Positions 1 through 64,000 of a stretch of 64,000 nt of DNA are shown piece by piece. The translations under genes were made by a program, and so were the position numbers. The stretch lies in NCBI GenBank assembly GCA_051294375.1, contig CM119266.1:18284087-18348086 (forward strand), read 5' to 3'. How positions within the stretch are numbered: the stretch's first letter is position 1; each line of letters begins with the position of its first letter. Origin of the DNA: Paraspadella gotoi (taxonomy: Eukaryota; Animalia; Chaetognatha). The notes under the pieces are model-generated. The model ran no database searches, was not told where the DNA came from, and worked only from the letters and a program-made list of their open reading frames with translations.

Positions 1-2131
1 TTCGTCCCCACTCCGAATGAATTTTTAAACGTAGTTTTTTCGCTATTTGATGACATAACACTATATCTTTGGTATTACTAGTTTTTCAATTTACACAATC
101 TTACTTCAATACGTTAAGCGTGTCAAAAAAATAGGGTAAATAAAAGAGTAAACCGTTCCTAAATCGGATGGAGGAATCTAATTTAGGAAAATTATATATA
201 TATATTATATAATATTATATATAATATTTCTATACAATATGTTTATATTTGTTTTATTTATTTTTTTTTATTTATTTATATTTTTATTATATTATATATA
301 TATATATATAAATTATTTTATTCAGATTTATATATTAGTTTATATGTCTATTTATTGTTATATTTTGTATATCTATCTTTATATATATATATATCTATAT
401 ATATATAGAATTATTATTGTAAATTTTTTATAAATATATTATATATAATATTATTTTATTCATTAAAAATTGTCTGGATATTTAGATTGATATTTTAAAG
501 CATCCAACTAATATTATTATCTGTTTATTTATTTGAGATTTAATTTAATTAAACATCAAATATTTTTTTTTTATAATTTAAAAATAAAGTAATAATTTGT
601 TTTATTTTTATTATATTTTTATATATTTTATTTTAAACATTTGTTTAAAGGCCTTTATAAGTATGATCTGTATTTTTGTATCTTTATTTTAAAAAAAAAT
701 ATTCTATTGAATAGTACTTAATTGGATTAATCTTTGTTTTGAAAAAAAAAATTTAATTTTTTACGTATAATCTAATGAAAAATTGTAAAAAGTTGGGAGA
801 GGTCTCAAATTAAACTATATGTTTTTGTAGATTAATGATATGATATATAAACATGTCATAATTGTAAGCACACAGACAAAATTTATTAAAGAATATTTTT
901 CCAATTTTTTTCAAGATTAACAATTCCATAAGCTCCTGAAACAAAATTAAAAAACTAATACCTATTTAAACGCCAATAGGAAAGCCCAAGGTTTACTCAG
1001 GATTAGTCTGTTTTATACTTAATTTTAACATATTTAAAGTTAATAAAGGGAAAATAAAAAAATGTGACTTTAAAATGCCGAGAATTCGTTTTTTAAACAT
1101 CAAATAATTGGAAAAGTCATTTTTTTGATTTTTTAAAAAATAAAGTATGTAAGAAGTTTTTTCCGCTTCTTTAAATTGACAACAGGTAATTTGAGATTCT
1201 GACTGATATTTTTATAAGAATATCTATCATTTTTTAATTGGAAAAACCGTTTTTTTGCAAATTTTAAGAGAGTTGCAAAAGCACTGTATGATCGACTTTT
1301 TCAAAAACAAAGATAAGAAAAAAAATTAGTAGCTTATAGGGATAATTTGTACTATAGTGCTAAATTCTGAGTAAAAAACTTTATAAAATTTGCTAAAGCC
1401 TAATGGACATAATGTTTAATGTTTCCGAGAACAAGTCACTCAGCCGAAAAAAAAAAATACGGAAGAAAAAAACAAAGCGCTTTGGCACGGAAAAGAATCT
1501 TCGTTATGAGAACGGCGATTTCCTCTTCCTTCTTCCTTTCATCGTGTCTTTTTTCTTTCCTTTCAACGTGAGTTTCTTTTTTCGTCGGAATTGTGAACTG
1601 TGAACACGTCACGTGAATTAAAAACGAAAAAAACAAACAATAAATAATTATTTCTTATTCAACTTCCATACGACCAACGTTTGATTTTAAGACCATCTTT
1701 TCCTTATATTATCGTAATTGAAACAAAGCGAAAATTCAAATTTCACTGCTTTCCATTTTTGTACTCCTCTTCTTAACATCGTTTTCCTCTTCCAAACCCT
1801 TTTTGCAACTCGCTCGAACTGTTAACATTTTTTTCTCCTTCCCCACTCCTTGTGTGTCTTCATCTATTTTAATAATGATTTCCTGTTGTTTTTTCTTCTC
1901 GTTTTTTGTTCTCAGTCGCGTCGCCATCATCTATATCCATACTATCTTTCTTTCAATTTTCTTGGCCCTGTCCCCTAGGCCGTCTTCATTGCCCTCGTTC
2001 AGTTTTGTTTTGTTTTTTTTTCTTCGGGGGAGTGCGGTTTTTTCCGGAGGCCGCTGCGAAATGAATGGAAAACGACCACGTACCTGCTCTGGCATTATAT
2101 TTTAACTTGCTTTCGGCAAGTCATTGTAAAG

Positions 2132-2677
2132 TCCAAAAGAGTTTATAGTTAGGAAAAAAGCGATCATAAAGCTTTGCCAAGTCGATGAAAATTGTGAATA
2201 ATGAAAGAAGGCTAAACAAATGTTCCGCAGTATTAACCACGCCTTAAAATACAATCAACTCCTACGCCTAATCTAATCGAGCTAGGGTCTTTGCTCCTAC
2301 TCAAGCCTAGCCCAACCTGCCAATCTCCTAACATTGCTTCAAACTCACCGCTCCATCTTCCGTGCTTCAAACCCCCCACTCTCTTCTACCCACCTGTCCT
2401 CTCCCAACAGCCCCCCGCCCACACCCCAACCAAGAAGGCCTATAATTCCCCTTCCAATCTCGCGGAGGCGTTCCGTCGAAGGAGTCGTCGACGCGAGGCG
2501 AACTTGAGGGTGTTGGCGCGGATGCTGCGACGAAAACTTGGCTTTGGCCTTCAAAACTGATGTAGACCTTTGGCGTAAGACGACGAGGAGTAGTAACGAG
2601 AGGACGTAGAAGGACCCGAGGCCGAGTAGATCACGTAGCCGAGGGAAGGAATGATTGAAAAAGAAATACGGGAAACT
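2132..2677 (-). CDS. Possible small spliced host gene (hydrophobic segment plus amphipathic C-terminus), function unknown
   Basis: GC-richer block ~2677-2432 reads FPYFFFNHSFPRLRDLLGLGSFYVLSLLLLVVLRQRST...ERLREIGRGIIGLL. It can be spliced (G|GTTGGG to TTTTAAG|GC) to ~2242-2132 GVVNTAEHLFSLLSLFTIFIDLAKLYDRFFPNYKLFWTLQ*. No start codon or homology was established. Confidence 0.25.
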
Positions 2678-3459
2678 GGGAAAATATTGTTTAAAAGGTC
2701 CAATTGAAATCTGTCATCGAAGGAAATGACTAAAAATATTCGGACTGTGCCGTGAGAGTAGAAAGGTGAAGCGCGCACTTCAAGGGCATCTAGTCAACTC
2801 TAATACTGTGTGTAATAGTGTAATAGTGTAATAGTGTAATAAGTGAAGATAATCTGTTGAGAAAAGGGAGCAGAGAGGGTGGGGAAATTTGGGTAATCAA
2901 AGGGAAAAACAATGTGACGTTTTGAGACAGAAGAAAATCAAAAATTAATTTTTAATCAATCAGAGATCAAAGAATCAGAACAAACATTTAATCAATCGGT
3001 AATCGTCAGTCAATCTGATAATTGAGTAACAACGCTAAATTACAAACGAAAGGGTTAAATCTACGTTCTAACCCGAAGGAAACGTAAAGGAAGGTCATCA
3101 CATAACAACGTAACATATTTATGTATAGAGCTAAAACATCAGAAATACATCGTAATGCAACCAGTAATCACCAAAAAAAAGATTTTATTTATATGTCAAA
3201 TTGTGTTTTAATATTTTTTTGGAAATCAGTTAACATACAAAATTGTTAAGTTAAATGGGTAAGCAATTTTTTAAAGATTTGTTTCAATCTGTTTGTTAAA
3301 AAATTCTAGGTAAGAATTAAAACACAGTATGGGTTAGTTTAGAAGGGGAGAATTTAACAATTAATCTCCGTTAATCTGTTGTTTTCCAGTCATCGAACAA
3401 AATCTTCAGTTAAATAGATGGTAAAGAATTCGAGCTACAATGAAAATCTACACTGAATT

Positions 3460-3733
3460 TGAAGAGTTGCAGCCTAAACGACTGCAATAAATAATTGAAT
3501 TAAATAATTTGATTAGCAATCTTAAAAACATTTGTAAAAATGTAATAGAGAGACCATTTTTGATAAACGTGTTCGCGGTTAGAAGAATTCAGGGTTTAAA
3601 GTTTAAAAAACGTTTCATTTTCAAGGATACAAGTTGAATTAAAAATGTCTCTCTATTACATTTTTCTAATTAGTATAAAAAATTCATAAAAATCATCAGA
3701 TGGATGGCTTTTCGTTGACCTGCAACTCTTCAG
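3460..3733. repeat. Degenerate inverted-repeat (MITE-like) remnant
   Basis: Nested inverted pairs: TGTAATAGAGAGACCATTTTT (3541) / AAAAATGTCTCTCTATTACA (3641-3660) and TGAAGAGTTGCAG (3460) / CTGCAACTCTTCA (~3720). Confidence 0.4.
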
Positions 3734-4554
3734 ATAGGTTTCTTTTATTTTATATTGATAATTAAACCGATTATAAAAATGGGGTAGAATGCATTCAAAT
3801 GTTTAAGTGAAATACATTTTCGGAATCGCAGGAGCTCAGCTTTCTGAATTGTACTCCATTTTGGCCCTAAATTTTGAAGTTGAATTGAATGACCCCTTTT
3901 CTTAACAATTATTTCAGTTCTCAACGGATCGTTGTGTCATAATCGGTCGTTTGTCAAACTCTCTAGATTCTGGAATGTTGTCATAACGCGAGTCATTTAT
4001 TATTCGCCGTCGTTTCGATCAAGCCTCATTTAGGGATCGAGGACGAGACGACGCAACGACAGACAACAACAACGATGACAGGCGGGAACAATACCGAAGA
4101 AAACGTTTCAGTGTAAAACAAGTTGAATGGCGGGAGGAAGCCGAGCGTAAACGCGTTGAAACGTGCAGGAAGATTTGTTTCCCTTGCCTTTCCAGCTGGA
4201 GATACACGATTTAAGAACTGCCAGCATTATTCATTTCATTTTTATATTATCGTATACTCGAGAATAGCATTGAGCTTTTCTAAAAAAAAGCCATTACTTT
4301 TAATTTAAAAAAGGTAAAGTAATTCCTCGATTTTCTCTTGGTTGCACAGTGCAAATTTCTCAGCCTGGTGAATCAGGTTTTATTTTTTCCCTTTTTTTTC
4401 TTTTTTAAGAATTTTTTTTCTTCGTTTTGTTTTGGTATGAATGTAACTGCGCAATAGACTGGTTTTTCTCTTTACGGTTTTTTTCGCGATTTTTTTTTAA
4501 AGAGAACTTCTCAATCGCCTATAGACCTAAAGGGATTTTCTTGTAATTGGTTAC

Positions 4555-4853
4555 CATCGCAGAGATTCAAACTCAAGAGAAACGCGGATCGGCGACGCGA
4601 GTAAGATCGAAGAAGTAAGAATGAACTCTCTCATTGCGCCAGGAACAAAGGCCACCAGCCAGTGACCAGATGGCTTCCTTCCCGCAGGAATTTTTACCCT
4701 TACTCCGATCCTGGAAGACGTAATAAATTGAACAAGAATTGTATTGATTCACTCTGCTGGAATTTGAACACGTCGTCTATAATTTGTTTATCTTACTGGA
4801 AAAATAAATTCATTCTGATTCATATCGAAATCCCTGTCTATCTTACTTAAATG
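4555..4853 (+). repeat. 5' LTR (~299 bp)
   Basis: CATCGCAGAG...TCTTACTTAAATG aligns end to end with 14469-14770, with many small indels. Contains AATAAA motifs. Confidence 0.9.
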
Positions 4854-4872
4854 TGGTGACAGGAGTGGATTC
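4854..4872 (+). promoter_or_regulatory. Primer-binding site, tRNA-Leu-like
   Basis: TGGTGACAGGAGTGGATTC directly abuts the LTR. It resembles the reverse complement of eukaryotic tRNA-Leu 3' ends (TGGTGTCAGGAGTGGGATTC). Confidence 0.8.
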
Positions 4873-4940
4873 AACTCACCACGTCTCCACCAAGAAGAAC
4901 CAAGCCTTACCTCACCGGAACCACGCCACCTTTCAAGAAG

Positions 4941-6167
4941 ATGGACATCCCCTCCGCTCCTACCGTCCCCCCAGCCAAGGCGGGATGGAAAAAGGGAGCT
5001 GCGGCGCCAACCACAAGCACCGCAACTGACGGTAGCAGTACTGCAGCAGACCTCGAGTTCCACACCTTCGAACTCAGTCATAGCCTGCAACAACACTGCC
5101 AAGCAGGCAACGAACACGCCGACGTCACCCTCGAGGTGTTAAAGGTCATCAATGACGTCAATCTACAGAACAGACAAGAAATTGCTGTTCTCAGGAGCCG
5201 CGTCAAAGACTGCGAAGCCAACCTCGGTTCAAAAATCGACGACCTTCGCGGGATGATGCAACAGATGATGGCCCAAGTCAGCGAAAGGAACAACAACCAA
5301 TCCAACGTCAGCGAAAGACTCATGACCCTCTCCCGAGCTCCGCCTCCTCCATCAGGGTTATACCCTGACCTCCGCGGAGCAGCTCGCCCGGACTCATCCC
5401 AAGGACAGTTCATCAGGCAGCCAATAGACAAACACTGCCAAAATCCCCGAGACGAGACGCCCTCCGAAAGCGGGAGAAGTGACCCACCATCCTACAGCCC
5501 ATCCGAACAACCCATCAAGCTCGAGAAGAGGAGATCCGACGAAACACCAGCAGATTTCCTCCGCAGCTTCTACGAAGCCTTCAAAGATTCACCAACCCCG
5601 GACAAGGTTGATCAACAGCTGCGTGCCCTACTGGCTAGAGACAAGGTTGCTAGCCGCTTCATCGAGCCCATAAGCCAATCAATGTGGCTAGGACTCAGGG
5701 CTTTCTGCGAAGGTTCCTCGGTAAGCATTGCCGAAGCCCTCGCAGAAGCAAAGATTGAAGTCGACCCCCACGTACACGCCAAGTATGGATTGGCACTCGT
5801 CAACGCCGCCAGGGAGAACTTCGAAGCCGTCAGAGAGAAAGATAAGGCCTCCATCCCCGACTATGTCGCCCAGATGTTGGTCGAAGCTCTCGAGCCCTAC
5901 GTCCCCGGCATAACATCGGAGACCCTGGAATGGACAACGATGCTTGAAAGAGGCGAAACACGTCGCCTCGGAAAAGCTATAGAATACAAGCTAAGGGGAT
6001 ACCTCAAAAAGACAACTGACAACACCGTCAGGAAAGTTGTCAAAACCGTGTCAGAGGAGGACAAAGAAAAACTCGTCAACGCCCTGGTACAGAAAGGTCA
6101 GACCGACAAGGACCCACGCACGCCAGCGCGACTTCCTTCTACCAAGGCTCCATGTTACAGGAAATGA
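4941..6167 (+). CDS. gag: Gag-like protein (408 aa as assembled; probably extends further)
   Basis: First long ORF after the PBS, with an N-terminal coiled coil, a Pro-rich PPPPSGLYPDL segment and a helical capsid-like region. No CCHC knuckle seen. 6168-6540 still looks coding (basic/acidic peptides) but is frameshifted. Confidence 0.75.
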   Translation: MDIPSAPTVPPAKAGWKKGAAAPTTSTATDGSSTAADLEFHTFELSHSLQQHCQAGNEHADVTLEVLKVINDVNLQNRQEIAVLRSRVKDCEANLGSKIDDLRGMMQQMMAQVSERNNNQSNVSERLMTLSRAPPPPSGLYPDLRGAARPDSSQGQFIRQPIDKHCQNPRDETPSESGRSDPPSYSPSEQPIKLEKRRSDETPADFLRSFYEAFKDSPTPDKVDQQLRALLARDKVASRFIEPISQSMWLGLRAFCEGSSVSIAEALAEAKIEVDPHVHAKYGLALVNAARENFEAVREKDKASIPDYVAQMLVEALEPYVPGITSETLEWTTMLERGETRRLGKAIEYKLRGYLKKTTDNTVRKVVKTVSEEDKEKLVNALVQKGQTDKDPRTPARLPSTKAPCYRK

Positions 6168-6540
6168 ATAACATGAGCAAAAATGAGAGGATCTCAAACG
6201 AGAACTAGGGAGGTCCGGAGGCCAATCAGGACGCCGCGAGGATCGTTATGAACGCCGGGAACAACGCAGCCCAAACAGGGATCATGACAAAAAAATATAC
6301 AAAAATCGCGACTGGAAAAAACCAAGCTGGCGGGATGAAAAGAAAGGAAAAAAGGCCAAAACTTCGGCAGGAGAAGAGATATTGTAGACTTAACTCGTGA
6401 ATTTGATAATGACTCTGCTTCTGATATTGATGAAAATAAAAACGAATACTATTACAACCGCGTTATGAATAAAAAAAAAATAAATAGAAAAGGAAAGACA
6501 GCAGCTAAAAGAGCATTACAAAAACCTCGGGGAGAAAGTC

Positions 6541-9500
6541 ATGGCTATCGACACCCGACCCGTAGAAGGAAACCTTCGAGAAAAGGTGAAAGAACTGGCT
6601 CAAACTGCAAATAAGCTCAGAGGAAAATCTACAGCATCACGTATGCACAAGTTGCTCAAACCTCTCAATGCCAGCGAAATCGCCCTCGCAAACAAATATC
6701 TCCACAAGATGGGATGGAAGGACTGGAGCCTTGTAGATACTGCAGGCAAAAAGGCCATTATATCTAGGTCAAAGGCTTGCGCCAAATTAATGAGAAGGGC
6801 GAGGCGAAATGACGATACCGCCCCCTCTCCTCNNNNNNNNNNTCCTCCACCCTCTCTTCCTCCTTCTCCTCACCCAACCGAAGATTTTAACGCCGATACC
6901 GCCCTCCCCGCCGCTTATCCTCACCCACAACACAAAAAAAATAGACCTAACCCAACGAAACGCGGAGAAAGGTTAGGGCTAAGAAAACTGCGACCAGCTG
7001 GCAGTAAAAACAATCCGACTTACCGCATAATAGCGGGAGAGCAAAATGGAGAGTCTCTTCATCAGGCGACAATCAGGCGAGTTGAACTCGAATGTCACCA
7101 ACCGGAAAACTTCCCACCCCCGCGAAAGAAGCCGGAAACTCACAAAGATGAGAAAGACATGCCGGGACTNNNNNNNNNNCAAGGGACCACAGGACCGGAA
7201 CCCAGGGACGACACGGGTATCAACCGCCTCACTGGGAAGAATAGCTATATCCCAGCAGTAATCGCAGGAGCGCCTGCCAGCTGCCTGTATGACACAGGCG
7301 CGTCGATCAACACTGTGCCACGAAAGTTCGTGGAAAAATGGGGATTATCAAATAGCATTTACCATGGAACCCCGTTACGATTGTCTACCGCTACTGGAAC
7401 AATTACATTAACTGAGAGAATCAACCTCAGAATAATGTTCCAAAAATGGGTTCTACACACTGTCTTCTATGTCTCTGCCGATGAAAACGACCAGGACATA
7501 ATCATCGGCACTGCTATCACCAACCCAGGACCTCCCAACCAGCTTTGGGTAGTCCAACCTTCGGACAAAAGGGAAAACCTACAAGTAGCTTCGATGGACA
7601 GTAAACCCATTACACACTTATTTGGAGATAAGCATGAAGCCCTCAAAGCAGCCAGATGGCTCGCTCGGGGAAATGTTGACGAGCACACTGTCTTACCTAT
7701 ACACTCCGAAAGAGGCGAAGATGGCAAAACTAGAATAACATCAAACAGGGCCTACTGGAAGACCCTGACCGGATCAAGATGGATCGTTGAGGCAAAGAAC
7801 GATGACAAGAGTTACATTGCAGATGGAGACCAACTCAAAGAGGGAGTGGAATTGGATGCTGAACCCGGATATTGGGGAACAGCGCGACCTCTTATAACAA
7901 ATGAAGCCAAGGTCGATCTGCACCTCGAGACCGAGGCCACGGCCGAACCAGTACAGGCCGACTTGTCTGGTGAAAGACCTCTGCTCAGGAAGGTCCGAAA
8001 GGACCACATCCCAGCCACTACAATCGTCCATCACAAGCCAAGTGCGGAGGAGTTGAAAGCAGTGGAGGAAGCACGCCAAAAAAGAAAGCAGAAGCACGAC
8101 GAACGAGGAAAAGAAGCATTCCTAAAGCCGTTCAAGGATGTCGACCCCAGTCTCAAGGACCAAGCACAACAAGTTTGGGAAATCGTCTGGGAATATCGAG
8201 ACGTCTTCGGAGAATCCATCAACGACTGCAAGGAGGGTTTCCTCAACTACAAAGTCGATCTTGGATACACAAACGAGGATCTCCCAAAACCAAAATTTGC
8301 AAACCAAGGACCAGTAAAAAAGGCGGCTCTCAAACGATACCTAGAGGTGNNNNNNNNNNCAGGCATTGTATCACGAACGAGAAATGAGGCATATTCAAAC
8401 GCTTTTCTCATAAAGAAACCTGGACACATCGCTGAAGGGCAAGACCAAATGAACGACGAAACTTTTGCGAAACAATGGCGACTAATATGCGACCTCTCAG
8501 CCGTCAACGATAACATCTCCACCTACGCGACGGAACCACAAACGATAGCTTCGATACTCGAACAATATAAACCACACGAACTCCAGTGCTCAGTAGACAT
8601 CTTAGCTTGCTTTCATCAGGTCAATCTTACAGACCGTTGCAAACCGGTCACAACCTTTGCCGGAGCTGGNNNNNNNNNNTGGATGAATAAGCTGCCAATG
8701 GGGGGAGTCAACAGCGTCAACGTCCTCCAAGCCATCCTGGACGAAATCTTCCAAGATCTAGGCACGGATGTAAAAAGCTTTCTAGTCTATGTTGACGACC
8801 TCATCCTCACAGCAAAATCGCCAGAGGATATGGCCCACAGACTCCGCGATCTCTTACAGAGATGCAGAGATGAGAACGTGGTTCTCAAATGGACAAAAAG
8901 TGTCCTCTTACGCAAGGAAGACATCAAAATCCTTGGCTTCAGTATCTCCAAAAGCAAGCTCATGCCACAAAGGGAGAAACTCGACGCAGTCGAAGTTAAG
9001 CTGAAGTCACTAAAGACGCAAAAAGAGCTAAGAGCAATGCTAGCATCATTAAATTACTACAGATGCTTTACCCATCGCTTCTCTTATATCGCCCAACCCC
9101 TCCATGCCCTCACCTTGCTGGACAAAAAGGACTTTAAACTAACAGACAAACACACAGAAATGCTGCAACTACTCATAGAGGAAATAAGATCATCCCCTGG
9201 CTTAAACTTCTTGAACGACGCAAGGATCAGGCAGGGCTCCTACAGGATTTATGCTGACGCCAGCACAAGCGCGATGGGTGGACTAATAACTGCAACTGCA
9301 GACGGCATCGAATATCCGTTATCATTCCACTCAAAATCGTTTCCTGATGAATACAGGATAAAGCACATCAACGTTCTGGAGACGCTCGCTTTCAACATGA
9401 TGGTCCGAAAATTCAAGGGCTATACCTGTGGACGAAATGTCACCTTGGTCACAGACTCGCAGTACTTTAAGAGAGTGATGGACCTCCAACACGACAGGCA

Positions 9501-11787
9501 GCAACTGCTGCCCACCAATGTGCTCAGATGGATCACTGAAATACGACAAGAATGTCAACCTAGGGAAGTCATCCTCGTCAAGAGCGAGGACAACCCCGCC
9601 GACTTCTTGACCCGATTCACAGACCAAGGGCAAGTAACACCCCTTGACACCCCTTTTTTTCCGGCGGGTTTTGACGTCTCTGGAAAATATGAACCAGGTT
9701 TCGCGGAAAATCCAGTATATGACCAAGAAACCCCAGAGCACTTGGACCTCATCACGGGACACGCCCCGACACTAGCATTAGTAGCAGGAGCACTAACCGA
9801 GGACACGAAGGCATTCAGAGCAAGGTTCTTTGAGTTTGTGCGGCAACAATTTGCACAAAGGAAGGCCAACATTGAAAGATTATACGGCAAGCCAAAAACA
9901 AAAGATCCCGACACTTTCGTGAGAACAATATCAGCCAAGGACTGGTTACTAGGACATCCAGAACTAGAAATGCTCAGCGAGATGACGGGAATCACCCTGA
10001 TTATGATGGACGAGGACTCTACCAAAGAAGCAGGCTGCAAATTCGAAAGGGTTTATGGCTTACCAACGAACAGCAGAACTCTGAAAATATTCAGAACAAT
10101 CACAGGACAAGTTAGTCTAGTCAGTGATGAAAGCCAGACATCACCCTTACGACCGGCCACCCTCGAACCCATCCAAACAATCAAAGTTGATACACTCAAA
10201 CAACCAGAGCGCAGAGGCCGGCCAAAGACCCTCAAAGTCGACATACATCACATCGACGCCCTCCCTGAGGACTTCATAAATTTACAAGTAGATGCCGCCA
10301 GCGCCAACGCCACCCTGACATCAAAACCACCAATGGAGTTGTCTCACACCATAGAAGCGTCAAACACCAACTGGCCCGGCGCTCACCAAGAACTCATGAT
10401 TGACAGCACCCTCGAAGCAGACGTCGACGCCACGGAAGATGAAATCGCGGAAGAGATCAAAGAACCGCAAGAAAAGCAATCTAACATCGTCCCCATCGCC
10501 TCTGAAATAAAAAGATGGCAAAATGAAGATGAATCCTTCAAACTAGTCATTGAAGCCCTTAAGGAGGGCGATCGCGAAAAGGCGAGGCAGAAATTGGACG
10601 AAAAGATGCAAAAGAGAAAAACAACTACTGAAAAATACTTGTCAAACTGCATGGACGACCTCGACGTCACCAAAAATAACATTCTAATAATCAAAGGCTT
10701 CAAGGCAAACACCCCCACAAAAAAATTTGTGGTACCAACCTCAAAGGCAGAAGAAATCACAAAACAACTCCACGAACGCTTTGGGCACCCTGGACGCGAT
10801 CGAACAGCCTTTATTGCAGCCCAGTACATCTCAGCTCCAGGGCTCACAGCGGCCGCCGCCAAATGCCTTCGAAACTGCGACAACTGCGCCAAAGCGACGG
10901 ACGCGCAGCGACATAATGAAACACCATCAAACCCAAACCTAGCCATCGCCCCCTGGGAGTCGCTTAGCATCGACGTTATGCACCTCCCTCAAGTCGCTGG
11001 ATATAACTACATACTAGTAGCCTCAGACAATGCATCGGCATACACCTGGGCTATACCATTGCGCAGAGCAGACGCCACAACAATCGTGAAGGCCCTCGAT
11101 GAAAAGATCTTCCTCCAACATGGATCCTACATGGAAGTGAACTTCGACGGAGCAACACAACTAAATGGTTCGGCGATGAAATCAATACTAGACCTACTAG
11201 ACACAGTGGGCAGACGCGTCCTTGTGGGCAGGAAGGACAGCAACAGAGCAGAAAGAGATATCGGCAGAATCCGCCAAGCATTACGGAAAGCAGTAGACGA
11301 CCAGCCAAACAAATGGCTTGAACAACTACCGCACCTCATGCTCCTCCTCAATGCGACACCCATAGTAGGTTGGAAGACAGATATGTCGCCACACGAAATC
11401 CAGTTTGGCCACAGGCCAAGAATAGTTGAAAGCGCCGATGACTTTACAAAAAGAAATCTCATCGACTTTATCAGACAAAGGGCAAACAAACAGGAAGAAG
11501 CCCAAGCACAACTGGCCAAACAGAGAACTAAGCTCTACAAAAAATCGGCCAGAAGAAATCCATACAGACAGCCAGAGGAGATTAAGGTCGGCGACCTGGT
11601 CCTGACCAGACGTGATCTGATTATGAACGGAGCAGCGACGACCGAAAACAAGGTTAAAAGAATTTATTCTGGCCCTCACAAAGTAGTAGAGAAAGATGGA
11701 AACCACTACGTCGTCTCCATAGCCGGCAGGAATCTAAAGTATCACAGACGCCGCCTCAAAAGACATGAGACAAAAACTACAAAATAG
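6541..11787 (+). CDS. pol: Pol polyprotein (protease, RT, RNase H, OTU-like insert, integrase)
   Basis: Protease LYDTGAS (~7290); RT WRLICDL, DILACFHQV, LPMG, YVDD (~8790); RNase H YADAS...ETLA...TDS...NPADFLTR (~9250-9615); integrase HERFGH...CDNC, D-D-E (SIDVM, NFDGA, AERDIG) and GPY/F-like YSGPHKV. Four 10-N gaps interrupt the ORF. Confidence 0.95.
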   Translation: MAIDTRPVEGNLREKVKELAQTANKLRGKSTASRMHKLLKPLNASEIALANKYLHKMGWKDWSLVDTAGKKAIISRSKACAKLMRRARRNDDTAPSPXXXXPPPSLPPSPHPTEDFNADTALPAAYPHPQHKKNRPNPTKRGERLGLRKLRPAGSKNNPTYRIIAGEQNGESLHQATIRRVELECHQPENFPPPRKKPETHKDEKDMPGXXXXQGTTGPEPRDDTGINRLTGKNSYIPAVIAGAPASCLYDTGASINTVPRKFVEKWGLSNSIYHGTPLRLSTATGTITLTERINLRIMFQKWVLHTVFYVSADENDQDIIIGTAITNPGPPNQLWVVQPSDKRENLQVASMDSKPITHLFGDKHEALKAARWLARGNVDEHTVLPIHSERGEDGKTRITSNRAYWKTLTGSRWIVEAKNDDKSYIADGDQLKEGVELDAEPGYWGTARPLITNEAKVDLHLETEATAEPVQADLSGERPLLRKVRKDHIPATTIVHHKPSAEELKAVEEARQKRKQKHDERGKEAFLKPFKDVDPSLKDQAQQVWEIVWEYRDVFGESINDCKEGFLNYKVDLGYTNEDLPKPKFANQGPVKKAALKRYLEVXXXXGIVSRTRNEAYSNAFLIKKPGHIAEGQDQMNDETFAKQWRLICDLSAVNDNISTYATEPQTIASILEQYKPHELQCSVDILACFHQVNLTDRCKPVTTFAGAXXXXWMNKLPMGGVNSVNVLQAILDEIFQDLGTDVKSFLVYVDDLILTAKSPEDMAHRLRDLLQRCRDENVVLKWTKSVLLRKEDIKILGFSISKSKLMPQREKLDAVEVKLKSLKTQKELRAMLASLNYYRCFTHRFSYIAQPLHALTLLDKKDFKLTDKHTEMLQLLIEEIRSSPGLNFLNDARIRQGSYRIYADASTSAMGGLITATADGIEYPLSFHSKSFPDEYRIKHINVLETLAFNMMVRKFKGYTCGRNVTLVTDSQYFKRVMDLQHDRQQLLPTNVLRWITEIRQECQPREVILVKSEDNPADFLTRFTDQGQVTPLDTPFFPAGFDVSGKYEPGFAENPVYDQETPEHLDLITGHAPTLALVAGALTEDTKAFRARFFEFVRQQFAQRKANIERLYGKPKTKDPDTFVRTISAKDWLLGHPELEMLSEMTGITLIMMDEDSTKEAGCKFERVYGLPTNSRTLKIFRTITGQVSLVSDESQTSPLRPATLEPIQTIKVDTLKQPERRGRPKTLKVDIHHIDALPEDFINLQVDAASANATLTSKPPMELSHTIEASNTNWPGAHQELMIDSTLEADVDATEDEIAEEIKEPQEKQSNIVPIASEIKRWQNEDESFKLVIEALKEGDREKARQKLDEKMQKRKTTTEKYLSNCMDDLDVTKNNILIIKGFKANTPTKKFVVPTSKAEEITKQLHERFGHPGRDRTAFIAAQYISAPGLTAAAAKCLRNCDNCAKATDAQRHNETPSNPNLAIAPWESLSIDVMHLPQVAGYNYILVASDNASAYTWAIPLRRADATTIVKALDEKIFLQHGSYMEVNFDGATQLNGSAMKSILDLLDTVGRRVLVGRKDSNRAERDIGRIRQALRKAVDDQPNKWLEQLPHLMLLLNATPIVGWKTDMSPHEIQFGHRPRIVESADDFTKRNLIDFIRQRANKQEEAQAQLAKQRTKLYKKSARRNPYRQPEEIKVGDLVLTRRDLIMNGAATTENKVKRIYSGPHKVVEKDGNHYVVSIAGRNLKYHRRRLKRHETKTTK

Positions 11788-12305
11788 ATATTCTTTTCTC
11801 TTCTCCAAAAGAAAAAGAAATATATTTTTTCTCTCCAAAAGACGTAGACAAGTAGACGAGACACAAAGATGTAGACAAAGTAGACGAGACACAAAAACGT
11901 AGACATACAACAATAGAAGCCCCGGAAACAGACAGAAACAATCTCGCCTATCCTCTCAAGCGACCAGCAAAAAAAGAAGAAACAACAACAAAAAAAAAAA
12001 AAACAAAAGACTTCCGGAAAGCCACGGAACAAGGCTCCTCCGCGAAGCGACGATCGATAACAAAGGCCCTCGCCTCGCCAAAACAAAAAAGAAGCCAAGA
12101 GAAAGAAAGAAAGCGACGAGAAGGAAGGTTTAAAAGGACGACGCCGAGAGGGAACTCCACCATTCCAAATCAAGATTCTCTCTCAAAAAGAAGCTCGAGA
12201 CACAGAATCCGAAAACAAAAATTATTTTTTGCTTTTCGAAATTCTCTCTCTCTCTTTTCGAAATTCTCTCTCTCTCCCTTGACAAGAAGAAACAAAAAAA
12301 AACAG

Positions 12306-12494
12306 AGTCTTTTTAAAGACTAAGCCCAAAAGTCTTTTTTAAGACTAATCTAAAAAGATCATCTAAACCAAAAGTCTTTTTAAAGACTAAGCCCAAAAGT
12401 CTTTTTTAAGACTCATCTAAAAAGATCATCCAAACCAAAAGTCTTTTTAAAGACTAAGCCCAAAGGTCTTTTTTAAGACTAATCTAAAAAGATC
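12306..12494. repeat. Three 67-bp tandem units, each containing two 16-bp palindromes AGTCTTTTTWAAGACT
   Basis: Palindromes start at 12306, 12331, 12373, 12398, 12440 and 12465, in the pol-env spacer. Confidence 0.9.
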
Positions 12495-12533
12495 GGCAAA
12501 ATAAAAGGGTCCCAGAACTCAGCTCAAAGGAAG

Positions 12534-14435
12534 ATGATAGCGATAGCCTTCCTTTGCGTCAGCGTCACCCTCGTCAACTGGGTATCGGTGGATGGAGCCA
12601 ACCACCCAACTGACGTCGTCCAAATTTACGACTGCAATAAAACTTCAGATCACGCTGCAACGATGTTAGATCCGCATCACTGTGACAACATAACGCCGGT
12701 TACAGAGAAAATAAGCCGCGGCGAACTCGTGTTCATCCCCAGCAAAGAAGAACACGACGGGAAGGGATGCGACTTGACCATTATGGCATCTGGCAGCGTA
12801 TGTGGATGGTGGTCCATCCAATACCCGAACCTGAAGGCAGTGGACCACTTCACGCTCACCAGGATGCAGTGCCTCAAATTACACAAAGGAGAGCGCATTT
12901 CGCTAGACAACATCCCCGTCAAACTAGCAGATCGCACGGGAGTGATGAGACCACTCATGATCGAAGGTGGAAAACTCGGACTAAACCAAGCAACTCACGA
13001 GATAGGCACTACCGATGCAGATGGCTACTGCACAGGAGAAAAGCTAATCTTCCATGACTATACATACGATGGTGAGAGAGCCACCCTCACGATCAATCTC
13101 ACTCTCTACGAACAGAAGGTTCGGCTGGAAAACATTGGAAACATGCCCAGCAGAACTGACTGTGACAAAGCGTCGCAAGCCTGCACCTATCCAGGTGGAA
13201 TCCTGGCATGGAAGGACCCCAGCTGCCGGGCTCATCGGGCCTACACAGGGCCGATAGCACGCAGCACAGATGGCTTCATCAGGACCCTAACCCAAGCCGA
13301 CAAAGAAACTGCACTAAAGAACTGCACCCTTAGAGATGGCAAGACGCCCTGCAGCCAAAATCAAGAAATAAAAAGAAATCCGACCAGCTGCTGGAAAGAA
13401 TGCCTCAGCTCCTTCGTCCGGCCCAAAAACCTGGATAATTATGAACGCTGTGCACCAATCTGTGAGACTCAAAACAAGCTACTGTTTACACTACGGCTGG
13501 CGGGAAAACGGAAGCATGTACCAGGTTGCGACATCGAAGTGGAGGAAACCAACTCCCCCCACTTCTACTTCACCAACCAAGTCACTCGCGACCTGGCCAC
13601 AGATGAAAAATTAATCGAGGCATTACGGGAGAAAGGATCGAGATTGGCAGTAGAAAATCACGAGAGCCTTACTGCCTTATCCAGAGCACTACGCAAAGAA
13701 ATTTGCGACCTCAAGGTCACGGAGGCACGAGCAACTGCAGCCGTGGCCCACAAAAACCCCACCTCAACAACCTTCCTAAAGAGAGGGGTGGTCGCAATCA
13801 TAAGAGGCGAGCTGCTAGTCACGGCCAAGTGTGACGAGACGCTTGCCCATGTCCGAACCACCAAAGAGTGTTACCATGATCTTCCTATCACCTTCAGAGG
13901 CCAGCAAGTCTACAGACACTCCATCCACCATCACGTCGTCAAATCATCAACACAAACAAAATGCTCCCCGCCACCAATCTACCTCATAAACGGAAAATAT
14001 AGGACAGTAGATGGCGAACAGCATAACAACTATCAGCACATAACTTCAAACCTGCCAAACACGCATGATCACGTCTCGAACGAGCAACAAATCTACCTGC
14101 AAATTGGGGACTTCCTTATCCAGCACGACAAATTCACTAAGGATCAGCAGGACTTCAAGAAGTACGTCGGCGAAATATCAAGAGGATCACCTTACACAAC
14201 CATAAAAAGAATCTTCGGGAATATCCCAAAGTGGACGTGGCTGGCCGATGCATCGAACCTCATCCCATTCATCTCGATCATCGTGACAATTATCATAGGA
14301 ATAGCGCTAGCCTGTTACTGCTGCCCGCCCTGCACCGCAAGACGAGCACCACAACAACCCGAAACCTTGACCTTGGAACAGGTCCGAAACAGGATATTCG
14401 TCCCCCTCACGGTCTCGACTCCAGCTACCGACTGA
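12534..14435 (+). CDS. env: Env glycoprotein, chuvirus-G-like / class III (gB-type) fusion protein, 633 aa
   Basis: Signal peptide, Cys-rich ectodomain with YDC, CGWWS, DGYCTG, GILAWKDPSC, GELLVTAKC, R-T-T-K-E-C-Y-H-D-L-P motifs, C-terminal TM helix (LIPFISIIVTIIIGIALA), juxtamembrane CYCCPPC and a short tail. It ends just before the PPT. Confidence 0.85.
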   Translation: MIAIAFLCVSVTLVNWVSVDGANHPTDVVQIYDCNKTSDHAATMLDPHHCDNITPVTEKISRGELVFIPSKEEHDGKGCDLTIMASGSVCGWWSIQYPNLKAVDHFTLTRMQCLKLHKGERISLDNIPVKLADRTGVMRPLMIEGGKLGLNQATHEIGTTDADGYCTGEKLIFHDYTYDGERATLTINLTLYEQKVRLENIGNMPSRTDCDKASQACTYPGGILAWKDPSCRAHRAYTGPIARSTDGFIRTLTQADKETALKNCTLRDGKTPCSQNQEIKRNPTSCWKECLSSFVRPKNLDNYERCAPICETQNKLLFTLRLAGKRKHVPGCDIEVEETNSPHFYFTNQVTRDLATDEKLIEALREKGSRLAVENHESLTALSRALRKEICDLKVTEARATAAVAHKNPTSTTFLKRGVVAIIRGELLVTAKCDETLAHVRTTKECYHDLPITFRGQQVYRHSIHHHVVKSSTQTKCSPPPIYLINGKYRTVDGEQHNNYQHITSNLPNTHDHVSNEQQIYLQIGDFLIQHDKFTKDQQDFKKYVGEISRGSPYTTIKRIFGNIPKWTWLADASNLIPFISIIVTIIIGIALACYCCPPCTARRAPQQPETLTLEQVRNRIFVPLTVSTPATD

Positions 14436-14452
14436 CCACGTACGCTGTCGTC

Positions 14453-14466
14453 AGAGGAGGGGGGGA
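14453..14466 (+). promoter_or_regulatory. Polypurine tract
   Basis: AGAGGAGGGGGGGA, 2 nt upstream of the 3' LTR start. Confidence 0.85.
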
Positions 14467-14468
14467 CG

Positions 14469-14770
14469 CATCGCAGAGGAATCAAACTCAAGAAACCGGA
14501 TCGGCGACGCGAGTAGAAGATTCGAAGGAAGTAAAATGGAACTCTCTCATTGGCCAGGAGACAAATGGCACCAGCCAATGACCAGATGGGCTTCCTTCCG
14601 CCGAGGAATTTTTACCCTTACCTCCGATCCGATGGAAGAGTATAAATTGGGAACAAAATTGTATTGATTCACTCTGCCTGGAATTTGACACCGTCTTAAT
14701 ATTGTTTATCTTCTGAGAAATAAATTCCATTCTGATTTCATATCGAAATCCCTGTCTACTTACTTAAATG
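14469..14770 (+). repeat. 3' LTR (~302 bp)
   Basis: CATCGCAGAG...TACTTAAATG, a direct repeat of 4555-4853. Confidence 0.9.
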
Positions 14771-15209
14771 TAATCAGATTCTTTTCAAAAAGCTTGCATA
14801 TTTTTGGAAAAGCATTCCCGAATTTGAAAGATGGACAACACAAATAATTTTTCCAGACAGTCAACACCACAATTTCAAACCATATACCAGAGCTATTTGT
14901 TATCATGGCTTTAGAAAATATGTCAATAAAATGAAAAATTGAATTTGTTGAATTTTTAACAATTTCATTTCTTTATCTTAGCTAAAAGTTTGAATACTTT
15001 TGGGAAAGCGTTTTTGAATTGGAAAATGGACATTTCAAATGGTTTATACGAATAACAAAAGCGGACAGTAAAATCGTTCAGTAGAGCCTATCCTATTGTT
15101 ATGAAAGTTTTCAACATTTTGCAGATCAAATAAAAAAAGAATTTTGAAAAATTCTAAGTATTGTTGTTTACTTTTTTTTACTTTTTATACAATATTTTAA
15201 GTTTGACAG

Positions 15210-18200
15210 ACGTTGCGAGTTTTTTTCAGAAGAAAATGAAACTGAAGATATAAATAACATTATGAGTCAAACATCGGGGGCGATAACGCAGGCAACTGCC
15301 CCTACACCTCTACTGACAATTCCAATCATACCTTCTCACCATCAGGTATAAACGAAATTCGGGCAATATCTTATCTTGATAATGGCTTTTTAAGTTTTGG
15401 TCTAAAATTATTTTATGTTTCACCTTTAAAATATGTTTTGAGAAAGGATGTTTACCTCGAGTCCACCTTGCACAACAGATTCCCTTATTTGCATTCCCTT
15501 TGCCACCACACGTCGTCATCCCTGCGACATTTCAAACTCCGGCTTCCACTATTGTATCGTCGACAGGGACAACGTTTGTCAGTACTCAATGTCAACCTCC
15601 TATTCTTAGACCGCAAAGCGAACAGGTATATTTTTTAAAAGTTTACTGCCAGCCATAAAACCATTTTAACCTACTCTTCACCCTCTAAAGACTCAGGATG
15701 AAGAGGGCGAAACCCCTATGGACTGCTCGGTTTCTCAACCGCCCGTCCTCCATCCCGAGTCGGACACAGAGGAAGAGCAGGTGGACATGGAGATGCCGAT
15801 TGAGAATAGAGTGCCTCAACCTCCAGTTTTGCACCCGGAAAACGAAGAGAAGGACAACCAACCACCTGTTCTGCACCCAGAGGCTATTCAAGTGCAGCAA
15901 ATTCATCAGGTTCCCCAAGTGCAGACCGTGCAGACGGTACAGGGGGTACAAACTGTGCAACAAGTGCAGGGGGTGCAGACAGTGCAGCAATTGCAACCTA
16001 TTCATCAAATTCAGCAGGTAAGAGAAAAATAATTCTTCTCTGGTTTATATTTCAATTTCATAATTAATATCTTTCCTCACTGAACTATGAACTCACTTGC
16101 CTGTCAGGTGGTTTGCACCGATGCGAATGGAATCAAAATGAACTACACTATCCCGGTGGACAAAGCTACCATCATCGTGAAAAACCCCAACACCTCAAAG
16201 AGCAGCAGCGGGTAAGGTCGGAATAAAAGGCAAACGTTAAATTTGAACAAAACCTTTGACATTCGAATCATGATTAGGATAGTACCAAAATAAAAAATTT
16301 ACTAGTTTTAAACAAACCTGTTAACGATGATGAAGGCTTGAAAATAAAGCCGAAACATGTCCGTTTTATTCCAATAAAACAAAAATCGTTGTGGAAATTC
16401 TAAATCAAACTTCTCTTAAAGTTTTAGATTTTAAAATATTTACTAATATGTATTATTTTATTTTTTTTAATATATTTTTATTGTTAGTTTTTATTAGCTT
16501 TCTTTTAAAATAATAAAAACCGAAAAACTTACTATTATTGGGAAAGGTATATTAGTGTTATCTTCAGGAAATAGAGGGAGTGTGGCGATATATTCACACC
16601 GCCTCAAGAGCATCTATACAATACTAGGTTTTATTACTTTCTGCCCTAGTTTTCTAAAATATACATCATTCCTACAAGAAAGGCAATAATGAAAACCTAA
16701 AAGGCTAAACATAAAGAGGTGGAAATGGATAATTTCCCCCCCCCCCCGTGTCCGTTCGTGATTGACACCAAAAAAATGCGTACCATTTCTCATTGGATAA
16801 ATATTTTTTAAATTTTCTTTTCTCATTCTATAGCAAAGTACTTGACGTTTATTATATTTTAATTTCATGAGATTAATTTGATATTTACTTATGTAAAACC
16901 TTTCTTTAATGGTCATCCATTTTCATCTTTAGTAAAAAACTGAAGCTTTAAAAAAAATAAAATCATTAGAAATTAATTACTCATTAATTACTTAAAATTA
17001 TTAAAATTCATTTACACCATTAAATTAAGAATTATCTGGGAATCCTTACGATATAAAATAATTATTTAAGACAGTCAAGAACAAGGACAGCATTTTTTCT
17101 AATTGTACGAATTGTATAAAGAAAACTTGAGATTTACAATTTAAAAAAATAAATAAAAAAATCATTACTCAGAAGTTACACAACATTACGATAATTTAGA
17201 TACGCTATTGATTAGACCATTAATAAGGATTTCTTATGATGTAAAATTTTTTTATAATTCAATCAAGAACACGCCTAAAATTGTCTTTTTTCGCAAATTT
17301 TACTGTGTTAGATAAAAAATTAAACATAGAATAGTAAATGAATTAAACACGAAATGAAACATACATAAAAAACGTCAAATAGTTCTCCAACTAATGATAT
17401 ACTTATGAATTATATTTATTAAATATTTAAAGTATAGTAAAGATTTTTTTGGTATCACTCGCGAACGGACACGGTAGTTAAAATTGGTTACAAAAACATA
17501 TAATTTTTTTATATTATTAAGGATAAGAATATGAAGTAAAATAGGATCTGACTGTAGTCCGCCACTACAGGTGGGTTAGACGTTCTTTCCCGCTTACTAG
17601 TATTGACGCCAATGGGGCGCGAACCCAAGACCGCTTGTTGGAAAGAGAGAATTCTTGCTCTTACGCAACCGGGGCTGCCCTGATAGACTCAGGCGGGTAG
17701 CAATAGTAAATTTTTTGCCACACACATTTATATGTTGAATGTAATTTAAAACATTATCTCAAATAATTTACCTTTTAATTTTTATTTTATTTTATTTTAT
17801 TTTTATTTTATTTATATTTTAACGCTTTTGCGCATAAGTATCGTCGTCGTCGTCATTCCAAATTATAGATTATATGATTAAAAATTTTTTTTTCTTAAAT
17901 CGCAAAATATAATTTTTCTGTCTTTGAATTAATTTTTTTTTTTCAAATTTGAATTTTTTAGTATCAAAATTTGTCGTCAATCCAGATTTTTTTATGCGAT
18001 TGCGACGATCCTTATGCTTTTAAGATTTTTTATATTATTTCTTGTTCGTTGGTTCTCTTTTTGTTCACATTAATTTATTTTTTAAAACAATAAGTTTATC
18101 AGTTGGAAACCTATCGCCTTCATAGATTTCGTCTCTTTAATCCTAATATCCAGCCAAATGGTGATCCTTCTATCAATGTTATATGAAGGTTTCAGGTTAT

Positions 18201-21082
18201 ATTTTGAATACTTATGATAAATAAGATTTATAATTCACCAAGACCCTAATATCACAGTTATAATTATAATATTTTTATACATTTCATTTTTTTATATTTA
18301 TATTTTCTTTTAGATAGGAGAGGAGCTGGTTTACTCGCTCAATCTAATACATTATTGTAATTTACTTACCCCCCAAAATTGTACAATTTTTTCAATTCAA
18401 TTGTATGAAAAGTATTAGATCGGGGAATACTATATTTGTACTCCGCCCAGAATCAAAATGATAGAGACAGAACAAAACTTTTAAAATTTTAAATTTACAG
18501 ATTCAAAATTATTAAATAGAACGTGTAAATGTATTTTAAAATAAAACGTTTTCCACTTAAAGCGGCGGAAGTTCATCACAACACAAAAAGACGATCCAGT
18601 GCCCTACCCCTGGATGTTCGGGCATCGGCCACGTTTCGGGCAACTACGCCTCGCATCGGACCCTGTCGGGATGCCCGTGGGCGGATCGGGCCATGGTGCG
18701 GCAAAATCACGTGGAACTCAAATGCCCGACGCCGGGCTGCAAGGGGGAAGGACACTCGACGGGAAACTACACTCATCATCGGAGTTTGTCAGGCTGCCCG
18801 TTGGCCAACAAGCCGAGAAAGTCCTTGCACCAATCGGGGGTAAGCGACAGCCAGCGAGCTGTTTCAAAAGGGAACCGAATAATATTTAATCAAATGCGCG
18901 GCTTCATGAAGCAAAATCCCACACCCCCCTTTTCCCAGAATCTCAATCTCTTGGCCAACGCGGCGACGTCGGTTGCTGCGGCATCGGCTGAGGAGGAAGA
19001 GGAAGCGGAGGAGGAAGAACCGCCGGAGTTCGACTCGGCGACGGGAGCGGTAGTGGAGGAGCCGCTGGAGACGGCAGTCGACGCCTCCGAAGTCGGCAAC
19101 TCTGCCGTCTCGGATTCGGGATCGGCCGATTCCAAGACGGACTCCGAAGGGCTGCTCACCATCGACGAGACGGCCGAGGCGTCGCGTGACGGTGAGGAAA
19201 GAGTGGAAGTGAAGGAAGAGGGCTGAGGGAGAGATCAATGGAGGGTAAATTCGAGTTGCTTATGATAGTTATGACTCCCTATAACCGTTTATAACATATA
19301 AATTATTTATGTATAAACTACATTTTTCTATGCCCCTCTTTAACAGTCGGCGCAGACCCTGAGGCGGCCGCGACTTCAAACGCCTTGAAGACGACGCGGC
19401 CCCTCCCGCCAATGGGCTCCGTTTACACAATGACCGGATCTTTTCCCGCGCCGGAATCTCACTCGGCGTTCATAGCCGCTACCGGTGAGTTTCGTTGGAG
19501 GAAAGAAAGGGGGAAAAGTAGGAAGAAAAGAGGGAATACTAAAACCTACGTATAAGAACGGAACAAAGGTTATCATGTTGGATTTACTTCTGTGTTAAAA
19601 AGTGGTTGAAACCGATATGAAAATTCATTCCAAACGTCTACAACAGGTTATCATCCTTATGAATGAATATTCAATATTCCCTGCGGTTTTAATCGAATAA
19701 AAGGATAACTGAATTAATGTATTGGATCGGGGAAATTTCCCAAATCATTGTACTTCGCATTATTTCTCCCGCTCTCTGTCTACTAACCACACTTTTCTCC
19801 CAATGCTCTCTACCAGGCTCCCAGGTCCCACCATCCCTAAATTGCACTTACGTCCACTTGCCGATGTCCTCTTATCAAGTCGCCCGCGACGGAGCGGAGA
19901 GCGACGACGACGACAACGACGACAACGAAGACGATGACAACGACAACGCCGTCGACGTGGAGGACACGAGTGACGAACCCAGCGACGCTCAACTGGCGGC
20001 GTTGCGCGACCATATCGGCGCCGGAGCGACTTTCCTCGTCGACGGCGAGGCGGCGCAGGGAGAAGGAGTCGTGGAGGAGGAGGAAGAAGAGGATGAAGAA
20101 GAGGAAGAGCCGGATGGAGAAGAATTGGTAGAAAACAATCGAACGATCGTGGAATCGGATCAAACAACGATCCTCGATGGAAACGAAAGACCGCAAGTGG
20201 CGCTTAAGACGTCAGAAGATGCGGCGCTAATGGACGTGGAGCCCGGTCTCGTCGCGGAATCCGTCGTCGTCTCTTCGTCGCGATCGACGGCTCTCTCCTC
20301 TTATAACGACGCCGGCGTCGTAAAATCCGGCGAGGCGGGATTACAGACAAAACCTGCGCCGAAACCGCGGGCAAAGATCGGGGGCGTTGTATTTAACGAG
20401 AAGAGGGAGAGCGTGCGGTACGAGAGTTGCCCGACGCCGGGATGCGACGGGTCGGGTCATTCCAATGGGACCTTCTTGTCCCACAGGAGTTTGTCGGGTA
20501 AAAGTGGAAATCTTCGGGTAAAATCTGTACATTAATCACTTCACAAACTGACACTTTTTGCGCTTCCCCTTAGGCTGTCCCAGAGCCTCCGTCGCCTTAA
20601 AACGAGCAAAGCTTTCGGCAGAGGAAATCAATCAAATCCACCTCAAAGCCGCGCAAGGTAAGGACAGAGATATTGTAAGATATATTGGCATAGGGAATTA
20701 AACAGCGTCAACTTAAGAAAAGGAACCTTGGCTGAAATGCATCTTCACTTGCATAGAAAAACAAATTCTAAACAATTAAATAACTAAGTTTAATAACAAA
20801 ATAAAATCCAATGGGTAAATCACAAAAAGTAACCCTTCGCCCGGATCTTCTATAGGTCAAGACCTCGAAAACGATGAGGTCCTCCTTTCCCTCGACGGCG
20901 ACATCCTCGATCTACAAAAGGACAACGCGCGACTAGAGACGTCGATGATCGAATTGCGGACGGAGATCGCCTCTATGGAATCATCCTTACGGCAGAGGAT
21001 CCGGGAGAACAAGGCCTTGGAGGAGAACATCCAACACCTCACCAAGTATCACGAGTTCATGAAGAAGACGAACAAGTGTTGA
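15210..21082 (+). CDS. MYT1: MYT1/MYT1L/ST18-family CCHHC (C2HC) zinc-finger transcription factor, multi-exon
   Basis: Three CPTPGC-x-G-x-GH-x7-HR(S/T)LSGCP fingers (18600, ~18723, ~20428) and the family C-terminal coiled coil (20856-21082). Phase-compatible GT-AG exons: 15210-15345, 15479-15625, 15691-16017, 16108-16211, 18563-~19244 (needs a 1-nt fix near 19222), 19347-19484, 19817-20497, 20574-20657, 20856-21082. True start uncertain (ATG 15262 or further upstream). The symbol denotes the family. Confidence 0.85.
17546..17680 (-). mobile_element. tRNA-derived SINE-like copy
   Basis: Minus strand has a tRNA-like head with a B-box-like GGGTTCGCGCCCC. Its 3' part (TAACCCACCTGTAG...CTACAGTCAGATCC) resembles 31462-31498. 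Confidence 0.5.
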
Positions 21083-22464
21083 GAAAAGTCGGATAGGGTA
21101 GGGAGGGATGAGTTGGGAGGGACGGATGATGAAGGGGATGGGAAAGTTTGCTGGGTAATTATATACAGTAGTTCGTAAACGGAAGGGACAAGTGAGAAAC
21201 AATCAGATTTATTTACTCCGATAAGGTAGTTCCTTCGAGGTTCCCGCTTAACATATCGAAGTTTAACTCGCGTAGATGATACGTACAAAGATTCCCTGTG
21301 TAGACTGTGATGGTTTTTATATGTCACGGAAGAACAACGCCCCTATCCCATTTAGCCATGCTTGCGATATTTTATAATAACGACTGTGCGTCTTGTGAAC
21401 GGTTGGAGGCTTTTACTTTAAATCGCCTTTAACGTAATATTTTTTCCTTGTTAACGATGCTTCACGTATTTTTTCTAGTCTTTCATGTCCAACTGGTAAC
21501 CGTAAATGTTCACACCCAAGGTTATTACTTTATTTATACCTCTCGTCGCCCTACTATTTTTCGTGTTTTCCGAACAGATTATTTTAATTTATTGGGTTTT
21601 AACTTATTTTACTTTTCATTGTCGGATTTTACAGTTCGCTACGTCTATTTAATGTTTTATCTTCGTAGTCTGCTAAAATATTTCGTATCATAATACGATT
21701 GCTGACTTTTTTTTCCGATTCGATCTCATTTTTTAACCAATTATTTTTTGTTAGTTCTGATTTAAATTTAATTTTATTTAATTTTTTTTACACTCGTCTT
21801 ATTACTGAATCGTTTTTAGCAAAATAAAACAAATCTTAAGCTTTATATTTTTATTTCGCCCCAATACTGACAAGGGTCTTCATTTTAAGTCTTCGTCATG
21901 GTTATTGAAAACGAGTTAGATCTGAAAAGTTTTATATTAACTTTTTAAGATTTTTTAGTCTGTGTGATTTTTTTCGCCTCTTACGATCAACAATGTATGG
22001 AAATTTCATTACACGAAAAATAAAAAATAACAATTGACAGAAACTTTTTCAAAAACCACACAAAACCCTCACCACCCCAAGCCCTAACTACCCCTAACCC
22101 CCGATCAGCACTGACTCCTAACCACAACGAGTCACCCATAATTGCTCACCTAAAAAGGTAATGATGTATACGAGACTGGGTAGGTTCAGGGGACGAAAGA
22201 AAAAATAGTGCCGTTAAATCTTACCCGTTTTTTCTGTTAATTGTCACGCCTCTTGGAGGACAAGGTACTGCAGTTAGCGAAGCATTAACAAAACGGTTCC
22301 CAAAGTTTAGTAGTAAAAATATTTTAGTGACGCTCCTTCTGTAAAAAGAGTAATAATAAACTTACCCAAGTAGAGATTATATAAAACAAACACAAATTTG
22401 CGATTGTTCCAAAAAAGAAATCCGACATTTTTTTGGGTAAATATGGATAAATTATCTTAATCTA

Positions 22465-23366
22465 CAGTGTCTCAAGCGTACTGTCACTTTACAAATGAGC
22501 ACTGGGTCAAATTGGTAAAGTGAATTATTAATTTGAAAGAACCACCGAAAAGATAAGTTCATACAGTTTATCGGTATCTCTATTATCTTATTTGTATTTT
22601 TATTGACTCAATGAGCCGTTCAATTGAGGGAGAATTTTTATTTTGACAATCCATCAAAAAAATTAGCTGTTATTAAATTTATATAGTCCGGCATTTAGTT
22701 TAAAAAAATGATTGTACATGTTACATTGTGCCTTTTCCTAAGAATTTTGAAGATTGGGAATGATTGACGATAATGATTTTAGAGGTAAAGATGCAAAGAA
22801 TGATTGAAAAGGAAATTTGTTTTAATGGACGCTCATTAAGTTTACCTTCAGGAAACTGATAACCACTGTGAATTTAGTGTGCTATGATTCAGAATATAAT
22901 CTGAGATGTATAGAGTATTTTTACTGCTAAAACTATTTTCCAGCTGACTGCAGCTTATATGCATTGCCAATGTATTTTGCTGTAGCAAACTATCTAATTA
23001 TCCACTGCATTCTTTCATTTTGAACCAATTAAATACTTTCAAATCCGGAAGGAGTATGGTGAAAATCTGTAGGGAAAGGCCTATGATCATCATTATACCA
23101 AGGCGACATATTATGATTTAAGCAAGTAACTAAAAAAAATCGTTTAGGTTATTGGAAAGATTTGAATATTATAAAATTGAAAAAAAAAAAAAAATTCTTA
23201 AATTTGCTTTGAGTGCTGATAAAATGTAAAATAATAATTTGATTTTAAATATAAAAACATAAAACTGTAACAACTTCTGGATCTAACGAGTACAGTAGAT
23301 GCATTTTTTATAATTGTACTGATTCACTGTATTCATTTGTAAAGTGACACTACGCTTTAGACACTG
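22465..23366. mobile_element. Non-autonomous Tc1/mariner-type DNA transposon
   Basis: ~34-bp imperfect TIRs CAGTGTCTCAAGCGTACTGTCACTTTACAAATGA / TCATTTGTAAAGTGACACTACGCTTTAGACACTG, flanked by TA on both sides. No ORF. Confidence 0.8.
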
Positions 23367-23401
23367 TAGATCTCGTAAACTTTGTTTACCAATTTTATTT
23401 A

Positions 23402-24350
23402 CATGGTAACAATTTTACAAGCACCGGTAGAAATACGCTGTCATTTGCAAACCAGTAGTTATTTCATTGATTTTAAAAATTAGTTGAGTAGAAAATACTA
23501 AAACTATTTATGTATTAAAATTTTATATTGATCAGTTAAGATATGCCTTGACAATGAGTGGAGAAAGTTGGCTTTTCAAATCGGGTTTCATTTTCCAACT
23601 CACTGTTTTTAAATTAAATTTTTTTTGGGAACTTTTAGCACTTTTTTAAACAAAGTATTTATTAAAATATTAACAATATTAATATCCTCAGTAAGCCCTT
23701 AAAAATATGAAGAGAATGATATACTTACGAAGGCTCTAACATAAAAAGTAAGCTGCCCAGCCTTGGTTCAATTAAGAGTATCAAAAGTGAATTATTTAAA
23801 ATTTTTCAAAATATATGACCTGTTTAAATTATTATAACCTAAAATATTATTATTTATATAAGAATCATGAAAGAGCCTGAAAAAAAATATTTATGATAGC
23901 CAATCACAATTTGATAAAAATCATAAATTTACTCTCCAGCTATTGATTTTTAAAATATATCTCGTTTTTGAGTATCCTAATTAAATTAAAGCTGGGCCAA
24001 TTAAATTTTATACTACAGTATTCGTAAGTATATCATTCTCTTCATATTTTTAAGGGCTTACTGAGGATATTAATATTGTTAATATTTTAATAAATACTTT
24101 ATTTAAAAAAGTGCTAAAAGTTCTTAAAAAAAAGTGAATTTAAAAACAGTGAGTTGGAAAATGAAACCCGATTTTAAAAGCTAACTTTCTCCACTCATTG
24201 TCAAGGCATATCTTAACTGATCAATATAAAATTTTAACACATAAATAGTTTTAGTATTTTCTACTTAACTAATTTTTAAAATCAATAAAATAACCACTGG
24301 TTTGCAAATGACAGCGTATTTCTACCGGCGCTTGTAAAATTGTCACCATG
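23402..24350. mobile_element. Foldback MITE with ~330-bp TIRs and TA target duplication
   Basis: 23402-~23730 is the near-perfect reverse complement of ~24020-24350 (CATGGTAACAATTTTACAAG... / ...CTTGTAAAATTGTCACCATG). TA on both flanks. Confidence 0.9.
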
Positions 24351-25115
24351 TACAAATTAGATTCGTTAAACTGTCGGAAAAAATCGTTACCAAATACACA
24401 TAGTCAATACGACTAAATAATATAAATCCAACAGTTAGAGTCCCGAACGACAAGACACACCGGTTTTAAGAACAAAAATTAGAGAGAGGAATAAGCCACC
24501 AGTTCACGACGCAAAGTGAACACTGACCAGTGACAGTCACAAATTACAATTTTCATTTCGTCCTTTCGATCATGGAAATTGTTTTGATGGTAAAATATAG
24601 TCATGGGCCTATACATATATATTAACTTTATGTTGAATCTGGAACGAAAAAAAATGTTTCAAAACAACGTTGACATAACATCGACAACAGTCATCTATCA
24701 TCTTATTGCGTAAAAATGGCAAGAATATTTTTCGGTAATAATGAAAGTAATAAACGCAGTTAACGTTGGACATGGGGCAAATCGATTAGGCAATAGGACA
24801 TTTAGATTGAACAATAAACACTGATTGGACATTAAGATTGGAAAATGGACGCTGAGATTGGACATTCAGATAAAATGAGATCTTAGAAAAAAAAGGATTG
24901 TTCAGAAGCAGACGATCGTGAAGAGACGAACCGTCAGATCACTGGATTTGAATTTCGATAGGACGACGATTTTCGTTCTCGATTTAAATATCTCTTTTGT
25001 TATAGTTCCGTCGATTTAAACTAATTTTTTGCAATAGAAGGGTTTTTTTTCTCTTTCTGTTCTCATCCCTCCTTTCCCCTTTTCATGAAACAATTGTACA
25101 ATGTACCCTAGAACC

Positions 25116-25623
25116 CTATCCAGTCTCCACTCTCCCTTTCCTCCTCTCCTTCATAATTCTCACTATCTCCCCTTTGTAACGACGGACGGCGTCTCTCATC
25201 CTCTTCTCCTCCTCATCCTCCTTGAGGAGCGACTCCTTCCTCATTCTCTCCAGCATCGGCGTAGGGAGGTGCATCAGCATCGCCACCTCCGCAGGAATCG
25301 GCATCACTGAGTCCCGCTCCATCAGGAATATCTGGAAGGAGGAAGGAAGAAGAGGGGCAAGGAGGGAGAGAAGGGTGGAGGAAGAAAAGGGGGAAGGGTG
25401 AGGAAGAAAAGAGGGAAGGGGGAGGAAGAAGAGGGAAAGAAAGAAGAAAGGAAGAAGAGGAAAAGAAAGGAAAGAGGAAGATGTGAAAGAGAGAGAAAAG
25501 AGGAAAAATAGAAAAAAGAAGAATAGAAAATAGAGAAAAAAGAGGAAAAGATAAGAGGAACTTGATAAAGACCAAAAGAGGGAAGAGAAATCAAGAGGGG
25601 TAAAAAGGAAAGGGAACGTAAAC

Positions 25624-25690
<67 letters not shown>

Positions 25691-28548
25691 GGAAATGCGG
25701 AAAATCGGGGTGAGAACCAACAAAGAATTTATAAAGTAAAGCTACTCACCATTGATTCGTCGTGACAAGGACCGAGGCGCAGGCGAATGTAGAGTGGAAT
25801 TGCGTCGTCGGCGATAGGATATGTTTCTCCATCTCTCTTCACCACGTAGAGCATGAATTCTGCGGGAGGATATCAAGGTTATTAAAAAAGACGTTTAACT
25901 TACTCTAACCTCATACTATCTCCTGCCTCACCCCCGGGTTCGTTTTCGATCCTGAATTTGGACAGCAGCAGCTGCACGACGTCAGCGGAGGTGAGACCGT
26001 CGTCGACGCGGACAGTGGAGACGGTCCCGAACTCCGGGATGAAAATCCGCGTCTTCGGATTGTAAATGTGGCCGTTGATGGAAGGACGTCTTTGTTGTGC
26101 CGCCTGCTGCGGCTGTTGTTGTGATAGGTTATAAGATTGGCGGGGCCGCGGTCGACGAAGGGTCACTGGGGAATCCTAATACAAAAAATTAGATTACTTT
26201 ATAAAAATTTAAAATTTCAACTACCATCCTATTTCAACAAGGCCTATTATCAACCCGCCCTTCCCCAATCCTCGCTAAGTCTCTTACATCCGTCCTCGCC
26301 CTCTCCTTCTCTTCCTCCCACTTCTTTCTCCACCTCTCCGCCTCCGCCTTCCATTTCGCCGACTCCGCCTTCAAGTCAGCAGCAGCGGACGCGGCCGACA
26401 TCGGACTCCGCGGCAGACTCCGCGTCGAGCGCGTAATCGGCGGTCGATCGAATGAAGAGCAGCGCTGCGCCGGGGAGAGAAGGCGCTCCGCCGAAGAGCG
26501 TCGTGGAGCGGAGAAGGAGAAAACGCGGAGTGAAGGACGACGATCGCTGTCGGAGGATGTCTTGGATGAAGGTGAAGGAGAAACAGAAATTGATGGACGG
26601 GATTCGCTTTTGAAAGACTGAGTTCTTCTCGGACGGGAGTCTGCGTTCCTCGTGATAGCGGGCGAGCGAAGGCGTCGAGGGAGAGACGAGGGTGACGCCG
26701 GCGGGAGACCATCGTCAACGAACAACTCGGCGGCGGATTCCAACATCGATGCGGTTGAAGGAATTGGATTTGGGGAGGAGGCGTCTATTTCGTCGATGCG
26801 ACGATGATTCTAAAGGTTTTTTTAGCACAACAAAATTCATATTTTGACGAAAAGATTTGCTAACTTACGATCATAAGGGGGAATTAATGATAACTTCCTG
26901 GCTTTATGACAATTTAATCCTCATGACCCAAACTTGATTCCCCTTTCACAAAAACACACTCCCCCCCCTCACCGCTCTTTTCTTGGGACTCTTGCTCCTG
27001 CTCTCCCCATTCACTTCCTCCTCACTCCTCGACTCCAGCCCCGCCTGATTCAAGACGCTACGGAACGATTGGCGCTTCTTCCTCGAGTCGCGCTCGAGCA
27101 GCTCCAGGATGGTCGTCTCCGATCGCTCCAGTCGCTCCAGGTAGGACTGGCGCCAAATTACGGGGTCGACGCCGTCTCTCTCCAGGAATTGGATGAACCT
27201 CTTCACTCCCCAACGAATCTTGAGGACGAGTTCGAGGACAAAGTGACCGTTTCGCTCTTTGTAGTCGACGAGGAACTTGCGGTTGTGCCCCGCAACGACA
27301 GCGGGAGTATCGTCCGGCTCTTGGAATACGGACGATGAGGGCGAAGTGTAAAAGTGGTTGAATGACTGGATAGAAGAAGAGATTTAAGGAACATCCGCTA
27401 AATATCCCACCACTCTGCCTCGTACCTCGATGGCGCGAAAGAGTTGATCCTTCGAGATGTCGCGAGGAAGGTTGGACCGAAGTTGCGAGTCGTAAAGGCG
27501 CTTTCGACATTTCAACCTGAAAATCAAGACGCGCCAGATAAGTCACTGGGCTGGTATTTGAGCTATTTGGTATTGAGCTATAGAATAAACTATGAACCGT
27601 AAACAATGATAAATTTAAAAATATTATTTTCTAGTATTTCTACTATTTATTTTTCTCACCCATCCACTGGTCACTGACCAGTTAACGGCAAGCCAACTTG
27701 CCATTTGTTTCAACCCTTTTACATCACTACATCACCCTTTTACCGCTACAAAAAACTCGTATACCTCGACGGCGACGACGGCGGCGAAGCAAAGTCAAAT
27801 GGCGCTGTCTGGGGCGACGGTAACGACGCTGGAATTTCGATGGGCGGCAACTTTCGATTCTCGGCGCGCCTCGGCGACGCCAGCGGAGACAATCTCGGCG
27901 GCACCTTTTCCTCCCTGCCGAGCAAATGGACGCCAGTATTTTTCGGAAGAGATGAAACTGCGCCGCTAATTTGAGATGAGACTGAAGATGGGACGGCGCC
28001 GCCGCCGGTCATTCGGCGTCGAGTCTCCGGTGAGGCGTGGTCGGTGGCGACGCCGCCGATCCCATGACGGTAAGTCGTTGGCCCAAATAAAAGACTAAAA
28101 ATACAAGGATGACACAAAATTACAGGAATAAACATTAAACAAGATTGAAAAAATACTAAAACAAGCTTTTCAGCCTCGTCTAAATTGCTGGACACTATCA
28201 AAGTCTTAATTCTTTGTGACGAGGGTTTCCAAAATTAAGACTTTAACCCAAGTTCAATCCCCGGATGTTCCGGATCTTGAGATACAAATACATTTAAAAA
28301 GGTTCACAACGTACCGCTTAAAAACGAGAGAGAAAGAAGATCCAATAATGCAGCTGTTTAAAAGCTCAAACTCACCTGTAGCATGGAACGTGACAATAAG
28401 GTTTCCCGCCGTGTTCCGCGTGCTGACCCGAATGTAATCTCTTTCCGCATTCCTCACAGACGAGGCACCCCGGATGCCAGTCTCTCCCCAAAGAGGTGCG
28501 TCTCTCGGCGAAGTAAACCGGAAGTCCGCATTTGGCGCAGACCCACAT
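25116..28548 (-). CDS. RASSF: RASSF (RASSF2/4/6-like) protein with N-terminal LIM, RA and SARAH domains, multi-exon
   Basis: Exon 28548-28376 encodes LIM ([57 protein letters not shown]) and splices in phase to 28094-27765. RA domain [29 protein letters not shown]...[10 protein letters not shown] (~26090-25932) continues as EFMLYVV...[10 protein letters not shown] (~25862-25750). SARAH-like helix at 25330-25116. Confidence 0.85.
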
Positions 28549-28953
28549 CCTCTTCCTAGGTCAGTGGCGCCACATTTCGGTGGAAGGTGAGCGTGACGTA
28601 GAACTCGTGGGGCGTAAATCGGGAGACGCAGAATCGAGACTCATCGCTTTTTATTGTATCATTGTATGGACTTAAAATTTGTGTTTTTAACAAGTTGTAC
28701 TATGTAAGAAATTGAACATTTAACAAGATCAAAAGTGTAACTTTTAACGAGGTGGTGTGGACGAACAACCGCGTCCACAGTGGTATTTTTCTAACAAGTC
28801 AGTAAGAAAGAATTCGCGAATTAAAAAGAGTCATATGTGGTAGTAAAAATAACAGGATTAAAATCACAATAAGTAGCTTGGTTAAGAAGAATATGGCATT
28901 TTGGTGAAAAAGAATAGTTTAACGAAGTAAACATTGTTCCAACAAAGTTATGT

Positions 28954-31900
28954 TCAAATGAGATCGCTCTGCAAAATTGTTGCCAACATCTTGCGGTCCT
29001 CTTGCAACGCCTTTTCTAATTCTATCTCGTCCAGCAATAAATTAATCTGCGAAAAATAAAAGTCGTGTGAAGCTAGAAATAGGAGTGGGAGGGTCACAGA
29101 CCAGACGGAACAGTGTCCAATGCTTCTACGCTCCAATCTCTGACGCGGACCCACCTTGGAATCTCTAGTGATCTTCTCTCGTTTGAGGCTGAGAATCCCC
29201 GTGGCTTCGATGTTTGAAAGAATTGAGAGAAACTCCCCCTGGTCGCTGCTCCCGCCCTCTGTCATTCCGGCCACGAAGCCTTTTCGCTGACAGACCTGAC
29301 AAAGAATGGCGAACAGTTGACGTAGAATGATAAAGATTGACAAATATGATTAAGTATTATGGCAACGGGGAGACATGTGTGATGCCTGGGGTGCGAGGCA
29401 TCTCCCGACAGCTGGAGCTCGGAGCTTTGGACGGCAGTGACCACCCCATGTCACTGTTTATGCCGACACCATCACACTTAACCAGCGAGACCGTGAGGGT
29501 ATTGAACCAGGAACTCATGGTGAACGAACCTACTCGTTATTGTCCAATCCAATGGGACGAGACGAATTTAGGATTCGCCACATAATAATTATAATTAGAC
29601 TTATTCAATCTCCGTCCAACCCCTCTCTCTCTCTCACCTTCTTATAAACGTCATGCAACGCTCCGACTGTCACGGCCTTCGACCCTTTCCTCTTCTTGTG
29701 CAGCAACACGACGCAGCAGATGATCACTTTTTGCTGTAGCGTCAACGTGCTGCCACCGCTGCTGCCATTTCCGGCGGCGCTCCCCGCCGTGGCCGAAACG
29801 GCAGCATTCTCGTAGACGCCGGAGAGGACGCGCATGACGTGAGCGATGCCGACCTTTTTTGGGGGCGCCGATGGAGGAGGAGGAGGAGGGAGGTGAGAAG
29901 AAGGGGAGGAGGATGGGGAGGAAGAGGGAGTAGAGTAGGCCGAGGATTTCTCCACCATTTCGACTGCGTAACGACAGGCGTCGAGGGCTGAGAAAAAAAA
30001 TTACGGGCGATGGTTAAATACTCGTTTGGTTTTCAAACTTACCTATTCCGACGCAAAACATTTTTTAAAGATTTGATTAAGCATTCTTCACCCCTCCGCC
30101 GCCGCCTCTCGCACTTACCTTTCCTGGCGTCGCCCGAGACGGCGGCGACTTTCTTGGCGCAGAAGAGCAGCGCCGATTTGTCGACGAGGGAATCGGGTGT
30201 CGCTGTTGTTGTGTCGGGTGAACTCTCTCGACTCGAGAGACGATAGGTGAGATGTCGAGTAGTTCCGATTGACTGGTGGGGTGAGGAGAGTGGGGGGGGT
30301 CAATGATGAAGAGAGTAAGGAAGTGTGTTGAGTTAAAGTTGAAAAAGATAGGAACAAAATGATATATATATGTAGTCGGGTATTGCCTAGGTTCACCCCG
30401 CCTATAAGCATGAGACTTTCAGTTGTGACCCGGTGGCTCATGACTACTCGGTACCGGGTTCAATCCCAACCCGGTACCTACCCATGCGGGAAGCGTGAGG
30501 ACAGCCGTAAGACGCCTTGGGGGTGTGGCAAACCCTCAAGCCTGGTTCCAAGCCCAGGACCCGTTCCATGGCAGCTAGAGGGGGTTATAGAAGTTACGGA
30601 TAGTCATCTTCAGCCCACTTAGCGCCTTATCCACATATATAATTCCCAGTTTTTAAAATTCAAACGTTTATACAAATTATTGACTACCGTTCTCTTAAAT
30701 GAAGAATAATTAGAAGATTTCAAAAGGAGTAAAAGTAGAGACCAAATTTAGCCAAAATCTTTCTTACATTCTACAACGCCCTCAGCCAAATTCCAAACCT
30801 GTAAGGCGCGAAGTTGAGCGTCCTCGGCCTCCGATCGGCCCGCGCCTGAAGACGAGGCAAAATTCTGTCCGTCAAATCGAGGGAGTTTGCCACGCCAACC
30901 AGAATCAGTCGGGAAGAAGGCAGAAGGGTCCACTCAAACAAGGTGTAGAGTACGTCCTAGATAGTGAAGATATAAGTGAGATGAGAGTTGCATTGCTTTG
31001 CGTTACTTTACATTTCGATCGGTTACATTTCAATTTATAAGGGTGTCAAAGAGTATGAACTAACCTGGTTGTTGTTGTCTCCCAGTTGATCCATCTCGTC
31101 GAGGAAGAGAAGCACCGGCTTCCCCTTCCCCGTCATGACTTTCTCTACCGCCTTCGCCGCCGCCTTCGATCCGCCCTTCGCCGCTGACGAAGACTTGGCG
31201 GTCGACGTTTCATGCAGGATCTTGGAGAAGATCATGGAGCTGAAAGAATGAGGATGAGGAGAAGGGGGCAGGGGTGGTTGACAGAAATTAAATTCACACT
31301 AGGCAGTGTCATACAATAAATGTAATTAGTACGGTGGACTAAAATCCACCAACCGTTCATCAGCGGCCATTAATGCAGGAGGCAAGTCATTCGCCTCCCA
31401 ACCCAAAAAGGTCCAGGATTCTAGCCCGGTGGTCGCCTCGCAGTTAAGAGGGACGGGGCGCTTAACCCGCCTGTAACACTGTGTTACAGCCCGATCCAAA
31501 GCTCAGGGACTGCTTATATTAAACGGTTCTGTCACTTACACAACAAATATTACCGTCTCTTCATTAGTAAAAATTATAATCCATACAGATTACCAAAGAT
31601 TTTATAGAATATAGATATACAATTATACATTGTACAATGTACATTCTACAGTAGAGTGGAGCACTTGGGAACAAAAATTTTATTTGAGTGAACAAACAAG
31701 GATATTTAGATGTGAGATAGTATTATTAAGGTGTACAAAAAGTATTTTGCTTATATTGTTTGGGGAACATTATCATTAATTACAATCAAATTTTTTAAAA
31801 AAATGTATTAAAGATTCTGATTCTTCATAAAAAGTTAGATCCAAAATATAAAATATGTTATTCAAAATTGTAATGTCTTCAGTATTAAAAATAGAAAAAA

Positions 31901-32964
31901 AAGGTTAAAATTCATTTTTTTTACGCTCTGTTGAAAAAACTATTATAAAATTAATATAACAAATATAAAAATTGTCCATTCATTTAATAAATAAGCTATC
32001 TTGCCCCTGTCTTTGAACAGGCTTTGGTAGTTTAAAGCCTCCATCATTCTTACAAAATAATGACATCGTAGGTCCCTGCAAGCTTTCAATCAAGACTCCC
32101 ACAGTCTCGTTTAATCACTCCCAGATATATATATATGATAAAACGTTTTAATCATTTTTCGCAGCTTTAACCTAAAAATATCATAAAACATTTTACAAAA
32201 ATTATTCAGTTTTTTTCCGGCGAATCCAAAACAGTTCTTAAAATTAAAAAAATATGATTTTGAAATTTTATAATTTTATAAAGATATTACAACCAAAAAA
32301 AATCAATTTAAGATACTGTTATACAATTTCTTTTTTAAAACAGCTTAATTATTTTTATTACATATATAAAAGCTGTAAAAAAACATTGTTCCATCGCTCA
32401 GTCTCTTCATCACTCCACCCTATTGTAAAGTGTATACCATATATCTCTTGGACCTATTACATTATGTAGCTATAGGACCTTTGACAACAATGATAGCAAC
32501 TGTACAAACTAATCGTTAGCTACCTGTTCCTAATAGACATGCAATTGATGTAAACGGTAATGCATTTGGAAGAGTTTTTGTATTCGTGGATAATCGTGTT
32601 GATCGTCGCGGTTTTTCCCGTCCCTGGTGCGCCTGGTATTTAATTAATGTTAATGTTCAGTTGTCCATTAAATATACATAATAGTAAAACTGATCATCAA
32701 AAAGTTTTAGCACGACACAATCGTGTTACAAATAAGTCGTAATGAAGTTTACAACATCATTACGAACGCACCCAAACCCTCAACCTTGGCCTTACCCGAG
32801 ACATACAGCGCCGCCGCTTTTCCATCTCTCACGTTCTCTTCGATGAAAGAAACGATCTCCGTCCTCTCCGCGTGGCGTCCCTTAAGATCACCCGGTGTCG
32901 CCGTGTGGAACGCCTTGCGCGCAGCCGCGTACGGAGACGGGGTCGTCGTCGTCTCAAGATCCAT
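28954..32964 (-). CDS. CDC6: Cell division control protein 6 (AAA+ ATPase, winged helix), multi-exon
   Basis: LYVSG|APGTGKT Walker A split across ~32796/32634; YINCM; LFLDEMDQL Walker B (~31100); LYTLFEW...LILVGVANSLDLTDRILPRL; KKVAAVSGDARK|ALDACRYAVE; C-terminal LQQK...EFLSILSNIEATGIL. The start may lie further upstream (frameshifted SPRK/TPKR peptides at ~33040-32980). Confidence 0.92.
30377..30631 (+). mobile_element. SINE-like dispersed repeat in a CDC6 intron
   Basis: GC-rich block with B-box-like GGGTTCAATCCC. Its 3' part (GGACCCGTTCC...GTTACGG...TCTTCAGCC) recurs at ~36740-36856. Confidence 0.5.
31351..31506 (+). mobile_element. SINE-like copy (same family as 17546-17680)
   Basis: Shared 3' motif TAACCCGCCTGTAAC...GTTACAGCCCGATCC and a degenerate tRNA-like head. 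Confidence 0.45.
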
Positions 32965-34493
32965 GAGCGAGACGTTGATGACGCTTGGGAGTCTCACTAT
33001 GACGAGGTGGTAACGTCTTTTCGCGGTGAAAAGTTTGGGAGAGTCTTTTAGAGTGGAATGTAACGTAATTAGGGCACAATTTGATGCTTTTCAATGATTA
33101 TAAATTCGGAAAAAAAATATCACTATGGCGAAGCCGGTGTTTAGGCCTGAAATAGCAAACAAATACATTTAGGTCGTTTGGATAATTACATTTTAGGCAA
33201 AATTTTACAATAGAGCTTTTGGAAACGGCCCGGAGGCGTGGCTGGGGTAGGCAGCAATGAGGTCGTCCCGAAACTGGCGGGCCACGATTCAGTCAGAAAT
33301 CTTCTTTCAGATTATCGAGGCTTCGATTTCAAAACGAAATCCCACAAAAATGAGACTTATATAATTATTCCCGAAAAAATAATCAATAAACCTTAAAAAA
33401 TCAAACATTGAAAAACGACATAAAAGAGGAAACTTTTTTCTGGAAAAAGAAAAGAAAGACGGGCGTTGGTTCCAGGGCGCGAATCAGGGCCGGCGCCCAA
33501 TTCCGCCTTTGTTTACTTCTCTTCCCTCGCGCCGCAGATTTGAATGACGACGACGACGACGGAGAAGACGGGAACAAAAACAAAAGACAATGTATGTACT
33601 ACGTATTTATGACATAATTATGTAAAAATATATATGTATATATAAAATATTAGATTTTAAAATATTTTAAAATCAAAATAACTTAAGATAGTGAAACAAG
33701 TAATTTTTCAATTTTCATTTATATTTACTTATTATCAGTCATAAATAAACTTCTCTACTTTTATTAATATATATATTGAAACTTTTTCTTTATTGAAGTA
33801 TTTTACTGGATGTAGATCAGCTTTTCGCCGTTTATACTTCTTCTGTATACTAGCAAAAAAACATTTAATAAATAGAAAAGGTAAATAGAATCACATTTAT
33901 TGCAACGATGAACAAGGAATGATTAGATTTGGAGATATTGTGGCGGTATATTCACACCGTCTTACGTCCACCATCGTTTAGCCAATACCATTGCCTCAGG
34001 GGGAACGCGCCATCCCAGGCTTAGCGTTGCATCGACAGACCTAACGACTTCCTTCTGCGTTGGCAAAGAGAAACTGTCCTCGGATAACCGCGCCAGAGAC
34101 TAGAGGCGTCACTGAGGGCTTTTGCCATAATATAATTAATAACTCTAAGATTCTTCTCTACTCTCTAGAAAACTCTAGAAACAAAATTCGTTTTTAATTA
34201 TTCGATTTCCTTTTTTTATTGCCTTCTGCATTCGAATTGTAGTCAAGCATTATTTAAAAATTGGAAATTAAACTTTCAAACTTTTCAATTGAAGCACGAA
34301 CAAAAGCCAATTAACATCTCACATTTACCTCAAATGGTGGATCACCGGAGTGAAATATCTAAAAACTTAAAAAGCTGTTTTGCACATTTTGACAATCGAC
34401 ATGGCAGTTTCAAACCATCTAAATCTAAGAAAACTACATTTAAAATAGCTATTAGCAATGAAAGATTAGGCGGCTGTGATCCCTTGAGAGGCA

Positions 34494-34992
34494 TCAATAC
34501 TTGTGGCTTTCCGTACCTCCGTGCCCAAAACCTCCAGGGCCAAAGAGAGCCGAGTAGCAGGGCCTATGACAATACGGTTTGCCTGAAAACAGCAAAAATT
34601 TAGTTGGAGTGATTTTTAAACATCTAGTAAAATTTATGTCTTTATTTAATTTTAATTAATAGTTAAAAGTGTCTCGAATTTTAAAAGTTAAAACTATTTA
34701 AATTTAAACCGTCAATCATGACGTACCGCAACATTGTATCCAATCAATCAATCAATTTATCGCTTTACCTTCATGCTCGGCGTGACTTCCCGGCGACAGC
34801 GTTTTAGAACATTTTGCGCATCTGTAACCAAAAAAACCTGTTTAACTATCCCTCTTCAAGGTCATGAGATTAGTAAGCTAAGTCATTAAAGTCGCCCAGA
34901 GACCTGAGACATCCGCGGTGCCAGTCTTTGCCCAGCGATGTTACCTTCTCCGCGAAGTAAACCTCTTTAGTACAAGTGGGACACTTAGGCAT
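34494..34992 (-). CDS. CRIP1: Cysteine-rich intestinal protein-like single-LIM protein (76 aa, 3 exons)
   Basis: Exons 34992-34904, 34821-34769 and 34582-34494 join through GT-AG introns into [76 protein letters not shown]. Absent from the ORF track because the exons are short. Confidence 0.93.
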
Positions 34993-36529
34993 CGCTCGCT
35001 GTTAATGATAAAAAAATTATATATTTCGACTGGTACTTTATATTATAGAAAAAGTGTCACATGACGCAGCAAATAGTCTTTTTTAAACAGTTTTTTTTCA
35101 TTCGACCGCTTTTGATTAACTTGGTTTCTAGATTATTTAAATTTATTTTTTTTCCCTCCTATGACTCTTTCTCACTTACTTGTTATATTTTAACAGAAGC
35201 GTCGGAAAGTAATAAAATCCGTAACTTTTTGTCAAGAAAAGTAAAATTTTTTTCAAAGAATTTCTCAAATATTTTTGAGGTTTTTTTATATAACGCGTTT
35301 CGTAGTCGCTCAAAAATGCGGGCGTGTTCCCTCGAGACGAGAAATTTGTCGTGATTAAACGAAAACCTCTCGCGCTGTTGTTTGGAGTCGAGAGTCTTCT
35401 TCCTCCTCACCTGTTTTCTTCCTCCTCTTTTTTTTCTTTCGCTTCTCTTCCTCTTCCTCCTTACTTATTCTGCGCAACATTGCACTATCATCGAAATAAT
35501 TTTTTTTCTCGGAAAAAGTGTGTCCATCGTACAAAATATATATGCTTTTAATTAATTAGGGACTATCATCGGAAACCTCTCAAGCAATATCAGTTGTCAA
35601 AATCATTTCTTTAGGAGATATAAGGCTTTTCTCTATTTCAGACTCACTTTGTCGAGCTATATTCCAGGAACTTTATGATGAATTTACTTTTTTTTTAAAT
35701 ATTGATAAACAACTGGATACCAAGCATGGATTAAATACAAATTTGTTCTAAAAAGGTTTTACTGTATCTGAGTTTTTGAAAACTAGCTTAAAATATAAAG
35801 GGAATCATGGGGAATCACTACCATTCTAATTAAATATAATGATTGATATTATAACGCACTTGATGTGTTCGGGATTTCATCCGCAACGATCCGCAAATGA
35901 GTAATGCCAAAATGATTTTCAAATTAATTTTTTTTTCTAACACCCCGATAAGAACCATTTACTAAGTAAATTATTTTTTAACTGCGATTTTGAAGTGGTT
36001 TAACTTATTGAATCATTTTTTTCTCTTTAAAATTTCATTTTACCGTATTTGAGAGGTAAAAATAATTAAATAAGCCAAAAAAAATCCGCTTAGCGTTTGA
36101 TTCATCTTTAGGAAACGTAAAAAATAAAATGAAACATTTTTGTCCTTTTTGGAAATATTAAAAATTTATGGGAATAACCTCAAAGTTTTCAAGAATTACT
36201 CGTGTTAAGCTATCCGAATATGTCATTAAGTATAATTTTTCCGATTTTAACGTTCACTTCGATCATAGTGCATTGCCTCACTTTGAGTTGGAATCATCTT
36301 CGTTCTTTACTTCTTACCTTTCTCCTTACCACTTACCACTCATTGTTTTTCTAGTTTTCTTTTTATTTCTACAAAAACCAATTGTTTGAATCAGTAGTTT
36401 GGCATGATTCTTTCAATAGTGACCCAGAGGATTTTTTTTTTCTCTGAAAGAAAACAGAGCAAACAAATAATTGAGGAAATGGTTGCAAAAAGTTTCTAAA
36501 CGCGAACAAAAAAGAAAAAGAAAAAAGAG

Positions 36530-36745
36530 ATCAGGGGACAAAGTCAAGCAACTCCATCCACATGAGGCGGCAACTCAATCAAGGGACTTCGGGAAGTAAG
36601 CAGGTCCCCATTCTCGCTCTGAAGGCAGACAGAAAGTCTCTCAAAAAAGTGCTTTGACGTTTTGCTGATGTCTAAGCCTACATTCGTTGCTGCATTCGCT
36701 CCTTGAGTGCAGCAATCTGCCTGACCAATTTGTCCATAAGGTACC
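36530..36745 (-). mobile_element. 3' remnant of a restriction-like-endonuclease (CRE/R2-type) non-LTR retrotransposon
   Basis: Minus-strand peptide KHFFERLSVCLQSENGDLLTSRSP...PPHVDGVA* fits the QRLS-x-x-LQRGNA C-terminal motif. A SINE-like fragment abuts it at 36740-36856. Confidence 0.6.
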
Positions 36746-37324
36746 GGGATCGATCAACGGTTCCCAAACCGAGGACCCGTTCCGTTACTGGCGAGGGGGA
36801 TAAAGAGGTTACGGTTATTAGTCTTCAGCCTACGAGAATCCACGTCTTACTATCCAGGAGTTCTTCTTCATTCTTACCCATTCAGGCTTGAATTTTATTT
36901 TATTCAAAATCAACTTTCCAAATGTTTAATCCGCAATTGAAATTAATTCATTATGTAAAACGAGAAGTTCTGACGAATTTCGATTCGTATTGCCTAGTAG
37001 ACGACGATGACATTTAAAAGTATATACTTTGAATTTTTATTATCATCAAGTTAGATTTTCTGTTTTCATGTTTCTGAATGAGAATTATCAATAACTTTTT
37101 TCAATTGTGTTTTCGTAGACGGTCCCAATTCTACTTACGTACTTTGATAACCGACAACTAGCTAAATAGCGAAAATTGGAAGCTTTAAGCTTAATTTCAC
37201 AATCAATAACAGCTATATAGAAACAACATTTTTTTTAATAAATGTTTAAAAATAAAAACATCCGTCTAAGGATATAAAACGATTCGATGTCAAACAATGA
37301 TGAAAAAAATAAGTCGATTTAATT

Positions 37325-38482
37325 TTATCCTTTAAAACTGAATTTAACAGTTTTCGCGTTTCTCATGTGCAAAAATTCGTGCTCCTTCAACGACGACTTC
37401 CAACGCGTGGAGAATTTGCACAATGAACAGCGAAAGGGTTTGTCCCCTCGATGTATCGATTGGTGACACTTGAGGCTTTGCAACCAACGCGTGGAAAAAT
37501 CACAAACGTCGCAATGAAACTTTTCAGGCAGAATTACTTTTTTCTTTTCCTTTTCGATTTTCACGATTTCAACGAAACCTTTTTCGTCTTGAGTGTAATC
37601 GTACTCGAACTTCCATCTGGCGGTCAGAGGACAAAACCGTCGACTCTTTTTGAGCATTTTATCCTCGGAGAGACGCGCCGCTTGAAGCTTTAAACTGGTG
37701 GCCCCACCCGCGGGGTACGGACCCATCCGAGTTTTGAGCGGACGTTCGCTCGGGTGGGTGCATTTCTTGAGAGGAGCTCCGGCGCGTCGTTTCGTGTTGA
37801 ACTGACAGAATCGGCAGGTGTTGTTGTTTGGATTCGCTTGATTAGAATCGTGAGTGGAGTGAGATTCAGGTTGAGTCGTGGATTCATTTCGCATCGCGGA
37901 TTCATCGTCTGTAGATTCATCGACGTCAAGCTGCGATTCTTCTTTAATGATGACGTCACTAAGTCCGACATTTTGATGGTTTAAAAATGAAGAATCGATT
38001 ACTTTTTTTCGAATCGTCTCCGACGAATCCTTATCATATTCGTTGAAAGCATCTTGCTCCTGCTTGATAAGTGGTAAAGGTTTCTCGTTTGGAGAGATTG
38101 GTTGATTGGTTTCTGGAGATGAATTTGGAATTGAATGCTTGACGTCTTGCAACGCGGAATGTTTAATGTCTGTTGGATGATCATCATCAACGACGCATTG
38201 CAAGGCCGAGTGATTGACATCCAGCTGGACTTCGTGTTTGATTTCCAGCGACGTCGAGCAAGACGATGGACCAACGGAGTGAGACGCGCCGTAACCTAAG
38301 AGACAGTCGAGTCCGCCGCCTCCGATCGACGACGACAAAACTCGATCTTCTTCTGTTTCTATTTCTCGCTTGACGATCGGAAACGAGGCTCGCCATGTGG
38401 GCGTGTTCTCAACTCCAGAGTCCTCGTTACGTCTTTCGATTTTGCGGCGAAGAATTTCATGAATGGAAGCGAGGGACGACAT
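37325..38482 (-). CDS. C2H2 zinc-finger protein (385 aa)
   Basis: Two canonical C-terminal fingers (CDVCDF...HQSIH, linker RGDKPF, CSLCKF...HEFLH), one degenerate finger, and IKxE repeats. Confidence 0.85.
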   Translation of the reverse strand: MSSLASIHEILRRKIERRNEDSGVENTPTWRASFPIVKREIETEEDRVLSSSIGGGGLDCLLGYGASHSVGPSSCSTSLEIKHEVQLDVNHSALQCVVDDDHPTDIKHSALQDVKHSIPNSSPETNQPISPNEKPLPLIKQEQDAFNEYDKDSSETIRKKVIDSSFLNHQNVGLSDVIIKEESQLDVDESTDDESAMRNESTTQPESHSTHDSNQANPNNNTCRFCQFNTKRRAGAPLKKCTHPSERPLKTRMGPYPAGGATSLKLQAARLSEDKMLKKSRRFCPLTARWKFEYDYTQDEKGFVEIVKIEKEKKKVILPEKFHCDVCDFSTRWLQSLKCHQSIHRGDKPFRCSLCKFSTRWKSSLKEHEFLHMRNAKTVKFSFKG

Positions 38483-39009
38483 CGTCTGTTGAAGAGGAGG
38501 AGATCATCGGAAGAGGAAGGGTTAGTTTAGTTAGTTTAGTTTAGTTTAATTTTTGGGAATTAGTTGGATTCCTATACACAGTAAAAACGAAAAGAGATAA
38601 AAAAATCAGGCCAAGTTAATGTTCTCGATATTTCTCCTTATTAAAATAAATCCGAGGCCTATAATTTTGCTCGTCTCATGTTTAATAATTGTTTATCGAT
38701 GAATGATTAATTAATATCAAATTTTAATCTCCACGGGCTCACAAGTTTGTAAGCATACAGCGTTCAACTACAGCGTTGGCAGCGTTTTTTTTTTTCTGAA
38801 AGGAAAAAGGAAAACAACAATGTTACTCATTCTGAAGAATTGGATGTTAAGCAATTGTATGGTCAACATTGAAATAAAATATAAAAATGAAAATGAGAGC
38901 AGAGAGTTTTCATGTTAAATGGGAGCGAGCAGACAATTTTTAATTTTGTTTTGAGTATTTGAATGTTTTGGAACATTATAGGAAAGTTGCTATTAAAGAA
39001 GAAGCGTTT

Positions 39010-39300
39010 AATAGTTGGTTGGGTCAACGTCTCGGTTTGTAAGCAAGTTTGCGTTGCCTCGTTGTAGAGCGACTGAGGCGCTGAAAAAAGAATTTACATT
39101 CTCGGGAGTCGTTTTTTCCCCATTGTCGAGCGTTTTGGTGGGCCAAGGCTTTGAGGAAGACCAGAGCTTCCCTGTCACAACCGCCGAAGGTTTCTAAAAT
39201 AAGAGGCTGAAAATATATTCCTTGGAACTGACAGTTGGCAAAGTGGCCGCGCATTTTGGCTGATTTCCGCATCTCAATATCGGCAGCGTTTGACATGTTA
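39010..39300 (-). mobile_element. 3' remnant of an RLE-type non-LTR retrotransposon
   Basis: FQPLILETFGG...FFFQRLS, then after a frameshift ALQRGNANLL. This is the typical end of CRE/R2-like endonuclease domains. Confidence 0.7.
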
Positions 39301-39690
39301 GCGTCAAGAATTTTCGAGACGCAGCGACGCAGCGACGCAGCGATCCCGGTTCCCTCTCCGACGCAGCTGATCCTCTCTATTCCGGCTTCATCGACCCCTG
39401 ACGTCGTCTTTTCTAAATATCCTTGTTCTTTTGTTGCCAAAGAGTTAACATACATATGATAATTGATATCAATCAATTCTGATAATTATTTATTAACCGA
39501 GTAATTTTGATAAATAGTTCATAAATTAGACACTGGTAATTTTAACAAAAATGGTGATTTCAATTATACAATCGAAATAAATTAAAAAAGAAAAAATACG
39601 AAAAGTGAAAAACACATGAGACAAATTTTCTTTTTTTATTACGCCTTACGCGCCGAACAATTTACCTTTTGACCTCTTTAAATGTATAGT

Positions 39691-41484
39691 CTAATATTTA
39701 ATAACAAACACTTTTCCAATTAGTGACTCGGTTTTATTGTTGACAACAACGGGAACTTTAAAATCGGAGAAATAACTTTCTTCAGTTGACGGATTATCAG
39801 GCAATGGAAAGTATTGGGATTTTGATTTTGGTAGGTTTTGACCAGTTTTTAGGAAGTTTTCATCTATTGAATGATAGAATTGAAACTGATGTGGCTGTTG
39901 ACCGATATGGAAATTTTCATGCTCCTTTAAACTGGTAATATTTTGATTGGTATAATTACAAAATTTACATTTTAATTCACATTCGTTCAAACTCTTTTTT
40001 AATCTAGGAATTGCAATCTTGAATCCTGAACAATCATGAGTTGCTTCATGAATTTTCAATTTCTCTTTAGATTGAAACTTATCGTCATCAAAAGAACATT
40101 TTAAATCCTGGACTGCATGATATTTCATCCTCGATTGATTCTTTCGAAGAATTATTAAATCTGCCTTTGAATTCTTATATTTAGGACCAGCAGTTTCAGG
40201 ATTGTCAGCAGGCCATTTTTCTTCCGGACTTTTTTTTAACTGGGATGTAAAAGGTTGGTGATTTTCTTCGTGGTTTAAGTTGGTTAAGTTCGTTTTGTGA
40301 ATTCGCTGGTGCTGCATTAAACTTTGAACTGAAGAATGGGTGTAGTCACACGTTGAGCACTTAAATAAGCTTTCACTTACTTGTGATTTTTTAGGGATAG
40401 CTTTCATTTTTAGTTTGGGAATTGGAATTTTGAGTGATGAATAATGAGTTGTCTCATGAGTTTTTAATTCCAAATTTGATTTAAAATCAGAGTTACACAA
40501 AAAACATTTATAAACGGGTTTCATGCATGTGTGTTTCCTTCGATGAATTTTTAAATCTCTCTTAGTATGACATGTATAATCACATTCTTTGCACAAAAGA
40601 CTTTTTTCTTTTGTTTCATGGTTGTCCCGGTTTAAACACTTCTGTGAGTTTTCTTTCGCGTGTAATTTTTTATGGCAATTCAAAAGGCGTTTAGTTCGAG
40701 TTTCGTAACTACAAAGGTTGCATTTAAAATATTTTTCCCCGGAATGAATGCGTTTATGAGCTTTTTTTACTTTAGCCGAAAATCGTGACGAATATTCGCA
40801 ATGTTGGCATTTTATTCCATAATGGTCCTGGCGGTGAAGAATAGACGCACCTGTACTGTAAGTCTTATTATCGCATAATTCACATTTAAATATTTTATCG
40901 GAATGGATTTTCAAATGATCTTTTAGCTCTTTATCCACCGAAGAGGAAAATTTGCACAGGGTACACTTAAATACGTGTGTTTCTCGTCTTTGTTTAACGA
41001 GATTATTTTTTTCGTTATTTTTTATTATCTTTTTTTTTGAATGTAACTTAAAATGTTGTCTCATACCTTTGTGACTGATGGCGGCATGCTTGCAAATTGG
41101 GCATATATATGATATTTTATCGTTAATAGTTGACGTTATGATGGGGGTTTGTTTAGAATCGTCATGGTTATTTAGAATCAATTGTTCATTTTGAACATCA
41201 TCCTGCTTATTTTTCAAATGGTTTATATCCATTTTGTACTCTTGATCGACCTGTTCAGCTTTGGGGCCTTCACTTGCCTGGTCTTCAAACACATCTGGTA
41301 CTTCATTTTTAATTGGTAGCATTTCTTTAATTAAATTTTCGGCGTACACCTCGTCATCAAACAAAAATTCGGTTTTAATTTTAATATTGTCTTCATCAAA
41401 CCCCGTTTTTCCATTTTTTTTGCTCGTATCCATGTTTTGAAAGTGTGAAAGAATTATTATCTGAAAAATCTTAAATAAACTCAT
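39691..41484 (-). CDS. Poly-C2H2 zinc-finger protein (about 10-11 fingers)
   Basis: 597-aa ORF with repeated CxxC-x12-HxxxH units and an HSGEK linker. Acceptor TTTTCAG| at 41461 suggests an upstream exon. Confidence 0.88.
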   Translation of the reverse strand: MSLFKIFQIIILSHFQNMDTSKKNGKTGFDEDNIKIKTEFLFDDEVYAENLIKEMLPIKNEVPDVFEDQASEGPKAEQVDQEYKMDINHLKNKQDDVQNEQLILNNHDDSKQTPIITSTINDKISYICPICKHAAISHKGMRQHFKLHSKKKIIKNNEKNNLVKQRRETHVFKCTLCKFSSSVDKELKDHLKIHSDKIFKCELCDNKTYSTGASILHRQDHYGIKCQHCEYSSRFSAKVKKAHKRIHSGEKYFKCNLCSYETRTKRLLNCHKKLHAKENSQKCLNRDNHETKEKSLLCKECDYTCHTKRDLKIHRRKHTCMKPVYKCFLCNSDFKSNLELKTHETTHYSSLKIPIPKLKMKAIPKKSQVSESLFKCSTCDYTHSSVQSLMQHQRIHKTNLTNLNHEENHQPFTSQLKKSPEEKWPADNPETAGPKYKNSKADLIILRKNQSRMKYHAVQDLKCSFDDDKFQSKEKLKIHEATHDCSGFKIAIPRLKKSLNECELKCKFCNYTNQNITSLKEHENFHIGQQPHQFQFYHSIDENFLKTGQNLPKSKSQYFPLPDNPSTEESYFSDFKVPVVVNNKTESLIGKVFVIKY

Positions 41485-41895
41485 AAAAAGCGAAGATTAG
41501 GCAAAAACATGAAAATAATCCTACTTTGTGGAATACACGAATACAGTGATTATCCACAATGAATGCCAGAGAGACTGTCTATAGCCATAAATCAATAGTA
41601 CATGACAATGAGATTGTATTTAGTAGCATACAAAAAACCGTAGAATAAAGTGTCTGGACTTAGAGAAAAGGATCGGAAACAATTCATAAAATATAATTTT
41701 ATGAGAGGATTATATAAATATGACCAGTTTTATGACGTAATTTCAGCCCGAAACCACGAAAGCAATTTTTTAAAGAGATTTATTAGAATTTGAATTTTTT
41801 GGTTATCTCAAAACCGAAGGGCAGGCTCGTTATTCAAATTGGCCCAATTATCGCAATCATTCGCCAAATCTACGTCTTGTAGTGATCTAATATCA

Positions 41896-41975
41896 CTGCG
41901 CCGTAATAGTGCACTGGGCTAACGCTTCTCTTGTAAACCAATGGTCCGGGTTCTCTCCCTGGTCGGTAACGGTCC
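41896..41975 (+). mobile_element. tRNA-like SINE head / tRNA pseudogene
   Basis: GCCGTAATAGTGCACTGGGCTAACGC...GGTCCGGGTTCTCTCCCTGG has degenerate A- and B-boxes. No convincing acceptor stem. Confidence 0.4.
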
Positions 41976-42439
41976 TTGCAAAAGAGAGCTCAGTTTATTC
42001 TTCTGTTAGTTTCTTATGATGAGCGGAGTTTATGTCCAACACTTAATCTTTTTGTTATTTTTCCTTCTGTACGTTTCTTTTTGTCTTTTCGAGGGGAAGA
42101 ATTCGTCATCATTTTTCTCGCTTTAAAAACTGTTGAGAAAAAAATAAAATTATTTACTTTAGATGTAAAACCAAACCATTAAAGCTTGTCCTCTTAATTT
42201 ATATTCCTTGTGGATTATCTTTAACATTTTGTCAATATTGGTCAGCAGTTAGCAGATTTATTAGGTATATTAGCAGTTTATGAAAAAGGAAATTAAAAAT
42301 TATTATAGAATTATAGAATTAACAATCAGTTTACCGTTTTTCTTTTTCTTCCGTTTTTCATTGTTTCAATATTAAATCTCGTCTCTGAGGCATCGAGATT
42401 GTACATTGTACACTTCACAGTATCAAGTTATCAACTCAC

Positions 42440-42644
42440 CAGATATTCCCTCCTTCAAGCATTTCAACAGTCGACAGTACCGACAGTATAGACAGTTTCT
42501 GTTCGTCTTCGTAATCACACAGTCGAAGTTTTTTCTACACGTTATATTGTGTTTGTATAGTTGAAAGTGTTGATGCAACTCGCGTTTGAAGAAGCCGACG
42601 ACGCCACCGTGAATTTCGGACGCTTCGTTGTGACGAATCTGACA
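42440..42644 (-). CDS. Exon encoding a degenerate nuclear-receptor-type C4 DNA-binding domain
   Basis: Open frame CQIRHNEASEIHGGVVGFFKRELHQHFQLYKHNITCRKNFDCVITKTNRNCLYCRYCRLLKCLKEGIS ending at a G|GTGAGT donor. GFFKR and CRxCRLxKCL are NR-DBD hallmarks. Confidence 0.7.
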
Positions 42645-43730
42645 CTAATCGTTATGGAAGATGTACCTTTTTTTCCGTCTCGTTAGGGCTGATATTGATT
42701 TTATTTGACATTTAAAATTTTGTTGAACTTTCGTCATTGTCGTGGAACTTTGAAGAAAACATTTTTAACTTGAATAGAAAATGAAACGTAACCTAACCTA
42801 CAAAAAATAAGAATCAACAACGCGGTCAATTGTCACTCTTCCTTTTTTCTGGAAGGGAAAAGTGAAAAACATGAATAAAAATTGTGAGTTGTGATGTCTC
42901 TCTCTCTCAGTTTTTTTTTCTTTTTTCTGTAAAGGAAGGGAGAAAAACAACTTGAATAGAATTTAGAAAAAATTCATTAACTTAAAAAGAAAACATTTCA
43001 CATTAAGAGGTAGAATTGTAGAATTGTAGAATTTAGAAAACTCGACCCATTGGCTGTTGTCAAAGGGTAAACGAGAAAAAGCAAAAAATTCATTAACTTA
43101 AAAAGAAAACATTTCACATTAAGAGGTAGAATTGTTGAATTGTAGAATTGTGAAAGTCTTAAGAACCGAATGTTAGTTTGTTGACTTTTAAATCGTCTGC
43201 AACTCCTCATTGAGTTTACTTCGGTTTGGATTCTGATTGGATGCAAAGCTAAATACTAATTGGTTGGAACTCAAGCTCGCTCTCGGTTGTTTCGTCACGT
43301 GATCAATTCCTAGAATCTCAAAACGAGGACGAAGACTCTTTTGTTTTTTTGTTTTTTTTCGGGGGGGTTTTCGCCAATAAATACTAAATTAATAGATAGG
43401 CATAGCCGATCAAATATTCAAATGTGTACACTGTTCAGCATTAAAATAATTTGTCTTAAGAACAGATTATAGTATGAAAATATTTTTTTGTTAAAAATTT
43501 ATTAAAAATGTTATATTACTATACAATAATTTTTTTTTAAATCTCGTAATTTTTTACTGCAGTCGCATAGTTTAACAAGAAATATGATTACAACTTTTAA
43601 AAATTCTTACGATTTTTATCCGGATCTGCTTGTCGCAGATTCCGGCTCTATTCACTTTGTCAGTCCATCGGTCTTTGTGTTCGTCCACCCTTAGCTTTGA
43701 TGGGGTTTGATGGGGTGATTGACTCGATAT

Positions 43731-45775
43731 TAGACCTTGCCATATATGAAAAGTTTTGAAATCAAAAAACGAGTATTGTGTAAAAGGTGCCCATACATCA
43801 TATGAATTTTTTGAACATTTTTTTTCAAAAAAAAATTTACAGTAAATGCTGCCAACTTTGAAAAAAATGAAAAAAAATGGTAAAAAATGGACTTTTTGCT
43901 AAATATCTTTAAAAGCTTTATTGCTAGAGGGACGAAACCCAAACTATCTTGTAGAGTGGAAAAAATTGACTTGTTACATACCTCGTATTATAAATTAAGT
44001 TAGTTTTTTACTAAGGAAAATTTTTTTTAAAACCTATTGTTTTGGGCAATTTTTGATAAAATTTTTAAAAAATGATATTTTTAACAATGTTTGTGAAATA
44101 TTTTGTAAAAAAAATTATGGCGAATTGAATAAAGAAATAATTGCCTTTGTTTTGCTGAAAGAATTTTAAAAAAAGATTATCGGTTAAAAAGTTATAATTT
44201 TTTTAAATTTAAAAAAAATCATTTTTCTTAATAATTATTTTTATTTAATAGGTTTGAACTAGGCTAAAGGGAAAAAGGGAATGCACTTTTTTCAGAGTAA
44301 ATAAAAAAATAGTAAATTCTTATTTGACAATGGGTAACTTTAATATTTTGTCTCACTAGGTCATTAAAGTTTTTTTTAACTTTTTATCATTTTATAATGG
44401 AATTATGGGTTTTAAATAAGTAGTTTTTTTAATTTTTTTCTATATAAAGAAAAAGAAAAATTAACAAAAGCGATTAAATGATTAAAAATTGATAAAATGA
44501 GACAAAAAAAGCATCTGAGAGAAGAGTTGCTTGCTGTTTACCGATCGAGAAAAAAAAAAAGTCATCATCTAGAGTGCCAAAGAAAGAAAACTAGTTATTC
44601 TATTTTTTTCATAAATTACCTTTGTCAAGCTAGTTCTCCAGAACTGAGTTGAATTATAATTTGTGTTAAAAATATTGCTTAATCAAAAGTTGTAAAAGAT
44701 TTGGAAAAATATATTAAGCTTGCTTGATAAATTTAAGAATAGATCCAACTGTTGATAAATTCATCAACTATAAAAGATATGAAATGAATAAAAATCAAAG
44801 ATGAATTAAAAATAATATTTCAAAACTAAATCGACTATTTACAATAGACTTAATTATTAACTATAAATCATGAATAGATAACAAAAAAATAGAATAACTA
44901 GTTTTCTTTCTTTGGCACTATACCTTTTTTTTCTCGACTGGCAAGCAGCAAGCAACTCTTTTCTCAGTTATTTAACTTTCATTAATTTTACTCTTTTTGT
45001 CTCATTTTATCAATTTTTAATTTTTTTATCGCTTTTTGTCAATTTTTCTTTTTTCTTTTATATAGAAAAAAAATTAAAAAACTACCTTATTTAAAAGTCA
45101 TAATTCCATTATAAAATAATAAAAATTTAAACAAAACTTTAATGACCTGGTGAGACAAAATATTAAAGTTACCCATTGTCAAATAAGAATTTGCTATTTT
45201 TTATTTACTCTGAAAAAAGTGCATTCCCTTTTTCCTTTAGCCTAGTTCAAACCTATTAATAAAAATAATTATTAAGAAAAGTGATTTTTTTTTAAATTTA
45301 AAAAAAATTATAACTTTTTAACCGATAATCCTTTTTAAAAAATCTTTCAGCAAAACAAAGGCAATTATTTTCTTTCATTCGCCATAATTTTTTTTTACAA
45401 AATATTTCACAAACATTGTTAAAAATATCATTTTTTAAAAATTTTATTAAAAATTGACCAAAACAATAGGTTTTAAAAAAAATTTTCCTTTAGTAAAAAA
45501 CTAACTTAATTTATAATACGAGGTATGTAACATAGTCAATTTTTTCCACTCTACAAGAAAGTTTGGGTTTCGTCCCTCTAGCAATAAAGCTTTTAAAGAT
45601 ATTTAGCAAAAAGTCCATTTTTTACCATTTTTTTTCATTTTTTTCAAAGTTGGCAGCATTTACTGTAAATTTTTTTTTTTTTTTAAATGTTCAAAAAATT
45701 CATATGATGTATGGGCACCTTTTACACAATACTAGTTTTTTTGATTTCAAAACTTTTCATATATGGCAAGGTCTA
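43731..45775. mobile_element. 2045-bp non-autonomous foldback element, hAT-like
   Basis: ~880-bp inverted arms (43731-~44610 and ~44885-45775), termini TAGACC...GGTCTA, and a perfect 8-bp TSD CTCGATAT (43723-43730 and 45776-45783). Confidence 0.92.
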
Positions 45776-47209
45776 CTCGATATCCTGTGTGTGAGTAAAA
45801 AAATGTGTGATTGAGTTGGAAATGATGTTTGGATGAAATCAACCAAGTCGAAATGATTTTTTTCCCCTTTCAAGTAAATATAAATGCAGACTGTAACAAT
45901 AATAAATACAATTACCACAACCCCAACTACTTCCATAACCTCCACAATGACCAAGTTTGTAAAAACAATATAGAGAGTATTGATAATAAGATCGATAAAG
46001 ATTAACGTGCCGGTGAGAACACCAATAGCCGAATTCAAAGTTTCGTAAACCAAGGGAACTGATTGAAAAATCTCCAAGACCCATTGGGCACATTTAGTGT
46101 GGGGGCTATCCACACTTCCAGAGAGGGACGGCGACCCTCTCTCCTCTTGGTCACTTCAAGCTCCTTGTATTAGATGCTCGTATGGAGTTAAATATAGTTT
46201 TTTCCTATCTAACATTTATCTAACATTTTTAGAAACATTTCTTTAAAGACATTATTCCACTTCATTTACAGGAAGACAGGAACTCTGGGAGTAAATAAAC
46301 TATTTATATTTATTATGGATGGATACCTTAACCCTTAGCCTGTCCAAAGCAAGATAGCTTATTCATTGAATTGTTGGTTGTACTCACAGAACTGAACAAC
46401 TGAAAAAAAAAAAGAAACTTTCTTTCTTTCTTTTTGTTTATTCTTTTTTTCCTTTATTTTTTTCCCTTTTTTTTTCTATTGTTCTTATTGCTTTTCGTTC
46501 CTTTCCTTTCCTTTCCTTTCCTTTCCTTTCCTTTCCTTTCATATTCTACTCTATTCTATTCTAATCTATCCTTTCTCTATCTTTTCTTTTCTTTTCTTTT
46601 CTTTTCTTTCTGTTTCTTTTCTTTTTCTTTTCTTTTCTTCTTTTTTCTTTTCTCTTTTTTCTTTTTTTCTTTCCTCTTCTATCCTTTCTCTTTTTTTAAT
46701 TTTCTTTTCTTTTTTCTTTTTTTACATCGTTCTGGTGACTTTGACTCGGAACGACGCGTCACGATTCCACGTCGTCTTTGTAGTCGTCGTCGTTGCCAGA
46801 GTCGTCGACGTCGTTTCCGTGACTCTCGCTGCGTTGCCAAGGCGACGACGACGACGACGCCGACGACGACGACGACAACGAAGGAAATTTCTTTGGTCGT
46901 TGACTTTAAAAAAGCCTCACCGAATTTTTTTTATTCTCTCTCGTGGTTTTTAATCTTTGACACTAACTATACTACAAATATTTTAATTTTTTAAAAATAA
47001 AAAACGCCATCCCAAAAAATTATTCAAAAATATCGAACAATGTGAAAAAAATATTTAATTAGCGATAAATATCAAAATTGAACCGAAGAAAAAAATGTTA
47101 TGACAAAATAATCTTAGTTCGCTATTTATTTTAATAATATATTGTAACACAAACTGACGAAATTTTTATCGATGATGTAAGATTTCGTGAAATGCAATAG
47201 GAGCGTTGA

Positions 47210-47303
<94 letters not shown>

Positions 47304-47697
47304 CCTCCCTTTCTCTCTCTCTTTCTTTCGCTCTCATTCCCTCTATCTCCCCTCCCTTACTCTCTCACTCTCCTAATATAGAAAGCCGGCCCGCGATTCT
47401 TGCAGATGCCGACAGATGCGGACAGATGCCATGAAAGCGAAACGATTGGCACCCGCGACGCTTAAGTGGAGATGCCACGTGCGTCGCCTTCGGTTGTATC
47501 AAATTCGCTCAAAAGCGGAGAAGTATGAGTTCGCACAGAGATCTTCTGATCGCAATAAATGCGAGCCGAGGAAAAGAGACAAGGAATACAATTTAATTAA
47601 ACTGTTATACATTCATACATTTCATTAAACTGTTATACAGTTATATGAAACTGATCCTTCAGTTGACGCTGAAAAGAAAAAGAAAAAGATTGTGAAT

Positions 47698-47763
<66 letters not shown>

Positions 47764-48514
47764 CGTCAATGAGAGTCGCTGATTCTTTGAGTCTCTTGGA
47801 TCCTAAATTGCTTTGACGACGACGACGACGACGACGACGACGAGGATAACGACGCCGACGACGACGACTATACAGATGGAAATATCTTCTTAAAACTCAG
47901 TTGACTGTGATAACGACAGTCACAGTGAGTCAGTGACATTTACGACGATGACAACGACGAGGATCTTTCTCAAGCGACTCTTTCAGTTTCTCTCTTAAAT
48001 CAGTTTCCTCCATCGTTGAGATCTTTCCTCTTCTTTCTCACTTCATTCTCAACCGACACAAATTTCTCCACTTATCTCAAGCTTTCAATTCTCTCCTCAC
48101 CAACACTTTCTTTCTCAACCAAGACTTAACTTCAGAAAAGACACTTCCTTTCTCAACCAATAGATCATCTTTCAACCAACATTGCTCTCTTAATCAACAC
48201 TTTCTTTTATCAACCAATGCTCTATTCCCAATCGACGTTCCCTTCTCAACTCATAAATTCTCTTTCAATCAACACTACTATTTCTATCAACACTTTTCTC
48301 TCAAGAACACTGTATTTGCAGTTCCTTTCTTGGGTCCAATCTTTGCTCCTCCTTTTGCTCTTTTCTTTACTCCTCCTTTTGCTCTTTTCTTTGCTCCTCC
48401 TTTTGCTCTTTTCTCTCTCCTGCTCTTGGTCTATCCTCTTCTTTTTCTCAGCTCTTTTCTTCGACCATAATATTTCCTTCTCTTTTTCCGTTTCCTCGTT
48501 GTTAGAGAGAGAGA

Positions 48515-48601
<87 letters not shown>

Positions 48602-49792
48602 CGACGCGTTGCTAAGGCGACGAAACTGGGGAGAAACCGCGCGATTAAACTCCCAAGGAAAACAAAAATAAACAACGAAAGAATAAAAACTGGAAAACAA
48701 AGACGAAAAAAAAACGAAGCAGAAAAAAGCAAATGATTTTGTGATGAGAGAAAGAAAATGAAAAAAATGAACGGAAATAAAAAAAAGAATGAAAGAAGGA
48801 ACGAAATAACAAAGAATCATAAGAACGAATGAAAATACGAACGAAAGAAAGAAAGAAAGAAAGAAAGAACAAATGAAGGACTCACGAACTAAAAAAAAAA
48901 CAAACAAGCAAGTTACAACCAATGAACAATCTAAGGAAGAGACAAATCAAAAAAACTTAAGAACGAAAAAATTTTATTGGAGATTAAAAAGAAGCAATAA
49001 AATGAAGAAAAGAATAAACAAAGGAAACAAAAAAATAAACTACCGAAAAACAAACTGATGAGCCAACAAATGTAGGATGAAACAACCAACCAACCAACGA
49101 ATCAACCAACAAACCAACCAACCCACCAACCAACCAACCAACCAACCAACCAACGAATCAACCAACCAACCAACCAACGAATACAACGAGAGAGCTCGTA
49201 ACGTTCTCTGACGTAAAAGGAATCAGCGATGTGAAAAAGTTTTTTTTTCTTAGAGACAAAAACAAAGAAGAAACGTAAAGAGCGAATGAGAAATAAAATG
49301 AACAGCAGCGCAGAGAGTCGTGAATAAAATCAAAATCGGCAGCGCATAGAACATCAGCAATAAATAAAAACAAAAGCGGCAGCAATAAATAAAAACAAAA
49401 GCGGCAGCGGAGCGAGCAGCAGTTATAAATTAAAACAAAAGCGGTACTAAAGTGGTAAAGCAATATAGATTGGTACTTCGAGACATTCCAAATTTTGGTA
49501 TCACAAATTGTTAGTACATTTATGAATAGTAGAAAAATCAAACATCTTTACTAATTTGCTTAAAAGAATACGATAATAAATTGTTTTTTTTGCATTTCTA
49601 AGCAAAAATTCCTTTAATGAAGATATATAAAAATTTAAATGTTTGATTTATTTTGTCATCAGTGACGTATTTTAGTTAAAAAGCTTCCGCTAAATTTAAT
49701 AAACACATCTATAACATTAATAAATTCAACGACACCACCAAAAGCAACAACTACAACAGCAGCAGCAGCAGCAGAATCAGCGGCAGAGGAAA

Positions 49793-60116
<10,324 letters not shown>

Positions 60117-60513
60117 TGATTGATGCTGCTGGTCGTTGATTTCTTGTTGATGATAATGATAATTTTTATGCAAAGTATGTTGTTGATAATGTTATTGTTG
60201 TTGTGGTTGCGTTTGATGTTGATTTCGTTGTGATGATATTGTTCTGGATGTTGTTGTTGTTATTTTTTAATGTTTATGCCTTCTTAGTTAATGTGGTAGT
60301 TTATTTTGCTTAAGGTGATTCGTGTTTGAAAAAAAAATGATATGCCTTAAGGAGTGTAACGAAAAAAATTCCTTTGAACAACAATTTATTATGTTCAAAC
60401 AAATTTTTTTCGTTACGCTCCTTAAAATTACACAAACAACAACAAAAAAAAGATCGAATAAAATGAAAAAAAAATCGCAAAACAAAAACTTATGAGCATA
60501 AAATAAAATAATA

Positions 60514-60569
<56 letters not shown>

Positions 60570-60572
<3 letters not shown>

Positions 60573-60936
60573 GAATGGATAATTTTTATATTGGTTGTAC
60601 CAATTTCATAAAATTCAGCTCCTTGTATTTTGATGCTAGTGCGGAGTACAATAAGTATTCCCCGATCTAATACTTAAGGGAGTGGTCTTTTCATACAATT
60701 GAAACATTCTTTGAAATATTTTCCACTTCATTGATAAGGAAGCCAGGTAATCTGGGAGTAAATAAACGGGACTGTGAGAGAGTCTTGATTGAAAGCTTGC
60801 AGGGACCTGCTATGTAATTATCTTGTAAGAGTGATGGAGGCCTTAAACCACCAAAGCCTGTCCAAAGTCAGGGGCAAGATAGCTTATTTATTAAATGAAT
60901 GGATAATTTTTATATTGGTTGTACCAATTTCATAAA
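60570..60936 (+). repeat. Dispersed repeat family member with ~40-bp terminal direct repeat
   Basis: AATGGATAATTTTTATATTGGTTGTACCAATTTCATAAA occurs at ~60574 and ~60898. Related pieces lie at ~31960-32125 (minus), ~46160-46385 and ~18320-18450 (minus). Confidence 0.65.
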
Positions 60937-62797
60937 GGAAAACAAATTTGAAAGAAAATGTGAGAAAAGAAATTCGCTCACGCGAAATCATAGAGGAGAA
61001 CGCGTGACGAAGAGAGAGGACCTGTAATGGAGAGAAATGAAATCAAATGAAAGAAAATTAGATTTAAAAACGAAAGAAAATTAGATTTAGGTAGGGAAAA
61101 AAATTAAGGAAATGAAAGGGAAAGGGAACTAAAATTAAAAAATGTAAAAATTAAATATTTTTTCCACATTACAATTACGAGGGTTCTACTGCTTAAATAA
61201 ATTACGGCTCTATGTATGTATAATACTATAATGTTATATAATAATGTTATATAATAATGTTATATTGCTTGTTTTTGATGCTCAACACGTAATGTTGTTG
61301 ATTTTGTATTCCTTATTCATAGAGAATCCTTTGGTTGATGTTTTCTGGTTTTTTCGGTTGTTGTTCGCAATGTGAAGAATAGCCGAGGAGAGTGCCTGGA
61401 CAAATAAGAGAGAGAGAGAGCGAGAGACAGCGAGCGAACGCTGGATCTCTGCATAAAGTCCCAGGATTCCTAAACTATCAGGATTCACAAAACCGAAACG
61501 AAAACTTCCCATCGATCACAATGATTCACCAATTGCACCATAGATCTTTAACGACCCCCCAATGATGCACCATAGATCAGGCTCATCCATTAAGATGCAT
61601 AATTTATCACCCGAGACGCTAAATTACCAAGTCTGTGGTGAGCAGGAATTTATGGCCAAAACGATTTTCCTTTCTTATCCGTTTTGCTTAAAGGTCTTCG
61701 ATGTCTTTATCTGACAGGATGACATTTGCTAAATCCAAAATGTCATTTTGTGATACAACTTTTTTTGGCTGAGAGTGTCAAGAATTGGCGCAAGTAAAAT
61801 AGATGTAAAAATGTAAAAAAAATTGTATATCTTTCCAACAATTCTCATATCGATGTTATTCACACAGTTCCAGTCAACTCTGTGACTGTGAGATGGAAAA
61901 CGTAAACATTCGCTTGGTGATAAATTTTCTCTTTGTCGATATTAGCCACGTCACTGCGTAAAAGCTTAAGAAATAGCGAGAGAGAGAGAGAGAGTTGGAC
62001 GGTCAGGTATCTTGGAGACTCATGGAGACTCAAGGTCTCGTGATAAAAAATCCATTTTGGTTTTGACCTCAGCTGAGGGCATTGGGGAAGGATTGTAGGG
62101 CATTGAAGAAGAATGGTAGGGCATTGGAGAAGGATTGTAGGGCATTGTGAAAAAAAGGGAAAGGCATTGTGTGAAAAAGCGGCATTTAGGAAGGATTTCC
62201 ATATGGTCAGTGGTCAAGTGACTATACAAATGTGAGACATTACCCAGTCTTCAAAGTCGGCGCAAATAGTTTTAGTAACAAATGGTAGAGAAAAAGAAAA
62301 AAGAAGATAAAAATAGAAAGGCGACTTCATCATATAATTTTTTATCGATAGTCAGTCACCGATGGTGATAAAAAATAACAGATGTGACCAGCAACGCGCT
62401 CAACGCCGGTTCTTGCTGATAATTGCTCAAATTTTATTGGCGCGGAAAATGTGTCATTATTTGACGCAGAAATCGAATCATCTGCGTCACAGAAAACGAA
62501 TTCGATTTTCGATATATCGAATCCGGGAAATCAAAGACTGAAGAGATAAGATTTGAAAGAAAGAGAGCGCGTTCTCCGAATTATGTCGAGTGAACCAAAT
62601 AAATTCTAATAAAACGGTATTGGTTTCTTTTTTCTCTGCAACCTTCGAGATCTGCGTTCCTATCGTTTTGAACTTTAAAGAAAATACTTAAGGTACATCA
62701 AATTACAGTTAAATTTGTTTCAATTAATTTGATATGTTTTGTTTATGCATATGTGTTTATAGAAATTACGAATAAATTGCAGAAGAAACTCATTTTT

Positions 62798-63440
62798 TTA
62801 GTCGGATCTGCTTTCAGCAGATCCCGACTATAATTCACTTTGTCGGTCCGTCCCCTCAATCTTGTCGGTAAATCACTTTCAACATGTCAGAACATCGAAT
62901 TATGATAAATTATGCAAAAAAACGATGTCCGTCTGTCCATCCATCCGTCCCACCTTAGCGAAAAACTCCAATTACTGGTGATTCGGTGGTTGAATTGGAA
63001 TGAAATTCTGTCTGTGGGTAAGAAAATGTGTGATGAAGCTGGATATAAAATTTCGATGAAATCGTACGAGCGAAAATAAGTTTAAATAAAAAAAATAAGT
63101 CGCATTTACTAAAATCTTTTTACTTATTTTAACTAATAATTACTTTAATCTTAATTGAATTAATTGATTGAGATGAAAGTTTGTGAAGAAGCAAAATATA
63201 AAGTTTTGATAGAATTGTGCCAGTGGAAATGAGTTTAAATGGAAAAAATATAAGTCACATTTACTTTAATCTTTATTATTTACGATTGTTTTAATTAATT
63301 AATGTGAAAAAATAATACAATTTTTAAAAAAATGATGCCAGTTAAAAAAATTGTTTTTAAAATTGTGATTTATCATCTGATTAGCTGATAACTGCTTAAT
63401 TTTCGTAAGCAGATCCGACATAGTTTGCTCAAGCTTTTTT
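62798..63440 (+). mobile_element. Helentron-associated (DINE/HINE-like) non-autonomous element
   Basis: 5' inverted repeat GTCGGATCTGCT...AGCAGATCCCGAC, an internal (GTCC/GTCT) tract, a 3' subterminal AGCAGATCCGAC plus short hairpin, and T-runs on both sides. A related copy at ~43615-43730 + 45784-45860 is split by the hAT-like element. Confidence 0.65.
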
Positions 63441-64000
63441 TTTTCCCTCTTGCAAGTTTTGATTTAAATTAGACCCTTGAAAGCAAGAAAAAAAATTAGG
63501 AAAACAATGCCAGATCTGCTCGCAATCAGCTAATCAGATGATTAATCTTAAAATCTTTATTTAATAGACTAGAATTAAATATTTCGGCCAAGATTCCGAA
63601 GGTTAGCGTAAAATAATGTAATGTATTAAAAAGGGCACGGCCAAACGCGTTTCCTCTTCGACCTCGCGCTAAATTCGCGGGAAAAAAAAAGGTAAAATTA
63701 TCTTCTCGAAACTCTCGTCGTCGATTGGTCAAAGGCAGCCAATCCAGAGCCAGGGAAGAAGCTCACATTGTTGCGATCCAAAACGCGAAGGAGAACCGCG
63801 CGGCCCAACGCAGAAACAAGAATCTACTATCATCAATATTTATAGTTTTTTTTAATTTTAACTTGCCAACATTTTTTTAGTTTATTTTTTTCACGTTGTG
63901 GCCTTAATAAATATATTTGCTGTATTTAACTACTATCACTATTGTTGTTCACTTTAAGGCATTTGTTACGAAATAACGATCTTTTATAGTTTTTAACAGT

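What the first reader, a model, noticed from the sequence alone, without database searches (positions are those of the whole stretch)
9745..10125. OTU deubiquitinase-like domain, apparently catalytically dead, inserted between RNase H and integrase
Seen: Pol has a long extra region between RNase H (NPADFLTR) and the integrase zinc finger. Pol aa ~1069-1195 reads LITGHAPTLALVAGAL...FRARFFEFVRQQ...DTFVRTISAKDWLLGHPELEMLSEMTGITLIMMD...RVYG...TLKIFRTITGQVSLV. Known OTU pattern: GDGNCLFRA...LR..V..I...Y...M....WGG..EL.ALS...I.V....FG...I.L.Y...HY. Order and spacing match, but the catalytic Cys and His positions read as P/T and Q. Inference: a pseudo-DUB that could bind ubiquitin, either to target integration to ubiquitinated chromatin or to counter host defence as viral OTUs do.
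Basis: inference. Interest (0 to 1): 0.85.

Follow-up and report, generated by a model that had tools for sequence, protein, structure and literature searches.

The report
Dead ubiquitin-protease domain in retrovirus-like polymerase
A retrovirus-like jumping gene in an animal genome carries, inside its polymerase protein, an extra domain predicted to be shaped like a ubiquitin-cutting enzyme but lacking the cutting residues in every relative examined, so it likely works as a binding module rather than an enzyme.

Summary
Window 9742-10134 encodes a ~130-residue domain in the Pol of an intact LTR-gag-pol-env Ty3/Gypsy element, just after RNase H. Alone it has no Pfam or PDB sequence hit. With 15 metagenomic relatives the predicted model (pLDDT 70) matches OTU deubiquitinases: 35 of 35 listed Foldseek rows and VIA Z 10.3, against 3.4 for the first unrelated fold. 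ESM Atlas features agree. The catalytic Cys site is Pro (9766-9768); the His site is most likely Gln (10108-10110). No relative has either residue (0 of 11 and 0 of 8 rows), and contigs from other runs confirm the sequence, so it is a family-wide pseudo-enzyme, not a damaged copy or assembly error. Sister families show mostly synonymous changes. Ubiquitin binding and integration targeting are unsupported: the domain is tied to RNase H by a conserved linker and separated from integrase by a variable one, and two known dead OTUs do not bind ubiquitin. OTU domains are known in Ginger and Helitron DNA transposons; my searches found none described in LTR-element Pol. Verdict: a real new variant, function inferred only.

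The parts
4548..4853 (+). 5' LTR (ends approximate); candidate target-site duplication GTAAT/TAAT at 4543-4547 and 14770-14774; TGG-starting primer-binding-site candidate from 4854
   Evidence: first few LTR bases unresolved because the two copies disagree there
4860..6167 (+). gag-like ORF, 435 aa stop to stop
   Evidence: called gag by position only, no significant Pfam hit
6484..11787 (+). pol ORF, 1767 aa: aspartic protease, RT, RNase H, OTU-like domain, linker, integrase
   Evidence: PF13650, PF00078, PF17917, PF17921 above cut-off; rve below; RT-RNase H best PDB hits are Ty3
9592..9741 (+). RNase H C-terminal motif and short conserved linker into the OTU-like domain
   Evidence: P0017 and P0006 align to Pol without a break across it (44% and 37%); 33-54% identity in 6 of 7 rows over model residues 1-24; pLDDT under 50
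9742..10134 (+). OTU-fold pseudo-deubiquitinase domain (model residues 33-163; ORF aa ~1087-1217)
   Evidence: weak PF02338 hits in relatives
9766..9768 (+). Pro at the catalytic Cys position, first residue of the helix 41-49
   Evidence: Pro 9, Leu 2 of 11 rows
9943..9963 (+). Trp-x-Leu-Gly-His-Pro-Glu motif, equivalent of the OTU variable-loop/WG motif
   Evidence: Trp, Leu and His each 13 of 13 rows, Glu 11 of 13; aligned to the motif of reference OTUs
10108..10116 (+). Gln and Ser at the inferred catalytic His and third-residue positions
   Evidence: C-terminal end-points of VIA alignments to OTULIN, FAM105A and OTUD3 with residue numbers, assuming an ungapped last strand; Gln 3, Ser 5 of 8 rows
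10135..10494 (+). acidic, low-hydrophobicity linker of ~118 aa, not conserved
   Evidence: sister-family contigs stop aligning by 10243
10495..11787 (+). pre-integrase region, H2C2 zinc finger, integrase core and C-terminal part
12483..14435 (+). env ORF, 650 aa, class III fusogen type
   Evidence: PF24664 Monjiviricetes_fusion E 1.2e-20; no PDB sequence hit
14466..14770 (+). 3' LTR, preceded by a polypurine tract at 14453-14465

Best explanation
The Pol of this env-bearing Ty3/Gypsy family carries, right after RNase H, a domain predicted to have the OTU fold that lacks the catalytic Cys and His in every relative examined, and it likely works as a non-catalytic protein-binding module attached to RT-RNase H. 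Shown: the domain's presence, position, missing catalytic residues and family-wide conservation. Predicted: the fold. Inferred: an ancestor captured an OTU gene into the RNase H-integrase bridge; catalysis was lost before the sampled families split; the remodelled active-site face (Gly-x-x-Pro loop, Trp-x-Leu-Gly-His-Pro-Glu, Phe-Arg) was kept under selection as a docking surface. The element's own protease would cut in the long variable linker downstream, leaving the domain on RT-RNase H in the particle, where it would bind a host or element protein that positions or shields the reverse-transcription complex. The partner is probably not ubiquitin held the way an enzyme holds it. It would fill the slot in which insect errantiviruses keep a 'pseudo' RNase H. 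Step odds: OTU fold about 0.9, no canonical activity about 0.9, this role about 0.5.
For: Fold: 35 of 35 listed Foldseek PDB rows are OTU-class, best E 5.9e-4, 3 with E up to 0.001; among 48,161 chains the first 33 VIA rows are titled OTU/deubiquitinase/viral protease entries, best Z 10.3 (rmsd 3.2, 128 aligned), first unrelated fold Z 3.4; 22 of 30 Atlas feature hits lie in clusters with PF02338, on 19-20% of members in the two rows shown (independent of my alignment). Dead site: Cys position Pro 9 or Leu 2 of 11 rows, His position Gln 3 or Ser 5 of 8, third residue Ser/Ala/Gly. Selection: 18 of 31 listed sister-family differences in the domain are synonymous against 22% (all changes) or 35% (transitions) expected; no indel listed inside the domain; the Gly-His-Ala-Pro codons show no listed first/second-position change among 7-9 contigs per run and the Pro codon changes synonymously. 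Tie to RNase H: unbroken alignment from RNase H into the domain, none beyond aa 1222; summed contig cover falls to the window's own family after 10243. Against enzyme-like ubiquitin grip: 13 of 14 reference OTUs have Gly/Ala right after the variable-loop aromatic, whereas here bulky residues follow; FAM105A and CG3251 do not bind ubiquitin. Bridge slot holding pseudo-RNase H folds: PMC13524379.
Against: No partner and no cleavage site were shown; the role is inference. Sequence-level support for OTU is weak: hhalign probability 2-13% (scores 18-25 against a maximum of 15.4 in 40 column shuffles), Pfam hits under cut-off, no OTU in PDB sequence searches. Residues that contact ubiquitin in active OTUs are partly kept: the variable-loop Trp (13 of 13) and an aromatic upstream of the His position (Phe in 6 of 8), which fits ubiquitin binding. 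The synonymous count rests on the 40 best-supported of 273 differences, each read singly against this copy's codon. The relatives are 15 short fragments from few lineages, so an active branch could be unsampled. Model residues 1-38 are low-confidence.
Confidence: 0.5

Rival explanations
1. A ubiquitin-binding pseudo-DUB: it grips ubiquitin or a ubiquitin-like tag without cutting, acting as a decoy that shields tagged Pol/Gag or sequesters a host defence signal. The first reader's narrower version, steering integrase to ubiquitinated chromatin, takes about a quarter of this probability.
For: OTU fold closest to small nairovirus and OTUD-type domains that bind ubiquitin; variable-loop Trp 13 of 13 and His-loop Phe 6 of 8 kept, the latter matching the aromatic said to contact the ubiquitin tail (PMC3705208); loss of only the catalytic residues is what a binder would show.
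Against: Bulky residues where 13 of 14 active OTUs have Gly/Ala; Pro replaces Cys and the loop before it is remodelled; two characterised dead OTUs do not bind ubiquitin; the link to integrase is a long unconserved linker.
Confidence: 0.27
2. Still an enzyme with a relocated or non-canonical site, using the conserved His104 and Cys131 of the model, or an external nucleophile.
For: His104 is invariant (13 of 13) and Cys131 nearly so (11 of 12); some triad-less USPs are reported active (PMC10919355 section 4).
Against: Neither residue is at a canonical position; their distance could not be measured; His104 may simply cap helix 104-114; the Pol holds no ubiquitin-tail-like Leu-x-Gly-Gly site for self-processing.
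Confidence: 0.07
3. A decaying relic: an OTU passenger that died and is only tolerated because it must keep the pol frame open.
For: Catalytic residues are gone; identity to distant relatives is only 20-43% over most of the domain.
Against: Invariant motifs across families 30-45% identical, few indels, excess synonymous change, and much higher conservation than the neighbouring linker in the same frame.
Confidence: 0.08
4. Not OTU-derived: a pseudo-RNase H or other bridge domain whose predicted model resembles OTU by chance.
For: The slot is known to hold RNase-H-like and 'other' domains; direct sequence evidence is weak and the single-sequence model gave no hit.
Against: Three partly independent methods point to OTU; the element order helix-helix-helix-helix then four strands differs from the strand-first RNase H order given in PMC13524379; Z 10.3 stands far above unrelated rows.
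Confidence: 0.08

Closest known systems
Pseudo-deubiquitinases of the OTU class: FAM105A/OTULINL; Drosophila Otu and CG3251
   Same: OTU fold with a broken triad, kept for a non-catalytic role (PMC7862380 passages; PMC4654579 abstract and Discussion); FAM105A matched at Z 7.5.
   Different: Those are host genes; this one sits in a retroelement polyprotein, is a minimal ~130-aa domain closer in shape to nairovirus and OTUD domains, and has lost all three positions, with Pro at the nucleophile.
Nairovirus L-protein vOTU and OTUD1/2/3, yeast Otu1/Otu2
   Same: Best structural matches (Z 9-10.3); like vOTU, a small OTU domain inside a viral polymerase polyprotein.
   Different: They have Cys-His-Asp/Asn and cut ubiquitin or ISG15; identity is 8-16%; no donor can be named.
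Ginger1 DNA transposons and Helitron/Helentron OTU domains
   Same: A transposon protein carrying an OTU domain, in Ginger1 fused to a Gypsy-like integrase (PMC2836005 passages; PMC6431247 passage).
   Different: DNA transposons without RT or LTRs; in Ginger1 the OTU is C-terminal to the integrase; recognised by Pfam/CDD there, whereas this one is upstream of integrase, degenerate and below cut-off.
Errantiviruses with gB-type env (Chary and Hayashi, PMC13524379)
   Same: LTR-gag-pol-env Ty3/Gypsy layout with a class III fusogen; extra folded domains in the RNase H-integrase bridge.
   Different: Their bridge classes are RNase H/tether, mini, pseudo-RNase H, none, or 'Other' (5 elements, not described); 'OTU' and 'ubiquitin' occur 0 times in the text and 7 supplements. 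Figures could not be seen.

Membership tests
Active OTU deubiquitinase (PF02338) | OTU (papain-like) fold | tested here: met
   Predicted model only; Atlas features
Active OTU deubiquitinase (PF02338) | Catalytic Cys at the start of the first helix | tested here: not met
   Pro in the window; Pro 9, Leu 2 of 11 rows; one relative has a Cys two places upstream
Active OTU deubiquitinase (PF02338) | Catalytic His and Asp/Asn on the last strand | tested here: not met
   No His within 4 residues in 8 of 8 rows; Ser/Ala/Gly at the third position
Active OTU deubiquitinase (PF02338) | Score above the curated Pfam cut-off (23.3 bits) | tested here: not met
   No hit for the window; best relative 19.8 bits
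Active OTU deubiquitinase (PF02338) | Isopeptidase activity | not testable with these tools
   Needs a bench assay
OTU-class pseudo-deubiquitinase | OTU fold with the triad missing | tested here: met
OTU-class pseudo-deubiquitinase | No activity shown, non-catalytic role shown | not testable with these tools
   Only indirect signs of selection
Env-bearing Ty3/Gypsy element (errantivirus in the sense of PMC13524379) | Two LTRs around gag, pol, env; PR-RT-RNase H-IN order | tested here: met
Env-bearing Ty3/Gypsy element (errantivirus in the sense of PMC13524379) | RT of Ty3/Gypsy type | tested here: met
   Best PDB hits Ty3 RT and Gag-Pol, E 2e-20 and 5e-20; no tree built
Env-bearing Ty3/Gypsy element (errantivirus in the sense of PMC13524379) | Placement in a named RT clade | not tested
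Pseudo-RNase H / tether bridge domain | RNase-H-like five-strand fold | tested here: inconclusive
   OTU is the far better match and the element order differs, but no direct superposition on the published bridge models was possible
Ginger1 transposon | Terminal inverted repeats, no RT, OTU C-terminal to integrase | tested here: not met
   LTRs, RT present, OTU upstream of integrase

The most novel reading that the evidence does not exclude
A lineage of enveloped retroelements has turned a captured deubiquitinase into a packaged ubiquitin reader or decoy, delivered with reverse transcriptase into the next cell, where it masks ubiquitin marks or guides the DNA-integration complex: a first retroelement-borne pseudo-DUB, and a sign that ubiquitin signalling restricts these elements in invertebrates.
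Probability: 0.25. Interest if true: 0.85.

Novelty: new variant of a known kind. Interest (0 to 1): 0.6.

Why it matters
The RNase H-integrase bridge of Ty3/Gypsy Pol has so far been described as holding RNase-H-like or small domains. A conserved, catalytically dead OTU fold there adds a foreign, host-pathway-derived module to the Pol repertoire and a pseudo-enzyme to the short list of dead OTUs. It is invisible to Pfam, so similar cases may be missed in annotation. It gives a small, expressible domain with which to ask whether LTR elements engage the ubiquitin system directly, a link proposed for OTU-bearing DNA transposons in PMC2836005 but left there as a possibility.

Tried and rejected
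Sequence searches of the lone domain: Pfam, PDB and a word-indexed search among 525-1672 aa proteins gave nothing. Profiles A1 and A4 and protein P0016 against PDB sequences gave only chance hits, no OTU. Search for longer relatives returned only P0005, so no full-length relative was obtained. DNA scans for related loci in metagenome and viral contigs confirmed none; phage records gave chance hits. No genome is held, so copy number and full sister sequences could not be studied. The single-sequence model (pLDDT 45) gave no Foldseek hit with E up to 0.001; discarded as low-confidence. P0013, a repeat protein, was dropped from the relatives as a chance hit. Global hhalign mode gave meaningless alignments. 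No RNase H fold is listed among the 50 VIA rows shown; a missing row does not exclude it. Complex prediction of the domain with a viral-contig ubiquitin as stand-in returned no verdict (score 0.00, alignments not used): no evidence either way. No RNA holder listed, so expression is untested. A Thr-Arg/Lys-Ser/Ala motif that I recall as a protease site in Gypsy Pol lies just past the domain in 5 of 8 relatives checked but not in the window's linker; not used as proof. Motif searches in the supplements of PMC13524379 were blank but long cells are cut there and no Pol sequences were seen, so this says little. Papers opened that did not bear: PMC9940879, PMC11943222, PMC12440569 (passages).
Full report
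Context. The finding lies in one LTR retroelement spanning about 4548-14770: two LTRs, a gag-like ORF (4860-6167), a 1767-aa pol ORF (6484-11787) and a 650-aa env ORF (12483-14435). Pol has protease, RT, RNase H and integrase in Ty3/Gypsy order and its RT-RNase H is closest to Ty3 among solved structures. Env matches PF24664, a class III fusogen family, at E 1.2e-20. Env-bearing Ty3/Gypsy elements with gB-type env are widespread in invertebrates (PMC13524379: abstract, sections 7 and 8, first part of section 6), so that layout is known. Flanking zinc-finger genes point to an animal host; no genome is held.

The observation. The RNase H end motif is at ORF aa 1037, the usual pre-integrase region starts near aa 1338 and the zinc finger at 1417, leaving about 300 extra residues: a 40-aa linker, a ~130-aa domain (9742-10134) and a ~118-aa acidic linker. 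Contigs from four runs reproduce the stretch: 0 differences over 9500-10400 in X1 and X6, 0 over 9687-10400 in X8, 1 over 9640-10400 in X9, so the residues are not an assembly error (X1 and X6 may be this DNA's source).

Is it OTU? Alone, no: Pfam and PDB sequence searches are blank. A search of 1.84 billion representatives gave 10 hits, 9 of them Pol-like fragments and one repeat protein that I dropped; a profile search added 6 more, 15 in all. P0017 carries an RNase H hit directly upstream and P0006 the same RNase H end motif, so the arrangement is shared. PF02338 is hit weakly by 5 of the 15 (E 0.0012, 0.014, 0.062, 0.16, 0.23; all below cut-off; profile positions 15-113 of 128, that is without the Cys and His boxes). 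AlphaFold2 with the 16-row alignment gave mean pLDDT 70, pTM 0.66, with residues 41-165 mostly 70-90 and 1-38 under 50. Foldseek on PDB listed 35 rows, all OTU-class, best E 5.9e-4; the viral library likewise put nairovirus L proteins and OTU-named proteins near the top among many unnamed rows. VIA against 48,161 chains gave Z 10.3 (rmsd 3.2, 128 aligned) for a nairovirus OTU, 33 leading rows of OTU-type enzymes, and Z 3.4 for the first unrelated fold. ESM Atlas features, computed from the window sequence alone, put 22 of 30 hits in clusters carrying PF02338 (scores 0.91-0.92). Against this, profile-profile comparison with 14 distinct OTU domains fetched from viral contigs (5 of them checked with Pfam, 5 of 5 pass) is only modest: scores 18-25 versus at most 15.4 in 40 shuffles, probability 2-13%, and the window sequence scores 2.1 bits on their HMM, within the shuffled range. 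The single-sequence model found nothing. I put the OTU fold at about 0.9.

Is it dead? The catalytic Cys aligns with Pro (9766-9768) for 14 of 14 lead sequences and 320 of 325 subsamples; that Pro opens helix 41-49 of the model, where papain-like enzymes place the nucleophile (established knowledge). Among rows covering it the column is Pro 9, Leu 2 of 11. The His register is unstable by sequence (Leu158 109, Val156 57, Glu162 49, Gln155 19 of 325), but the C-terminal end-points of the structural alignments to OTULIN (160 to 344; His339), FAM105A (160 to 355; His350) and OTUD3 (161 to 188; His following the loop at 178-181) all give model residue 155, Gln at 10108-10110, if the last strand is ungapped. 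Whatever the register, none of 8 rows has a His within 4 residues.

Is it kept for something? The same runs hold 21-28 contigs under 90% alike, sister families in the same host, many covering the domain. Of 31 listed differences inside it, 18 are synonymous against 22-35% expected (only the 40 best-supported of 273 were shown, each read singly). No indel is listed inside it. Around the dead Cys loop no first- or second-position change is listed for Gly-His-Ala-Pro among 7-9 contigs per run (differences near piece ends are not listed). Across distant relatives Trp100, Leu102 and His104 are invariant (13 of 13), Cys131 11 of 12, Arg150 8 of 8. Conservation runs unbroken from RNase H through the domain and stops in the downstream linker, in protein and in DNA.

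How it likely works. A captured OTU lost catalysis early and was kept as a binding module on the RT-RNase H side of Pol (inference, about 0.5). For ubiquitin binding: the variable-loop Trp and an aromatic before the His position are kept (role from PMC3705208 passages). Against: bulky residues stand where 13 of 14 active OTUs have Gly or Ala, and FAM105A and Drosophila CG3251 are reported not to bind ubiquitin (PMC7862380 passages; PMC4654579 abstract and Discussion). Targeting integration would need the domain to stay on integrase, from which an unconserved linker separates it.

Novelty. OTU domains are described in Ginger1 DNA transposons, C-terminal to a Gypsy-like integrase, and in Helitrons (PMC2836005 passages; PMC6431247 passage). 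Seven full-text searches for an OTU in LTR-element Pol (listings read, only the papers named here opened) found no description. The one structural survey of this bridge region lists RNase-H-like, mini, pseudo-RNase H, none and five unexplained 'Other' cases (supplement 5, part 1 of 3) and never uses 'OTU' or 'ubiquitin' in text or 7 supplements; its figures were not visible. Repbase reports, subscription journals and bioRxiv supplements were not searchable and could hold a prior note. Earlier scan notes on OTU domains in other mobile elements are unchecked leads and concern other architectures. Verdict: real, a new variant of a known kind (TE-borne OTU; pseudo-OTU), interest 0.6.

Noticed in passing
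window 4548-4853 and 14466-14770: The two LTRs differ by many one-base insertions and deletions (84% of columns identical) although the ORFs are intact and the tested internal stretch matches contigs exactly; possibly a local assembly consensus error rather than age.
   Followed up: partly
window 6167-6484: The gag-like ORF ends about 320 bases before the pol frame opens, with no overlap; how Pol is expressed (splicing, own start, frameshift lost in assembly) is unexplained. Pol has about 250 basic, low-complexity residues before the protease with no Pfam hit.
   Followed up: no
window 12483-14435: Intact class III (Monjiviricetes-type) fusogen env inside the LTRs of a Gypsy element; PMC10084718 (passages) found no clear Gypsy capture of Jingchuvirales glycoproteins, while PMC13524379 reports gB-type env widely. 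Its origin was not tested.
   Followed up: partly
window 12306-12506: Three tandem 67-base repeats (91-100% identical) in the pol-env spacer, next to an A-rich 155-aa open frame at 11856-12323 with no Pfam hit.
   Followed up: no
window 9955-9957 and 10036-10038: A His (13 of 13 rows) and a Cys (11 of 12) are conserved away from the canonical OTU site; a relocated dyad or metal site is untested.
   Followed up: partly
runs X1, X6, X8, X9 on window 9500-10400: The host carries some twenty or more diverged contigs of sister families with the same domain, so the lineage has radiated in this genome.
   Followed up: partly
window 23400-24352 and 16746-17474: Long inverted repeats (396-base arms at 91%; 41-base arms at 83%), probably MITE-like insertions.
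   Followed up: no
window 18561-20535 and 37325-41496: Host genes: C2HC zinc-finger (Myt1-like by recall) exons and C2H2 zinc-finger arrays.
   Followed up: no

Follow-up and report, generated by a model that had tools for sequence, protein, structure and literature searches.

We propose, with a probability of roughly 0.85, that an unbroken env gene in a Ty3/gypsy LTR element of Paraspadella gotoi encodes the class III fusion protein of the element's particle, and that it has likely been with this element lineage for long. The gene, which codes for a fusion glycoprotein of the gB/Monjiviricetes type (12534..14435, + strand, 633 aa plus stop), is the third open reading frame of an element that spans about 4555–14770. 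All positions refer to the window, i.e., the whole 64,000-nucleotide stretch of contig CM119266.1 that was analyzed. What we established for env is the layout of the element around it, its family membership by profile, 14 core cysteines and a family match that is collinear over both halves of the protein.

Alignment of the two LTRs to each other placed the 5′ LTR, about 300 bp long, at 4555..4853 and the 3′ LTR at 14469..14770 (both +). The pair has 279 matches, 5 mismatches and 29 gap blocks; so many gaps next to so few mismatches resemble long-read error, and we hence rejected LTR divergence as a dating tool. The LTR termini read CAT...ATG in the assembly instead of TG...CA (4555, 14770), which may be an assembly error, and no target-site duplication was visible at the element ends. 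Directly 3′ of the 5′ LTR lies a primer binding site, likely of the tRNA-Leu type, whose reverse complement ends in CCA (4854..4871, +). Compared by eye with the table of such sites in the accessible part of PMC13524379, its 12 nt showed two differences from Leu-type rows and one from a row labelled 'others'; no tRNA gene for comparison was found in the window. Just 5′ of the 3′ LTR lies a polypurine tract (14453..14466, +).

ORF1 (4860..6167, +, 435 aa from stop to stop) is called gag by position only. Neither Pfam nor PDB yielded a capsid match for it, and weak matches to VG15 or histone H4 lay under the cut-off and were set aside. In pol (6484..11787, +), Pfam and motifs gave protease (7249–7512), reverse transcriptase (8476–8946), RNase H (9142–9537) and integrase (about 10732–11553) in Ty3/gypsy order, all on the + strand. 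Reverse transcriptase and integrase share one continuous reading frame, in which four masked 10-base stretches were read as X. Its best PDB match was Ty3 Gag-Pol (E 2.5e-38). Some 280 aa between protease and reverse transcriptase (7510–8340) had no family match. With the reverse transcriptase/RNase H region, we found a single relative at E <1e-20, 29% identical, among 5528 candidates, a search limited to word-sharing proteins of 971–3093 aa that understates relatives. ORF1 stops at 6167, the pol frame opens at 6484, and contigs of all four public sequencing runs have gaps against the window in pieces that cross or come near this region; the gag–pol junction (6150–6500) is probably an assembly error zone and its intactness is in doubt.

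The env frame, in contrast to this junction, is uninterrupted across 12534–14435. Contigs from all four runs cover it free of gaps with 0, 0, 2 and 1 differences, respectively, where three of the runs are possible sources of the assembly itself. The original prediction had described a particular cysteine and motif order with a C-terminal transmembrane anchor, and this was borne out by a motif scan of the translation. All 11 named motifs occur once each and in the stated order, i.e., YDC (aa 32), CxLxIxxxxxxCGWWS (79), GWWSIQY (91), CxxLHxG (113), GxxDxDGYCTG (158), FHDYTY (173), GxxxWxxxxC (222), ETNSPHFYF (338), GELLVTAKC (425), RTTKECYHDLP (441) and YLINGK (483). Hydropathy peaks at aa 1–19 and aa 576–594 mark a predicted signal peptide (12534..12590, +, hydropathy 2.19) and the transmembrane anchor (14259..14315, +, 2.8); the sequence behind the anchor is cysteine-rich at first and ends in a tail of some 40 aa. 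Likewise, there is no furin site ahead of a hydrophobic fusion peptide, as had been claimed: R-x-K/R-R is absent from the whole 633 aa, neither of the two minimal RxxR matches (232, 384) is followed by a hydrophobic segment, and a hydropathy scan found no internal window above 1.1. We therefore rejected an F-type (class I) env, which also had no F family listed in Pfam up to E 1. Immediately 5′ of env, the repeat listing shows three tandem 67-nt repeats (12306..12506, +), which are preceded by a pyrimidine-rich tract as a candidate splice acceptor. No spliced env joint was present among the contigs listed.

Env scored 73.6 bits against Pfam PF24664, Monjiviricetes_fusion (cut-off 27, E 1.1e-20), the sole Pfam family listed for it up to E 1. 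The 89 proteins found by a full HMMER scan include one full-length relative at 30% identity (P0002, with a longer cluster mate, P0091), about twenty fragments at 28–38% identity and many proteins of 530–860 aa that match best, for the most part, over env aa 330–540. PF24664 was matched by 81 of the 91 aligned sequences. An HMM built on 42 distant full-length relatives gave env 163 bits, with 57 for the N-terminal and 111 for the C-terminal half; these relatives had been found via similarity to env about aa 330–540, and only the N-terminal score is near-independent. Reversed env scored −2.4 with the same HMM and none of 1000 shuffles exceeded 4.9. Judged from its sequence, the likeness of env to the PF24664 family is not due to chance.

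Word-index protein searches found nothing, either for env alone or for a 67-row alignment, and a single-sequence PDB search with env had 0 matches. With a 67-row profile of env and its relatives, 35 of 38 PDB matches were herpesvirus gB (best E 1.2e-4). In the Atlas, Monjiviricetes_fusion and rhabdovirus G clusters came first for env, at 0.96 and with a low recognition value, and the list ended with a coronavirus spike cluster at 0.91.

The 14 core cysteines of env (34, 50, 79, 90, 113, 166, 210, 217, 231, 332, 391, 433, 446 and 477) are each matched in 74–100% of the 42 distant relatives in a 43-row full-length alignment, at identities of 15.6–19.9%. Twenty distant relatives were looked up and three had informative names: the G proteins of Coleopteran chu-related virus OKIAV151 and of Hardyhead chuvirus, and an Aethina tumida protein.

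Folded from its single sequence, env gave an unusable model (pLDDT 34); with 91 sequences, the ectodomain model reached pLDDT 76 and pTM 0.50. The predicted architecture comprises signal-peptide entry into the ER, an elongated fusion domain (about aa 71–229), a long central helix and a single anchor. The helix, aa 358–407 (model helix 338–387; 13605..13754, +), is the predicted trimer core by analogy with class III fusogens. When the model was compared with the PDB, all 40 rows listed by Foldseek were herpesvirus gB, and all 50 listed by VIA-align were gB, lyssavirus G or thogotovirus GP. The fusion domain superimposed on 9jme_A with Z 7.0 (rmsd 4.8, 135 residues) and domain IV on 5ys2_F with Z 6.7 (rmsd 5.4, 150 residues). 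Domain-level matches, which include gB, Mokola G and Dhori GP, ranged from Z 5.2 to 7.4. None reached 8, and whole-model TM-scores were 0.15–0.28, because domain packing is ill-defined in the model (pTM 0.50). At these middling Z values, the modelled folds of fusion domain, central helix and domain IV fit class III, an assignment that leans on their agreement with the sequence evidence.

In a library of viral structures, a chu-like virus glycoprotein came first (E 1.5e-23), tied with a xinmovirus protein (1.6e-23) and followed in order by qin-related, chu-related, rhabdo-like, nyavirus, bornavirus, entomopoxvirus and herpesvirus proteins. The Jingchuvirales G scaffold named in the original prediction is hence supported as class III and gB/chuvirus-G-like but not in its specificity, since xinmovirus and qin-related glycoproteins score alike. 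The PF24664 match, the gB profile matches and the structure rows, all of them class III, support env as a family member of gB/chuvirus-G type and not as an F-type protein. Neither profile nor structure comparison had its best match in a class I, class II or cellular protein.

Two aromatic segments stand out in the modelled fusion domain. GWWSIQY (aa 91–97, 12804..12824, +) directly follows C90 and lies between two long strands, and FHDYTY (aa 173–178, 13050..13067, +) lies in a short hairpin after C166, with its F/Y-H conserved among close relatives. In register with the VSV G sequence, GWWSIQY comes after the second domain-I cysteine and the FHDYTY hairpin after the fourth. In VSV G, the aromatic loop found at the place of GWWSIQY, behind the second domain-I cysteine, is presumably a fusion loop. 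Both segments of env would thus occupy the expected positions of class III fusion loops, and we regard them as a candidate pair.

Between C231 and C332, the alignment revealed about 50 inserted residues that include six additional cysteines (264, 273, 286, 290, 306, 310; 13296..13478, +). The span measures 101 aa with 6 cysteines in env and 92 aa with 6 cysteines in P0091; its equivalent in the 42 other relatives has a median of 47 aa, with 0 cysteines in 41 of them. The six-cysteine insert is common to env and one full-length relative and absent in the 42 others. It was modelled at pLDDT of about 37–59, with no confident fold. A second trait concerns the distance from CYxxLP to the anchor, which is 128–131 aa in env (131), P0091 and P0004, compared with a median of 158 aa in the 30 of the 42 relatives that were measured. 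The membrane-proximal region of env is thus shorter than in these distant relatives.

A quick maximum-likelihood tree of 43 full-length relatives and 2 fragments set env and its close relatives apart from the other rows by a stem of 2.3 changes per site (SH-aLRT 100). In a second one, of 22 of those relatives with the longest branches dropped, env was isolated, with a path of 6.8 to the nearest outside row. Both trees had no outgroup and carried long-branch warnings, and in neither was env placed beside one of the two named chuvirus G proteins. Env appears as a long separate branch, and nothing indicates a recent capture. The original prediction had taken the motif order as specific for Jingchuvirales, which would imply a chuvirus donor. 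We could not uphold this, as xinmovirus and qin-related proteins match equally and env has its own long stem; by eye, the motif pattern also recurs in gypsy envs of insects and flatworms in the accessible part of PMC13524379.

A fairly recent capture from a chuvirus would parallel the Pao-borne Anakin of mosquitoes, a precedent described in the available text of PMC7642597. It would agree with the chu-like glycoprotein at the top of the viral structure matches and with the 14 of 14 core cysteines that env has in common with both OKIAV151 and Hardyhead chuvirus G. The identity to both these proteins is 19%, however, no different from that to the 42 distant relatives as a whole (15.6–19.9%), the xinmovirus protein ties with the top match, and the trees keep env apart from both named chuviruses. 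Moreover, env codon usage correlates with that of gag and pol (r 0.69 each), whereas r for three host ORF sets lies between −0.26 and 0.34, as expected after long residence. We therefore consider a recent chuvirus origin very unlikely; going by its sequence, env has likely long been resident in this element lineage.

A donor might alternatively have been an unsampled lineage of negative-strand RNA viruses whose G already carried the insert, so that the P0091 group would be viral and not made up of retroelement genes. Negarnaviricota indeed dominate the env family in the Atlas. ENA and JGI data supplied the close relatives, on short contigs, with P0091 on one of 5.6 kb. Eight of them that we looked up besides P0002 and P0001 are 126–288 aa long on contigs of 0.7–1.5 kb, and metagenome scans for loci of the close relatives yielded no confirmed locus. 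Yet most are short fragments and several end in unrelated sequence, which would rather suit decayed genomic copies. We judge such a donor unlikely, and it would be compatible with the same entry mechanism.

Contig depth hints at a few near-identical copies of the element, although contig depth does not equal copy number; most, but not all, HSV/gB-type errantiviruses occur in multiple such copies. Env contigs had a depth of 355 in run X2, compared with 89–112 for neighbouring host contigs, 20.5 in X3 (host 8–15) and 28 in X6 (host 6–18); in X7, they showed 8.5–11.8 and no excess over host contigs (3–16). At the LTR (14393–14811), contig depth summed to a level tens of times higher than inside the element, which suggests many solo LTRs or related families. 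One X6 contig has 33 differences to ORF1 over 365 bases, which suggests a related subfamily. In X7, whose RNA nature is a guess, contigs cover gag, pol and env, and one contig joins two host exons; because non-coding stretches are covered as well, its coverage does not demonstrate env transcription. No contig joining both flanks, i.e., an empty site, was found among those listed, with the 5′ flank poorly covered.

Downstream of the element, Pfam found a host gene that encodes C2HC zinc fingers (PF01530) at 15689–16017, 18561–19226 and 19693–20535 (+), which we take to be MYT1-like (15689–20535). The X7 contig that spans two exons joins 15689–16014 to 18562, and its first 289 letters fall outside 13400–23300; an intron of the gene may therefore hold the element, in the same orientation. 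Such zinc-finger genes with introns mark the host as an animal. Further along the window, long inverted repeats at 23400–24352 and 43749–45756 (396-nt arms at 91%, and nested arms over about 2 kb) are likely non-autonomous DNA transposons. Exons at about 28950–33090 (−) presumably belong to a Cdc6-like gene. C2H2-type zinc-finger ORFs occur at 37325–38503 (+) and 39691–41496 (−), a satellite of about 28-nt units with many indels at about 49900–50960, and a transporter-like ORF at 58385–59470 (−).

An intact env need not serve entry. It could be the passenger of a recently copied element, as near-identical copies can stay open without selection, or it could have a host role such as receptor blocking, which the available text of PMC7642597 proposes for solo glycoproteins. 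The gene is not solo, however, but lies between two LTRs, and at 29% identity (29–30% for the best relative of env) env and P0091 have kept every core cysteine along with the signal peptide, the two aromatic loops and the anchor, which implies long selection. We hence think it quite improbable that env has no part in entry.

As the fusion protein of a particle, env would be made with a signal peptide of its own and be held in the membrane by one helix. A subgenomic RNA is its probable template, with the upstream pyrimidine tract as candidate splice acceptor. From class III biology, it would be expected to trimerise with no need for furin cleavage. GWWSIQY and FHDYTY would then insert into the target membrane, and env would refold and fuse the membranes. 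In this way, particles from one cell could enter another and, for instance, reach the germline from the soma, as Drosophila gypsy does. Three disulfides may form within the six-cysteine insert and make it a small added module; receptor binding or trigger control seems its most likely, if speculative, role.

A further feature of the element is a pol stretch of about 400 aa that bridges RNase H and integrase. In the ESM Atlas, Pol aa 1060–1240 retrieved OTU-bearing clusters at 0.91 (recognition 2440), with PF02338 on 19–20% of the members in two of the three clusters shown, and a possible OTU-like domain was placed at 9739..10119 (+). Pfam and PDB sequence searches gave no OTU match for the bridge. 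At what we take to be the positions of the catalytic OTU motifs, Cys and His are missing. We treat a catalytically dead OTU-like fold as a lead only. Our literature search found no OTU inside the Pol of an LTR retrotransposon; OTU domains are reported, in the accessible part of PMC2836005, for Ginger DNA transposons (in the transposases) and Helitrons.

Gypsy elements with a chuvirus-like gB-type env are already published, and the env described here is a divergent one. From its available text, PMC13524379 (Chary and Hayashi, eLife 2026) covers 1512 env-carrying gypsy elements, many of them gB-type, and the Chuviridae-like glycoprotein of mosquito BEL/Pao adjoins gypsy POL in 114 elements, too. 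Our main claim thus adds one more example of a published kind, and its value lies in its distance (29–30% for env, 29% for reverse transcriptase/RNase H). The same source states as unknown how gB-type errantiviruses enter without herpes gD/gH/gL; the receptor or trigger function that they lack could, as a concrete candidate, reside in a lineage-specific six-cysteine insert such as that of this unbroken env. Branches as deep as this one also bear on the direction of transfer, i.e., from RNA viruses to retroelements or the reverse. Should the env stem prove to lie beyond every chuvirus, xinmovirus and qinvirus G protein, it would favour retroelements as a long-term reservoir, possibly a source, of this glycoprotein family. 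It is a bolder and rather doubtful proposal that the element represents a deep unsampled lineage of enveloped gypsy, with its own disulfide-rich env module as candidate receptor-binding domain and a dead, ubiquitin-chain-binding OTU fold in Pol.

The Jingchuvirales G proteins (OKIAV151, QMP82321.1; Hardyhead chuvirus, QUF61512.1) and the wider PF24664 family have the same 14 core cysteines and motif order as env and are collinear with it over aa 2–244 and 337–498. They are RNA virus genes at 19% identity with CGxH in loop 1 of both named proteins, whereas env is retroelement-borne, has CGWWS there and carries the insert. Anakin (Dezordi et al. 2020, PMC7642597), as far as the accessible text describes it, likewise bears a chuvirus G in an LTR retrotransposon, but a Pao element, in contrast to the Ty3/gypsy-like Pol here. 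For genes derived from Jingchuvirales, the available part of PMC10084718 mentions gypsy fragments beside them and no clear gypsy capture; elements of that sort were then described in PMC13524379. Herpesvirus gB, lyssavirus G and thogotovirus GP match env in fold at the domain level (Z 5.2–7.4), and gB also by profile, at 6–15% identity; their global superposition is poor because of the ill-defined packing of the env model.

Closest in kind are the HSV/gB-type errantiviruses, to which the following comparison applies within the accessible sections and supplementary files of PMC13524379. They have in common with the element here the order LTR-gag-pol-env, a Ty3/gypsy Pol, a tRNA primer binding site and a gB-type env with signal peptide and anchor for which a furin site is not required. 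A six-cysteine insert was not seen in the domain I–II rows compared, and the seven supplementary files contain neither CGWW nor CTYPG motifs. The bridge of about 400 aa with its possible OTU-like fold is not among the bridge domains of section 7. Finally, the insect gB-type envs are reported to have one fusion loop, whereas env of P. gotoi presents two aromatic candidates.
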